Of a stretch of DNA of 64,000 nt, positions 1-64,000 are shown piece after piece; positions within the stretch are counted from its first letter, which is position 1; each line of letters opens with the position of its first letter. Both the position numbers and the translations under genes were made by a program. The stretch comes from Raillietiella orientalis. Its lineage: Eukaryota. The notes below the pieces were generated by a model. It had not been told where the DNA came from and ran no database searches. It saw nothing but the letters and a program-made list of their open reading frames with translations. The stretch spans positions 1,798,001 through 1,862,000 of the forward strand of contig JAYWIR010000015.1 of the NCBI GenBank assembly GCA_036172245.1. Reading direction: 5' to 3'.

Positions 1-59
1 GAGGGGGGCAGCACGTAAGCAAGGGAAAACAAGGCAGGGGAAGGGAGAGGGAGGAGAAA

Positions 60-1320
60 GGATCAGGAGTTTAGTGCACTGCGTCTTGTGAGGCAGTCTG
101 TTTGAGCGGTATCCTTCTTCCCTCCCCACCATCTCCTTCTGTCGAGGTTTGGACATCTGGTCGCCCTCCTCGGCGTGCAACTGGTCGTGCCGGTGGCATC
201 CCGGTGCTGCGGGTGCTGCTCGACAACAGCGCCGCCTGGAGCGCTAACCCTGAGGCGGAACCCTCTGGGTCGTATACGAAGTCGTTTCGGATGTCCCGGG
301 TGCGTCTTCCAGCTGCAACGGGACTGCCGATGGGTGTAGCCAGCTGCGCCGAAGGGTGCCACGACCCCAACACAGAGGAAACGGTCCCCCTCCTTGCCCC
401 TAGCATGGTTCCAGGTGGCACTCTCCCTATGGCATCTTCATCTCATCTGCTTCCCTGGAATGAATGGCCCGGCGTGTCGACCCTGACGAGTCCTTTTGTG
501 GCTCCCCACCTTCCTTCATCATGTTCCGATCTCCTTCCGAAGTTGAGCAAGTGAACTGATGAGACTTTGCAGGTGGAGCAGAGTCCATCATTTGGGTTTT
601 CTGGGGAGCTCTCGAGCTCCGATGTGGTCTGCGCTCCATACACCTTTGATGGATTGGATGACGAGCGGCAAGCCCGGGTTTGGACAATGCAATGCCGGCT
701 GCGAGTATTGCCAAATCTTCGATCATATGCAGCACTTTATTAGGAGACGTTTCTTTTTGTCAGTAGCTTTTGAACTTTCCTTGGAGTCATTCTGGACCGC
801 TGATGTGGAGATTCTGCTGCATCGTTGCCTGTGGGATGGAGAGCAGCTGAGAGGAGGAAGCAAGCCTCATGGCTGTGTGCACCTTTTGCAGATTCCCCCT
901 GCCGTATTTCCTGCGAGGGTTTCTCATCTGCCGTGTACGGCCATCTGTAGTTCCAGACAGTCGCATGGGGTCGAATTTCAAGGGGGAGGTGAAGATAGAA
1001 AAAACCTCCGAAACACACGATGCGAGTGTCTGGAACCCTCGCATGCGGCGACGAAATCCAAGGTCTCGTAGGCAGCCTCCATCTGAAGAAGGGAAGATGA
1101 TAGCTCCTACCTGAGCGCTGGAGCACAGTATGGAAAGGTCATCAGAGACTGTGCACGCGATACCAAGAGTGCTTGGTCTGATGATCTTCCTACCTCGCGT
1201 TGGAACACTCCCTTCCGCATGCGTTGGAACACTCCTCTTCGGAAACACCCGCAGAGCTTGTCGAGTGGTGATGAGCGGCTCATGGACCACTGGAGTCTTT
1301 GAACTGTGCACGCAGAAAAA
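60..1320 (-). mobile_element. Decayed NeSL/R2-type (RLE) non-LTR retrotransposon, from RT to the C-terminal endonuclease, with internal deletions
   Basis: Minus-strand frames give, in the expected order: 'PVVHEPLI' and 'TVSDDLSILCSS' (resembling RT LFN..EPL and YADDLVLLA), 'LCSTCKVSSVHLLN' (CCHC-like) and 'VSSVLGSWHP...RDI' (resembling VGALGSW and the RDIY C-terminus). Frameshifted. Confidence 0.55.
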
Positions 1321-1526
1321 AATAAGCCACCTGACAGTAGACCAAATGCTTATACAACTCTGGGAATGTTACTTTTCCGATTTCTGCCGTCAGCGACGGA
1401 ATTACGATTGGTTGGACGATCTGCTATTTCAGTGAAGCACGAAATCGCCAATGGAATCAATGGATCAGAATTTGTTGATGATTTCGCGCTGATACAAGCT
1501 AGGAAGATGAGAGATTTCAGAAGAAA

Positions 1527-2146
1527 CGAGGTTCATTTTAAAAGAAATGGCCGATCGTATTGAAGGAACGAACAAATAAGAGAAAGAAAAATGGCTCTGG
1601 TGGTTCGAACCACGTGCATCCCCATGGCATTTTCCTACGAAGTCACCATTTTTTTCCAAACACTTTTGATGCCGTGGAAGAAGCTTTTTGAAAGCCTCTG
1701 CACCAAATTCCGCCTCCTGGCAGCTCAGCCGGTTCGGCGGCACTGCAGTTTTCCACTCGAATCTTTGGGAAGCAAGCCACTCCTGGAGGTGCAGGAAGGA
1801 AGGGGTGATGGTAGTCACTCGACAGGACTCCAAGGTGGGTGCTCAAAAAGTTCCCATTTGAATTTCCGAATTGTCTGGAATGCGGGGATAGCATGTGCTG
1901 CCAAGGCGCGTGTTGTCATGAAGGAGAAGAACGATCCCTGATCTCAGCATTCCACGTCGTCGGTTCTGAATGGCACTCTGCAGCTCTGAAAGTGTTTGTA
2001 CACAGTAGACTTGCGACGTGATGGTCGTTCCAGGCTCCATAAAGTCCTCCAAATGCACACACCCTTTTGGTTCCACCATCTGACTACCACGTCTTCCTGC
2101 GCCTCAAGAAGTGGCTCAACGATTCGAGGGGGAAAGAGAGGAGTTG
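1527..2146 (-). mobile_element. Mariner-derived non-autonomous element (3' half of a transposase pseudogene), truncated copy
   Basis: Minus strand encodes 'WNQKG..LEDFMEPGTTITSQVY..AIQNRRRGMLRSGIVLLLHDN' and 'KKLLPRHQKCLEKNGDFV', typical mariner transposase C-terminal motifs. A TIR-like CGAGG...GGCCGATCG starts at 1527. Bases 1549-2146 are the near-identical reverse complement of 41736-42333. Confidence 0.9.
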
Positions 2147-2809
2147 AGAACTTGACGAAAGCGCCAAAACGTCTGGAGCCGGCCCATCGAGCACTGGTGT
2201 CGACGTTTTGCGCTCAGAGATCTGGCATGCGGAGGAACGGAAAATTAATCGTTGCGTTTCCATCAGTCACGCACTTGGATCATCGAAAGTTGCATCTTTT
2301 TCCTCGTTTTCCGAGACACATTGCAACAAGCAATGCAAGGGTGAAACGTGATTTTGAAGAGCTCCGATTAGTATTAAGAACGACTGCTCAGGAGCGCTCC
2401 TTATGTATCCACCTGTCTGGCCCAACTTTTACAAGAGTTCAAAAGAGAAATCGAATTTTCAGCTCTTGTTAGAACTTGACCAAAGTAACCGCACTTACAG
2501 AAGCAAAATGCTAATTCCTTGTTAGAGATTCTGGCTGCATCCTCAACAACAAATCAACGCAGATTAAGCATCGAGGTTCCATTGGAACCTTTCTGGAATC
2601 CACGTCTATACTTTTGCTCCTCAATACGACCAAGAAACAAAGTATTTCTCTGTGCCAGCTGTGCACAGGTGCTTCACCCTATGTATGGATCATTACGATT
2701 CGTTGCCACATGCGTGTGTGTGTCTTCCGCTCATAACGACGGGCGCGCTTACTGAGCCGCTTCTGAAACCATGACAACCCTTGATCCAAAATTTCCATTT
2801 TAGGAAGAC

Positions 2810-3020
2810 GTTTAAACTGCCCGGAGGCAGGGAAGTTTCCTGACAAAGGCAGGGACTTTACTTATGAGTGCAGGTATTGGCTGAAAAACATTCCGTGGAG
2901 GTGTGGAGCTGAGTTCAGTATTTCCCCCAAAATAGGAACCTCCATAGGATGATCTTGGGACTTCCTCTTTGCTCCGAGGAACCAGCGCCATGTCGTGAAG
3001 TTTTCCAAAGGTGTTCACTA
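2810..3020 (-). mobile_element. Possible pogo/Tigger DDE transposase fossil
   Basis: 'LHDMALVP...NTELSSTPPRNVFQPIPALISKVPAFVRK' loosely matches pogo 'LDN..H...LPPN.T..QP.D.GII...K..YRK'. Confidence 0.3.
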
Positions 3021-3380
3021 TCCTTAAATTCAGAGCACTTTATGCATTCTGGACTACGCAGATTGCGTCGGAAATGCGATTACGTGCAAGTCGGACCCTG
3101 CACTATGATGTGTGTGTGTGTGTGTGTTTTTTTTTGGGGTACAGTTAATGTCTGTGTGATTTCCATACTGCATTATGTTTTCAAGAAATTTTCAAAAAAA
3201 GAAAAAATGATCGGAATATCAAGAAAAATATTTTTTTAGACTGTAAATGATATCCTTTTTTGAACATGCACACCAAATGGATTCTCATCCTATTGAGCAG
3301 AGGCGAACTGGTTCTGAGGGGCAATCTGAAATGGAACGCGGTGTTGGAGTTTGGTATTTTGATTCGAGGGATGATTTCAT

Positions 3381-3434
3381 GACTTTTTGATCTGAAGCCT
3401 GAGGCTTTTGCCTCAGGCTTCAGATCAAAAAGTC
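3381..3434. repeat. Perfect inverted repeat (25-bp arms, TTTT loop)
   Basis: GACTTTTTGATCTGAAGCCTGAGGC-TTTT-GCCTCAGGCTTCAGATCAAAAAGTC; the arms are exact reverse complements. Confidence 0.95.
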
Positions 3435-6400
3435 GGACTGGAAGGTGCCACAACTGAGTCTGTGAGGAGACGGCCCGAATTTGGGTAACCAAGCAGCATC
3501 GATCATTCTAAAAAGAAAAAGAAAAAAAAAGATACAGCTCACGGAGGCAACTGGCGCCGTTTCTAGCGAATCAGCTTTTTTATCTACTTCATGTGTTGAG
3601 ATAGAATGGTTTCACTTTCGTTACGGAGACTGTTCTCAAGAGCCTTATCATCTTGTGTTTTTTTTTCGTGTGGGTTTCTGCGGTCCATCGTTTCACTCTC
3701 ACGTCCATCTTGCAGTTCTTTCCCGGAGAATCATCTTAACCGGTTCGGAAGGTGCCCCTTGCGAATCATATCGAACGAGTGGACGAGTCTCTTTTCGCGG
3801 TCTGGATGCGGATCCATCCTCCGGTCCAGACGTCTCTGATGCAACAGAGCAATTAAGTTGACCAACGAGTCCGCAGCTGCATCACTAAATTTAGAAAAGG
3901 ACGCCCTCGAAATGTATGCTTTGGTTGCTCATGGAGCCAATTTTGTTTACTCGATTGAAGTTTGCTCCTAAAACAAATCAGGCGCGAGCGTTAGGTTCTG
4001 CTCCCCAGCTTTGCTCCCATACAATTCCCATGCAACTCGAAGTGGTAGTTCAGAGCAGACAACCACCTCCGTAACATTCTGTCATAGTTCACTGGGGGCC
4101 AAAAGTCTTCTTGTGCTTCTTTGTTCGCAGATGTACACAGACGTACTCGATGGTGCATTTGAAATTCATGAGATTACATACGGAGCTTAAATAATTTGAG
4201 ATCCTCAGTGTGTGAATTTATTTCATGCCATGTAAAATCACGTCGGGCAATCCATCCAAGAGAATCGGAAACAATCAGAGAATCCGTTCAAGCAGATAAA
4301 GGTGGTGCCATTAGCAACGACAGGAGTAATGTGATTAAAGTTGCAATCACAATTGCAGAAATGTTGTTAGCTGCTATCTAGCAGCAAAGAAATTCCACTT
4401 TATTTCGCAGGAAAAAAAAGGAAAAAAAAAAAGAAGAGGAAGGGATTGCTGAAACAAATTATTAGTCACTCTCTTTAGCAGGCTGATTATGTAAAACCAA
4501 TCTTCTCAGCTGCTTTATCTGCATTTCTTAAACTCTCCTGGAAGAGGCAGCAGGAGCAGACGAGAACAGTATAAAAATTAAGTTTCCTTGCTGGGCTCGT
4601 ACAGAGCTTTCTCAAGGGGAATCCGTCTACCGTAAACAGGAAATGCATCATGGGACCATGAAATACTGTGTACGGAACATACGCTGGCTGCAGAGGAAAT
4701 AACGAGCACTCCCGAAGAAGAAGTTTAGGTCACACGAGGAACAGAGAAGCAAACAAGAGACAGATTCAGTACACAAAATCGTACGTATCTATAGTTGCAG
4801 TGAAACAAATGTTTGGGCAAGGGAAATAAATTCCCAAAGGTTTGATCATGTGCTTGTTTTAACATCACACGACAAACGCAACGAGAGCTACTCGGGGCTT
4901 TTCATCACTGGTAGCTATGGAAACAGAGAGTTCCTTCACTGAAAGGCAAATGAATTGGTTGTAGTTCAACGAGGTCGGTGGAGAAGAATTAAATATTCTT
5001 TCCTTCCAATAGAGAATCTGAGAGGATGAAAAAACGAGCGGTGGCGAAGAAGGCAACTGAGAGGGGAAGGGGAGCCGTGACTACCTCAGTGAGGGAAGAG
5101 TGGTACGGGGTTCTCAGAGGATTTCGTGCAGTGGATCACACACGCGCACCACCAAAAGCACTGACGAGGATTTTTTCTTTAACAACAACAGAAAAAAAAA
5201 CTGGTGGACTGTGACTCATGTCCGAATACAATGAGTTCATAGAAGCACCACTGAGATCAGAGCACTGTGGATTGGTTTCCTCCAAAGAGGACCATGAAAG
5301 GCAGTTCTCGCTTGCTAAATCTGTTAAGCTCACTACGGCACTTCACTGAAGGCGTGAGATAATAAGAGATCTGAGCAAAGCTCGTGCCTTAATCGAACGC
5401 ACTCTGCCTCAGTTCACGTCTGCGTGTTGGGATAAGTAGCATCGTGACTGCTCTGCTTAAAGAAGTGCATGCTTGAAATTTTTAGCTGGATTTTTTTTTT
5501 CTTCGAAAGTGTGCGCCAGGCGTTCAGGAAAGGAGGATGTTTTCCGACTCTCTGCGCGCCTTCCCATTTCTTCATCATCTGGCTGCCCATTTAAAGGTAA
5601 AACTTCGAGGAAAAAGCCTCCGCTGAGGAAGGCATCAAGAGATAACCGCATGCCTAAGAGTCTGGATGGATTTTGCGTGTTCTGCTGGCGAAACCGGTCC
5701 GACGAGGAACGCACGGGAAACTCTGCACGCCCTGCGTCACACTGCAAACAGTCCCGGATCGAGTCCATTATCCTGCTCTTGAGTTCCGACAAGGCAAAAA
5801 ACCAATTACGAGGAATTACACGACGAATCCGAGTTTCTTAAATTCGGAGTCTTTGGCATGCCAGGATCCGGTTGTCTCCCTGGGAAGTGCAAATTTACCC
5901 AACTTCACGCCCTCCCTCACCATGTAAGAAGAGTAGAACTCGTCAGTAGGGGCCCAGGCCAATGGAGAAACCTCAAACTGGGAGGAACCCAAAACAGAGA
6001 CGGAGCACCGGGTAAGTTCTCTGAGAGGGAGCTGTATCGGATGCTTTCGTGAGAATTCGTGTTTTCTGATTCTCAACATGCGTGGATTAAAATAGGTCTC
6101 CGCGCTTCTTGGATAGGAGTTCGACTCCAGACTGCAGTTTATACTTTAATCGAGACTCGTGCATTTCATTTTGGGAATTTTTTCTTTCTTGAATCGGAAG
6201 AAACGAAATGACCCAGCGATACTGTGGAGCAGCGATCTTGTTGGTTCTGAATGATTGGGTCTTCGGAACTGCCCAAGTTTACTGGCAGAAGTCGGACGTA
6301 CAAGAAATAAATTATGCCGATTCTTTTCTGCGAAGAGAGTGCACCCTTCCATAATAATCAAGACTCACGAGGAAGCAACCCGTGAATCAGGAAAGTTGTC

Positions 6401-6539
6401 ACACAGAACCTCCAGAACTTTTTGTTCTTTAAGCAGGAAGCAGCGGCAGAGAGAGTAAGTCCATCTGGACTCAGGAGTCGAAGAGAAGTAGACTGATTAA
6501 AAAATTCCCGACCGACATGTGAGTCCCAGAGAGAACAGC

Positions 6540-6660
6540 TGAAGAGGGGGTTGAGGAAGAAAAGGGGGAAAGGGAGGCGGGATGGAACGGATGGGGGGAG
6601 GATGAGGAATAAGGGAGAGGAGGAAGAAAGGATGAGGAAAAGGAAGAAGGGAGGAGGAGT
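6540..6660. repeat. Purine-rich (GA) low-complexity tract
   Basis: About 120 bp of mostly G/A (GGA/GAA units). Confidence 0.8.
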
Positions 6661-8231
6661 TTCATGCGTGTTTTCGAGTATTTCAATGGTGAAAGTTCTG
6701 GCGCTATTTTTTTCCAGGTAATTTCATTCTCACCACCAGAACGCACCACATAAGCACCAGTGCCGACATAGTAGACACACGTTCAGGTAGAATACGCCCG
6801 ATAAACTGCTAGAGCAGATGCTCCCTTCGTCCACGATTTCATAGTCAAGAATATTTCGAGGAACGGCTGCCCGTCGCGAGCCACTTGAAAAAGGATGGTG
6901 GTGGTGACAACGAGGACGATGATTTGTAAACGTGGTGTTCTGTAGATGCCGTTAGATTTGCCTTTCTCACCTTGCTTCGAATACGGCAGGTTCGTTCCTT
7001 CAGACGGAAGTTCCTTTCCGCCCGATCAGGAATCCGACGAACGCCGCTGAAGAGTTGCGCAAGGACCACTCACCGGCAGATTGATTTGTCCTGAGTGCGA
7101 CTGGATGCTCTCCAGTTGCGGAGTTCGAGAACAGATGCCAGTCAGGATTTACGAAAAGAACACTTGGCTCATTGGCTGAGAATATGAGAGCTCCACCAAC
7201 ATCCTTGCATTTCGAACACACGTTTTCCCTTCCTATCGAATATCCGAGAATCTCAACGAGGTAGGGGAGAGGGAGGAGAAGATGCAACGCCATGGCAACG
7301 CCTTCAACTGGCTTCAGTAGGGAGGTCGATCTCTATCATGAACAAAGTTCCCAAATTATGGCTACACTTAATAGGAACCTTTCCTTCCCTGTGTACTGCA
7401 ACCGCATTTGAACAGTCTTTCTCTAGAAACACGCAGCAGCGTCCCGCACCTTAGCTGGCTGTGCTGCTGGGAGCAGAAACTGTTTTACGTACTGGAAATC
7501 TTAAGAGGAGGCGATGTACAATGGACTTTGCTTGCATGTGTCCTGAGAAAATACGTACCATGACGTCAAACTTCATGACCTGAGATGAATTCCGACGAGC
7601 AGGGATCTCTTGCGGGCGACAACCCGGTGCTGCCCGGGTCTCTACGCACTACCACATGGCGCAGTTGCGCAAGACGCATTTTCTCAACGGTATCCGCGCA
7701 AACGACAAAGTTCCGCGCTCGTGCGACGCACTTTGCGTTGCATGCGGAATTCGCTCGACAGATGAAACGAGCGGATGGTGCAGCAGCAGCTCGATAAGAG
7801 TTTCTTTTGCCTCAGAAGTCCCCTGGTCAAGGTCACGAGGAGAGCTAAAATGGAAGTGTGGAAATTCACACAGCATGGAGACACGGAACGTCGAACCGTG
7901 ACCTTGAGGAGAAACGAAATTTGAACAAAATCGACTTTTAGAATCACGGATTCTTTTCAACCGAGAACATTTTCAAACTTACCTGGGCCTGGCGCGCAAA
8001 AGTTAGTCGTAACGTAAGAAAAATGAATGCATAGCTATGACGGCAGGCTCCCATGACAACGAATTGAGTTACCCAGATAGGAAATCGAAGAACAAAACTA
8101 AAAGTGAAAAGAGGACGCAGAGAAGCGAAAGGATTCTCTGTGCATGAGCCATTCAGCTCAACGTAGAGCAGAAGGCAAATTAGGAGCGTAAGGCAGCGGT
8201 GCAGACAACTGCGGCGAAACGACTGCAAGGG

Positions 8232-8263
8232 ACCTACTTAACCTACCTTACCTAACCTAACCT
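8232..8263. repeat. Short degenerate (CCTAA)n-like microsatellite
   Basis: ACCTACTTAACCTACCTTACCTAACCTAACCT. Confidence 0.55.
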
Positions 8264-8339
8264 CTCCGACGTAGCCTATATTACCTACCTAGCCTAAAAG
8301 ACGGCTAGGAAAAAAGTTTTCTTTCTTTCCCTTTAAAAC

Positions 8340-8925
8340 CAGCGTCTCCCTTGTGCTTGGGAATGCTTGCGTGTAGGCCGATGCCTTTCTTTTTGCAGAG
8401 CCTCGCAGGTCAGCTGCCCTGAGCGCTCATCCTATCTGGGAATGCATCTGTCGGCAGGAAACCTGCTCGGGTCTTTTCCCGAGGAGGGTTTGCATTCGTG
8501 TTCTTTGCGCCGCCGCGAGTGCTGTCTGCGAGTCGAAGGTTGGCTCCAGAACATCTTCTCGCACCTCTCTTTACCCGCGCGAACAACGCTCGCGTCGGCT
8601 GGGCCATGATCGAGCCTCGGCCGCGCGCAGTCTGATGCCCTTCCTTCGCTACGGAGAAGAGGGCTGTAGGGCTGTAGTAGCAGTCTCAATGCCTTCTTCA
8701 CCCTTTTCCTCTCTGGAAATTCATTTACTGATCGATGCTCCTCTCTTGCCCTTGCTCCGAGCAGTCCCTGCGGCCGACCTGCGAGTCGATGTGCCGTCCC
8801 TCGCTTGAACTTCTTTTCGTTCCTTTTCTTGCGTGTCCTTCGCACCATCAGGAACTCTGTTTCTCAGTTTCGTTCCTTCTTTTCAAATAAACTCCTGCCA
8901 TCCATCCTGCCATAGACGCCCCCTC
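8340..8925 (+). mobile_element. L1/Tx1-like fragment, probably lineage Y (copy Y3), internally deleted, with 3' end
   Basis: 'SYLGMHL...GW...HLSLPARTTL' (RT YLG and thumb). The 3' UTR shares CCCTTGCTCCGA with Y2. AATAAA at 8886-8891 is followed by CTCCTGCCAT, similar to the Y1 terminus. Confidence 0.45.
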
Positions 8926-9300
8926 ATCTGGGACAGACGGACCATCTATTGAAAATAAATAAACAGATTAGGACGAATGCAGCTGGAGACCGACGTGTAT
9001 CGACCCAGATCCACAAGAATCACCCTCGCTGGGGACGAAACTGGGGAGAAGTGGGGGCAAGGAGAAAAGAGAGAGGGTCGATAAATAAATAGAAAATGAA
9101 GTGGACACGCCACACGGCGCTCAGCATGGCTCCCGAGGGTCTGAATCGGACAGGAAGCGGGTGGGTGCGCTCACGGGTATGTCAGGTTGGTACGCGCCAC
9201 GACAGCCCGAAGGTTCCTCTGAACTTTGCATCTCAGACTGGGCCATTTTTCGCCTTGTCGAATCGAATCGACCTTGTCGAATCAAATTGACCTTCACTCC
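8926..9300 (-). mobile_element. L1/Tx1-like lineage X 3' end (copy X3)
   Basis: The reverse complement of 8973-9006 (GGGTCGATACACGTCGGTCTCCAGCTGCATTCGT) and the flanking TTTATTTAT tracts match the X 3' UTR at 23996-24050 and 11802-11860. Confidence 0.6.
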
Positions 9301-9724
9301 TTTCTCATGAACTCCGAGACCCCCGCATCCGAGAATTGCATCCGCAGCGCTCTTGCGGATACCAACACAAAGCCGGAAGGCATGACGCGTTGTCGAAGGA
9401 AGGGATGGAGGTGGGGCAAAGGGGTGGTGGTGTAACTGCTTTTCACTTCATTCCCTATTTATTTCTTGAACCCTTCCCACCTTTCCCTCCACTCCTCCCC
9501 CTCTTCCCAGAAACGGGCGAAGGGAGGAAGAGGGTACCAGGACAGGGATAGGGAAAAGAACAAGACTGTTTACCTGAGAAACCTCTTCTACGGCAGGTGA
9601 ACGGGGAACAGCAGTCGAGAGCGAAACCGGGCACGGCAGCCGTTGCACTCCGCGATCCCGGGGAAGTCCGAGGCAGCACCCGCTCGTTCGCTGGATGTGG
9701 AATGAGCGTCTTTTTGTACCCCGG

Positions 9725-11921
9725 AAGAGACGGAGCCTGGGAAGCGGGATGAGGTCAGAAGGACTTCCTCTGCAGCGGATCGCCTTTGCCGTCGTCTTCG
9801 ATGCACGTCAACGAGAACTCACGTGGCACAGGGATCTTTCCCAGAGAACGGACACCGCAGCATCCCGGAGAAATTCTCCATATCTCTCAAATGGAGTGGA
9901 CGGCCGAACGGTAGATCTTCATGTCACCATTCAACAGGACGACCAGTCCGAGGAGCCGGTTGGTGACGTCCCGGAACTACCCGTGAAGGTTGCCGGAGAG
10001 CATATTTGACGGAGAAAGCGAAGCCATCTCCTGCCAAAGGAGGAGGGATGGGAGAGAAGCGTGTCTTCCAGAGCAAAGGGTGTACCCATTGCTCTGGAAT
10101 TCACCCGTGCTAAGAGACGCCAGGAGCCTCTGCTTGGGTCCGAGAAGGGACGGGAAGCCGAGCAAGGTCTTCCTCCTCCGAACAAGAAGGACCCAGCAGG
10201 CCGAGATGGCGGCAACTTCCCAACGGCTTCCTTCTGTGCGGCACCCGTGGAGTGCGAACTTTTCTGGAAGCTGCCGCGGGAAGGCATTCCCGCCGCGGAA
10301 GAGAGCACACACAACCAGATGACCTCCTTTCGATGGAGGTGATCCATCGAAAAATCCAAGAAGCGCAAAGCACCAGCAACGGCTTGCCGGAAAAGTTCCA
10401 CCAGAGTCTCCCTGAGGGTCCCCTGCTGCTCAGTGCGATGCTCCGGAGGAGAGCATCCTCTCGGGACACGCTCATGCGCTCCGCGTCCCTGTACGGCGTC
10501 TTGCCGTACCAGAAGAAGGTGACCCAGGCTGGACGCCATACGTTGCCGCAGCGCTGCCTTCTCTCCGGGCAAGCACAGATGGTTGCCAGCCGACGAGGTG
10601 GGAGGTCTCCTGCACAATTGCAGGAGTCGCAGAACTCCTGGACGGCTGGACAACGAGCGACTGGTGGACACTCCTCGTTTCCGGGCGGAGGGACTTCTTC
10701 GACCTGCTTGGTGCGCCCCTAGAAGAAATTGTAGTCCCTCCTCCGTGTCCGGACACTTCAGTGTCCCTCTCGAGGTGGAAACAGATGTGCCGCACTGGGG
10801 TCCCAGTGTAGCCAGCGTAGGCATGTGTTTTCCGGAGGAGCCGCGTTCCTTTTCTGAGATGGAATCTTTCCCCGGCCTCTCGATGGTCCTCCTCGAAGAT
10901 CTGTGGGGGAGGCGCCTTCGGCGCCCCGGCGCCCGCCTTGGGTTTGCTGCGGCGACTCCTCGCGCGCGGAGGACTCTCGGCAGGTGCAGTGGTCGCTCCG
11001 AGATGCTGCATCCGCGCCACCGTCGCAGCCGTGTTGGAGTGTTGGAGTCTCGGGTGCAGCGAGGGGAGACCGCCGACAAGGCAGCCGCCTTAACGGGAGG
11101 TCTGCATGGAGATCGCCGCCATGGATGTACAACTGTAGGAGGGAAGGCGTGGCCTCAATACCAAAGCTCCCTGTCCCTCCTTTCCCTTTATTTCTCCCTA
11201 CTGTCCTCTTCTTCCCGTTCCGGACTTCAATGGACTCCGGACTTCCGCTCAATGGAACGTCGTCTCCATTGAGTAGATGAATCCATGGGGTCGGACACGA
11301 GCACGCAATGCACATTGGCAAAGGTCACCAGTGGCTTGCCATGTTTCCCTATTTTTTTTTTTAAAGGGAGGGAGGTCGAGCACTCACTGTCCTGCGTCGC
11401 GAGGAGTCATCCAGGAAGGAAGGTTCCATGAAAGCTTTGGAAGATGCTTATGCAAGTGAAGGGATGCAAAAAGGAGCAACGGAAGGAACCTGTAGAAGAT
11501 GCGTCGCGGAAAGCGATACGCCTGCATCTCTGTGGCCATATGAGAACCTCATGCCTTGCAGTCGGGATCCCTAGATTCCACCCAAACCTCGACTCCCAGA
11601 TTCTCCGTTGTTTTCGACCCTTTCACGGACCGAGAGCGTAACTCCCATCCCTCCCATCCCTGTCCTATCCGACGCAAGTCCTCGTCAGTCATGCTGACGA
11701 TAGGAGCTAGCCAGTCCCGCTCCCTATTTATCTACCGTCTCTTGCTGCTTCCCCCTTTCCTCCATAGTTCTGTTCTTGGAGAGGGTAGTCCTTGTAGTTA
11801 CGAACCGACGCGTATCAGTGTCGAACTGCATCTGTTTCGATTTATTTATTTATTATTTTAAAAAATAACATCGGCGATCCATAAATAAATAATTTATTTA
11901 TTTATGTATCGGCGACGAGAA
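9725..11921 (+). mobile_element. L1/Tx1-like lineage X, 5'-truncated (copy X2), interrupted by a V insertion
   Basis: 'LLPKEEG' (GGL region), 'YGVLPYQKKV...QRCLL' and 'LLHNC' (zf-RVT-like). Shares CCAGAAGAAGGT and GGAGT(C/G)ATC(C/A)AGGAA with X1. Carries the X 3' UTR motif and ends ATCGGCGACGAGAA at 11921. Confidence 0.7.
10750..11370 (+). mobile_element. L1/Tx1-like lineage V 3' fragment nested in X2
   Basis: 'PHWGP' (the V HWG motif), GCTGCATCCGCG shared with the V copy at ~44785, and a V-like UTR (CCCGTTCCGGACT). X homology stops near 10740 and resumes near 11390. Confidence 0.5.
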
Positions 11922-14300
11922 GGTCACCTTAGGGAATTTATTCAAATTAAATAAATGAATGTGCACCTTGGGCGCGCGAGTCAACCCGCAGGCCGGTAGC
12001 TGAGAGAAAAACGCGCTAGGTAAGGAGACATTAAGAAGTAGAGAAGGGGATAAAAATAAATAAATACATGACGCGGGGGGACAAATGCTTGCCGTCTTCG
12101 GAGCAAGGGATAATGGGTCGGTGGGAGAGAGAAAGGAGGGTCACCGATTTCCTGTCTTCCGTCTTTCACACAGTCTCTCCTCAATCCGGACGAAATTCTC
12201 CTTGATTCCGGGGAGGCCATCTTGCTACTTTCCTTCTCGTGGATAGGAGGAAGTGGATGCCTCTTCCTCTGGTACTACTGCTGCTGCTTCTCCAGCTCGT
12301 GGAGATTGGTGACTGCTTCTCGGATGCTGCGCATCATCATTAGCGGTCCGGCGGACGTTTTTTTTTTGCGGCGCAAACAGCCGCTGAAGAAGCTGTCAAG
12401 GGAGTCCATCCGATCTGCGGGAGGGCTGCTGCCACTCGCTGCCATCCATTGAAGAGAAAGTCACAGTCCAAAAGCAGCAGTGAGGGCCCCTTGATCTTCC
12501 TGGATGAAACAGTGGTCTGCATCATTCTCCTGGACAGCTCAGTGCTTCCCCTTCAGTGGTAACTGGCAGTAAACACCCTTCCTGCACTGGAATTGACTGG
12601 CCTTCCCATCGAAGCAGGCGCCACACAGGAGAGGAAGCCGGGTGGAAGCTGCTGATGGGTTCATCCATGTCCCTCTGACTCGTCTCCTCTGGCTCTTTCC
12701 GGCGCCGCAGGCGCAGCAGGAGGAGGAAGAGACGTCGGGTCGGCAAGACCCTGACAGAGCTTCGAATGGGCACACAGCATTGCGTGTTGCCACACCCTCG
12801 TCCACGCGAGTCCATCGTGCCTCTAGGCACCACGGAAGTAAGAACGCTGGGAAAAATTCATGCCCGAAGCAATCGAGGAGGAGGAGCTGCGTGAATCCGG
12901 CGGGACATCCCAAGCGTATCGAGCACTCTTGGACAGCGGACGGGAGGGCTCCCGGTCGAATAAAGGTGGAGGCGAACGAGACGGACCCGGAGCCACTGTC
13001 GGGGGATGTGCGCCCGACCGGAACGCGGAGGGAGGATCCGCCTGCGGTCTACATGCGCTCCGGAGCGAGGAGGCGCGGCACCACCTCTCGGAGGAGAGCC
13101 CAAGTCGGACACCTGCCATGGGGCAGCGTTTCGGTGCCGCCGCCTCCACAGCCCATTCCTCCGGGAGCAGCACGGATCGTGCGAGCGCCTGTTGACCGGG
13201 CGTTCTCAAAGTCACTGCCGGGTACATGCAGCTCCGATAGCTCCTGGTATGAATATTTCCCAGCGTTCTTCCGGCTGTGACGCCTGAAGACCACCAGTGT
13301 TTGTGCTGCCCATCTCTAAGCCGGGAGAGAATCGCTGCGGACACGAAGACGCAGCTGCCCAGTTGGAGAGAGGGCAGCCCGGAGGGGTGGTTGGTTTCCC
13401 AAGCAGCGGTCACTCCTGGACGAGGGGAAGGAGTGGGCTCTTGTCGACAGTCCGCCTTTCTGGAACCCCACTGCAGGTCTGGCAGACCCAGGACGGAGCA
13501 AGAGGGGGGGGTTTATGCCACGGACGGACTCTCTCGTTCGCTAGTGGTTAGCACAGTGGGTTTCCCGCGGCAGGTCGGGGTAGCAGGCGCACCAGGACAC
13601 GAACACGCTTTGGAAGTCCTCGGTAGGGAATCTCTGCTCCTTCCTCCTGGGTACCGGGAAACTTCCTGTAAGATGGCCCCAATTCGCGCGCTTAGTTTCC
13701 ATCTCGAGGCGGTCCAATCGCGCTCTCTGCGGACTGATCTTGAGGCGGCGCTGGCCGAGAGAGGCCCCAGGAGGCGAGAGGAAGAGAGGAGCGCCAGTCT
13801 GCAAGCCGTGGAGCCCCAAGGAAGATCCTCCCGGGCGTTCTAATCGTCCGCAAGCTGGAGGTGAACCTCTGCCGTCGTACTGCGGTCGACCATGAACTCC
13901 CTGGCCGTCACCTCGGGAGATTCAGACGACCTGGGTTCGACGAGACGACTGGCATCCTTCTGCTCATGTGCTTCCTGTTTCGCAGCCGAGGAGATCTGCA
14001 TAAAGAGGAAGATGGGTGGAGGTTGGCAGGCGATTCCGAGAGGAGCCAAGACTCCAGCGAGCCGTAGAGCGTGGGTTGCAGGTGGCAGCGCGGAGCCAAG
14101 GTGCTGCAGCTGACGCTCGAAGGCGTTCTTCAGACAGAGAGAGCAGACGGGATCCTCAATTTTCCTGACACAAGTGTCTGGACATTCCGCGCGAACTGCT
14201 CCCTTTTCGGGACGATCTGCAGCATCTTTTCTCATCAATTCGACGGTAGCCGCGTTTGATCCGAACAGAGAGAGCTGGCAAACTGCGCTCTCCTGAACGT
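11922..14300 (-). mobile_element. L1/Tx1-like lineage Y ORF2 pseudogene, RT to 3' end (copy Y2)
   Basis: 'SLCLKNAFERQ' (D..KAFD), 'GIACQPPPIFLF' (QG.PLS..LF position), 'HLQLADD' and 'VLGLPDL'. The 3' part is homologous to 24075-24450. AATAAA (minus strand) lies at 11937-11942. Confidence 0.75.
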
Positions 14301-14789
14301 TCTCGGCGTTACCGTCTCCTGTGGCGACAACGCTTCCCTCTCCATCGTCTACGAGAGAGAGGATGAAGGGAAAATTCTCCGGAGCGCGATCACGTTTGCT
14401 TCCTCAGAGAGTGGAAAAGAAAGGCAACGCTCGGATCCTAACGCCTCCATCACACCCTCCTCGCGCCAGCAATCCGGAGTCCCTGACGCGACGAAATGCT
14501 GACTGGCTCTTTATTTCTCTGGATGCTCCTCCTTTCGAACGGCAAGAATGAAAAACTCGGGAAGGGGAGGAAGGGGAGAGGATACTTGCTCATTCTTAGC
14601 TGCGATCCTACTCACGGAGTCTGCGCTTCTTATCACCTTTTTTTCCTTCTGATTCGAGGTCATCACCAACTGCCACGAGACTTCAGTGTACGGCTTGGTC
14701 AGAGTCCTGTGAACACTTGCCTATCTTTCCTTGCTTCTGGGCGCGCTGATCGCAGTTTGCAGCTCTCTGATTTTGTTCTGAGTGACCTC

Positions 14790-16050
14790 GAGAGGGAAGA
14801 GGTCTACGGTTGACGAGTTACCTGGAGGTGTGTCCTTCGAAATTCCTCCCGACCTTTCCTTCTGGAAAGAGAACCGCGTCACAGCAGGGCGCATGCACGC
14901 CAAGCCGAGGCTAGTCACGTGATTCTCATAAAGCCAAATTTGCCAACTGATCTCGAAGGGGATGGACGTCCAAGAAGTAACCATGGATGCATGGACATTT
15001 GTCAATAAAAGAGCCAGCCTACTCATCAAGAAATCAATGAGAAGTGCCGGTCTGGCACGTGAGCACATAAGACATACGATCGGAACGTCTTGGCTAACGC
15101 AACTTCTTCTACGAGACCTAAAACTTCTCTTTATACGGCTGCTCTAAACTGTTTCAGAACTGGCAAGGTCCATCCTGAGGGGCGTTGCGTTTGTTTGAAT
15201 ATCAGAAAAATTTTGTACTCGCAGGGGCCCACGGAGTAATGACGAAAGCATCCGGGAAGTCACGGAAGAAGTCGAGTGACAGCAGAGGAGGTTTCAGGGA
15301 GAATCATCTGAGGTCGCATTAGGTGTCCGCGCGGTACACGAAAGAGAAGATCACCTCTGGCCCGCTCACGATTCAAGGCAAGGCATTCCGAGCATCCCTC
15401 GCCACGTAACGCTAGGTTCAAGAGAAGACAAGCGTCGGGAATCACCGCAGGTCTCAACACCGTCGGTTCGCGGATTGCAGGTCCATCCGTGCGGCGGCAC
15501 GACTCGACCTTCCTGACCGTGCACACAGCGCCCGCCAGGGACGGCGCTGGTCTCGGTGTGCAAACGGTGGGAGGGATGCCACGTTACGCCCCCCTCGACG
15601 GACGTGTCGACTACCGAACCGCCCGATTATCGCGGAGAGGCACAGGGAGCTGGTGACCCGGATCAAGACGGGGCATTGTGCCCGGAAGCGCTGGCAGTTG
15701 GAAGCCGCCAACCAAACTGTTCCGGGACTGAAGACAGGGCCGTGCAGAAGGAAGATCATCATGCTGCGCGCGTCACGTGTCCTCTTCGAAGATGCAGCGG
15801 CGGCGGCACCAAAAGAAGCGGGGGCTGGCTGTCTGCTTTGTCCCGAAGCCATCGCCCACTTCCCTGAGAGTGCTCGCTCCTGTCAGGGTACCTGGAATCC
15901 GGGAATACAGCCAATGGCGAAGTGCTGAAAGAGCAGGAAATTTCGGATGGACAGGTGTGGCCCACCAGAAGGGAGGTGGTGTGCTCACACGTCCCAGCGC
16001 CTCGGAAGATGTCCAGGAACACGAAGAGGAGCAGATACTGGAGCCTCCCT
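14790..16050 (+). mobile_element. NeSL/Utopia-like RLE retrotransposon 3' region (lineage Z)
   Basis: Mixed frames give 'ERHRELVTRIK', 'ANQTV', 'VTCP(L)FEDAAAA' and 'GTWNP', matching the RH..IV / ENQ / DVTCPFE / GSWDP order of NeSL-clade C-termini. Homologous to 33290-35100. Confidence 0.7.
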
Positions 16051-16449
16051 GTGCTCTTGTTCCCGGTATTTGCTCTATTGGTAGGATCTCTGAGGCAAGG
16101 GATCCGGTTCATAACTGTATTTCCTCAAGGATTAGAAGATCCCACAAAGGCGATCCGACCACCTGAGCAAGGAAACATACAGTTTTCAGAAGCATCCAGC
16201 ACTCCCGCTCCATCTTTGGGGGCGTCGCATGAATCGTCTTCGGTAGTTATCCGTCCATGTCACACCACAAGAGGTTATCAGACTCGGCAGCTTCACGTTT
16301 AGAAGATGGAGCTACAGTTCGAGTTCAGGTCCGTGAACTTAACGGTCTGATCTGGACTGGATGCTCACGACATTCTGCGGCGCGTGCGCGGTTGCGAGAG
16401 AATGGCGTCGTTGCTACCTGGCAACCGAGAGCGCATGAAGGCGCTCGGA

Positions 16450-17480
16450 TTTCCGCTGAGACGGGTCGTAGCTACCTTTTGAGAAGAGCACCCGTGGATC
16501 TCTTGCCGCCTCTCAAACTACAACGCTTGGTGGCAGGAAGCGGTTGGAACCTGGAACCGCATAATGCGCACTGATAACTCTTACCTACATCCTGGGAGGA
16601 GTCTCCTCGGAAGAAGTGGAAAGGGACCGAAAGAAGTGGTCCCAAGCCACTGCCAGCCCCATAGCCGCAGCTCTGTCCTCCCTACGAGCGACAAGGACGG
16701 TTGTCGACCGGCAGGGTGGATCACTGCGTGCTCTGTAGCCGGAGGGACGAAACTGATGGACCGATTGGCTGATAGGGTGACACCCGGTGACCGCGCGCTG
16801 AAGAAAGAAGCTCCGCTGGGGATCTTGACCCCTTCTTTCTGTATGGACAGGGCCGTGCTCTCCCTCGGGTGGCAGTACGAGGAGGCTTTGCCGCTCGCGC
16901 ACTTCCCGTGCAACCAGCGGCGGCTTTGCTGAAAGGAGGGGAGGGAAGAGCACCTCTTCTGGAGTGCGCCCACTGCGGGGAAGTGGGGACTGACCAGCGC
17001 GCCCGCTGCTGGGAAACGGCGAGCTTCGGGGAGTGCGGAAACGTCTCTCGGCTGCCCCGCCTCGACTCGATCACCCCCCCACAAGGGTGCTGCTCCCTGC
17101 GAGCCAAATACTTCCGCCTGCTTCCCTGTGCTGCGTCAGGGGTGTCCCGGAACGCACCGAAGCTGCTTTAGTAAGGACCGAAGGCCGTGCGCCTCGCCCA
17201 TTTAAGGATGAGGAATGCGGCCAAGTGGTCTCATCTTCAACAACGGATGTACGAGGATGCTGCCAGCACCGGTGGAACGCGGTGGCTGTGACTGATGGGT
17301 GACCTTTGTTTCTTCCTCCCTTTTTATGTATTTATCATTCTTACCCCCCCATACCTTCCCGACACTTCTGGTAGACGGTCTGCAAGTCAGTGGTCTTTTT
17401 TGTCTTCGTCCTCCTGGAAATCTCGGAACCATCCAATGGATTTATTCATCTACATTGGATATTTTCCTTTCTCCTTTGCA
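16450..17480 (+). mobile_element. L1/Tx1-like 3' fragment (lineage W, related to Y/V)
   Basis: 'HFPCNQRRLC*KEGREEHLFWS' (zf-RVT C..E..HLF.C), followed by a pyrimidine-rich UTR. Confidence 0.55.
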
Positions 17481-17647
17481 AAAGGAGTTCCCAAACTCAT
17501 CCAGGTGGAACTGGTGCGACGCTCGTCGACCATGAGGTCGTGCCTTTTGCAAGCTCCCTCTACTTGAAGGAAGCGTTGATTGGTCTTCTTTAATGGTTTA
17601 CTGCTGCTGCTGGATGGGGAGTAGAGATGTGGCAATGGAAGAAGTGG

Positions 17648-18950
17648 TTTTTTACCCGGTTGGTTATTTATTTTTTTTTTTACAAGAAAGAAACAAACAA
17701 ACAGGAGTCGGTGGGACTGTGCGTCCCACCAAGTCCGAACACTGGGGGCGCCGACGTGGTCCACATCATCACGGAGGGGTTAAGGGATTAGTAAAAAAGG
17801 GGAAAACTAAAAGTCTGCAAAAACTGGGGAGAGGGAAGGGATCTCATCCCGCGATGCATGGTCTTCTGCATCCTTTGCAGGATTTCGGCGAGTTTCTCTT
17901 GGTATCCCTGCAGGTAGTTCCACCACGTCGTGATCCGCAGGAACCGGATGGCTCCCCTGCCATGTCGTTCACTCTCGGTGTCGTTCCTGGAGGCGAAGGC
18001 TTCGCATGGGCATCACAGCGCTGAGACAGTGGCTGCTGACCGAAGAGGTTCCTTAAACAGTTTTGCGGGTTGCTCACTAGGGATAAGAGGGATAAGGAAG
18101 AGCGTTCCCGTAGTGTCTGCAGGGCAATACATGTCACTAGCAGGTGGGGGAAGGAAAGTCTCTCGCTCCCCGCACCTGGAGCACTTGGCATGGCACTCCC
18201 TCTTGTCCAGTGGTGAAGCAGCGTGGTGCACAAGGGTGCCGAATTGTACTGACTGCTGAGGCACGGGTTCTTCAGAATCACCGGGAAAATCTGCAGCTCT
18301 TCCTATAGGATGCCAAAGAGCACACACATTCTCCCAGAGAGCAAGTCTTCTGGGAGGGGTCAAGGTTGTTGCGGCATCAGAGAGCTGACACTCAGTCTAG
18401 CCAGCCAGAGGTTTCCCAGTCCCCAGGATCTCTCAGGAAATCCCCCGCTTCGCCAGTAGGCGAGTGCCATGGATCTCGAAAGTTCTCGATGCCGCTGCGG
18501 AGAAGAGGGTGGGCTCATGGGCAGGCCAATAGCTCAACTCCCGCTGCTCATTCGTGAGGTTCTTCGTCTCGGGCCGCGTTCGAACTGTCTCCTGCCGCCA
18601 GAGGCGTGAGTGTTCGTGGGCAGCAGGAGATCCACCGGTGTGCTCTTGCGAGGTTGATCGCTGTTAGGTTCCGGCAGCTGCGAGAAAGCAGGATTGCTCG
18701 TCATTCGCAGCCAGGCCGCCGCTCCCCGGGCGAGCCAGACGTGTCGGGACGCACCAGCGGGTGGTGCAATACTTGACCAGCAAGGCTAGTCTCTTATATT
18801 GAAGCTGAAGATCCATTCGCTCCAGCGTTCAGGATTCCAAGCCTTCCTCCCCGACGCAGAAATGGTGGCAAACACGGCTAACGAGCGAAGTGGGCAAAAG
18901 GAAAACTTTATCATCTTTACTCATGGAGGTGTAGGCTCCAAAGAATAGTC
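17648..18950 (-). mobile_element. L1/Tx1-like lineage V 3' fragment
   Basis: 'KCSRCGERETF' / 'PHLLVTCIAL' (zf-RVT). Terminus AATAAA-TAACCAACC-GGGTAAAAAA on the minus strand at 17648-17672. Confidence 0.75.
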
Positions 18951-19799
18951 TTCAGGAAGCGAAAGGGCATGGATGAATCCAGTCGGCTTTCTCGGCCACG
19001 CACTGCAGATGAGGCGGAATCCAGGACCTACCTGGTCTAAGCATACCAGTCGCTCTTACTATATATAGTAGGCCATCTAGGACTTGCGTCGGTTGAGCGC
19101 TCTTTGGTGGACTTCCTTAAGAACCGACCTGCGTGCCAGTGGTCATTCCCAGCAAACTTCTTTTTATTCTTCTGGGGAACTAAGTTTCGAACTTATGAGT
19201 TCATTTCTAAGTAAATGCCTTGGTGTGACCAGTGAACACAGTCCAGAAGTTTCTGGTGTTTGCAATGTGAAGTCGGTCGTGTGTGTGTGTGTTTTTTTTA
19301 ATGCCAGAGATGGCGTGAGTCTGCTGAGAGAAGGAACCAAGTCAGCAGCAGCAGCAACGCCGTGCTGAACGCCACGAACTCGTACCAGGTCGACACACAC
19401 ACGCACCGCCGAGTAAACACAGGAACGAAGACACACTCCAGGAGCAGACACAACAGAGCGGGTGCGAGGAAGCACGCTGGAGGAAGAGGGGAACGGAAGG
19501 CCTGCAGACCGGAAACCACAGCAAAACAAACACCGAAAAGTAGGTTTTTTCTGAATGAAGGAAAGGGAAAGCTGGAATGCCTCTCGGTGGTCAGCTGGAG
19601 GCAAGTCGTTCGGCTCACTTGCAAAGATCCAGGACTGACTCCACGACTGCTGATGGACACTCTCTGGCTAATGGCAGGCAGAAGGTTCCTCTCTGTCAAG
19701 GAAAACCATTCAGTGGTAGTGGCTTTGCTATCTGGTGTGAGGTAATGGATAAAAGAGAAGTCCTTTACCGGTCCTCTGCGCCTCGCGGCATTGCACGCG

Positions 19800-21040
19800 T
19801 TCCGCTCTAAGCCTAACGTGTTGTGTTCCCCTCTCTGGGGGGACTGGTCAGTGATCTGGCTGCAGGGTCCGTAACCCTGCACGAGGGGGAAGCGGCTGCC
19901 ATAGACTACAGGTCGGCGCAGAATGTGTCGGCCTATGGTATCCAGGGGAAGCCGAAACCGTGCGGCGACCGCAATAGAACACGGCACCTGAAGAGAAGGT
20001 GTCTTGAAATAACTCGCCCCCTCTGCGGTCCGTTGGGTCCAGAAGGACTCGATTGCAGCTCGTTGCAGAAAATCATGAACTGCCCACAGAAGACCACATG
20101 AGAGCAGAACACCCCACTTGCGGTCACGCTGGACACCATGCTACAAAGTGGAAATAGAGATGCGCCCACAAGATGGGAAGTATCTTGTGAGATCTCGGGA
20201 AAAAAGGAACAACCGGGATGCTGGGTCAATTGGCTGGTGCATGCATTTTCATTGCTTTCCTCAAGGGAATTCGTCGCTCTGTGTAACTCCTGGACATTCT
20301 TTCTGAAGAGGCAGGAATACCCCAGTGCTTGTGGAAGCGGCAGAACTTGGCATGCAGATGTTGCACTGGGCGATCCCATGCAACGCGAGAGTCCACCAGT
20401 GGACGAGAGAGAGGGTCGCCCCAGACTGTGCCAGGTGAGGGGAAAGGGAAACCATCCCGCACCTGTTGTTGGATTATGTTGCTTCCCTGAGTGTCAGGGA
20501 ACGCTTCGCTGAGGCTTTTCCACTCTCGATGGGCAACGATGGAGTGTTCTTGCAGTGCCTCTTCGCGCGCGACTCCATGTCGCCTGAAGTTTCCCTTACA
20601 GCTCCGTGCGGCCTTCGTGGGATCGCGGCGGCGAGAGGCCGCCCAGAAAAGGCCAGTCCGAAGGTGAGGTCATCCCAGTCGCCTGCTCCTTCACGAGGAA
20701 GGCGGCGAGAAGATGATCGCACTTCTGCCAACAAAAAGAGAAAGTTGCCAAAATCCTCCAGAGGGTGCTGAAGACTCCAGGAAGAAATATGTATTCCCAT
20801 CCCCCCCAACATATTTTTAAACTGAACCTCTTTGTTTTTCTGTTTTTTGGTTATTCCTTCTTTCCCTCCTCCTGTGCGGACCTCATCGGGGGAGCTGCTC
20901 ACGAGAAGCAGCACCTCTGAAACATTTCCCTTCTCAGTGGTGATGTAAAGCCACTACGAAGAAAGACATTTTCTTATATTTTATGACTTTTTGTAAATAA
21001 CTTTTTTACAATAAAGCCCCAGAGTGACCGGCAGAAATAA
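19800..21040 (+). mobile_element. L1/Tx1-like lineage V 3' fragment
   Basis: 'LHWAIPCNA' and 'PDCAR*GERETIPHLLLD'. Terminus AATAAA (21010-21015)-GCCCCAGAGTGACC-GG. Confidence 0.75.
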
Positions 21041-22620
21041 AGGGCTCGCTCTCGAATTCCCTGTAGTGAAATCGAGAAAGAGAGCCGCGCGGAGAGTGGA
21101 TCTCAGTTCAGGTGGAGCGCCGTGCCACGTTACCATCTTGAGGGGAAGCGGAGGAAGAGCATGGAAGTGTCCAGACTCAGGAAGGGGACGAAAAGCTCTC
21201 CCGGGCGCACACGCAAAGTTTCATCCCACAGTTCTCTGCAGTTCCTTCGCCTGGAAGCAGAGAGTGACCGCGTTGGCCAGCGTTTTGGAGGTGCATCCGC
21301 CTAGGGGACTGCAACCCTAGGCCTGCAGAGCTCCCATTTTTCCAGCTGGCAGCTGCCTCTGCTTTTCCACAGATAAGATGGCTCTGAGGTCAAAATTGCG
21401 GTGTATGCGCGGGTCCCTTTCGTTGCTTCCTCGGCAATCTTCCGCAGAGACATCCTGTCGAACTGTTCGACCGGGACGGGATCTCCCAGGCTGGTGCTGG
21501 TCGGCCGAGCTCAAGTATCCACAGATCTCCGCTTCCAAGCGTGAGAGTTCGAAAGGGAGGTAGAAGATCCATCTGCAGGTTTCCAGCGGGAAGGCGAGCT
21601 ACTCCGGGGAACATCCCAAGAGTTTCATCCATTTCAGGTTGCGGGATAGGAAGGGCGCGAGTCCCTCGAAATCAGTCTCTTGCTGTAGGACGTAGCGAGA
21701 GGAAAGGCATCATTGCTGATTTCATGCCTTCTCTGTGAGGGCAGATGCAGGCGCTGCGTAAGCCTCAAGGATGCTGCTTCCCATGAAGGAATTCCTGACT
21801 GGCTATCCTCCGGATGGAGAGAATGGAGCTGCTGCTCGACCCTTGTCCTTTGGCTCCCTATTATTTTTTATTTTGTTTTCTCGTTCCCCACTCCCTCTCG
21901 CCCGTAACTTCCTTGTTTTTTTTTTGCTTTCATCTCGGCGCATCTAGAGCGCCGACGCCGGCATCGCGCCATGCCGTGCCGGCTGCTTCCGCAGGCGAGT
22001 CGCTCTGCGGAGGCACGCTCCTTTGCGGACTCCTCCTTCCGTGGCGGTTGCTCCGTCGGACTGCTGCTACCCATGGCAACCAGCGCCACTCACCGGTTGC
22101 GACTAGCTCGGCGGCGCTTCTTCCTCTTCGCTGCTCCTACGCATTTGAGGAGGCACCAGTGCTCGAGCAAGGCGGACTGCTCACTCGTTGAAGGTCCGAG
22201 AATGGATTGAGGTCATTCCGCCTTCTTGGCCTCTCAAATTGTTTGCCTCGCCGCAAGGTGGGACTCCTCCTTCCCTCTCCCTGCAGGAGCGGCAGCTATC
22301 CTGAAGCAATGGGAGTGGTGGCTGCTGGTTACCGCAGTGGACATCAATGGCAGCTGACGATGAGGGGGAGAAGGAGGGAGGAAGGCAGGCAGAGACTCTA
22401 GAGGGAACCAGCTAGCTGCCAGATGGTTCGATGAGCCTTCCACGCGCGCACGTGGCGGTTCTCGTGGGTCTGAGATCCGCCGTCACGGTGCACGCATGAT
22501 GGTGGCACTAGGGTTCCTCTCGGCTTCTTCCTATCCAGGCGCGCAGTTGGTCACCCAACACTGCTGCTTCCTTGGAAAGCACAGAGGACAGTGCGTCTCT
22601 GAGCAACGCGATGCTTCGAT
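21040..22620 (-). mobile_element. L1-like ORF2 internal fragment, probably lineage X (copy X4)
   Basis: Bases ~22030-22490 are clearly homologous (inverted) to ~37640-38110. The segment near 21230-21390 weakly resembles the X1 GGL region (GCAGAGAACTGTGG vs GCGGAGAGGCTGTGG). Confidence 0.5.
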
Positions 22621-22689
22621 GTTGTCTCCCCCCTCCCCCAAATCGATCCTACCTATAATTCCTTGAGGACTCCTTTATCATATTCATCC

Positions 22690-24074
22690 TTTAGTTTTCT
22701 TCGTGTTCAAAAGAATTATATATAACAGATGCATCCCATATGATCAATGGCGTTACCTTCGTTATCCCCCGCTCCGAAGTGGACCCGTACTTACCACGGT
22801 TACTGGCGGTTTCTCGCTTCGCTTTTCCGGTCCCTTTCTTTGTGCATTCCGAAGACCGCATCAGGTTGGTGCGTCAATCCCTGAGGGCATTCTCCAGATC
22901 TGAGGTGCGACCAGAAGGTTTACTCCCTCCTCGACAAGAGGGAGGTCTGTAGACTCGTTCTCCTGCAAACGAATGCAGATGTGAGCATCGTTCAGGCTGT
23001 TTATCCTCGCGGAGAGGCTGTGGAACACTCGCCAGTGTGTTTCTTTGCGCATCCTGCTAAAGAATGCCGGAAACCAATGAGCATCCATTCTTCCAGGCAA
23101 CCGAGGCGAGGGCGAGGTGTGGGTCACTTGCCTAGCTTCACTGAGGTGCTGGTGGAGGAACACGGGTGCCGAACAGGAACGCCTGGAGTCCGCAATCACT
23201 AGGAACGTAGATGTGGGAGGAACGCTCTACCCGCAGCGCCATCAGCCGTCTGGGGAGACTCCTTACTCTAGGGATGCTGGCCAATGTTGGTCCATTTCCA
23301 GACTTCGTGTGACCACTGAGGATGTTATGTGTCCATTGCACTTCAATCGTTGGGATTGAGAGGACGAGGATGCTCCTGCAGCATGGGGGGTGACCTGCAA
23401 GGGCCATGAAATCCGTTGGCCAGAAGAAGGTCGCTCGCCTGGAGCACAAGGCTGCTCTGAAAGCTCCAGCTCGCGGTCCCCAGAGATGGACAAAATCTCC
23501 GTGGACTCCCTGGGAGAGCTTGGTGCTTCCTGGTCGACGTCTTCGTCTTCCCTCTTTGGTTCCAGAGGTCGGCGCTTTCTGCTGCAGTCGGCGCTCCTCC
23601 AAATCGAGGAACGCCATCACGCCTCAGCGGGGGGAGTGATCAAGGAATGCCCCCCCCCCTTCCCCTGCAGGACGGTGGGGACTCTCCCGCGCGTGCTGCT
23701 GGAAGGCAGGAGGATGCGTCAAGGATGGGAGCGCATTGCAGAGGCATGAAGCAGAGGGCGACGAAACGGACCAATCTGGGATACGGGGCGTGAGAGAGCC
23801 TTCGAGTACTTGTAGGCAGACTGATCCGAAACCGGTGAGAGCACCCCCACCCTTCCCATTTTGTCCCTGCCCTGCCCGACGCGGACCTCCGGGAATCAAG
23901 TAAAGCACCTTGAAGCCTCTCGCTTCTCCTATTTATTTATTTACTTATTTCTTGTCGCTCTCTCCTCCCTCCCTCCTAAGATCTCTCCCATGTGCGGGTC
24001 GACGACATGTCGGTCTCAAGCTGCGTTTGTTTCGCTTGGATTTATTTATTTGAAATAAATGATCGGGATGAAAA
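22690..24074 (+). mobile_element. L1/Tx1-like lineage X, 5'-truncated (copy X1)
   Basis: 'LLPPRQEGGL', 'RMLLQHG', the X 3' UTR motif at 23996-24030, AATAAA at 24054-24059, and the end ATCGGGATGAAAA at 24074. Confidence 0.7.
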
Positions 24075-25850
24075 GGTTATGCAGGGATGTTTATTCAGAT
24101 TTTAAAAATTAACGTGCCTGGGGAATATGACTCGAAGAACGCTGACATGTAGTCGGTAGCTAATAGAAAAAGGCTCTCAGTAAGCAAGAGTTCATGGGGT
24201 GAGTAGGGAGGTTTTCGCCCCACATCCTTCTCGCAGCCTTCCCCCAGTCCGGGAGGAGTCCTCCTTGATTTCCGTTCGGAGATAACATCATCCAGCTACC
24301 CTACTCCTTGTGGGCGGGCTGATGCGAATGCTCGTCCTCCGATGCTCCACCGCGTGATGATGAGCGACTGCTACTCGGATGCTGCTCAGCGTCTCTGACG
24401 GTCCAATGGTCGAGCCGCCGTGGAAGCTGCAAAAGGGGGCCCTCCAACCTGCAGAAGGGTTGCTAGCCCTCCCTGACAACTACTGGGGAAAGAGTCGTGA
24501 TCTAAAAGCAGGAGCCGGCGCGGTTCGACCAACCGTCCTGCCTGCACGGCCCACAGACGCGTTCCCTGTCGTCCAGCGCCGCCGGCGTTGGCTGCAAGGA
24601 AGGTCCCATCGCAGGGATCCGCGTGTGGCCACCTGAGGGGCAGCGCAGAACCTCTCAAAGGGCACCACTGGCACGTCTTGGAGAACGTCGAGATCGTCTG
24701 TCTACCGGCGCACTCCTCGGGCGCGGGCACTAGTCGTCGCGGTGTCCGAAAGTTGTGGAACCGACCACCAGTCTGGTAGCGGAGACCTCGGCTGCTGTCA
24801 TCGCGCTCCCACAGAGAGGGCAGTGCTGCGGATAGGAGCGTGGCTGTGCGCTTTTCTTGGGTGTGGTGGTGGCTCTTCCTGTGGAGGCGGTGTCCCGAGG
24901 TCACATTGGACGGGGCGAAGCAGCTCTGGGCTGGCCCGCACCGGTATCCGGACCTTCGCCTCCCTGGGAGAAGCGGTGGGTCCGCGAACGGCCAGCAAGG
25001 ATGAGGACAACTCTTGCCAAGGTGTGGGGAGGAGGGGTTAAGTTGGCGGCGGCGGGATTGGAACTCTCGACCTTCCTCAGGTCGGAGAGCGTGCGGTTCC
25101 CTCCACCTCTGCGCCACGCGCACGCCCGGGGAACTGATCGAGCGCCGTCGCCCGCTGGCGGCTCGAGTGCGCAGGTCCGTGCTCACTCGGCCGACGTCCA
25201 CGCTGGTCGACGCCATCGTGCCGCCGAGTTGCTTCTCGAAATTTCACCTCCTTTCGGAGACCGTCGCTCTCGCCGCCATCCCAGCATCCCCGCGAGCAGA
25301 GGACGGGAGTGCAAGCGACCCCTGGTTCTCTCCGTTCCCGCGAGAGGGAGCGGTCAAGCGTATGGTACGTTCTGTGCCGCGTAAGTGAACACGATGGTGA
25401 TTTCGGAGCAGCAGAGATGTGTCTGACACGCCTCCATCGCTCCATTATTGATGTTTGTTCCGTCTTCCAGAAACGGAGGGCAGCCTCTTTCTCTCTGGAC
25501 CGTTTCCTTTCAAACATTAAGCGATTTCTTTGCATGCTGCAGGTCATCTGCGAAATCATACTTCATCAGGATCTTTGATAGAGTGTGATTATCGCGAGTG
25601 ATGAACGCACTGCTGACTCCTTCGTCATATTGTGGTCTTGAGCCGCATGCAACCTCCGGTTACAAGCGTGTGCAAATCCTCGCCCCAGCATATTTGCCCC
25701 TCTCCCACGTGAGAATTGGGCTCCTGTAGCTGCGTACACAGAGGGGTCACAGTGTCAGCGCCTGGGTCTTCTGCGATAGCGACGAGCTGAAATTTCCCCG
25801 ATGCGATCCAGAAGTTCCGTTTAGCGCGTGGTCCTTCTCGGTTAAGAGAT
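24075..25850 (-). mobile_element. L1/Tx1-like lineage Y ORF2 pseudogene (copy Y1)
   Basis: 'YDFADDL' (~25540-25560), 'GTNINN', 'LRPEEG' and 'WDLPCSQR'. The 3' region is homologous to Y2. AATAAA (minus strand) lies at 24090-24095. Confidence 0.7.
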
Positions 25851-25859
25851 GCATAGATG

Positions 25860-27890
25860 GCATTTCCTTGGAGTCCTTTGTCCCTCCGTGACTCTCACTT
25901 TCTCAAAACGCAGTCGATGCGGCTGCTCCTTGAGCGGAAGCAGGAAACGGAGGAATGGAAGAAAAACGGGAGAACCCACCGCGGACTCCGTGAGGGACGC
26001 GCCTTCGTCCTCCTCCCTTCCCATCGCTTCCTCTTCGGAGCATTTCCTCAAGCAGCTCTGGAGGCGGGCGCCACCGGCGCTTTTGTGGCTCTCTCGCGAA
26101 TCGATCCGTAGAGACCTCGTGCACGTCGTCTCCGTCTCCCATGACGTCCCCCTTCCTTCCCGTGCGCGATCCCGGAGGGATCAGGAGGCAAGGACTCGGT
26201 TGCGGGGAAACTGGGCTTCCCGTCTTTTTCCACAACCTTCCTGCCCGTGTCCTTCCGCGAGGTGGTCCCTGGGACTCCGAAAGGATCTTCCTGGAGACGG
26301 AAGGGTCACGGGCGCGAGGGAGTAGGGGAAGAGGGCTCGACCCTCCCGTCCAACCTGCCGCACTCCACAGGCTGTGGCAGGATCTCTGCAGGGCACGAAC
26401 CAATCTCATGTCCCTGGCGTCCTCCAGCTGAATCGGTCCCCGCACTTGTCCCTCCAGGGAGCTCTCTCCTTTTCGGACTCGTCGGATCTAAAGTCGACTG
26501 GAGCACGCCATCGGTGGGCGCTGCACCTCTCCCAGCAGAAGCGAACAGGATCCAGCGAGAGGTTGTCGTGCGAGCACAGATTGCACGATGGCTGGACGAG
26601 AGGCGCGGCAGAAGGTGGCTACCCCATCTGACTCGCGACGGGCAGGTGCTCCTACCGGGGATGCAACGAGGGCGACCATTGAGCGGGAAAACCGTCTCCT
26701 GGATGCTGCTTGCAGAGAAGCAATAGATGCGCGGGAAGTCTGCGCAGCCAAGATTTCCTCGAGGCCTGCTTCTTCGGCTCGTCCTCCATGTCGATCTCGC
26801 AGGCAGCGTCCGTCCGCCGAGGATTTGGAGGACCCTTGCGTTGGGATGCCGGTAGGCAGGGTTGCGCTCCACATGGCAAAAGAAGGACAGCGAGGAGCAG
26901 GTACCCGTTGGTCGCGGCGAATGGGGAGGCTAAGCATCCTCTGAACAGATCTCGTGACTATCTCCAACCGATATGCAGGTCTGCCTCGCTCAGACTTGGC
27001 GCAGGAGCCCCCCGAGCGTCGACAGCAAGACGGCAGCGCACGCCGGTGGTGGCGAACAAGAGGAGACGGAGAATCCTGAAACTCCGAAATCGCCTCGGAA
27101 TGGGATTCACTGAGGAGTTCTCTGGCTGCTCGAAGATCCTCACAAGCGGGTCTCCCCGCGAGCGGCTTCGCACGCCGGTGCGGTGCCCTGGATCGCGCGT
27201 CGCTCAAGGGTCTGGCAGGCCCGCGCCCTGGGGAGCGCTAGCGGCAACCGACTGTCGAGCCTCCCATTGGAGGCAGCCTGTCTCTCTGCTGTCCATCTGG
27301 AGGCAAAGATACTGGGAACCTTGGACGGTCATCCGGACTGAGCGAAGATTCCACTGAGCTTGCATCCCGGGAACACAGCGCTGATCCCAAAACTGAGGAG
27401 GAACGGGGTGCCCCCTCACTTCCTGAGGCATCCTGCGGAAAAGCGCGAGGTTGCGACAGTTTTCCAAAATGAAACTCTTCTGTCCCAGAGCGAGCTGAAC
27501 ACTCCATTCTAGGTCGGTGTCCATGCCAAACAGGCCGGCGAAACGCTCCTTGTGGCCTCACCGATGCCGCGGAGTAGGATCCGTCCCACGGAAGGGGAGC
27601 GGTTCGAGCCTCTGAAATGGCGATGCGGACATTCGGGACCTCGGGGGAGCTGAAACCTTTTGGCAGGTCACCTCCTCGTAGAAGGGGTTCGTCTCGAACG
27701 ACCTGGTGAGGAGCCTCAGGCAGGAAGGAGGATCCTCGTCTCTGGAGATTCCTGCCGCCAAGAGCAGCCGGTCAGTGGTTGGAAAGACGGTCTATTGGCG
27801 GTGGCCCCCCGGCAGTGAGAGCGGGAGAGTGGGAAGGACCTCGCAGTCTGGCGTGTCCCCTGTTAGCGTGCTCAGAAGAGGACTTTGGCG
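25860..27890 (-). mobile_element. Highly decayed L1-like ORF2 fragment (lineage U)
   Basis: 'QYLCLQMDSRETG' (YLG position) matches 'HLGLEMDIRDSG' at ~54350. 'GVLQS...KCG...EDARDM' is a zf-RVT-like remnant. Confidence 0.45.
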
Positions 27891-27894
27891 GGGG

Positions 27895-29870
27895 TTGCTA
27901 CTTGCTCACGCCAGGGCGTTTATTAATAAGCTCTGTAAATTCGTGGTACTAGGCCCTGCCACGGCCAATAGATCTTGGGGTCTGCCGGGAAGCCGGTATG
28001 CAGACCAGCTGAACTCTCCTCAGCAGCGGAGGGGGCTGGGGGAAAAAACGAAAAGAAAAATAAATGAAACAAAAAAAAAAAAGAAGAAACTATTTGGAGG
28101 TCCGGGAAGGGATTACAATACGCTGGAGGGAGGGTCCATCCTTCGCAGGATGCCGTCGAGGCCCCTCTGCATGCTTCCCAGATGGGACCATCTGATCGCG
28201 ATTCGCAGGTAGCGACTAGCGTGTACGGTGGGGTCCCTATCGCTGCTTCCTCTGTTGGCTGCGCTCCACGCAGCCACAATCCCTCGGAGGCAGCACAGCC
28301 CTGCCAGGGCTGAGGCTGGTTACAGGGCGTCTTGCACGAAGAGGAGCACAGAGTCTTTGGGGGGCTACCGACAGGGATCCGGAGGGTCGTCGCAAAACGC
28401 TCTCACAAGGGCCGGAGGGCAGCGCAGTCCACTAACAGGTGGGGGAGGGATTCCTTGTCCCCGTACAATGCACAGTTCTGTCTACCTTCCCCAGGGTCTA
28501 GTAGTGGCGGCGTGCGTTGCAGGGGAGACCCCAGTACAACAGCAGGAGAGCCGACTCCTGCCAACTGAGGGGGAGGATGCTTCTCTGGTTCAATACTAAG
28601 GGCCATTTCACGTCATCCAGCAGGATGTCGAGCAGCTCGCTCCATCTCTGTAGTCCTCGCGGAGGGACGCTCAGAGCCGTGGCGTCCTCCAGCTGCCCCA
28701 TGGTCCAACCGCTCAGCTTCTTCTTTCTGCCTGCGATCCGGCAGGGTACTTACCACCTCGGTTTCCGGCTGCTGTCAAGTGCCCTCCTCAAGAAGAGCAT
28801 CGCTGTAGCTAGGGTGGTCGTCTCTGGCCACGTGCTCCTGGCGGTTCACTCCAGTATGGTCCACAGAGAGCAACGGGCGTAGTTGCTGTTTCACGGGCAG
28901 TTCCATGGGCTGGTTAATCTCTCACGTGCAAACTGTTTCCTCTAGCCATGCGCTGGAGTTGGCGGGGCTACACACCACCCAGCCGTTCTTCTTGTTCAGC
29001 GTGGCCATGCGTCCGAGGAAGAGGCCTCATCTTCTTATCTTCCGGCCGGGGCACAGAAGATGAGACGCAAGTCCTTTCGTTACGGAGACACGGCAGGCGA
29101 GAAGACGGGAGGGAAGGCACCACGGGGTGCTCCAGTACTTCTCTGTGATGGCCATGGTTCGCCATCGCAGCTGTATATCCATCCGCTCCAGCGTCAGAAG
29201 ACCAAGACCGCCATCCCGATACGCGGAGCACATAAGTCCTTTAGCGGGACTCGGGGCCTCCCACTGCCCCACAGGGCGATCCGCAGGAGGTCCTTTGTCC
29301 GTTTTTTCAACAACGGGGGGACGGGACAAACAAAAAGCAGAAGGCGGAGGAGGGAGGCCACGAACGCGTTCCACCTTGCGGCCATCTTCCAGCAAGAGGA
29401 ACTTGCCTTCCAGGAACGGGCCGATCTCGAGCTCCACTTTCTGGAGACGACCTGATCAGACTTCTGTCAGACAAAAGTCCCCCAACGGAACGCCAAAGTA
29501 CTTCAAATACCTGCCCGTGGGGGTCATTAAACGGATCCAGTCAGGCCGTCCATCCCACGTCGCACCAACTGCCACCACTGACGACTTTGCCCTGTTCACC
29601 CTAAGTCCTGTCCTGCGGCTCAACAGCTCAAAAAAATTCTCAAGTGCTGATGCCGGGGTGGAGATGGGCAGCAGGAGCAGAAGATCATCAGCATATGCTG
29701 ACACAGAAGGCGTACTGGGAACTCCTGCCAGCGTCCAGCGCGGGGAGCGCCAGGAGTGGCGCCTGGTGAGCGCAGCCCATCGTGGACAGGGGGATGAAGT
29801 CCGAGGCTTCCGGTGGAAGGGTATGCTGTAGCAGCTGTGGAGCGGTAACAGGAAGGACAGACGACATTTG
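27895..29870 (-). mobile_element. L1/Tx1-like lineage V ORF2 pseudogene, RT to 3' end
   Basis: 'SAYADDLLLLL...TGLRVNRAKS...LKYFGVPL' (RT domains 5-7), 'LYWGLPCNA' and 'ESLPHLLVDCAAL'. AATAAA (minus strand) at 27919-27924 is followed by CGCCCTGGCGTGAGC. Confidence 0.85.
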
Positions 29871-29911
29871 CGACCTAGTTGACCCGGTTATCTGATTCCC
29901 GGCATCAGTCC

Positions 29912-29954
29912 CTGATTTTTGGCATCTGCCATAAGTACAGATGCCAAAAATCAG
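29912..29954. repeat. Perfect inverted repeat (17-bp arms, 9-nt loop)
   Basis: CTGATTTTTGGCATCTG-CCATAAGTA-CAGATGCCAAAAATCAG. Confidence 0.95.
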
Positions 29955-30249
29955 AGGACCTCGCAATACGAAAAACAGTGCTGCCTATCCAAGAGAAAGC
30001 AGCATCCACGCCTGCGCTTGCAGGAGCCGCCGAGAAAGAAGCAGGATGCTGGACAGCCCGCTGCCTTCCTGCAGAGTCACTTTGTGGAGCCCTCAAACAT
30101 GAAAGGGGGAACGACGGGAGAAAATCATCCCGAAATGAGAGAAACTTTAGAGTTTCTTCTCTTCCTCCTTTTCCCCCTCCTCCTCACCACCACCACCTCT
30201 CATCACCAATCACCTCCATCCTCACATGTCACCGCCGCTGCAGATACCA

Positions 30250-31450
30250 GTAGTGATTGGGAGGATCTGGAGTCGAAATGACCTCGGAGATTCCTCTCGG
30301 GTTCGGTCAGCAAGTCAGTTACCACAGGCGAGTTCCGCGCGGAAACTTTCGTGCCGGAAGCGAGGGTGGTCTCTCTGGGGGCCTCTCTCCGAGCAGCGGG
30401 GAGATTCACAGCCGTGCCCGAGCAGAGCTCCAGGCAACGGAGGGCTGGCTCGATGGCCGCCTCCTCCGCCGCACGTGCAAGATGTGACAGATCTGTTCCA
30501 GAAAAAGTTCCCGACGTCGCGCTCGAGGACGGAGCAGGGTCGGCAGCGTCAAGCGTCGTTTGGTGCCGAATGGAGAGTCCCTCTGGGGCTTATCGGTCTC
30601 GTCGGAAGCACGCAGGCTGGCAGAAGACATTCAGGTGCTCCGGCTGAATTTTCGAGAGAGAAAAAAGGATGCTCCGGACTGCTTTCTTCCATGCAGAGTG
30701 ACAGAGATGAAGGCGTGCTTCTGAAATGAGATTTCGGGCGCGCTTCGTAGGAAACTGCTGCCGTCCGCGGAGGTCGACGTCACCAGCGTCTCTATGGATC
30801 GCCTTCCTCTGTTCGGCTCGAGCAAGCAAAGGGAATAGCGGCTCGATCGGTGTTCCGAGCAGGTCTGGATGGTGGCGGCGCTTCGCGGAGAGTTACGGAG
30901 ATACCGCAGGGAGTTCTTTTCCATAAATTCTCTGTTAATGGTCATTTCCGGTTTTAGTTTTGCTGAAGCGGGAAACGCATTAGCATCCGAATAGGCGACG
31001 GAGTTGATTAATGACGGACGGAACCACTGGTGAAAAGGAGTTGGGACAAGTCGTGGCAGAGAGCGCTGAGATTCAAAATCCCCTTTGGAGGCAGCGGCAC
31101 ATCGACCGTGGTCGCCTGGAGACGGGGAGAGGGCAAACTATCCTTCTGCACTGCCGTAAGTTGTCAGTTCAGCCGCATGGACGCTGCGCCAGAGATCCGC
31201 TTTAGCTCACTGGGGTGACCTGTCTCTTCCCCGTAGCCAGGAGACCACTGTTGATACGGCCATCGGCGGGGCCGCAATCCGGCCCTTGTCGGATACGATT
31301 CCTCGATCAGAGTCCTGGGGCTTACCGACGAGGAAATGAAGACGTCGGGAGTTCCAGAGATTCTCAGTGAATCCACACAAGCTGAAATGCCAGATTTCGT
31401 TGCAATGGAAGCTTCTGTGAAAGGCCGATGAGAGATGGGTGCCATCGCCA
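30250..31450 (-). mobile_element. Possible decayed LINE ORF1 (zinc-knuckle remnant)
   Basis: 'SCTCGGGGGHRAS' at ~30445-30485 resembles a CCHC knuckle. It lies upstream of, and co-oriented with, the V ORF2 at 27895-29870. Confidence 0.3.
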
Positions 31451-31776
31451 TAGCAACGGAAAGCATCCGTGCAAGAAGCAAGGAGGAGAACTCATTTTGC
31501 TAGACCGACAAGTGGAGTAAATCTCCCGCCTGCGGACACAAAATGTTACTAAAATTGTGGAATCGAGCATTACGAAGGGAACCTGTCAAGCATGTGGGAG
31601 TCCCAATTCTGTAGATTCCAGAAGGAAGCGAACGAGAAACGAACACGAATTCCAACGCATCAGCTCATGAGGACACCGAATGCGTGGGCGGCATGCACTT
31701 TCAGAATGTTCGCTGCCTTTTTATGCCGCGCTTTCGAAAGAATCCCATTTGATTTCATTTCTCCCATTTTATTGTA

Positions 31777-32169
31777 CAGTGGCACCTCGGTACTTCGTTC
31801 CGGAACTCGTGAAGAGTACCGAAACCCACGAGTACCGAACGTATTCTTTTCTAGGCTCCTCTGTATCATTTGTAATCATTCCATGAGCCATGATTAACGT
31901 TTAAAATGTACAGAAAGCACAAAAAACGGAACGATCCGGGATGCACTCTATAAAAGAGTTTGGCACTGTTCGCGAGCTATCATGAGACGAAAGAGTTCAC
32001 TGTTTGTTCACTGTGTTCACAGTTGTTTCATCATGAGTGGGAGTGTCGACTTCCGAGCATGCTTCGAATGTCGAAACATTTTTTTTCCTTTGGAAAAGGA
32101 AAAAAAAGGAAATTTCGAAATGCGACGAGTACTGAGTTTGTGACACCGTCGAGTACCGAAGTGCCACTG
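31777..32169. mobile_element. pogo/Tigger-type MITE, 393 bp
   Basis: TIRs CAGTGGCACCTCGGTACT and CAGTGGCACTTCGGTACT (17/18 match), TA on both sides (31775-31776 and 32170-32171), and subterminal GAGTACCGAA repeats. Confidence 0.85.
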
Positions 32170-33289
32170 TATCTTTTCATCATCGTCCCTCTGCTGCCCG
32201 CGCTTTTTCCTGCCTTCAGGGCGGCCCGCGAGGCGGCGCGCTGCTGCTGCAGACACGGGACTTACCACGTGTGTGTTCACACCGGTGTGAGCAGGCGTCC
32301 CGGCAGGTTAAGAAGGCTTCCACCTCCATTCCTGCACGAAGTCTGCATTTCCCAGCATCGGATTCTAAGCAAGTGCTGTCGAAAAAGGAATCGACACGCC
32401 CAGGAGCGAAAGAATCGGGATGCCTGAATGTGGGATGGAGCAGATGAAGAGTGCCAGTTAAGGCCTCGTGCGTCTCAATGGCGGCAACAGCCTTCTCTTC
32501 GCCTACTCTTCACGTTTAATGGTTGAGATGCAAATGAAACAAAGAACCAAAATAAACCAGTTCGGGATGCTCCAAAGATTCCAGTTTTACCTTCAGACCT
32601 TGGAAATTCTGGCAATCTGAATTCCTCCTTCTTTCTGCGTTCAAAGATGAAGAAAGACGAGCGCACTCCTGTTGATCGTTTATCATGTTCCTCGAATGCT
32701 GTCCCATATCAGTTTTTTTATCGTTTGGCGCATAAATTGAATGTCTTCACAGCTCCACCACCATCTTGTTATCTTGTGCAAGTCAGTGACCCGAGATATG
32801 TCCACCGCAAATGCCCTGGACGTGCTGAATGCTCTCGCGCGCCACCATCCTATTCTTCATGTTTCCTGCTAGTCTTCGAGGGATCCCGAATTCTCTAAGT
32901 GTCCTCGCTATTCTTCAATTTCCCAGGTTCCAGTAGTCCCATTACCGGTGCGCATACCGTACCCCTTGCTCTTCAATGACCTCTTTTCGCAGCCTCACTC
33001 CTCCTGCTGCTGCTGCAGAGTTCATAGCGTGGGCTGGCAACGCTGGGCCGATTCTCGTTCGAAAGCACCAGGACCGGGCCGAATTTGAACCTGTTGTCTG
33101 GGACCGAAGATCAGCAGCCTGCTGCTTCTCGAAAGCCCCATTTCATTTACATTCTGTTACATTAAATGATGTTTTGAAACAGATGTAAACAAATAAAGGA
33201 GAATTTTCACCATCTTCTGTGTCTTTCCCTTCCCTTCCGTTCTTCGTGTAATTTTCGCGGGTTCTTCGATTACGAGTGATGACTCATCT

Positions 33290-35100
33290 GACATATCCGG
33301 TAGACATTACGGGAATGCTGGATATTCGACAACACTATTTCTTTCCTGATGCGCTGATTCTGCTTCTTCGGCAATGCTTTCGGTATTTTCGTTGTCGGCC
33401 GCATCCCCAGATCCAAGACACCCTTTCAGAAGTACTCTCGTGGTCGCAAGCAACGGCTTGGGGACGAAGCGGAGAGCTAGCCCTCGCCTCTTCTGGCGCG
33501 TTGCCGCCGCTGCATCTTCGAAGGAACCACGTGGCACCTGCAGCACGATTCTGACCTTCCCTTTGGACTTGGCTCCAGCCGAAACAGTCTCGTTTGTACC
33601 CGGTCACGCGGGGACGTTTCTCTAAAAATAAACAAACCACAAATCAGGGGAGCCCTGAGTGTCCCCTGGGTTCCGGTGCAGAACAGCAACAGCAAAACAA
33701 GTTCACTGAGGATGAACACCGACATGCAGGCCGGTTTCTGAGAAGTGAGGAACGAAGGAGAGGTCGATGAGCAAAGAAGAAAAAAAAACACGGTAGGGAA
33801 GGTACAGGGGACCTTTGGTATAACACGTTCCTTCCTTATCAAAAGCGGCTGTGGATGGTGGCGATCTTCTTGACGGCGTCTTGCAGGTAAGGCCTCCTTT
33901 CAGCCGTCCTCATGAAGCCAGATGTCATCCTGGTGGCCTCCCTTCTCTGCGAGCCAGGCTCCAACACATGGAGGACCGTCACCATGGTGGTGGCGATCAC
34001 AGCGCCCGCCTTCAGAACTCCTTGAGTGAAGAAGCGCCCCAGTAAGTCCAAAGCGGGACGATCCTGCGGTCAACGGAGCGCCGAAGCGAGTTTCCGCCAG
34101 ATATCCTCCAGGGCACCGCAGTCCAACAAGAGGTGCGGGAACGATTCTATCTCCCTTCACCTCAAACGGTTCGGGGAGACAATTCTTCCGGAAAACAGAC
34201 GTCTGCGCCGGTTGCACCGGATTCACCAATGCAGAAACGGCATTGGTGATCCCGGTATTCCGAATTCAAGCGAGCGGGAACACGGAAAGGACTGCAGGCT
34301 TTCCGGGGGCATAAGGAGCAGTTCGTCTCACCGAAGGAGTCCCTTCGCCCGGAAGCGACGAGCGGTGGCGTTCACCAACCCACCCGCTCGTCTTGCAGCC
34401 GTCAAGGAGTTTCTCGACTCCTGCAATCTTGCAGGACAACTCTCGCCCCGCCTGTTGGCTGCTGTCATTGCTTGCTTTGAAAAAAGACAGCCCTGTGGCA
34501 ACGGACGAAACGGTTCTCAAGCACCACTGTGTCTAATCCTGCGGAACTTCCCCTAGATGTTTGCATAGGAGATTCTGCAGCGGTCGACGTTCCTTTGGGA
34601 ACTATTGCAGAAAGTCAACCCGGGACTCCCGTGTCTCCTGCCTCCATCCATCCCAGTTTTTTGGGAGGCAGGAGATCCACGGATGGTCTTCCAGTCTCAG
34701 GGGGTAGCCAAATCCACTGATCCTATGACTGCTGTCGGCAGCAGCGAGAGAAGTCCTTCGCTTCTAGCGCATCGGCAAAGGGTGAGGCGTGCCGGAGCAC
34801 AGCTCGGAGTCTTCAGTTTCCCACGGAAGCAGTTTGATTGTCGGCTCCCGGCTGCCTGAGGGCATAGTTCCCCTTTTGACCCGGATCACCATCTCCCTGT
34901 GCCTCTTCGCGATAGTCGTGGCGGTTCGGTCGTCGACGCACCCGTCGAGGGCGGCGCAACGTGGCATCTCTCCCACCGTCCGCACACCGCGACCGGTGCC
35001 GTCCTTGGCGGGTTCTGTGCGCACGGACGGAAGGTCGAGTCGTAACGCATGGATGGACTTGCAATCAACGAAGCGACGGTGTTGGGATCGGTGATTTCCC
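33290..35100 (-). mobile_element. NeSL/Utopia-like lineage Z copy split by a V insertion
   Basis: 34800-35060 is homologous to 15470-15735 ('AKRHREMVIRVK'). 33290-33590 is homologous to 15720-15930 ('SFEDAAAA', 'GCLGSGDAADNE'). Confidence 0.7.
33593..34760 (-). mobile_element. L1/Tx1-like lineage V 3' fragment
   Basis: 'EIESFPHLLLDCGAL'; strongly similar to 52100-53030. Terminus GAGAAA-CGTCCCCGCGTGACC-GGGTACAAA. Confidence 0.8.
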
Positions 35101-35379
35101 TTGAGCCGAACGTTACGTGGTGAGTGATATTCAAGCTGCCTTGCCTTGAATCGTGAGCGGTCCAGGGGTGATTTACTCCCTCGTGTGGGCGTCGAACATG
35201 CTGTCTCGATTCACATGGGATCCTGGGTTCCTTCTCCTTGAAGTCCCAATTGTTACCAAACTTCTTCCAAGACCTGACATCATTCACGTACCGCTTTATT
35301 TATCAACCAGAAGTACAGCCATTTATCTTGCAGTGGCTCTATCTGTGGAAATGAGCTAAACACCTGTGGACGACTGCAG

Positions 35380-36560
35380 GAAATCACCATGACGGCGAGC
35401 AGGGCGGCTCCATGGAAGAAAAGTTTGTATCCTTCTTGATTCGTGTGGATATTGAAGCTGCTCAAGATTGGAAGGGCATCAAGCAACTAGTTGGTACTTC
35501 GGGAGCACTTCGTGCCAGCGAATGCTGTCGAAAATGTGAACACTGGTCGCCTGAACTGTGGTTGCGAAGTCACGTACTCGGGTCCATTCCTTGACCAAGT
35601 TGGCGCACTAGCGCTTTCGACACCCTCTAGCTAGTCAGCACAGCGGTTGGGAGGCTGTAATTTTATCTGTAAGGACCGAATCGACCTTTTGCCCATGCAT
35701 ACAGCACCTGCCAAGAACGGGGACCAGTTGCGTGTTCAGAAGGTAAAGGCGGGAAGTATCGCTGCTTCCCATTCTCGACGGGACCCGCCATCCTACTGAG
35801 GTCTGATGTTTCTGAACTCCGAGAGTCGGTCCCCAGCTGAGGAACGGCTGCGTTTCCAGAGTTTGGAATATTCTGGAAGAAGGTAGATCAGCTCCTGCAA
35901 CCAGAACTTCCGCAAAGATCCGGAGTGCTCTTTCGAGAATGAGGTACCCTTTGTTGATGAAATCCTTGCTAAAAACTGAGTTACCAGCTAAAAACATAAC
36001 CAGCTGGAAATACCTGCAGGAAAAGCAGAGATGTTGAAGCCCGAAGACACTCAACGAGCACGCGAGAGAAAGACAGGATACTTGGGCATTTTCTGTTTTG
36101 CAGGTAGAGGCTGGTTTCCCTAGTGCTTGAAGATAGTCAGATTTGTCTGGACCTGACCTCTCTCCCATTCGAACCAGTAGCTGCCTTCCAGAGATGGCAA
36201 AGAAACGACTGCATGCATGGGTTTCTTGGAATGGGTCGGCTCACTAAGATTTGTTGAGCAGTCACCGGTGCTACATCGTTCCGGGAAACAGCGATTCTGC
36301 CTTTTGATTTAGCCAGCACAGATCGTTGCCAAACCTTTAAGTAAAAGAGTGAATGTTGAGAAGAAAGAAAGCCTCAAAGGGAGCATCTGCATGAATCGTG
36401 CTGGTGGGACGTAGATCTCGTGGACTTTGGTTGCTACAAACTACAGCGGGAGGAGGCACAGCCCAGTGGTTGCTGCCACTGTCAAGAGCAATGCTGGCGG
36501 CGCATGAAGCTCGCCAGATCTTGTCCTCAAACTAACTGTGACTGTCTACTAGAGCGAAAA
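35380..36560 (+). mobile_element. hAT-superfamily transposase fossil
   Basis: In order: 'EEKFVSFL', 'SAFD', 'QHSG..VI....FCPCIQHL' (C..H motif), 'TR..A...KYLQ', and 'PVVAA..RMKLARS' (dimerization-domain-like). Many stops and frameshifts. Confidence 0.55.
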
Positions 36561-37399
36561 GTCCAGACCTCTTGCCGCTTTCAGGTTCGGAGGAAGGTCG
36601 CAGACTTCAGGACGCAGACCACCATCTGAGTCCTGAAGGTCTGGAAGATGCGTTCTTTTTTTCCTCCGAAACTCTGGGACTGGGGCTCTGGAAGATTCCT
36701 TTCGGACGTCGGCAAGGAGGAAAATGTAAACAAGCGAGTGATCGGAAATCCTCCCGACGGCTCCTTTCTCAACTCCAGGAAGATGAAGAAAATCTTTTCT
36801 TCCCTGATTCATTTCCATCGAGGGTATCCACTTTCAAACCGACCACATCCTGATGGGAAACCGTTACCGGAGTTTCCGGTTTTTCGATTTTCAGGAATTC
36901 CTCATAGGCGCACCGGAAACTTTCGAGTCCTGCAGAAACGGGAGTAACAACGGCAACAAGAAGACGTCTGAAGGGTCCGATGAAGACAAGGAAGAAGGCA
37001 GAAGAAAGAAAAGAATCAACTGCCTTGCCTGTGTGATCGAAAATGGAGAGGGATAGCACGCCCCTCCTGCCATCATCCCTTGATTCGGGCGCGAGGCAGG
37101 AGATCTGTCTCCCTTCCACCATGTTCTTCGAAGTCGAATGCTGGCGAAGCGGAGCGCGGACGCAAGATGCTTTTCAGATCCCCTGCTTCCAATAGGGATC
37201 GCTCGTCAGAAACGGACACGTATCATTCAGGGGAGGTCTCGTGTATCTGCACGGTAATGCCTAAGGGATAGGAGGAAAGGATAGCCCTAACTTGCTGAGA
37301 ACATGGTGGAAGATCGCATAGGGGTCTGGCAGCTGGGAGAGTAGGAGCGTGCTGCGCCTCTAAGCGCGGATCATTTCCTCTACGAAGCAGGGCGAGGAT

Positions 37400-38450
37400 G
37401 CGATGGGTCCTCCCAGAGAACCCTCCATTTCTTTACACTGCACGATAAGACTAGGAGGAACCCCACCCTCATTGCAGGGCAAGGGAGAAAAGAAGCTTTG
37501 TCCAAATAGCCGTTTGGCATGTCCAGGTTTCGAAAGAAGAGGAGCAGAAGGGCGACGCTTTCATAAGATGGAGTTGAAGGGAATATGCGGAGCTGTGCCT
37601 AACGAGGATGAAATAAGGGAAGCAGTATTGGTCCTCGTAGACCGTGACGTGAGGAGCTCGGACCCGCGAGAGCTGCAACGTGCGCTCGTGGAAGCCTGAT
37701 CAAACCATCTGGCCGCTGACTGGCTCCTTCCATAGTCTCCTCCTTCCTTCCACCCCTTCCTCCCTCTTCTCTCCCTCATCATCAGTTACCGTCGATGGCC
37801 ACCGCGACAACCAGCAGCCGCCACTCCCATCGCCTCAGGGTAGCTGTCGCTCCTGCAGGGAGAGGGAAGTAGAAGTCCCACCTTGCGGCTAGACGAACAA
37901 TTTGAGAGGCCAAGAAGGCGGAATGACCTCAATCCATTCTCGGACCTTCAACTGAGCAGTCCGCCTTGCTCGAGCGCTGGTGCCGCCGCAAATGCGTGGG
38001 AGCAGCGAAGAGGAAGAAGCGCCGCCGAGCTGGTCGCATCCGGTGAGTGGCGCTGGTTGCCACGGGCAGCAGCAGTCCGGCGGGGCAACCGCCACGGAAG
38101 GAGTCCGCCGTACAGCAAATCGCCTGCTGAACGGAGCTATGCCGGCGTCGAAGCGCTTCCTGCCCGCGGAGTGGCCCTGGTAGGAGGGCTGCAGGTTCCT
38201 CAGGTTGCGGCTGAAACGTCTGGAGCGCGAACCTCGGTGGTAGCAGCAAGCAGTCCGGGGAAGTCCCGGAGGTCTTATGCGGAGCAGGGGTCCCTGCGAA
38301 CGGCCTCCGCGCGTGGTCCAATAGCTCCTTTGCAGACTCCTCAATCACTCCATATATTGCTTTTACGAAGATCAGGCTGTACATCCCATTCTTCGTATCC
38401 TCTCCTCTTCCAGGAAGGCTGATTGGCCTGCACACCCACTCTTACCTGAA
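37400..38450 (+). mobile_element. L1-like ORF2 RT N-terminal fragment (same lineage as 21040-22620)
   Basis: 'EDEIREAV...SSDP' and 'GRSAAELV'. Inverted homology to ~22030-22490 is obvious (shared CCGAGAATGGATTGAGGTCATTCCGCCTTCTTGGCCTCTCAAATTG). Strand and domain call are less certain than the homology. Confidence 0.55.
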
Positions 38451-38839
38451 ACCTGAAGACCTGCACTCTTCCTCTATCCCTTCCTATCCCTTCCACAAAC
38501 AGGATTGCTCAGTGATTTGACCAAACTGGCAGGGAGAACTCCTCCAGGAGCCACCACTCCAAATGCCTTCGAGATCAGTTACCGGAAGCCATCTGTCAGA
38601 AGGTCAGAGACCTTCTTGACTCGGGTCGTCCGGTCATTCACTGGAAGGAAACGAACAAAAATTTTGCGCCCTTCACATCTCCGGGAATCCTCGTGTTCAC
38701 CCCTGATCACGGGACGTGCCCACTTGAAGAATGAAGGGTACCGGTAAGCTTGTCTTTACTTCCGTTCTGACCGCCTCTTCTTGTAAATCGAGTGACAGAC
38801 TGGTTCCTCGGATCGTTCGGCGCGTGGTCCAGGGGCTGC

Positions 38840-39360
38840 AGCCAGTCTTCGTTTCTACGGCAACTGATGATAGAAGAAACTGTAGATTTCATAGTTAGAT
38901 GGGCTTAGGATCGAGGGATTTTCAAATCCTGAAGTTTTTGATCGTTGGTCTGCGTCCCATGATCCCGGCGATCCCACGAGGATTACGCGTACCGATGTTG
39001 CGATCTCCTCGGAGGGCATCTGGAAAGCACCGCCGCACTCTTGACCCGCTTCGTTCTCCCAAGCCAGTCTGAATGTTACCGGAGTGTTCCCGAAGGGACA
39101 CTCGGTCCAGAGTGATGGCTCGATCTCTTCGTGACAGGAGATCGAGGCCTCGTTGGGGGTCGGCATCTGGCATTTTCTGTCCTCCAGAGACGGCTTCCCA
39201 CTTCCGTCCGTGCCGTCCTCACGGTGCCGGCCGCACCGTGCCGTTGTGTGGACACGCCTTTTGTATGGAAGGAGAGGATGCCGTGGGCACTGTTTTAGGA
39301 CGCGCTGTGGCAATGCCACACCGCATGACATGCAAGTTTGGCCGCTACACATCAAATAAA
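38840..39360 (-). mobile_element. NeSL/Utopia-like CCHC plus restriction-like endonuclease fossil
   Basis: ORF 38855-39403 contains 'CMSCG...RVLKQC', 'ECPFGN..TFRLA' and 'VILVGSPGSWD'. Confidence 0.7.
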
Positions 39361-41497
39361 AGGACAAGACGGGGTGTTTTGGACACGGAAGTTGCTTTTT
39401 CAAGCTTCACATGTCTTGAACAATCCGGGTGTTCCCGTTGCTTATTTTTTTTTTCTGGTAAATCAACCTGAGACGAATCGGGGACAGTCCAACCAGTGCC
39501 CAACAAGGTCGAGCATCTCTGAGGGCAGCATAAGAATGTAAAAAAGGGCTGCTGAGGGCGTTTCTACAGTTTCACCTTTCAGCAGCTCCGCCTTTTCCGG
39601 AAGACCATGCGGAGGAAGAGGATTTCAGTGAATTGCAGTCAGGATCCTGCGGTCAGTGCGAATTCCTGCCGGCGGGAGCCCTCGAGATTAACTTTCTCAT
39701 CCATGACCCTGTAGGAAAGGTTTCTTTTTATTTTATTTTTCTGAGAACACATGCGCCGAAGATTTCTTATCTTCCATAAATACAAGCTGAGGAGTTCCTC
39801 GTACGTTGTAAGTAATGAGATCCGTCTCAAGATCTTGTGTTCAATCCCTTCGTTCAACAAGAAAATCTTCCTTATTTATCTGGGAAGCAATTCTGAAGGA
39901 AAAAGATTGCACAATCCTTTTCCAGTTTTCCATTTCATATCGTTCGCTCAAAGACATCAGCAGTGCTATTTATAGAAATATCTCACGGAGGTGCCCGACG
40001 TGTAATAAAAACATTGTGAATTTACTATGATCTGCGGAAGTTTTTCTTCACAAATCCAGGAAAAGATGGACGACTCAGAAGAGCACACGTGAAGGTTCTA
40101 ATTGATGGCCGGAATCAAGCTGTTTTCTTTCTGTTTTTTTTTTTTTTTCTTCCTCCTCCAGTCTTGTTCTTCCCTGAGATGGAGGAAACAAAACATTTAC
40201 GGAACCGAACGAAGTTTTGAGACGTCTTCTCAATAAACCATTCTTTCTGTATATGAGCTTCAAGATCGGAAACTCTTTTTCTTCCTTATTAGCTGCAAAC
40301 CTCTGAAGACATCTCGCATAAGCGTCTCGCCTTATTAGGAGAGCAATCTTGGATTGTTTTCCTTCCTGTAATTCTTCCATGACAGCGACCGCATCATGTC
40401 CTCAGAAGTCCTCACGCGCGCAACTAAGGAGGCCGTTAGTTCTCAAGGAAACCGAAAGCCTTATCTCCTGAAAAAGAAGACCCCTCCTGTTGCTTGCTGT
40501 TGCCAAAATCCTCGAACCTTTTCCCATTCCCATCGAATCCAACATGAAACCTTTAATGATGTACCTGTTAGTGACCAACGCTGTCAATGAGTAACCTGAG
40601 GTCGGCATTCCGCTGCGCGGAATGAACCCATCCATCTCTAGTCAACTAAATTCCTTTGAATCAGACAATAATGAATGATGTGTGGGGGTATGGTGTTGAC
40701 TCCAGAAGAAACTGTTTCCCCAAATCGTCCGCTATGCTGCAAGTCTGATTTTTATTAAAACGCTAGGTTTCCTGGTCCTAAAGGATGCAGCCAGATTATT
40801 CTGGTCTTAAAACATAGCGGACTCTAGAGATGCTCCACATATCGGCGTATTCAACTTTGAATTACTGGAATCAGTGTTCCTGCTCAATCCCTTACTAACG
40901 TCTCTTAATCATGTCTTGCAAGCGTGTTCTCTGTCAGCTGGTCTTTGTCCGTGGAGAGAGAAAGATGCCTCACTTATCGAGCGAAGTGGATTCAGCGAAA
41001 ATTCCTCAATTCTTTGGAATAGAAGTTCTTGTGACACTTCTCGCTTCATCTCTGAACTTTTCGCTCCCCCGCTTTCGGAGCTACCTGCGACTGGATTCAG
41101 TTCAATCACTTCGCTTCTCGTGGAGCAAAAGATCGAGATTCTGAGAATGATGAAGTTGCCCTTCACTTTCAAGCTGTTTAGGCAGCTTTGGTAGCCAACA
41201 GCAGTCGTTCGCTTATTTCCAATTTGGCCTTTTCAATCACAGTTTGGTAAGTGATGCCTTCTACTGAAAGTAGAAGATAGAAAAAAATCAATAAAAACTT
41301 ACTTTCCACCACGGGCGCTTCGATGGATGTAACAGAGGGGCCTTTCTCTAATAGTTTCGAGATTTTTTAACTGGGGTCTAACGGACCCGGTGGACAGTTA
41401 GTTTTCTAAGTTTCATCTGCTGCGAATCGGAAACGAATCTTCGTGAACAGTTGTGTCTTTCTGAGTTTACAAATACATCAAAATGATTACAAATTCG

Positions 41498-42355
41498 CGA
41501 GGCGCATTTACGAAACTCTTTGCTAAAGCAATGAATGATCGAGTAGAAAGAAAGAACAAAGAAGAGAAACAAAAGTGTCATGATGGTTCGAAACACGTAC
41601 ATCCCGATGTCATTTTTCTACGTAGTCACCGTTTTTTTTCAAACACTTTTAATGCCGTAGAAGAAGCTTTTTGGAACTGTCTGCCTAAAATTCCGCCTTC
41701 TGGGAGTTCAGTCAGTTCAGCAGCACTGCGGTTTCCAACTCCTCTCTTTCCCCCTCGAATCGTTGAGCCACTTCTTGAGGCGCAGGAAGACGTGGTAGTC
41801 AGATGGTGGAACCAAAAGGGTGTGTGCATTTGGAGGACTTTATGGAGCCTGGAACGACCATCATGTCGCAAGTCTACTGTGTACAAACACTTTCAGAGCT
41901 GCAGAGTGTCATTCAGAACCGACGACGTGGAATGCTGAGATCAGGGATCGTTCTTCTCCTTCATGACAACACGCGCCTTGGCAGCACATGCTATCTCCGC
42001 ATTCCAGACAATTCGGAAATTCAAATGGGAACTTTTTGAGCACCCACCTTGGAGTCCTGTCGAGTGACTACCACCACCCCTTCCTTCCTGCACCTCCAGG
42101 AGTGGCTTGCTTCCCAAAGATTCGAGTGGAAAACTGCAGTGCCGCCGAACCGGCTGAGCTGCCAGGAGGCGGAATTTGGTGCAGAGGCTTTCAAAAAGCT
42201 TCTTCCACGGCATCAAAAGTGTTTGGAAAAAAATGGTGACTTCGTAGGAAAATGCCATGGGGATGCACGTGGTTCGAACCACCAGAGCCATTTTTCTTTC
42301 TCTTATTTGTTCGTTCCTTCAATACGATCGGCCCTTACTACTGAGATGCGCCTCG
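41498..42355 (+). mobile_element. Fold-back mariner derivative with two inverted transposase 3' ends
   Basis: 41807-42355 is the transposase 3' half plus TIR, ending GCGCCTCG followed by TA (42356-42357). 41498-41808 is an inverted, diverged 3' end: the minus strand reads 'PSDYHVFLRLKKWL', and a TIR-like CGAGGCGCAT starts at 41498. Confidence 0.9.
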
Positions 42356-42469
42356 TATGTATAGCTTCGTTTGCCATTGCGAGCAAGGATGCAAAATTTC
42401 TGAACATTCAGTGCGATTGTGAATTTATCATGTTGTTGTCCAGTATTAAAAAACACTTCAAGAATGACG

Positions 42470-43700
42470 CAACCTGGAACAAGTTGTTTCCTGGCTGGTG
42501 ATGAACAGCCACAATGGCAGTGCAATAGACGCGAGGCAGCAAGGATGCTGAATCAATTCGAAGACGGAATGTGTGCTTATGCAGCATGTGTGTTTCCATT
42601 GAACGCATTTTCGATCTGCGTCCATGGAATCCAACAAAGTTTTGGCCGGCAGCTCTCTTCTCCACATTCATTTAACATATGCAATTACATATTGCTTAAA
42701 GAACGTGGTAAGTTGATTGGCAAGTTGCTTTCCGATTCCTCACTGGATGCGTTGTTGAACGGGTAGGCACCAAGTTCCTTCCTCTAAAGGGACTCCTCGG
42801 AACGTTCTCGTGCCACGCTTTTTATTCTCCCGTTTTCCCTCGAAATTCACTCGGAATCTTTCCCGTGATTTCCTCGGGATCGCATGCGAATGGGATCATA
42901 TAAATTTGATGACTTTCTGCAGGCTTCACTGGGATGTGCTGAGAGGGCGCACTCCGCGCGCGTTCATGTCGAAATGGATCAGCCTCTCGGAGCGTCTCCT
43001 TCCTTGACGTCTTTATTCACGACCAATGTGTTCCAAAGGAATAAATAGCTACTGTCCTCAGTTAGCTTGAGAGGTCTCGCCTTCTGCTAGTTACGGTCGA
43101 AAGTCTTGGCCAAGTTTATTACTATTTCTTATTATTCTAGGAATGTGGGATTCGTTGCATTTGGTGAAGCGAGGTGTCGCTCGGCGCTCATCGCATTTCA
43201 CCCCCTTCTGCTCATTACATTTTTCCCCACAGCTCGAAGAGTGCTTCCACGCGGACCACATGCTTCTTTTGTATGTTTTGCTCAGCAAAACAGTCAGGTT
43301 CCACCAGCATCAACGAGGATAATGCTCGCTTGACTTTTCTGAGAGTGCATCCTCTTTTGCGAGCTTCCGTTGGAACAAATGGATGCTCGGTTCCTGAAGA
43401 GGTGATTTTAATATTAACGCCATTGGTGCTCCTGCATGATGTCTGGTTTGACTAATTTCACCAAATGACACATCTGGAAACGGTGTTAAAAGTATGTTCA
43501 ATACATAACATGAAACCAGATGAGTCTTTCAGATCCGTGAGCGATGAAGACCGCCGGCATCAAAGCTAGAGGAACGTCTCTGAAACGCATTCGCATCCCA
43601 GAGGGAAAGCTCTCGCAAATCGAAGAGCTTCTTCCGTTTCTGGAAGCAGCGACCACGTTCATTTGTATGGAGACTCGATATCACTTTTGGGGCAAACAAG
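42470..43700 (+). mobile_element. Ac/ZBED-like hAT remnants
   Basis: 'SIERIF' / 'RQLSSP' (dimerization-like, ~42590-42700), 'CMFCSAKQSGSTS...HP' (BED-finger-like, ~43270-43355) and 'EELLPFLEAATTFI' (~43620-43665). The order implies more than one element. Confidence 0.4.
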
Positions 43701-43739
43701 GACCCTTTCGTCACTTCTGTCTCTCGGGTCCTTCGCTCG

Positions 43740-46110
43740 CGGGTCCGTGGCCGTGTCGCTGCGGTCTCCGTGCGCGGTGCCAAAGCGTCGCGGGTTCGAA
43801 TCCCATCCGGGGGAGGGATCGACTCCGAGACATGGGGAGTTGTGTCGCAGGTTTCGAGTTCTCCCCTCAAGGTAACGCTGGTTAATCCATTCGAATGTGG
43901 CACTGGAGGAAGCCGGATGCACCCGATGAGTGGCCGGGATTGGAAGTTGACCCTCCGGAGTCCTTCCAGGAATCGAGGAGGCCGTCCTCTTCAGGGTACC
44001 CATCCGGTTGTGAAAATGGAGCCATGCCCTCCCCCTTCCTCCTACGGAAGGTGACTTCCCATCGCGTACCACGGAGCTGGTTGATATACCCCTCAGGGAG
44101 TTGCCTCTCCAGAGTGTCAAGAAGCTCGCTGCTCCCTTCAGGAGCGACCCTTCAGAGAAAATTCGGAAGCGTCCCTCCGGGGTTCTTTTTGAGGGAGTAA
44201 TCAGGAGAGGATTCTTTCTGGAGATCCCTCCGGAGGAGAAATTCGGGAGCGGATCTTTTCCGGGTTCACCTTCAGAGAAGGAACGAGGGGTAGCCCCACG
44301 AACGGAGGGTCCTTCCGGAGAGAATAAGGAAGAGGTTCCTTTCGATGTTCCCATCGAAGACAAGCAGGAAGGCAGAAACTAATGAATAAATGGTCCATGG
44401 GGCGGCTGGCGGATGCTGCAGCCCGGAGTGTTCTTCCACAAGGACTGCAGCACAGGGTTGAGCTGCTCGGTATTCTTAGCAAAGACCTGGAGTGGCTCCC
44501 AGTGCTCAAGAAGAGCAGTGCCCTGTCCCTGAAGTGACGGGAGTCAGCACTTCTGCTGTCGCACTGGGGTGTTCCCTGCAACGCACACCAACACCACTGG
44601 ACGCTGGGGAGGGCGACTCCAGACTGTACAGATGCTAGGAACCTGAATCCCTCCCGCACCTGCCTGTGGACCGTGCTGCCCTTCGGAGCCTACGGAAACA
44701 TTTCCGAGCGACCCTCAGGGGCGTTTTACGACTCTTCTTCGTGCGTGATGCCCTGCAGCCATCCGTAGTCCTAGCAGCGCTTTGCTGCATCCGCGAAATC
44801 GTGGCGGCCTGGAACGAAGCCGACGGAGGGAGAGACGAGAGGGACGCCGTCCCAGTCCGCGCTGCGCTTTCTGCGGATGGCAGCAGCCAGATGGCCCCAC
44901 CTAGGACCTACTCGGACGGATCCATGCTAGAAAGGATGCAGACTTCCTTCAATGGACGGTGGTCCCTTCCTGACCCTCCCAAAGATTTCTATCTATTTTT
45001 ATTGATTCTTTCTTTTATTTTTCTTTTTGTTTTCTCCCGTCTTTCTTCGTTGTCGAAGAAAGTCCCCCCGCCGGTCTGTGCACCGGCGACCCGGCAGGCC
45101 ACAGACAAAGGAGCGGGGTCGGACCACGCGTGTTCCGTCACAATTTGAGAGTCTTTTTTCAATTTTAAGAGATGTCCCGGGTAGAGATCGGAGACGACCA
45201 GGATGTAAGGTTTCCTCCCAAGCGTTAGAGTAACGGACTTCTTCCTCCGCATTCCCTTCCTGGATTCATAGAATGGTCCCTCCGGGTTACCCCTGTAACT
45301 TGAAGAGCTACGTGTGCCCTCGGGCGGTGCAGTCAGTGTTCCAGAGATTCGTGATTGCCCGCGTCGGAGGTCGTGTGGTTACGGTGGTCTCAGTGGGTGG
45401 CAGCATGCGTTGTGGGTTCGGATACTTCGAAGGAATCGACGCAGTGTGTCGTGGGTTCCGAGTTCACCCTACAAGGTGACGCTGGTTGGCCTACATTCAT
45501 CCAGGTGCGGCACTGGTAGCGGTTGAAACCGGATGTCCCTGATGAGGGCCGGGACAATGGGAGTCGACCTCCGGGTCCTTCCAGGAATCAAGGAGTAGGG
45601 AGTTACCCCTCCGGTTGTAAAGGAGCGAACTCTCTATTCCGTGGGGACCCTCCGCGTCGTACTGATGGAGTAGGTGTGTCACCACCTCTCCAGAGAGTGC
45701 AGAGAAGCGAGCCGATTCCTTCGGGGAAGCTGCGTCTTTCTGAATTTCAGAACGTCCCAGAAGGGCTTCTCCTCTGAAGAGGAGTAAAAACAGGAACGGA
45801 GTCCTTGCGGGGGATCCCTCCGGAGAAGAAATTCCAGGATCGGATCCTTTCCGGGTTTCTTTCAGAGAAGAAAGAATGGAGCGGACCCACGGGGATCCTC
45901 TGGAGAGAATAAGGGAGGAGATTCACTTCTGGATTTCCCTTCGGAGACAACTAGGGTGGAGGTGATCTCCATTTCCGGGGATCCCTCCCCAGGAGTGAGA
46001 GGAACGGAGATAACGTGGGAGCTCCGAGTCCTTCCTGGATTCATAGAGCGGGCCCCTCCTGAGGTAACCCCTATGTTGAAGAATTACCCACCCTCGGGTG
46101 GCGTGGAACC
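43740..46110 (+). repeat. Tandem dimer of a ~0.78-kb unit with a tRNA-like head (SINE- or satellite-like); unit 1 is interrupted by a V insertion
   Basis: 43790-44369 resembles 45410-45956, and 45250-45330 resembles 46030-46105. B-box GGTTCGAATCC at 43793-43803 with A-box-like TGGCCGTGTCG upstream; internal CCCTCCGG subrepeats. Confidence 0.75.
44370..45186 (+). mobile_element. L1/Tx1-like lineage V 3' fragment with target-site duplication
   Basis: 'SHWGVPCNA' and 'ESLPHL.VD.AAL'; ends CCCGGGTAGAG. Flanked by ATCGAAGACAAGCAGGA (44353-44369) and ATCGGAGACGACCAGGA (45187-45203), 14/17 identical. Confidence 0.8.
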
Positions 46111-47488
46111 GTGTCGAAGAACTGCGCAGACAGAAAAAAAGGATTTCCATCATTCGCTCTTCTGTGCTTTGGAAAAGTTGCGAGCGCAACGCGGGGCAGA
46201 AAAAAACACCGTTTCGACCTGCTCCTTCTGCTGCAGAGTCAATCCAAGCCTCATTCTCATTTTCCACGTTTAGAAACACGCCACGTGTTCTCATCAAAGC
46301 AAATGTTCCGATTTTTCATTCTCCTATTTCGTCCTTTCCTCCTTCACAAGATGCATAGGTGCACGAAGTTTTTTGACCGAAGGAAGGGGGAGGGAAGGTG
46401 CTCTGAATTCCAAGAATGGCAATAATCTTAAGCAGACCTGCATTCTATCAAATATACCCAGTTGTGTTGGTAAAGTTTTCGATTTGGATTGATGGGAACT
46501 CCTTGCTCCTCAGCAGCTCTCAACCATCACATCCTGAAGCTACAACAGGCCCAAACATCTGTCTGATTGCGTCACAAGTTAATGGTTGCGAGACTTGCAA
46601 AGTTGCTGGATTCAAAGATCGTTCTCGGAGGGACGCGAAATCCCTGTTCCTAAAGGATTCCGCTGCAATGGAAATCAAGACGGATCCCAGTTCATCTGTA
46701 TGCGCCCAAGAAGCGCCATTTCTCTCATCATTCGAGATGATGACAAGCTGACGAACTTGTTGCGGCAATTACCTCAGAGGGAAACACTTGATTGGGATCT
46801 CCCACCAGAGAATCTCATCACGGTTACAGCGGCGTCGACAAGGAAGCACCCGAGAAGTTTCAAAATGCCAACTCCCCGTTTTGGGGGTTTCTGGATGGAA
46901 GCAGGAAGGGATCGAGTTCAAGTTCTTTCTTTCTTTTTCCTCCACAAGTGCTCTGGAATAAAAGTACTTTTAGAAATTTAATCAAGAACTGATGATAAGA
47001 TAAATGAGCTTTCTTGGTCCCCTCAAGAAGGAAGAAAAGAGTTCACTCTACGCATTATCGTTTTTGTTTTCTTAATGAAAACCCGTTCATTTCTTTGGAG
47101 AGGTTCAGAAAGGACGCATTTTTTGATCTCCCGTTTCAAGTCACGGATTGTAACAAGGAACTGCTCTCAACCGCCTTGCACACATTCGCTCCAGAAGAAA
47201 AACAGAGGGAGAGAGAGGAAAGAAGGACACAGTGGGTGTTGGGCTTTCGGAAAGCACAACGAAATCCCTGTGTGTGGACAATTGCGAATTGATTGGAGGA
47301 AGCAAAAAAAAAAAAACTGCACTAATTACTCCGGTATGATCTTTTTTGCACCCTTCTTCAGCAGGAGCGTAGCTGATAGTCTGTCCACGTTGGATTGTAT
47401 GCAGCTTTTTAATGACCGTCCGGAAACATTTGCAAATATGTATATTTTTTTTCTTTCTTCCCCCCTTCCCCGAGACTGGCTGCTCCTA

Positions 47489-47930
47489 TATTAAGTGCTC
47501 CAGATTGAATTTCGAGGCGCCACTTTCTAAAGTAGACAACGATTTGATTCAATGCGACCCTCCCAACCGTACACGCGTGTGCGTTTTTTCTATTTTTTTT
47601 TTTTTTTTGAGTGCCCGTTCTGAACTGCCATTTGCCCAGGGCATTTCTAAAACCGTTCGCATCGTTTGTTCCGTTCTCGTTGCACCCGAGCAAGGTCTCC
47701 TTGGAGACTCCAGAAAGCTTTCGATTGGCCATTTCCAGGTTACCACTCGGATTGTTCCATCAGATTCTCGAGATGCTGGTTTCGTCTGCATGTATGCGGA
47801 TGCTGCCTCAGGGCGGCAAGAACGCTCAAGTTCCACAAACACAGCCGCTGTTTTGCTTCCGTGGTGGCGAGTATTGGGCCGTGTAAAGACAAGTGAAACA
47901 CCAAGAAATGTGGCGCACTTCTCGTGACTC
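47489..47930 (-). mobile_element. Possible Tc1/mariner fossil
   Basis: 'VFTRPNTRHH' resembles QDNARPH. The terminal 18-mer CTCCAGATTGAATTTCGA (47498-47515) recurs at 49240-49257. Confidence 0.3.
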
Positions 47931-48199
47931 ATGCACTTTTGATGCAGCTTCTTGCTTTACATATAGTAAGCGCGACTGTTTTTCAAGTACATCTAAATTC
48001 AATCCATCCTCGATGTGTCCCGACTATAATTCTCAATTCGAATCGCAAGTCTTTGCGAACGCACCAGCAATGTCCCTCTACTTTCCTTCTGCTTGTTTTT
48101 CGGCATGGTGACTTTTTGATTTATCAAAATCTGTTCTTTGCGGGAGCAGGTCATCCACTTCTAAATTAATCAATGCACAGCGGCAGTATGTTCCGATGT

Positions 48200-48650
48200 T
48201 TGGAACTTGGAGCCACGATCGTCGAAACGGAAATTTGGATCCACCATCACATGGTTGAGGAAGCTGAGCAGATTTTTTAAACTAATTGGGCGTCAGATGG
48301 TCTCCATGGGTGTTTCCTCCGTCCCATTTTCCTGGAGGTCAGCATCTGTTTCAGATGCTGAAAACTGTCGTTCCAGAGAAGAGTTTCGGAAACCGGTTCT
48401 CCTTCTTCAGTGTCGGATAAGTCAGGGTTGATGTGGAAGATGATGGCCTCTCCGGATTGAATGGATCGATTGCGTTTATCGCTTTTCGGTATTTTTTTTT
48501 CCTGTTTTTCTTTTACGAATTCTTCAGCGATAACAACAGAGGAAATTCGCTGCAGCATCACTCTTTCATATCTTGCGCGCTTTGAGTTTCGCCGAACAAA
48601 TTCGAATGGGCTCCAGGAATTCTGCACCCTCTGCTTGGACGTTTGCTTTC
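48200..48650 (-). mobile_element. Ancient mariner transposase fossil
   Basis: 'RYERVMLQRI...IIFHIN...KHP..PSDAQL/FK.LLSFL' parallels mariner Y...L..L / ILHHDN / HP..PSDYHLF. Confidence 0.4.
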
Positions 48651-49619
48651 CTCTTCCAGTGGCAGTGTCAGCTTTTGGAAATTCGAGCTCAGCTTCTTCG
48701 AGCTTTGAACACGCTAGAGTCAGTCTGGCATCCAGCACGTCGCTGCAAGTAAATAAACGCGCGTTTAATGAGTAATAATTAGGAAGATACAGTTATTAAG
48801 GGAATCTCTTCCTTCGATTCCCTTTCGGCCAGCAGCGTGCCTTCCGGCTGAGAGTTGGACACTGGTTCATGATTTTCTGGCAATTTGTTAAGGGATAGCT
48901 AAAAAAAACCGACTCATATAACGGACACAATCACAAGACTGCAGTCGTCCACATGCATCCACATGCCGTGGATAATGCGTCTCAGTGCAAGAGAAGTTCT
49001 TCCTCGAACAGATTAAGCGATTAGGTTGAAATAGAAAAAAAAAAAAAATTCCGGATGTCCCAATTTATGATAACCAAAAAAACTGCTTCGAATTTCGGAA
49101 CTTCATTTCCCAAAGCTCTTCATTTTATCAGAACCTTCACATCAGGAACAGCCATGCTTGAATCATTGCGCCACGCGGAAGACTGCTGCTGGTTCTTTCA
49201 CGAGGGTGTGAGGGATCAAGCCGTGGTCTTCGAGACGTCCTCCAGATTGAATTTCGAAGCAGCTAGGCGCAACCAATGTTGATTCAACTGATTTTGGCCA
49301 ACGGATGTGTAAGTAAGTGATTTGGAATGGAATTTCGACAGTAATTTACACAGCACTTCGAAAGTGGGAAACAGAGGGAACGTGGAAGGCGTAATAATCT
49401 CCTAAGCAACCAAGGTTTCGAGAACACTTGTATTTCAAGTCGAAGCTGACAGCCCCAAATAAGATGGGCTCTCTGGCTGCTCCTGAGAAAATGCCCCGAG
49501 TTTCATTTCAAACGATTCTCAAACTCCTACGGATTCTCGGATTCTTAGCGGCTGGTACGCATTCCTTCCCTTTACTGCATATGAAGATGAAATACGTGTA
49601 TTGGTTCATAACGATCAGG

Positions 49620-49960
49620 GACCACAGAAAAGCGTTTGTTTTCAGATCGCAGTTTCTTCCAAGGACATGTTTCGTGACAACCAGGTTAACCTTGTTCGCG
49701 TACTCACTGCCTGTCTACTGGTTGCCATAGTTACAGGGGAACGAATGCGAGCTTTGCACCACCACCGTGCTTTTTTGCTTAACGGTGCTGGCAACACTTC
49801 GCCATCTGAATTCTTCAAAGTATTTCTCCGCTGCGGCTTCATTTTTCATCTCCCCTGCTTCAGAACGCATCATGCAAATTCGGGATGGATCCTCAAGCAG
49901 TCGATTTTTGTCACTTGCGTCAAGGTTCCCGGTTTATCCTGTCCAATTTCCCAGACGCGT
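49620..49960 (-). mobile_element. Possible pogo/Tigger transposase fossil
   Basis: 'SEAGEMKNEAAAEKYFEEF' resembles GEA..AD..AA..F, and 'KARI' resembles KDRIT. Confidence 0.35.
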
Positions 49961-51892
49961 TGCGGGCCACCATTTTGAGAGACCCACAAGTTAGTCTCTT
50001 CTGGTTCATTTACTGTGCTACACTAATATTCCATTGAATATTCTTCTATCGCAACAGCAACCCCCTTCCAGAGACTTAGATTAGCTATCACTTCAAGCTG
50101 ACTTTGCTTTTATGATTTCCCTCACTCTTGCGGATAACACATTAATAATAATGAAGTGTTTCTTTTGAGTTGTCGGCCTTGCACAAACCTGGAAAGGAAT
50201 CCATCTGTCATCTTATTCACCGTGATGAGCTAAAGGAGCTGAAGACCTAAGGATTTTGAAGCTTCTCTGAGGTAAATGCAGATGGGAAAGCAACCACTTT
50301 TTTTTTTTTTTATCTGGTGGCAACAAGAAGGCAGCAGCATGCATGAAATCGTGCTGATCTGCTCACATGCTTTCATGGGAGGCCACGAAGCTCCAAAAAC
50401 AAAGTCCAAAAACAAAGCTCGTTTGCATTTCTTTCCTTCCTGGAAAACCCTCCCGCGCTTTGAAATTATTGTGCGATCAGCTTCCCCGGATGTGAAGTAC
50501 CTGGTTGACAACAGCTACGTTTGGAGGTCTTTTCTCAATGGCAATGAAGACGGAGGAAAGAAAATGCACTCCCTCAAGTCACACCCCTAGTTCGAAACCT
50601 CAGTTTTCAAAGTCCCCCATTTCAAACAAACCCTCTTCAAGCGGACGCAGTTACCGGGATCGGATGAGAAGAGTCCACATGGGTTCACGGAGACACTCAA
50701 AGACGTGCTGAAGTGGTTTGAGTCACGGTTGCTTTTTTTCCCTATCAGCAGCGGCAGCCGTACTGCAGAAGACCTGCGGTTTCATGTTCCCGGGTGTACC
50801 ACGTTAACGTCACAAGTTTCCCTTTATTATTTCTGGAGGATTTCTTTTTTCTTCTTCTTCCGCCTCCGTGTTGTGCAGCCGCCGTTTACTTCTCATGGAA
50901 CCCTCCGTGAGTGGAAAACGTCTAAGTCACTACGAAGTCTTGTATGACACCATGTATTGCACCTGATACACGAGATTGGGTCGAGAATTACACCCGCTTT
51001 GTCACAAATACGGAGCAAACAAATTACCAACAAGATTCTGCATGTTGCTCTCCTTTTTTTTTTTGTGCTTTTTTCCCTCCGCAAAGCCTGTTAGAATCAG
51101 TCAAAACAGAAAAAAACGCAATATGCGAGTTCATTCCGAGGGTGACGTCATTCAAGTTCGCGTCAAACATCTCCCGTAAGTTATAAAGGAGTCCACGGTA
51201 GATGGACCTGCGTCAACTGGGATGCAGCCGTACTTGAGAAGCATATGGATGCCCTTGGGCGGAAATCACCCAAGAAAGAACGCACAGCTGCCAGGCGGGC
51301 CACGATCGCGAAACACGGCCCACAAAACTGTAGATTTAGCTGCCATTTGGTCGTCCTTGTTGTCAGCTATAAGACCCGCAGTCAAGATACATGGTCCACT
51401 CCTGAGGACTGATGAATGTAGGAACCATCCGCCTCATTGAGCCCCTGATCTGACCCCTCCAACGTCACGGGAAGAGCGCATTCAGCACGCCCAGTTACGA
51501 GGAAGTGTCCTCTTGGGCCGAGAATTCGTTTTCCTCCGTGTCCGACTTTTTTTCTTACCGATGCTGGAGACGAATGACCACGTTTCTCAAACGGAAGCCC
51601 GTGTCGCGGCATTTTGCATTTTTTTCTTGACGTTTTCCCGAGTACCCCCATAGCGTATCATCCTGCGCCCATCTTCACAGGCTCGAAAAACCCTCCTGTT
51701 CTGCGTCTTTCTGTCTTTTGGGACCCCTCAGGTGCAAAGCATACGTCGCGGATTTCATCCCGCGCGCGAAAAATGATGCCAGCAGGCGGCGTCGGGGACT
51801 CTCATCGCAAGCTCTCTGCAAGCCGTGGTGTTGGGCCAAGGAGATACGCGAGGAAGATGTCCTTGAGGAACCTCCCCGTGCCTGTCTAAAGG

Positions 51893-53300
51893 TTTTCACC
51901 CAGTGACGCAGGGACGTTTATTAAAAACAAAAAATAAACTGTAATTCAGAGGGGAAAAATAGTGTTCCCACAAAACAAGAGATGCCAAAGAACAGCAAAA
52001 GAGGTTTACTGAGATGATCGCCGGTATGTAGACCGGCTTCTAAAAAGTAAGGAACGGATTGATGGGACAATAAGTGGAGAAAAAAAAACCGGGACGGTAG
52101 GGATAGAAGTCTTTGGTTTATTCGTTCCTTCCTTCCTGGAAGCGGCTGCGATCTCACTGATGACTTCTCCCTGAAGATGGGGTCAGCTTTGCAGCCGTCC
52201 TCATGGAGGCGGCTGCCATGCTGGTGGCCTCCCTTCCCCGCGAAGGTGACTACAACACATGGTAAGCTGTCACCATGGCGCAGATGCAACAGATGGTTGC
52301 GTCCGTCTTCAACCGCCTTGAGTGAAGAAGCACCCCAGAAAGTCCGAAGCAAGAGTCCTGCGACGGAGCGTTGAAGCCACTCTCCCCCAGATGTCCTCCA
52401 GGGCACCGCAGTCCAACAAGAGGTGCGGGAACGATTCTATCTCCCTTCACTCCAAACGGTTCGAGGAGACAACTCTTCCAGAAAACAGGCGTCTGTGCCA
52501 GTTGCATCCGTTTCTGCATCATCAATGCAGACACGGCTTTGGTGATTCCGGTATTCCGAATTCAAGCGAGCGGGAACATGGAAAGGGCTGCAGGTTTTCC
52601 GGGGGCATAAAGAGCAGTTCGTTAGAATGGGGACCAGAGTAACGAACCGCTCTTTATGCCCTCTATGAACGGCTCTTTAAAAGCAGTTCGTTCCACCGAA
52701 GGAGTCCCTTCTCCCGGGAACGACGAATGGTGGTGTTCACCAACCCACCCGCTCGTCTTGCAGTCGTGAAGAAGTTTCTCGACTCTTGCGATCTTGCAGG
52801 ACGACTCCCGCTTCGCCGGTTGGCTGCTGTTATTGCTTGCTGTGAGGGAAGACAGAGCTGCGGCAGGTGTCAAGACGGCCATCTGGCACCACTCCGTCTA
52901 GTCCTGCAGGAGGTCTTCCAGATACTTGTGTAGGAGATTCTGCAGCGGTCACAGTTTCTCTGGGCTCTATTGTGGAAGGCAAACCCGGAACTCCAGTGCC
53001 TTCTGCCACCAGGCATCCTATTTTTTGGGGTCGTCGAGAGATCCTCGACAGTGCTTTAAGCAATGAGGACAGAATGCCTCAGGGGGTACCCCAATCCATT
53101 CAACCTCTGCCTGCTGCGTGGATGTAACGAGAGGAGTCTTTCGCTGTCGGCGCATTTCAGGAAGATGAAAAGTGCTGGAGCTCACCAAGCAGAGCTCTAC
53201 AATTTGGCCCGCAGTGCGAAAAGAGGCAATTGCGCTTGCAGTTCGACTTTGTAAGTGGTCAGGATGCTGGAATGCTGAAAGCGCCACCTGCGAGTTTTTT
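51893..53300 (-). mobile_element. L1/Tx1-like lineage V 3' fragment
   Basis: Close paralog of 33593-34760. Terminus AATAAA (51917-51922)-CGTCCCTGCGTCACT-GGGTGAAAA. Confidence 0.8.
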
Positions 53301-53699
53301 AGGAGGATCCGGGCCCTTGCAGCCCTTCATAGAGCTTTTCTGAGTAGGCACTGCGCCCTGTGAATCAGAGAGCGGACAAACAAAAAAATAAGGGTCAGAG
53401 TACGAGTACAAGAAAAAGTATTCCAAGTGGAAAAAGACGTATGGGACACTCTGGAGCTATTTTTTTTTCCGGTGGTGGGAGCGGTAACACAAACCTAGAA
53501 GACGATTGCAGAAAAATCGCCCGAGGCGATTGGTAAAGTACCTGGTCTACAGTTAGAGTTGCAAGAACCCCGTGTTTCCCGGCGTTACCCGTCCACTCGA
53601 TTAGTAATTTACCTCCTGGCGAATTTGCCAGTTTCCCTGCGCCGACCTCCGTTGTCCCGGAATTCATCCGTGTCGTCGAAGTAGCCGGCGCTGGGATCC

Positions 53700-55560
53700 G
53701 CCCTTCCTCATCTCTCTGGGTCCCAGTGCCCGAGACTGGAATGGTACAAACAAGTGCAGCCGGTGCTGCATAGGCTGCACGTCTTCCTTCAGCATGCCTT
53801 CAGCATGCGCGGAAGAACTCAATAGAGGCGTTTATCTCGCGGCCGTGCAAAGTGAGATGCAGAGGAGGCAGGAGAGGTCACTGCACCACCCCTTGGCAGG
53901 GAGCTGCCCCCACCGTCGCTGTCGCTGCAGACGCCCGCGTGCGCGACGAACGAGTGCACCAAGGTCTTCAAAGAGAGACCGTCCGCGCCTCTTTCTCCGG
54001 CGCCAGTCCAGTCAGGCGTGCTTTGGAGGTGACTGGGAGAGGCACCAATCACTCCGCATCTGGGTTGGATCGAGAGTGCGGTGGGACCCAGCTCCGGGTG
54101 GAAAGGCCGCCGGCACACCTTGCAGCCGACTCCGGGAGCATCCTTTTCCGCGGGAACAGCTCTGCAAAGTGGTTTCGTGGAGAGAAGAACCCCCACACAC
54201 AGCAACCGGTTGCTGGCAGGCCCTTAGGCGCCTTCTGGGACAAGCCAGGTGTCGGCCGAGACCAGGCAGGTGGGCAGGAGGAGCACTCCGGGATGGCGAT
54301 CGACCCAGAAGAATTTCCGAGTCCCGGAATCCCGAATGTCCATCTCCAGACCCAGATGTCCTCGGGATCGCGACTCCCCGTTCCCAGGACCATTCTGGAA
54401 ATCCATCGTTCCTCGCGTCTCTCCCAGTGTAACGCCTTCCCTCATCGGGATACGGGAAGATCCGGGATGAGGGAGTAGCCGCCATTTCTCCATCTTCCCC
54501 TTTTTTCCCCTTTGTTTTCCGCGAACCGCCTGGGACCGCACTTCAAGGTCTTCCAGAGATCTGTGGTTTCCCTAGGAAACTTCGTGGGGACTTCGATGGG
54601 ACGGGTGAAGCGGGTGTCTCCTGCTGTTGCCGCGGACGCTCTTCGATCAGGTGGGAGCGGGTGCTGCTCGATGGTCCTCGCGGAGGAGGGAGGACGGATG
54701 ACGCCCGCGTTCCCGATGCCGCACCGGGACCAGGGACGGACGACCGGGCAGCAGAAAGACTGGACGCTAGCAGTGGTCAGGAGTAACAGGAGTCTGAGAA
54801 TGGGGTGCGAACGGTCCGCCTCAGGGCCATTGGACGAAGGATTTGGCCACTTAGCAGAGCTGGTCGCTTTAGAAATTCGATTCTTGCGCATCCTCCAGAG
54901 AGGGCCTCTCGTTTCCAGCAGACGACAATGCTGCGAAGGACTGTGGCCGAACGATCTCGAAATGTGAGAATGCCATGAAAGAAGGTAAACGGTGAACGGC
55001 CTCCGAGGTAAACGGACGGAGGTCATTGTGGTTCGTGTCTTCTCGAAGCGTTCCGTCTGGGGCCATTGCGTGGAGACCTTCCTTCCGGTCTTTTCCCCTT
55101 CCTCGAAAAGGAATGTCGCCCTATCGAAGGCAAACTGTTCCTGGAGTGCGTTCCGAATGCTGAGGGGCACACCAGAGAGTGCGACGCAGAGCATTGAGGG
55201 GCCGCTGACCAGAGTGAGAAACCGGAGCTGAAGGCGGCCGCTGGCAGTGCGAAAGCGTGAGAGGGGAGCTGCTGGGGTATCCGTTGGAGGACTCGGAGTG
55301 GGACCAGTGCATGGCTTTCTTCAAAAAGTAGCTCTCAGCGGCCCTCGCATCCTTGGGGGAAGAAATGAAGCTGACCGAGAAACAAAATGATAAGAGCTCT
55401 GGGGGCAAGCGTAGCGGCATCCAGATCCTCTCCACGCCTGTTTCTCGCGCTCGCCACGAGTGCACACGTCATCATTCAATTGCTTCTCGAAAGGAGGCCG
55501 CTCTTGGGGCGAGGAGTGAGGGCATCCGTCTCTGCCTGCGGCATCCGTGGCACCAGTTGG
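53700..55560 (-). mobile_element. L1-like ORF2 fragment (lineage U)
   Basis: 'ATFLFEEGEKT' (tether eGE motif), 'HPILRLLLL', and 'HLGLEMDIRDSG' homologous to ~27300. Confidence 0.5.
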
Positions 55561-55599
55561 ACCACTCATGGGAGCCAAGTGGCCAAGGGCTCAGGACGT

Positions 55600-55915
55600 T
55601 ATCGGATGACTACCGGTCGCACACAGCGCGCAGGTCCCTTGCCGTCCAATGAACTGGAACGTCTGGAGGTAGTCGGCACCTGGGGTGCGACCCTGGAATG
55701 TGTCCGGAAGAACTCCCCAGAGACGTATCCTCAACCATCCCCTGGATGACGTTTTGCAGGACAGGACGAAGTGGTTTACACTGGCCGTTGCGTCCCTTGC
55801 CGCAGCGCTGCCTGTCCTCAGAACAAGCACAACGGCAGTTGCCAGTCGGTGAGGAGGTAGGTCTGCTTCACCTCTGCAAGAGTGACGGTTCTCCTTGGCG
55901 GGGCTCGAAGGCGAT
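55600..55915 (+). mobile_element. Internal L1-like fragment homologous to 58780-59005 (lineage V)
   Basis: Shared GAAGTGGT..ACTGGCCGT, TGCCGCAGCGCTG and GAGTGACG.TTCTCCTTGGCGG. Confidence 0.6.
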
Positions 55916-56479
55916 CGACGCGGCGGGCGCTGCCACTCGAACGTTGTCGGGCGGAGACACGTCACGATCTTGGACAGATAAAGTTGTAGTGGTTCCCGTC
56001 TATACCCAGCCGTCTTCGCGTTGTCGGTAGCCTCCGTCCTCCCTCGCTAACCCCAACGTCGCACCCGCAAACGCTCCTCCACTCTTTCCCTTGGCTACTT
56101 GTACGCGCTGCCCGATTGGGCTCAGACATGAAGCCTCGTCCTGTTCTGCTCCCTGCACTTTCGGACGAGTCCAGGAGTCCTCTGGAGTCCGGAAACTTTT
56201 TCAGTCACCCGTTTGACGAGGGGCGCCTTTCGCCACTCCAAGAACTGCAGCAGGACGGGAGTCAACGAGGCAGCGAACTCCCATCTCCTCAGGAATAAGG
56301 ATTAACCAGTTGAAGGACATCACTTGAGATCATGGGGTGAGGAAGACTGAAAAGGTGACTCGTCACGGGACTTGGTTCGGTGACGCTTCATCAGGGACGG
56401 TCGCAGATTTGTTTCTGTTGACCCTCCTGTTTCTGTGTCCGCCCTCCGGAGAGTCAACTCAAAGAGCGCTTCGGACGAT

Positions 56480-57500
56480 GCCTCCAGGATGGAGCGGAAC
56501 AACAGATAACTGCCACTCCACTGCTGAAGTGACGATTCTTCTTGGCACAGTCTGAGGCCGCATTCTCTTGTCCAGTGGTGGAGACGTGCATTGTAAGGGA
56601 CAGCCCGATTCAGAAGTCGCTATGCCTAGTCCTGCCAATTCAGGGGAAAGAGAGAGATGTGCATGAAAACCACGAGCATTCCCATTTCCTCCAAGGAGAA
56701 TTCGAGGAGATGTGCCCTTTGGGGGTCCTTTGGGGTCGACCGCAAGGATGGAAGCATCAGCCAGAGTGAGGTGCCGTTCAGCATCTCGAATGCTTTTGTA
56801 TCCCTTTGATCTCGCAGGATGTTCGCCGTCGGCTGACGGGGCAGGAGTGATGCGGCACTCCTAAAGTCAGTATTACTGAAGATGGTCTGTGCGCTTTCCC
56901 GAGAATGCCCTGAACTCCTCGCTGCTATTCCAAGAGGTGCAGAGTCGGCTGTCTTTATCTTCAGTGGGAATCGCATTTCATGTTTGGATGCAGATGGAAT
57001 CTATAAATACTTGAGCATCAGTTGTTCCTATCGGAGGCCTGCCAAGGAACAAATAAGTGCCGAGGCTGAAGGCATCTTTGATTCTGGCGCAAGACAGACG
57101 AGTCCTTGAAGTATTTTTCTTTCCCAGCTTGGTTCGTTTCCAGAGTCCTCGAGTGCTCCCTATGAGGGGTTGGATGCTTACAAATAGGAACATTAAGAGG
57201 CCGGTCAGGAGGTCACGCCCATTCGAGAGGCTAATGAATATCTTCTTGATGAACTGCTCGGAAGGAGGACTGGACTGCATGAATGCTCCAGCTGGACGTC
57301 TGCAAAGTGGCGGATGGAAGCCAGCCGGCTCGCGATGAGCATCGTGATGCTGGCAAGAAGCACCCACAGCCACCGAAAGCGAAAGACTCCTAAAGAATTT
57401 TGGAAAAATCGGCAGCAGCTTCATCGAGATGATGTAGCAGCGATTACTTTAGAGGGATTAATGACTCGCGGCTCTCGTGCAACAGAACCTCGAGTGCAAT
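56480..57500 (+). mobile_element. NeSL/R2-type RT fossil
   Basis: 'CLDADGIYKYLSI' and 'NRNIKRPVR...FLMNCSEGGL' resemble R2/NeSL RT domain 7 and the downstream conserved region. Confidence 0.5.
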
Positions 57501-57699
57501 GGCCTCCGAAGTGAATTTTCATAGCGAAGGTCTGCCTAAGGAAACGATCAGCATTCGTTTCGTTTTTTAAAGGGGGGGAGAAAGGGGGAGAGGAAATTCG
57601 TTTTGGTTATCAACGGCGATAGAAATTCTGCAGGAGATTCAGCTGAAAGCTTCGAATAGCGGGGGCTGGTACTTTGCATCTGCTAGCGATATTTCCCTC

Positions 57700-58660
57700 A
57701 AGAGTCCTGTTTCGTGGAGGACAAGAGCAGTGGAAGATTTCTGGTCACGTTCCTCTATCGGAAGGGATGAATGGGGAAGGGACCCTGCACATCCCTGAAT
57801 TTTCGAACCTCCCGGAGGTCTTGGAAACTTTTGATTGGGACCTCAAGAGTCGCGGAGGTCACTAGGAAACTTTGTGTTTCGAGGGCATTTTGAGGGAAAG
57901 AAATTCTTTGCTTTCTTCTTGCGCTTGCGCACTCTTCTAGGCGGTGCAACAGCGCTGTTTGTTGCGCTGCCGGAGGGGTTGCAACAAATAAGGGAGCCGG
58001 ATGTGCACGACCATCCCCACTTTCTTGTCCTGTCTGTGAGAAGTGACGGCATCATTTCCCAAATCCTTAGTCCACATCCGTATCAGGTGTTAGTAGCTCT
58101 TCCTGGGTGCCGATGCTTTCGGCGGTTACTCCACCGGGAAGCATCGTCCCAGTCCGTGGACCCAGTGGGGGAGGAGCGCCCGGATTTTTCCGCCCGTTCC
58201 TTTCTTTGCAGTTCTTGCGATCAATGAGCAGAGGCGCCCACGGGCGATGTCGACGGGGCCACCTGTCAAGCGAGGGACTCGTCCCTTCTGTGACCTTCCG
58301 GGTCAACGATATTTCGTTGCTAAGGGGAACGCCCTCCTGGATCGAGAATTTCCCCATGACGAGGCAGCAAGGACGCAAAGAAGATAACTTCGCTTCCAGC
58401 AGAGCTACTCTGTATCTGCCAACCCGTGATCTCTCTGACCTTCCTTGATCGCTAGCGACCCCGTGTTCCCCGAGATCAGACCGGGACTCGCTGGGAAAAG
58501 AGACCGACGCGCTGTTCGCGATGTGAGGGAAGGTGGCTTCTTGAAGACTGAATCTCCAGCCGCGGAAGTCGCGGTTCCATCCGCTGGTTCTTGGGAGACG
58601 ATCCATTCCTAGCTCTCTTGAGCACAGATTGTCAAACTCGAACCTACGCGACTTCGCTGG
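57700..58660 (-). mobile_element. AP-endonuclease fossil of an L1-like ORF2 (probable 5' part of the U element at 53700-55560)
   Basis: 'FSLQEAT' (LQET), 'HGVAS' (GVA), 'LVMGKFS' (GDFN), 'LDRW' and 'GWSCTSGSL' (W.LN.SLL), in the expected order. Confidence 0.5.
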
Positions 58661-58759
58661 CATCTCCGGAAATTCGTCGAGAAGCTGGATCTGGGATGAG
58701 TTACTTCAGTGCTTCAGCGACACCGCTGGATCTCCTGTCGTCTTAGGAACTTCAGTGCT

Positions 58760-59747
58760 TGGCGGTGGGAGACAGTGGAAACCTGGGTGTCCTCCTTACA
58801 AGTGACTCCAGAGGAATTTCGTTCTTTGAAGAGTTTGCGCAGCGTTCTCTTGACTACAGGATTTCAGGAAGTGGTCCCGACTGGCCGTCACACTAATGCC
58901 GCAGCGCTGTCTGCCCTCAGGGAAAGCACAATGGCACTTGCCAGCCGGAGGGGAAGCAGGTCTGTTTCGCCACTTCGGGAGTGACGATTCTCCTTGGCGG
59001 AACTGGAAGGATAACGGCCCAGCGAAAGCCCCCACCTGACGCTGTCTGGTGGGGGGCCATCCCCAGTGGGGGAGAATTCCGAAGAACCGGTAGTGCCTGT
59101 CCTTTGCGCGGACGCTTCGGTGCTGCCCCCGAAGTGGAAGCCGGACGTGGTGCTCTCTTCTTCCATTGCGGCCTCTGGCAGACCACACCGGATTGTCAAA
59201 TCCCGTTTCCCAGGGAGTTGCATCCGGGGGACGATGGCTTTGTTGTCGCTGGACCGCGGCAAGAGGGCGGCGGTCTCGACACTGCTGCTCCCGGAGGACA
59301 CCGCCAGAGACTTGATGCAGCGCACCTTTGCACAAGATGGACTTTCGTGCGGCGCTGTGATCGCAATGTTGGATTTCAGCGAGCCTCCATGGCAGCCCGC
59401 ATCTCTCTAAAGCTACGCTCGCAGCAGCGGGAACCTTCATGAAAGCTACCATCGTGAGGGTCGCAACGAGGTGAACCCACTTGCACCAAGAAATTTCCGG
59501 TGAGCTGACCCACGTTATGAAAAGAGAAGGAAAAACGGTCTATCTTAAAGACCCCAGACTTCCCGTTCCGTATCTTTCCCATTGTAGGTCACCTCCCCCT
59601 TGTTCCGGACTCCGCTCGTCCAATCTGCGTGTCGGCGAATCTTTTCCGCGGACTTCCATATGTCTCCCTTCTGGAACTCTTATTCCGGTTTTTTTGTGTA
59701 TTCGTTTTTTTTCTCAAGAAACAAACGCTATGTCGTGACCGGGTAAA
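58760..59747 (+). mobile_element. L1/Tx1-like lineage V 3' fragment
   Basis: GGACACCGC.AGAGACTTGATGC shared with ~60600. Terminus AACAAA-CGCTATGTCGTGACC-GGGTAAA (59720-59747). Confidence 0.7.
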
Positions 59748-60329
59748 GACGATTTTGACCTCATCGTGGCAATGACGAACTGCGTTCGTGCTGACGGCTT
59801 CCCAGTACATGCCAGTGGTTGCTGCTGTGCCGATGTTCCTCGTGGAGCGTTCGCCGGACTTGCCTGGACGTCCAGGCACCCAGAAGATGAACGAGGTGAG
59901 CTATTTCGAAAAGTGCAGCGTCGGCTCCATCCGCCCCACTCTTTGCACAAGCGCGTCGCTACGCTCTTTCCCCCGCTGCCACCAGGTTACGCTCTCCTGA
60001 CTCTCGGGATTCGAGTTGCAGGTCGAGATTTTGCACATGGAGAACGGAAGCTGTCGATCCTTCTTCATCTTGGAGAGCATGTGAATCAGAGACACATGGA
60101 GGCTGATGGCCCTTCCGCGCGAAAAAAAAAATTTCCGAGGAAACTCAGCACGAGGGTGCATCTCTGTTCCGACAGCACTGAGAAAGAGATGACAGCTGCG
60201 AACCAGCGAGATGGGAGGTCGCCTGCACCATCGCAGGAACAACACGACCCATTGGCGGCAGGAGGACTTGCGAGCTGGCAGACGCCGCCACGCCTCGCCA
60301 CATCCCGAAGGGACTCCTACGGTGGAGTG

Positions 60330-61065
60330 AACACTTGAGTGTGCCCCCCGAACAACTTGTGGTCCCTCCCTCCTGTTTGAACACTTCTGTGTTCCCCCTT
60401 TCGTGGAAGCAGGACGTCATCATGCTGGTGTATTGGGGTTTTCACTCCAACCAGCGGACGAACCGTGTTTCCGGGGGAGTTGTCTCCCCAAACTGTAAGC
60501 GGTGCGGGGAAGTGGAAACGCTCCCGCACCTGCTCCTGGACTGCGGTGCCCTCCTAGGACTTTGGCGGAGGCTGGCCTCAGCTCTCCTACACCAGGGGGA
60601 CACCGCGAGAGACTTGATGCGCCGCTTCTTCACGCCAGGCGGCCTGTCTTTAGGTGCTGACGTTGCAACCGTGTGTTGCACCCGCGCCATCGACAAGGCA
60701 CACCGAGAGCTGGAGAAGCTCGCGATTCATCGTCAGGCCACCGGAATAGCCGGCGTGAACATGGCATCGGCTGCCGAGTGGGCCCATCTTCCAGAGAGCG
60801 TGAGGAGAGAGATCGCCGGCATCCATCGCCGGTTCTGAAAGGAAGGAACGGCCGAACCAAAGACCCCTGTCCCCTGCCCTCCATATTTTTATTTTTATTT
60901 TTTTATAGGAGTGTATTTGTGGTCCCCTCCCTCCCGTTCCGGACTTTCGGCATATTGATCTGCGTGTCGGGGATTCCACCCCCTTCGTCTCTTGTTTTCC
61001 CTTTGTCCAGGAACTCTGTTCCCGGATAGTTTTTAATAAACGCCCCGGCGCACCCGGGTGATAAA
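60330..61065 (+). mobile_element. L1/Tx1-like lineage V 3' fragment with the best-preserved zf-RVT
   Basis: ORF 60335-60838 contains 'VYWGF...CKRCGEVETLPHLLLDCGALLGLW'. Terminus AATAAA (61035-61040)-CGCCCCGGCGCACCC-GGGTGATAAA. Confidence 0.85.
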
Positions 61066-62599
61066 CAGCACTGAGAAACACCACCGAACGCCGCTTCATG
61101 AGCGGCTGTGATGCTTTCCCCAAAAGAGTTACCACTGACAGCCGGTAACAAGCGCGAGTTATCCCAACACTGGAACCGAACGCCTTCCCTTCTTTCCTGC
61201 TTGCTGCTGAGGGCTGATTTCGTTCCCGAAATCTGGAGCACTCGAGACAGGTTTCAAATCAGGCAAGTTTCTTTCCAAGAATCCGAAACATCTTGTGCCA
61301 TCGATGGGATGTTTGCGAAAGGGCGAGAGGCGCAAGTAACGGTGGCAACGGCTCGAATCCCAGCCTCTTCGTTCGAAACCCGATTAGATCTTCCCCTGAA
61401 GGGAGCGAAAGTTTTTCGATCCTCGGATCGGTCGCTGCTCTCGGAGTGCGTCCCCAATTCCGAGTCGCCCCGAAGGAGGAGTCGAACGGAGTCACCTCGC
61501 GGATCGGGAAGGGGAGGGGGAGGGGGCGAAGTGTGCCAACACACTAGACCTTCCCGCTTGTTCCCAGCTGATTCAATCAAACATCGCCTTCCTCTTTTTT
61601 TGAATCAACTCAAATGGCATCCCATCATTCAGCCTGACCCACATCGATATTCTGCTGTACAAAATTGTCAAAATGACAAAGAACTTGCATCAAGATAAGT
61701 TACCGTTCCTGGGTGTGTGATGGATTCAGATAATCGTTTCCATCGATCTTTCATGCTTTCACAGAAATTCCGTGGGGCACTTTCTGAAAGAATGCGAAAT
61801 TCCGAGTACTTAAAAACAGAAAAACAAATTCACTTCGTTGCCAGTGTCACTTTCATTGCTGCGCAAGCGCGCTTCCGGCGACCCATGCCGTCGTACCGGA
61901 TGGGAAAGGGAAGGTGCACCTTCAAGTCTCCAATGGAGCACGCCACAGCCCTCCTCCGTTTCGTGGACGAAACCACTACAGATCCCCCTCCTAAAGCATC
62001 ATCCACTGTTCCCTATATCCCTGCGCTTCACACGTAGACGGCTGGTCACCATCCCTGAGGCTTGTCCCGACGCCGTTTCTCTCGTGTACTCAGCACTCAG
62101 TTTCTCTCGCTTATTCCTAGCGACGAAATCGCGCCATCGTGAGGGAAGAAGAGTTTTTTTCTCTTTTGCAGGCCTCCCGGCAGCCCGCAGGACGGAAAGC
62201 TCTCTGGATGGTGACCTCCTCCCCTCCCCTCATTCAGCGACGTCACCCCGTGCTCAGTTCGACGCGATAGCACCAAAGAATCTCCCACTTCCAGCTTGGG
62301 AGTAAACTATTAAACTATTAGCTGGATATAGAAACTAAATTGCCGTCCTCGGGTCTCGAGCCCAAGGGTAGAGAAAAAAACACGCGGAGGCGTTCCCTCC
62401 ACCCCCACATCTACGCCAAGCTGAAATGCCGTGCCCCTTCATTCACACTGAATCAGTTCAGCATGTCGTGCTAAATGCAGCATCCACGTGGAGATGGAAA
62501 ACTAGAGCCGACGATGGAGCCTGCATGAAAAGTTCCCCGTGAGTCCAGCAGCCATGAACGAGAGAGACCGACGACAATCGTGATGATTAAGGAAGTTGG

Positions 62600-63526
62600 T
62601 GCACCATCGATTTCTTCTGTGGGAGGGAATGTGAAGTTCATGTTATCGCCCTACCTGGCTTCAGACCAAGAAGAAACTTCCGTGCGCGTGGATAACCCGT
62701 CAGCTCACGGACGCTGCGACCCCGCGTGTCTCGTGAAAAAAACTTTCACGTTAGGAATCGATCTGCTCGCAATCCCTCCGGAGGAGGTGAAGTGGCCCTC
62801 AAAGTGCCGGAACAGTGACACCGTCTCCCTCGAGTGGCAGGGGTCGGCGTTGCTGGTGATGCATGGGGGAATCCCATGCAAAGCGTGCCTTTATTCTTGG
62901 GTACGGGGAGCGTGGACATTCAGTACGGCAGATGCGGAGAGGAGGAGACTTTCTCGCACCTTCTGACATACTGCGCCGCCCTCCGACTCCTTTGGGCTCG
63001 TCTCTCGACGATCCTGGAAATCCCAGTAGCCGGCCCCAAGGGCATTTTTCGACGTCTCTTCATGAGTGGCGCTTGGCTGCCAGCAGCGTCTTTAGCAGTT
63101 CCCCTCTGTATCGGAGGAACCCTAGCAGCCTGAAACACGGGAATAAGAGGTCGGAATAGCAGGGACGCCATCCAGTGGGCGGCAGTCTTTTTGAAGACTG
63201 CCACCAGATGGCCCCACCTGGGTGAAGAAACAACGAAACTTGTCAGCATCTTGGACAGAACGTCTGGCACGAGACGAGAAGAGGACGTCTGGCGGCGAAA
63301 TGCGATCCCTTCCCCTATCCCGCCCCTCGCCTCAGAAAAAAACTCTCCCTCCTTTTCGGTTCTTTCTTCCCCGTCGCTGTGGAAAAAGACTTCGCCGGTC
63401 TACGTACCGGTCGTGGCAAGTTCCGAGCACGTAATACAACCAAGTGTTTTACCACACTTGAACATTCAAGTGTACTTTTATTATTATTTTTTAATAATAA
63501 ATACCCCGTGGGAACCGGGTGGAAAA
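62600..63526 (+). mobile_element. L1/Tx1-like lineage V 3' fragment
   Basis: 'MHGGIPCKA' and 'RCGEEETFSHLLTYCAALRLLW'. Terminus AATAAA (63496-63501)-TACCCCGTGGGAACC-GGGTGGAAAA. Confidence 0.8.
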
Positions 63527-64000
63527 TCTGACTTCAGGGAGACGATGATGTTGAGAAGCGCTACTTGAGTGGAGGGAACAGACATAATGGTTGAGGGAGT
63601 CCGGAGGTGGTCGAGCTGCGAGCTGGCTCAGTGCAGCACGGAGGGAAGTTGCGAATAGGCGAAGATTTCCGAAGTGACCCGCGCGCACGATTTTTGGTGA
63701 AGAAATGCCTGGAAACGAAGCTTCTCGACCGTGTTCTTTCGGGCAAGTCCATTTCTGACTCATTCTGGAAGCGGGACAAAAATTCTCCACGTTCCAGAAA
63801 GATGGGAGTTTTGAATACTCCGCTGGAAGGGAAAAAAAAAAAAGAGGCGAGCAAAAAAAATTTGCACGCAACTTTTGTCATAAGAAAAAAAAGAATTTCG
63901 TAGGTCGGCCAGCCAGAAAGCGGTCCCGAAATGCTCGCGCGCCTCTGCCGCTTGCCGTTTCCTAATGGAATGCACGAAAGTCTCAAACGATACTTCACCG

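Follow-up and report, generated by a model that had tools for sequence, protein, structure and literature searches.

Base-precise antisense junctions between two decayed LINE lineages in Raillietiella orientalis

LINE fragments and their common 3' terminus

The window, the whole 64-kb stretch of DNA that was analysed, contains ~20 LINE fragments, detected by nhmmer with profiles built from copies in the window itself. All of them include or approach the 3' end and are truncated on the 5' side. LTRs are absent, and V1 has a 26-nt target-site duplication as well as a paralogous empty site. The relatives called V in the initial annotation are real, and nine uninterrupted 3' ends can be read, six clear and three degenerate:

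V1 33593, V2 51893, V3 59749, V4 61065, and further ends at 63526 and 17648: clear V-type 3' ends
21031, 19237 and 27903: ends with degenerate tails

Six of the nine read hexamer-N(9-15)-GGGT(R)A-rich. A consensus structure was sought among the V 3' ends and none was found. The pieces are densely packed, nested or adjacent; for example, 16487-17469 on the plus strand faces 18641-17649 on the minus strand, with ~180 nt between them.

The copy at 27895-29900 encodes SAYADDLLLL at 29459-29887 on the minus strand, which corresponds to the F/YxDD box of a LINE reverse transcriptase (RT). This assignment is made at the level of the family; the X2b and Y2 copies described below are too short to show the RT. 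The Pfam RVT_1 match of the same copy is sub-threshold (E 0.009, 16.1 bits against a cut-off of 29.6), and a feature search of it lists RVT_1 clusters with a score of 0.94. V4 encodes CKRCGEVETLPHLLLDCGAL, with a CX2C...HX4C motif at the end of ORF2, and its sole informative homologue is a zf-RVT protein of 207 aa (E 5e-5). V4 had four hits in the representative search; the other three are long, repetitive proteins whose Pfam families are unrelated, and they were discounted.

Taken together, the window is a LINE graveyard, filled with copies from one superfamily that have lost their 5' parts; the superfamily has a YADD RT and a CCHC finger at the end of ORF2. Its 3'UTR is ~250 nt long and ends in AATAAA-N15-GGGT(R)A-rich, with little or no poly(A) where the end is visible. 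The 5' ends of the copies are uncertain because profile boundaries near 240 and 690 recur in several of them and may represent detection limits.

Protein searches yielded no clade, and no longer homologues of either the V4 ORF or the RT piece were found. Pfam returned no match for V4, no domain in 12 read-through frames of 9400-16000 and, in 191 stop-to-stop frames of at least 110 aa (11 + 99 + 81), nothing beyond the sub-threshold RVT_1 and two stray weak matches (DUF4620, Couple_hipA). No LINE copy in the 64-kb window extends to the endonuclease, and neither an X endonuclease nor a full X reverse transcriptase is present there. Of 141 pattern matches to the V4 ORF in metagenomes, none was confirmed; the conserved CCHC-region DNA pattern matched neither metagenome nor genome contigs. 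Rfam and tRNA scans of the window gave no hits.

Tail-to-tail junctions of X-type and Y-type ends

Fragments of two lineages, X and Y, abut each other at locus 1 (11921/11922) and locus 2 (24074/24075), and probably at locus 3 (8919/8920). The features are as follows:

Y2, 11922-12485, minus strand: Y-lineage 3' segment with a decayed CCHC region, ORF2 end and 3'UTR, ending in AATAAA plus 15 nt without GGGT(A)n
12427-12567, plus strand: sequence from the same LINE family in inverted orientation at the 5' end of Y2 (profile positions 312-437, E 1.8e-10), in a twin-priming-like layout
X2b, 11653-11921, plus strand: X-type 3'UTR and terminus ...ATCGGCGACGAGAA, homologous to 8953-9165 (reverse complement)
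Xl2, 22949-24074, plus strand: X-lineage copy of at least 1.13 kb, ending ...ATCGGGATGAAAA
Yl2, 24075-24837, minus strand: Y-lineage copy, contiguous from profile position 182 to 1074 (E 2.7e-96), ending in AATAAA plus CATCCCTGCATAACC without GGGT(A)n
X3, 8920-9262, minus strand: third X-type 3'UTR and terminus, homologous to 23757-24064 and 11653-11851
Y3, 8886-8919, plus strand: putative V/Y-type end adjoining X3, AATAAA plus 28 nt
W, 9441-9524, plus strand: short piece of X-like 3'UTR without a placeable 3' end

At locus 1, the letters agree with the initial annotation. The minus strand reads AATAAA at 11942-11937, followed by the 15 nt TTCCCTAAGGTGACC at 11936-11922, and the X-type end on the plus strand stops at 11921. 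An X-type 3' end thus adjoins, in antisense, a Y-type end cut exactly ahead of GGGT. The insertion geometry proposed for this junction is also borne out: X retains everything up to its A-rich end, and all that Y is missing is the terminal GGGT(A)n, which nine relatives keep. Y looks truncated and X complete because all nine relatives with readable ends carry GGGT, intact or decayed, beyond ACC. In nhmmer, Y2 matches profile positions 512-1073 (E 2e-52), and it is homologous to 24075-24514. X2b may start earlier, near 11500, on a non-significant local match. X-type homology at this locus ends within ~270-560 nt, and other DNA precedes it. The X end carries a terminal partial duplication around a near-palindrome (11866-11921).

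The same base-precise junction recurs at 24074/24075 with homology on both sides, and the partner copies differ in 5' extent and structure, in keeping with the earlier proposal. In 80 nt taken symmetrically around the junction, the two loci align over positions 11-78, spanning both sides, with a score of 20 against a null of 9.3 +/- 1.7 that was reached in none of 500 shuffles. Y2 and Yl2 are mutual closest kin and represent one Y lineage. Between the loci, divergence of the X sides is about the same as that of the Y sides (score 23 each). The outer structures differ. Y2 starts at ~555 and carries the inverted 312-437 piece, whereas Yl2 is unbroken from 182; Xl2 extends over at least 1.13 kb, against ~270-560 nt of X-type homology at locus 1. 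Self-BLAST found no homology between loci 1 and 2 beyond the elements. Xl2 matches the upstream profile at 22949-23201 (E 7.6e-16) and the 3' profile twice (E 1e-28 and 9e-21), and lacks profile positions 573-783 through an internal deletion. A boundary near 23748/9262, considered as a shared X truncation point, coincides with this deletion and was rejected.

The three X 3' ends listed in the initial annotation are indeed homologous, with pair scores of 23-36 against a null 99th percentile of 15. By eye, X ends resemble V 3'UTRs, with a complete A-rich end. A third X/Y junction is probable at 8919/8920. Its X3 side is significant (score reached in 2/500 and 0/500 shuffles). The Y3 side is not, as 56/500 and 294/500 shuffles reach its score and its best weight-matrix rank is 108 of ~128,000 positions; its spacing becomes ~15 nt if an apparent 12-nt tandem duplication, seen by eye, is discounted. 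Other weight-matrix matches, at 43432, 30900, 14983 and 39995, lie outside any LINE context. A profile test on 180-nt end pieces carries no weight, since true members also escaped it. Each of the three X ends that can be aligned in the window lies against a cut end of this kind, at the two secure junctions and the probable one. W matches the X profile with E 0.0046 and X3 with a Smith-Waterman score of 26 (null 99th percentile 15).

The interval between the cut and the tail motif at locus 1

The DNA upstream of the locus 1 junction is made up of the following parts:

9706-9724, minus strand: solo tail-like motif CCGGGGTACAAAAAGACGC, matching the terminal sequences of V1 (CCGGGTACAAACGAG) and V3 (CCGGGTAAAGACG)
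9725-10495, no strand assigned: ~770 nt between the tail motif and the V-type fragment, with no LINE homology detected
Xa, 10512-11234, plus strand: V-type LINE fragment with the ORF2 C-terminal region and the start of the 3'UTR
11345-11357, plus strand: T11 run between Xa and the X-type tail

It was proposed that 9725-11921 is a single 2.2-kb LINE, X2. This does not hold, as the interval is a mosaic of 770 nt unlike any LINE, a separate V-type fragment and the X-type tail. Xa matches profile positions 153-961 (nhmmer, E 2e-127) and the V4 ORF (tblastn, E 8e-13). It duplicates part of the 3'UTR region that is also covered by the X-type tail, where positions 885-957 match weakly at 11635-11772 (E 0.35). 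Xa probably extends to ~11335, where GGTCACCAGTGG by eye resembles the end at 19230.

The 770 nt at 9725-10495 have no self-BLAST match, no match with the 3' or upstream profile and none in Pfam, and show neither DNA nor translated similarity to the X copy at locus 2 or to the long copies. By-eye matches between the 5' parts of X copies, among them 9742-9780 with 23353-23392, were not significant and were dropped. A 19-20-nt duplication around Xa (10145-10164 and 11364-11382) was also rejected; it scores 12 against a null maximum of 16 and clashes with the absence of upstream homology.

The motif at 9711-9724 was taken to be the split-off tail of Y2. The sequence is present, reading CCGGGGTACAAAAA on the minus strand. 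On both strands of the whole window, six matches to the strict pattern CCGGG(G)T[AG]N0-2AAA occur against 0.65 expected: four are V ends, one is at 9724 and one, at 54094, is without LINE context, so chance matches do occur. On the right strand within the 2.2-kb interval, ~0.01 matches are expected. The motif sits on the predicted strand, 2.2 kb from the cut and behind the mosaic, and the minus-strand sequence ahead of it is not V-like. A target-site duplication of Y2 was sought using the flank of the motif, with no match. We infer that 9711-9724 may be the severed tail of Y2. The (T)nACCC expected at other X 5' borders was not found at loci 2 and 3, nor was a severed tail beside X there.

Origin of the junctions

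Tail-to-tail junctions at the same base in two or three places hint at targeted insertion. Judged from the outer structures, which differ at the two secure loci, we favour independent, site-directed insertions of X over a single copied composite, with a confidence a little below even. Members of X, an old sub-lineage, would have entered the terminal motif of members of Y, another old sub-lineage, by target-primed reverse transcription, in antisense. The sense strand of Y would be nicked between ...(G)TGACC and GGGT; a nick at that bond would leave X complete to its GA(A/G)AA end and Y without its last 6-10 nt. A strong preference of the X endonuclease for the Y terminal motif appears likeliest because the junction is base-precise at two loci, probably three, and the outer structures of the X and Y copies are unlike. 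At locus 1, at least the V-type fragment at 10512-11234 and the 770 nt of DNA would have entered later, between the tail and the X fragment. What the sequence shows is the junctions with their homology, the features of the family and the unlike outer structures; the independence of the events, the nicked strand and the role of the endonuclease are inferred. Somewhat more tentatively, the X endonuclease may read the 3'-terminal motif ...GTGACC/GGGT of a sister LINE and insert in antisense, making X a parasite of a parasite.

Several observations count against targeting. There are only two secure junctions and their hosts are closest kin, so that a Y master already carrying X would look alike. 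The equal divergence of the X and Y sides speaks against it because X copies that had arrived later and independently ought to be younger than the Y copies they entered. The motif is left unhit in nine V-type ends, although these may simply be younger, and the mosaic between cut and tail at locus 1 requires several extra events. The X RNA end ...GAAAA offers no pairing to a primer ending in ...ACC, and specificity would thus depend wholly on the endonuclease.

One ancient X-into-Y insertion, later copied as a composite, is a serious possibility, if a rather doubtful one. Within the window X and Y occur only together (three of three X ends, and no intact Y-lineage end), the nine V-type ends are untouched, and closest kinship, equal divergence and a junction identical to the base would all follow. 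If a Y master with antisense X inside its 3' end retrotransposed whole, the 5' ends of Y should vary and a tail should lie beyond X, as at 9711-9724, and the summed non-Xa length at locus 1 (~1.3 kb) is near the reconstructed length of Xl2. However, the X part would have to be uniform, yet 9725-10495 is unlike Xl2 or any LINE copy; no tail lies beyond Xl2, and transcription would need to pass the Y AATAAA. The composite could also stem from an X master that transduced flanking antisense Y. In L1 3' transduction and composite retroposons, a LINE and its flanking DNA are copied as a unit, which yields identical junctions at several loci. The far end of Y should then be fixed, but Y2 stops at ~555 with an inverted piece and Yl2 reaches 182; these differing ends, one with a twin-priming-like inversion, fit separate Y insertions better. 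Duplication of a DNA segment followed by rearrangement is countered by the lack of homology past the elements. A single copied composite would reduce the junctions to ordinary nesting in a repeat graveyard.

Without sequence-specific targeting, LINE ends could be hotspots by structure or composition (AT-rich, near-palindromic GGTNACC / CCGG), or sites prone to repair, where LINE fragments pile up, and 9711-9724 would be a chance match. The density of nested and adjacent LINE fragments in the window and the context-free match at 54094 agree with this, and Levy, Schwartz and Ast 2010 (PMC2836564) describe human transposable elements inserting in older elements at preferred positions and orientations. 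Such nesting hotspots are statistical preferences over thousands of events, whereas the X/Y junction is a single-bond junction in a few very old copies. We regard the hotspot as unlikely, because without specificity the same phosphodiester bond and orientation would not be expected at two loci, with homology across the junction (0/500 shuffles). Still less probable, to the point of being barely credible, is a reversal of roles, in which Y naturally ends in AATAAA plus 15 nt and inserted beside pre-existing X ends. Both partners at locus 2 do stop 15 nt past their AATAAA, and loci 2 and 3 have no tail, but the nine readable relatives all extend past ACC, and a nick directly after the last A of X would also need specificity.

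Target-directed insertion of X, the reading we favour, has parallels. A paper on target-specific non-LTR retrotransposons (PMC4640811) includes transposons among the known targets, places most such families in the early-branched, Tx1 and R1 groups, and describes precise 3' and varied 5' boundaries. The X/Y junctions resemble target-specific APE-type elements of the Tx1 and R1 clades in their precise 3' junction, variable 5' side and multicopy-repeat target. They differ in that X would be directed at the terminal motif of a sister LINE, entered in antisense, with two or three decayed junctions known. Tx1L targets the Tx1D transposon, Keno targets U2 genes and Dewa is another such element. Known targets of target-specific LINEs comprise rDNA, snRNA, tRNA, telomeric and microsatellite sequences and one DNA transposon; if X targets the end motif of a related LINE, a new target class would join them. 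Each hit would remove the terminus of the host element and set a convergent transcription unit against it, a case of competition among related mobile elements. A mechanistic question would also arise, namely whether one protein can recognise a 3'-end motif both in RNA and in DNA.

The topology of Y2, an inverted 437 to 312 piece followed by ~555 to the end, is like that left by L1 twin priming. Twin priming joins 5' parts rather than tails and therefore leaves the tail-to-tail X/Y junction unexplained. Its gaps are usually smaller than the ~118 positions seen in Y2.

Repeat content of the window

Repeat debris makes up the entire window, which contains 0 N and has a GC content of ~0.44-0.62. 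No recognisable gene was found in it. No Pfam domain scored above threshold in any of the 191 stop-to-stop frames that reach 110 aa; a sub-threshold RVT_1 match at 29459-29887(-) and one stray match were obtained. When 12 frames of 9400-16000 were read through, with stops as X, no LINE-related Pfam match appeared, and tRNA and Rfam scans of the 64 kb returned 0 tRNA and 0 families.

Sensitive self-BLAST (47 pairs), together with nhmmer profiles made from copies in the window, detected ~20 fragments, each a 3′ part, that belong to a single LINE superfamily. The copies are ~60-65% alike, which leaves short motifs and boundaries uncertain. The longest copy (27895-29900, minus strand) encodes SAYADDLLLL. 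V4, a copy of the V lineage (60182-60835), encodes CKRCGEVETLPHLLLDCGAL, and the one informative relative found in databases is a 207-aa protein that carries Pfam zf-RVT. Searches with the V4 ORF and a CCHC-region pattern against metagenome contigs, and with the CCHC-region pattern against genome contigs, found no copies outside the window.

Nine copies in the window have uninterrupted 3′ ends. Six carry hexamer-N(9-15)-GGGT(R)A-rich, with N exactly 15 nt in five of these, and the tails of the other three are decayed. The repeat survey and these readable ends therefore establish that the V elements and end motif of the initial annotation are real. The copy V1 (34812-33588, minus strand), which terminates in ...GGGTAC without poly(A), splits a copy of another repeat (34960-34809 / 33594-33480). 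The uninterrupted repeat at 15606-15825 is the empty-site paralogue, and 26 nt (15710-15735) were duplicated at the target.

Junctions between X and Y copies

The features considered below are:

8920-9262, minus strand: X 3′ end at the third locus (8919|8920)
9711-9724, minus strand CCGGGGTACAAAAA: tail motif, proposed severed end of the Y copy Y2
9725-10495: unmatched DNA
10512-11234: separate V-type ORF2 end and 3′UTR start (profile positions 153-961, E 2e-127)
11653-11921: X-type tail at the first locus (11921|11922)
12485-11922, minus strand: Y2, profile positions ~555 to 1073
12427-12567, plus strand: inverted piece at the Y2 5′ end (positions 312-437, E 1.8e-10)
23740-24074: 3′ end of the X copy at the second locus (24074|24075)
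From 24075, antisense: Yl2, the second-locus Y copy, contiguous over profile positions 182 to 1074

At the first locus, the minus strand reads AATAAA at 11942-11937, then 15 nt, TTCCCTAAGGTGACC, to 11922, and the plus strand terminates with ...ATCGGCGACGAGAA at 11921. The three X 3′ ends are homologous. By eye they align with V 3′UTRs and have an A-rich final stretch as in V ends; X is therefore complete where it meets Y. The X end at 24074|24075 likewise adjoins an antisense end cut after AATAAA plus 15 nt (CATCCCTGCATAACC). The alignment of the two loci crosses the junction uninterrupted (11-78 of 80 nt), scoring 20 against 9.3 ± 1.7, a value reached in 0/500 shuffles.

The X side of the third locus is also significant (2/500 and 0/500 shuffles reach the score). 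Its Y side is not (56/500 and 294/500), and when positions are scored with a weight matrix of V/Y ends, its best site comes 108th among ~128,000. From these scores, 8919|8920 is only probably the same junction type.

At 11866-11921, part of the first-locus X end occurs twice (ATCGGCGATCC, the 27-nt near-palindrome CATAAATAAATAATTTATTTATTTATG, and ATCGGCGACGAGAA). The doubling may stem from a very small second insertion of X into this site or from slippage during replication. Y2 and its inverted piece show a twin-priming-like topology, with a gap of ~118 positions.

Composition of the first locus

The initial annotation had read 9725-11921 as a single LINE, X2. Its letters at 11942-11922, 11921 and 9711-9724 match the sequence as re-read and its V motif stands, but X2 fails as one element: the interval contains a V-type fragment, an X-type tail and unmatched DNA. 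The fragment 10512-11234 is nearer to V copies than to other X copies in self-BLAST. A T11 run separates it from the X-type tail, which repeats 3′UTR positions 885-957 at 11635-11772 (weak match); because these positions are covered twice, the two are not one uninterrupted element. The stretch 9725-10495 matches neither the LINE 3′ profile nor the upstream-region profile, which readily detects six other copies and 22949-23201, and shows no DNA or translated similarity to the second-locus X copy.

The tail motif is rare: its strict pattern, CCGGG(G)T[AG]N0-2AAA, occurs 6 times in the window where 0.65 matches are expected, and ~0.01 are expected in the interval concerned. No V-like sequence precedes 9711-9724, as is due for a severed tail. 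However, CCGGGTGGAAA at 54094-54104 (+) fits the pattern too, and neither of its flanks can be recognised as LINE sequence. The odds that the motif is the tail of Y2 are about even; if it is, several later insertions must separate it from the X fragment.

Origin of the repeated junction

The proposal that X targets the 3′ end of a sister LINE is partly supported: the junction recurs at 24074|24075, but past X no tail turned up at either the second locus or the third. Independent events are favoured by the differing structures of Y2 and Yl2, by the X extents (at least 1.13 kb at the second locus, whereas homology stops within ~270-560 nt at the first), and by flanks in which self-BLAST found no homology between the two loci beyond the elements. 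A Y master already carrying antisense X, or another copied composite, would also give the repeated junction. The two secure hosts, Y2 and Yl2, are each other's closest kin, divergence between the loci is about the same for the X side as for the Y side (score 23 each), and X has left all nine V-type ends untouched. Several profile boundaries recur among copies, which may reflect detection limits. Together with the missing tails, these points therefore keep a copied composite a serious rival.

If the events were independent, X must have primed from a nick made between ACC and GGGT on the Y sense strand; at the first locus, accepting the tail, 2 bp (GG) would have been duplicated at the target. 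Pairing between the primer end and the end of the X RNA is impossible, so site choice would rest on the X endonuclease, which is absent from the window. By reasoning, two-RNA priming at one break would leave tails outward, not inward, and neither twin priming nor template switching yields a tail-to-tail joint. Many non-LTR elements that insert at specific targets are familiar, and transposons are among those targets (PMC4640811); nesting hotspots are described for human elements (PMC2836564). A narrow search of open-access text found no LINE aimed at another LINE's terminus.

Other opposed copies were observed. Convergent LINE 3′ parts at 16487-17469 (+) and 18641-17649 (-) lie ~180 nt apart; the minus-strand copy retains its tail CCGGGTAAAAAA intact, so this pair is not a cut junction. 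Opposed fragments at 20169-21031 (+) and 21578-21151 (-), positions 236-1089 and 3-428, are 120 nt apart; their break points are close within the element. Twin priming would arrange such fragments differently. A 626-nt inverted repeat (1526-2151 / 41731-42356; 98% complementary, 39.6 kb separation), with a third copy at 41510-41789 (76-82%), is much younger than the LINE debris. A 460-nt repeat forms an inverted pair (22033-22494 / 38103-37636, 86% identity), the first copy of which stops ~450 nt upstream of the position where the second-locus X copy first becomes detectable.
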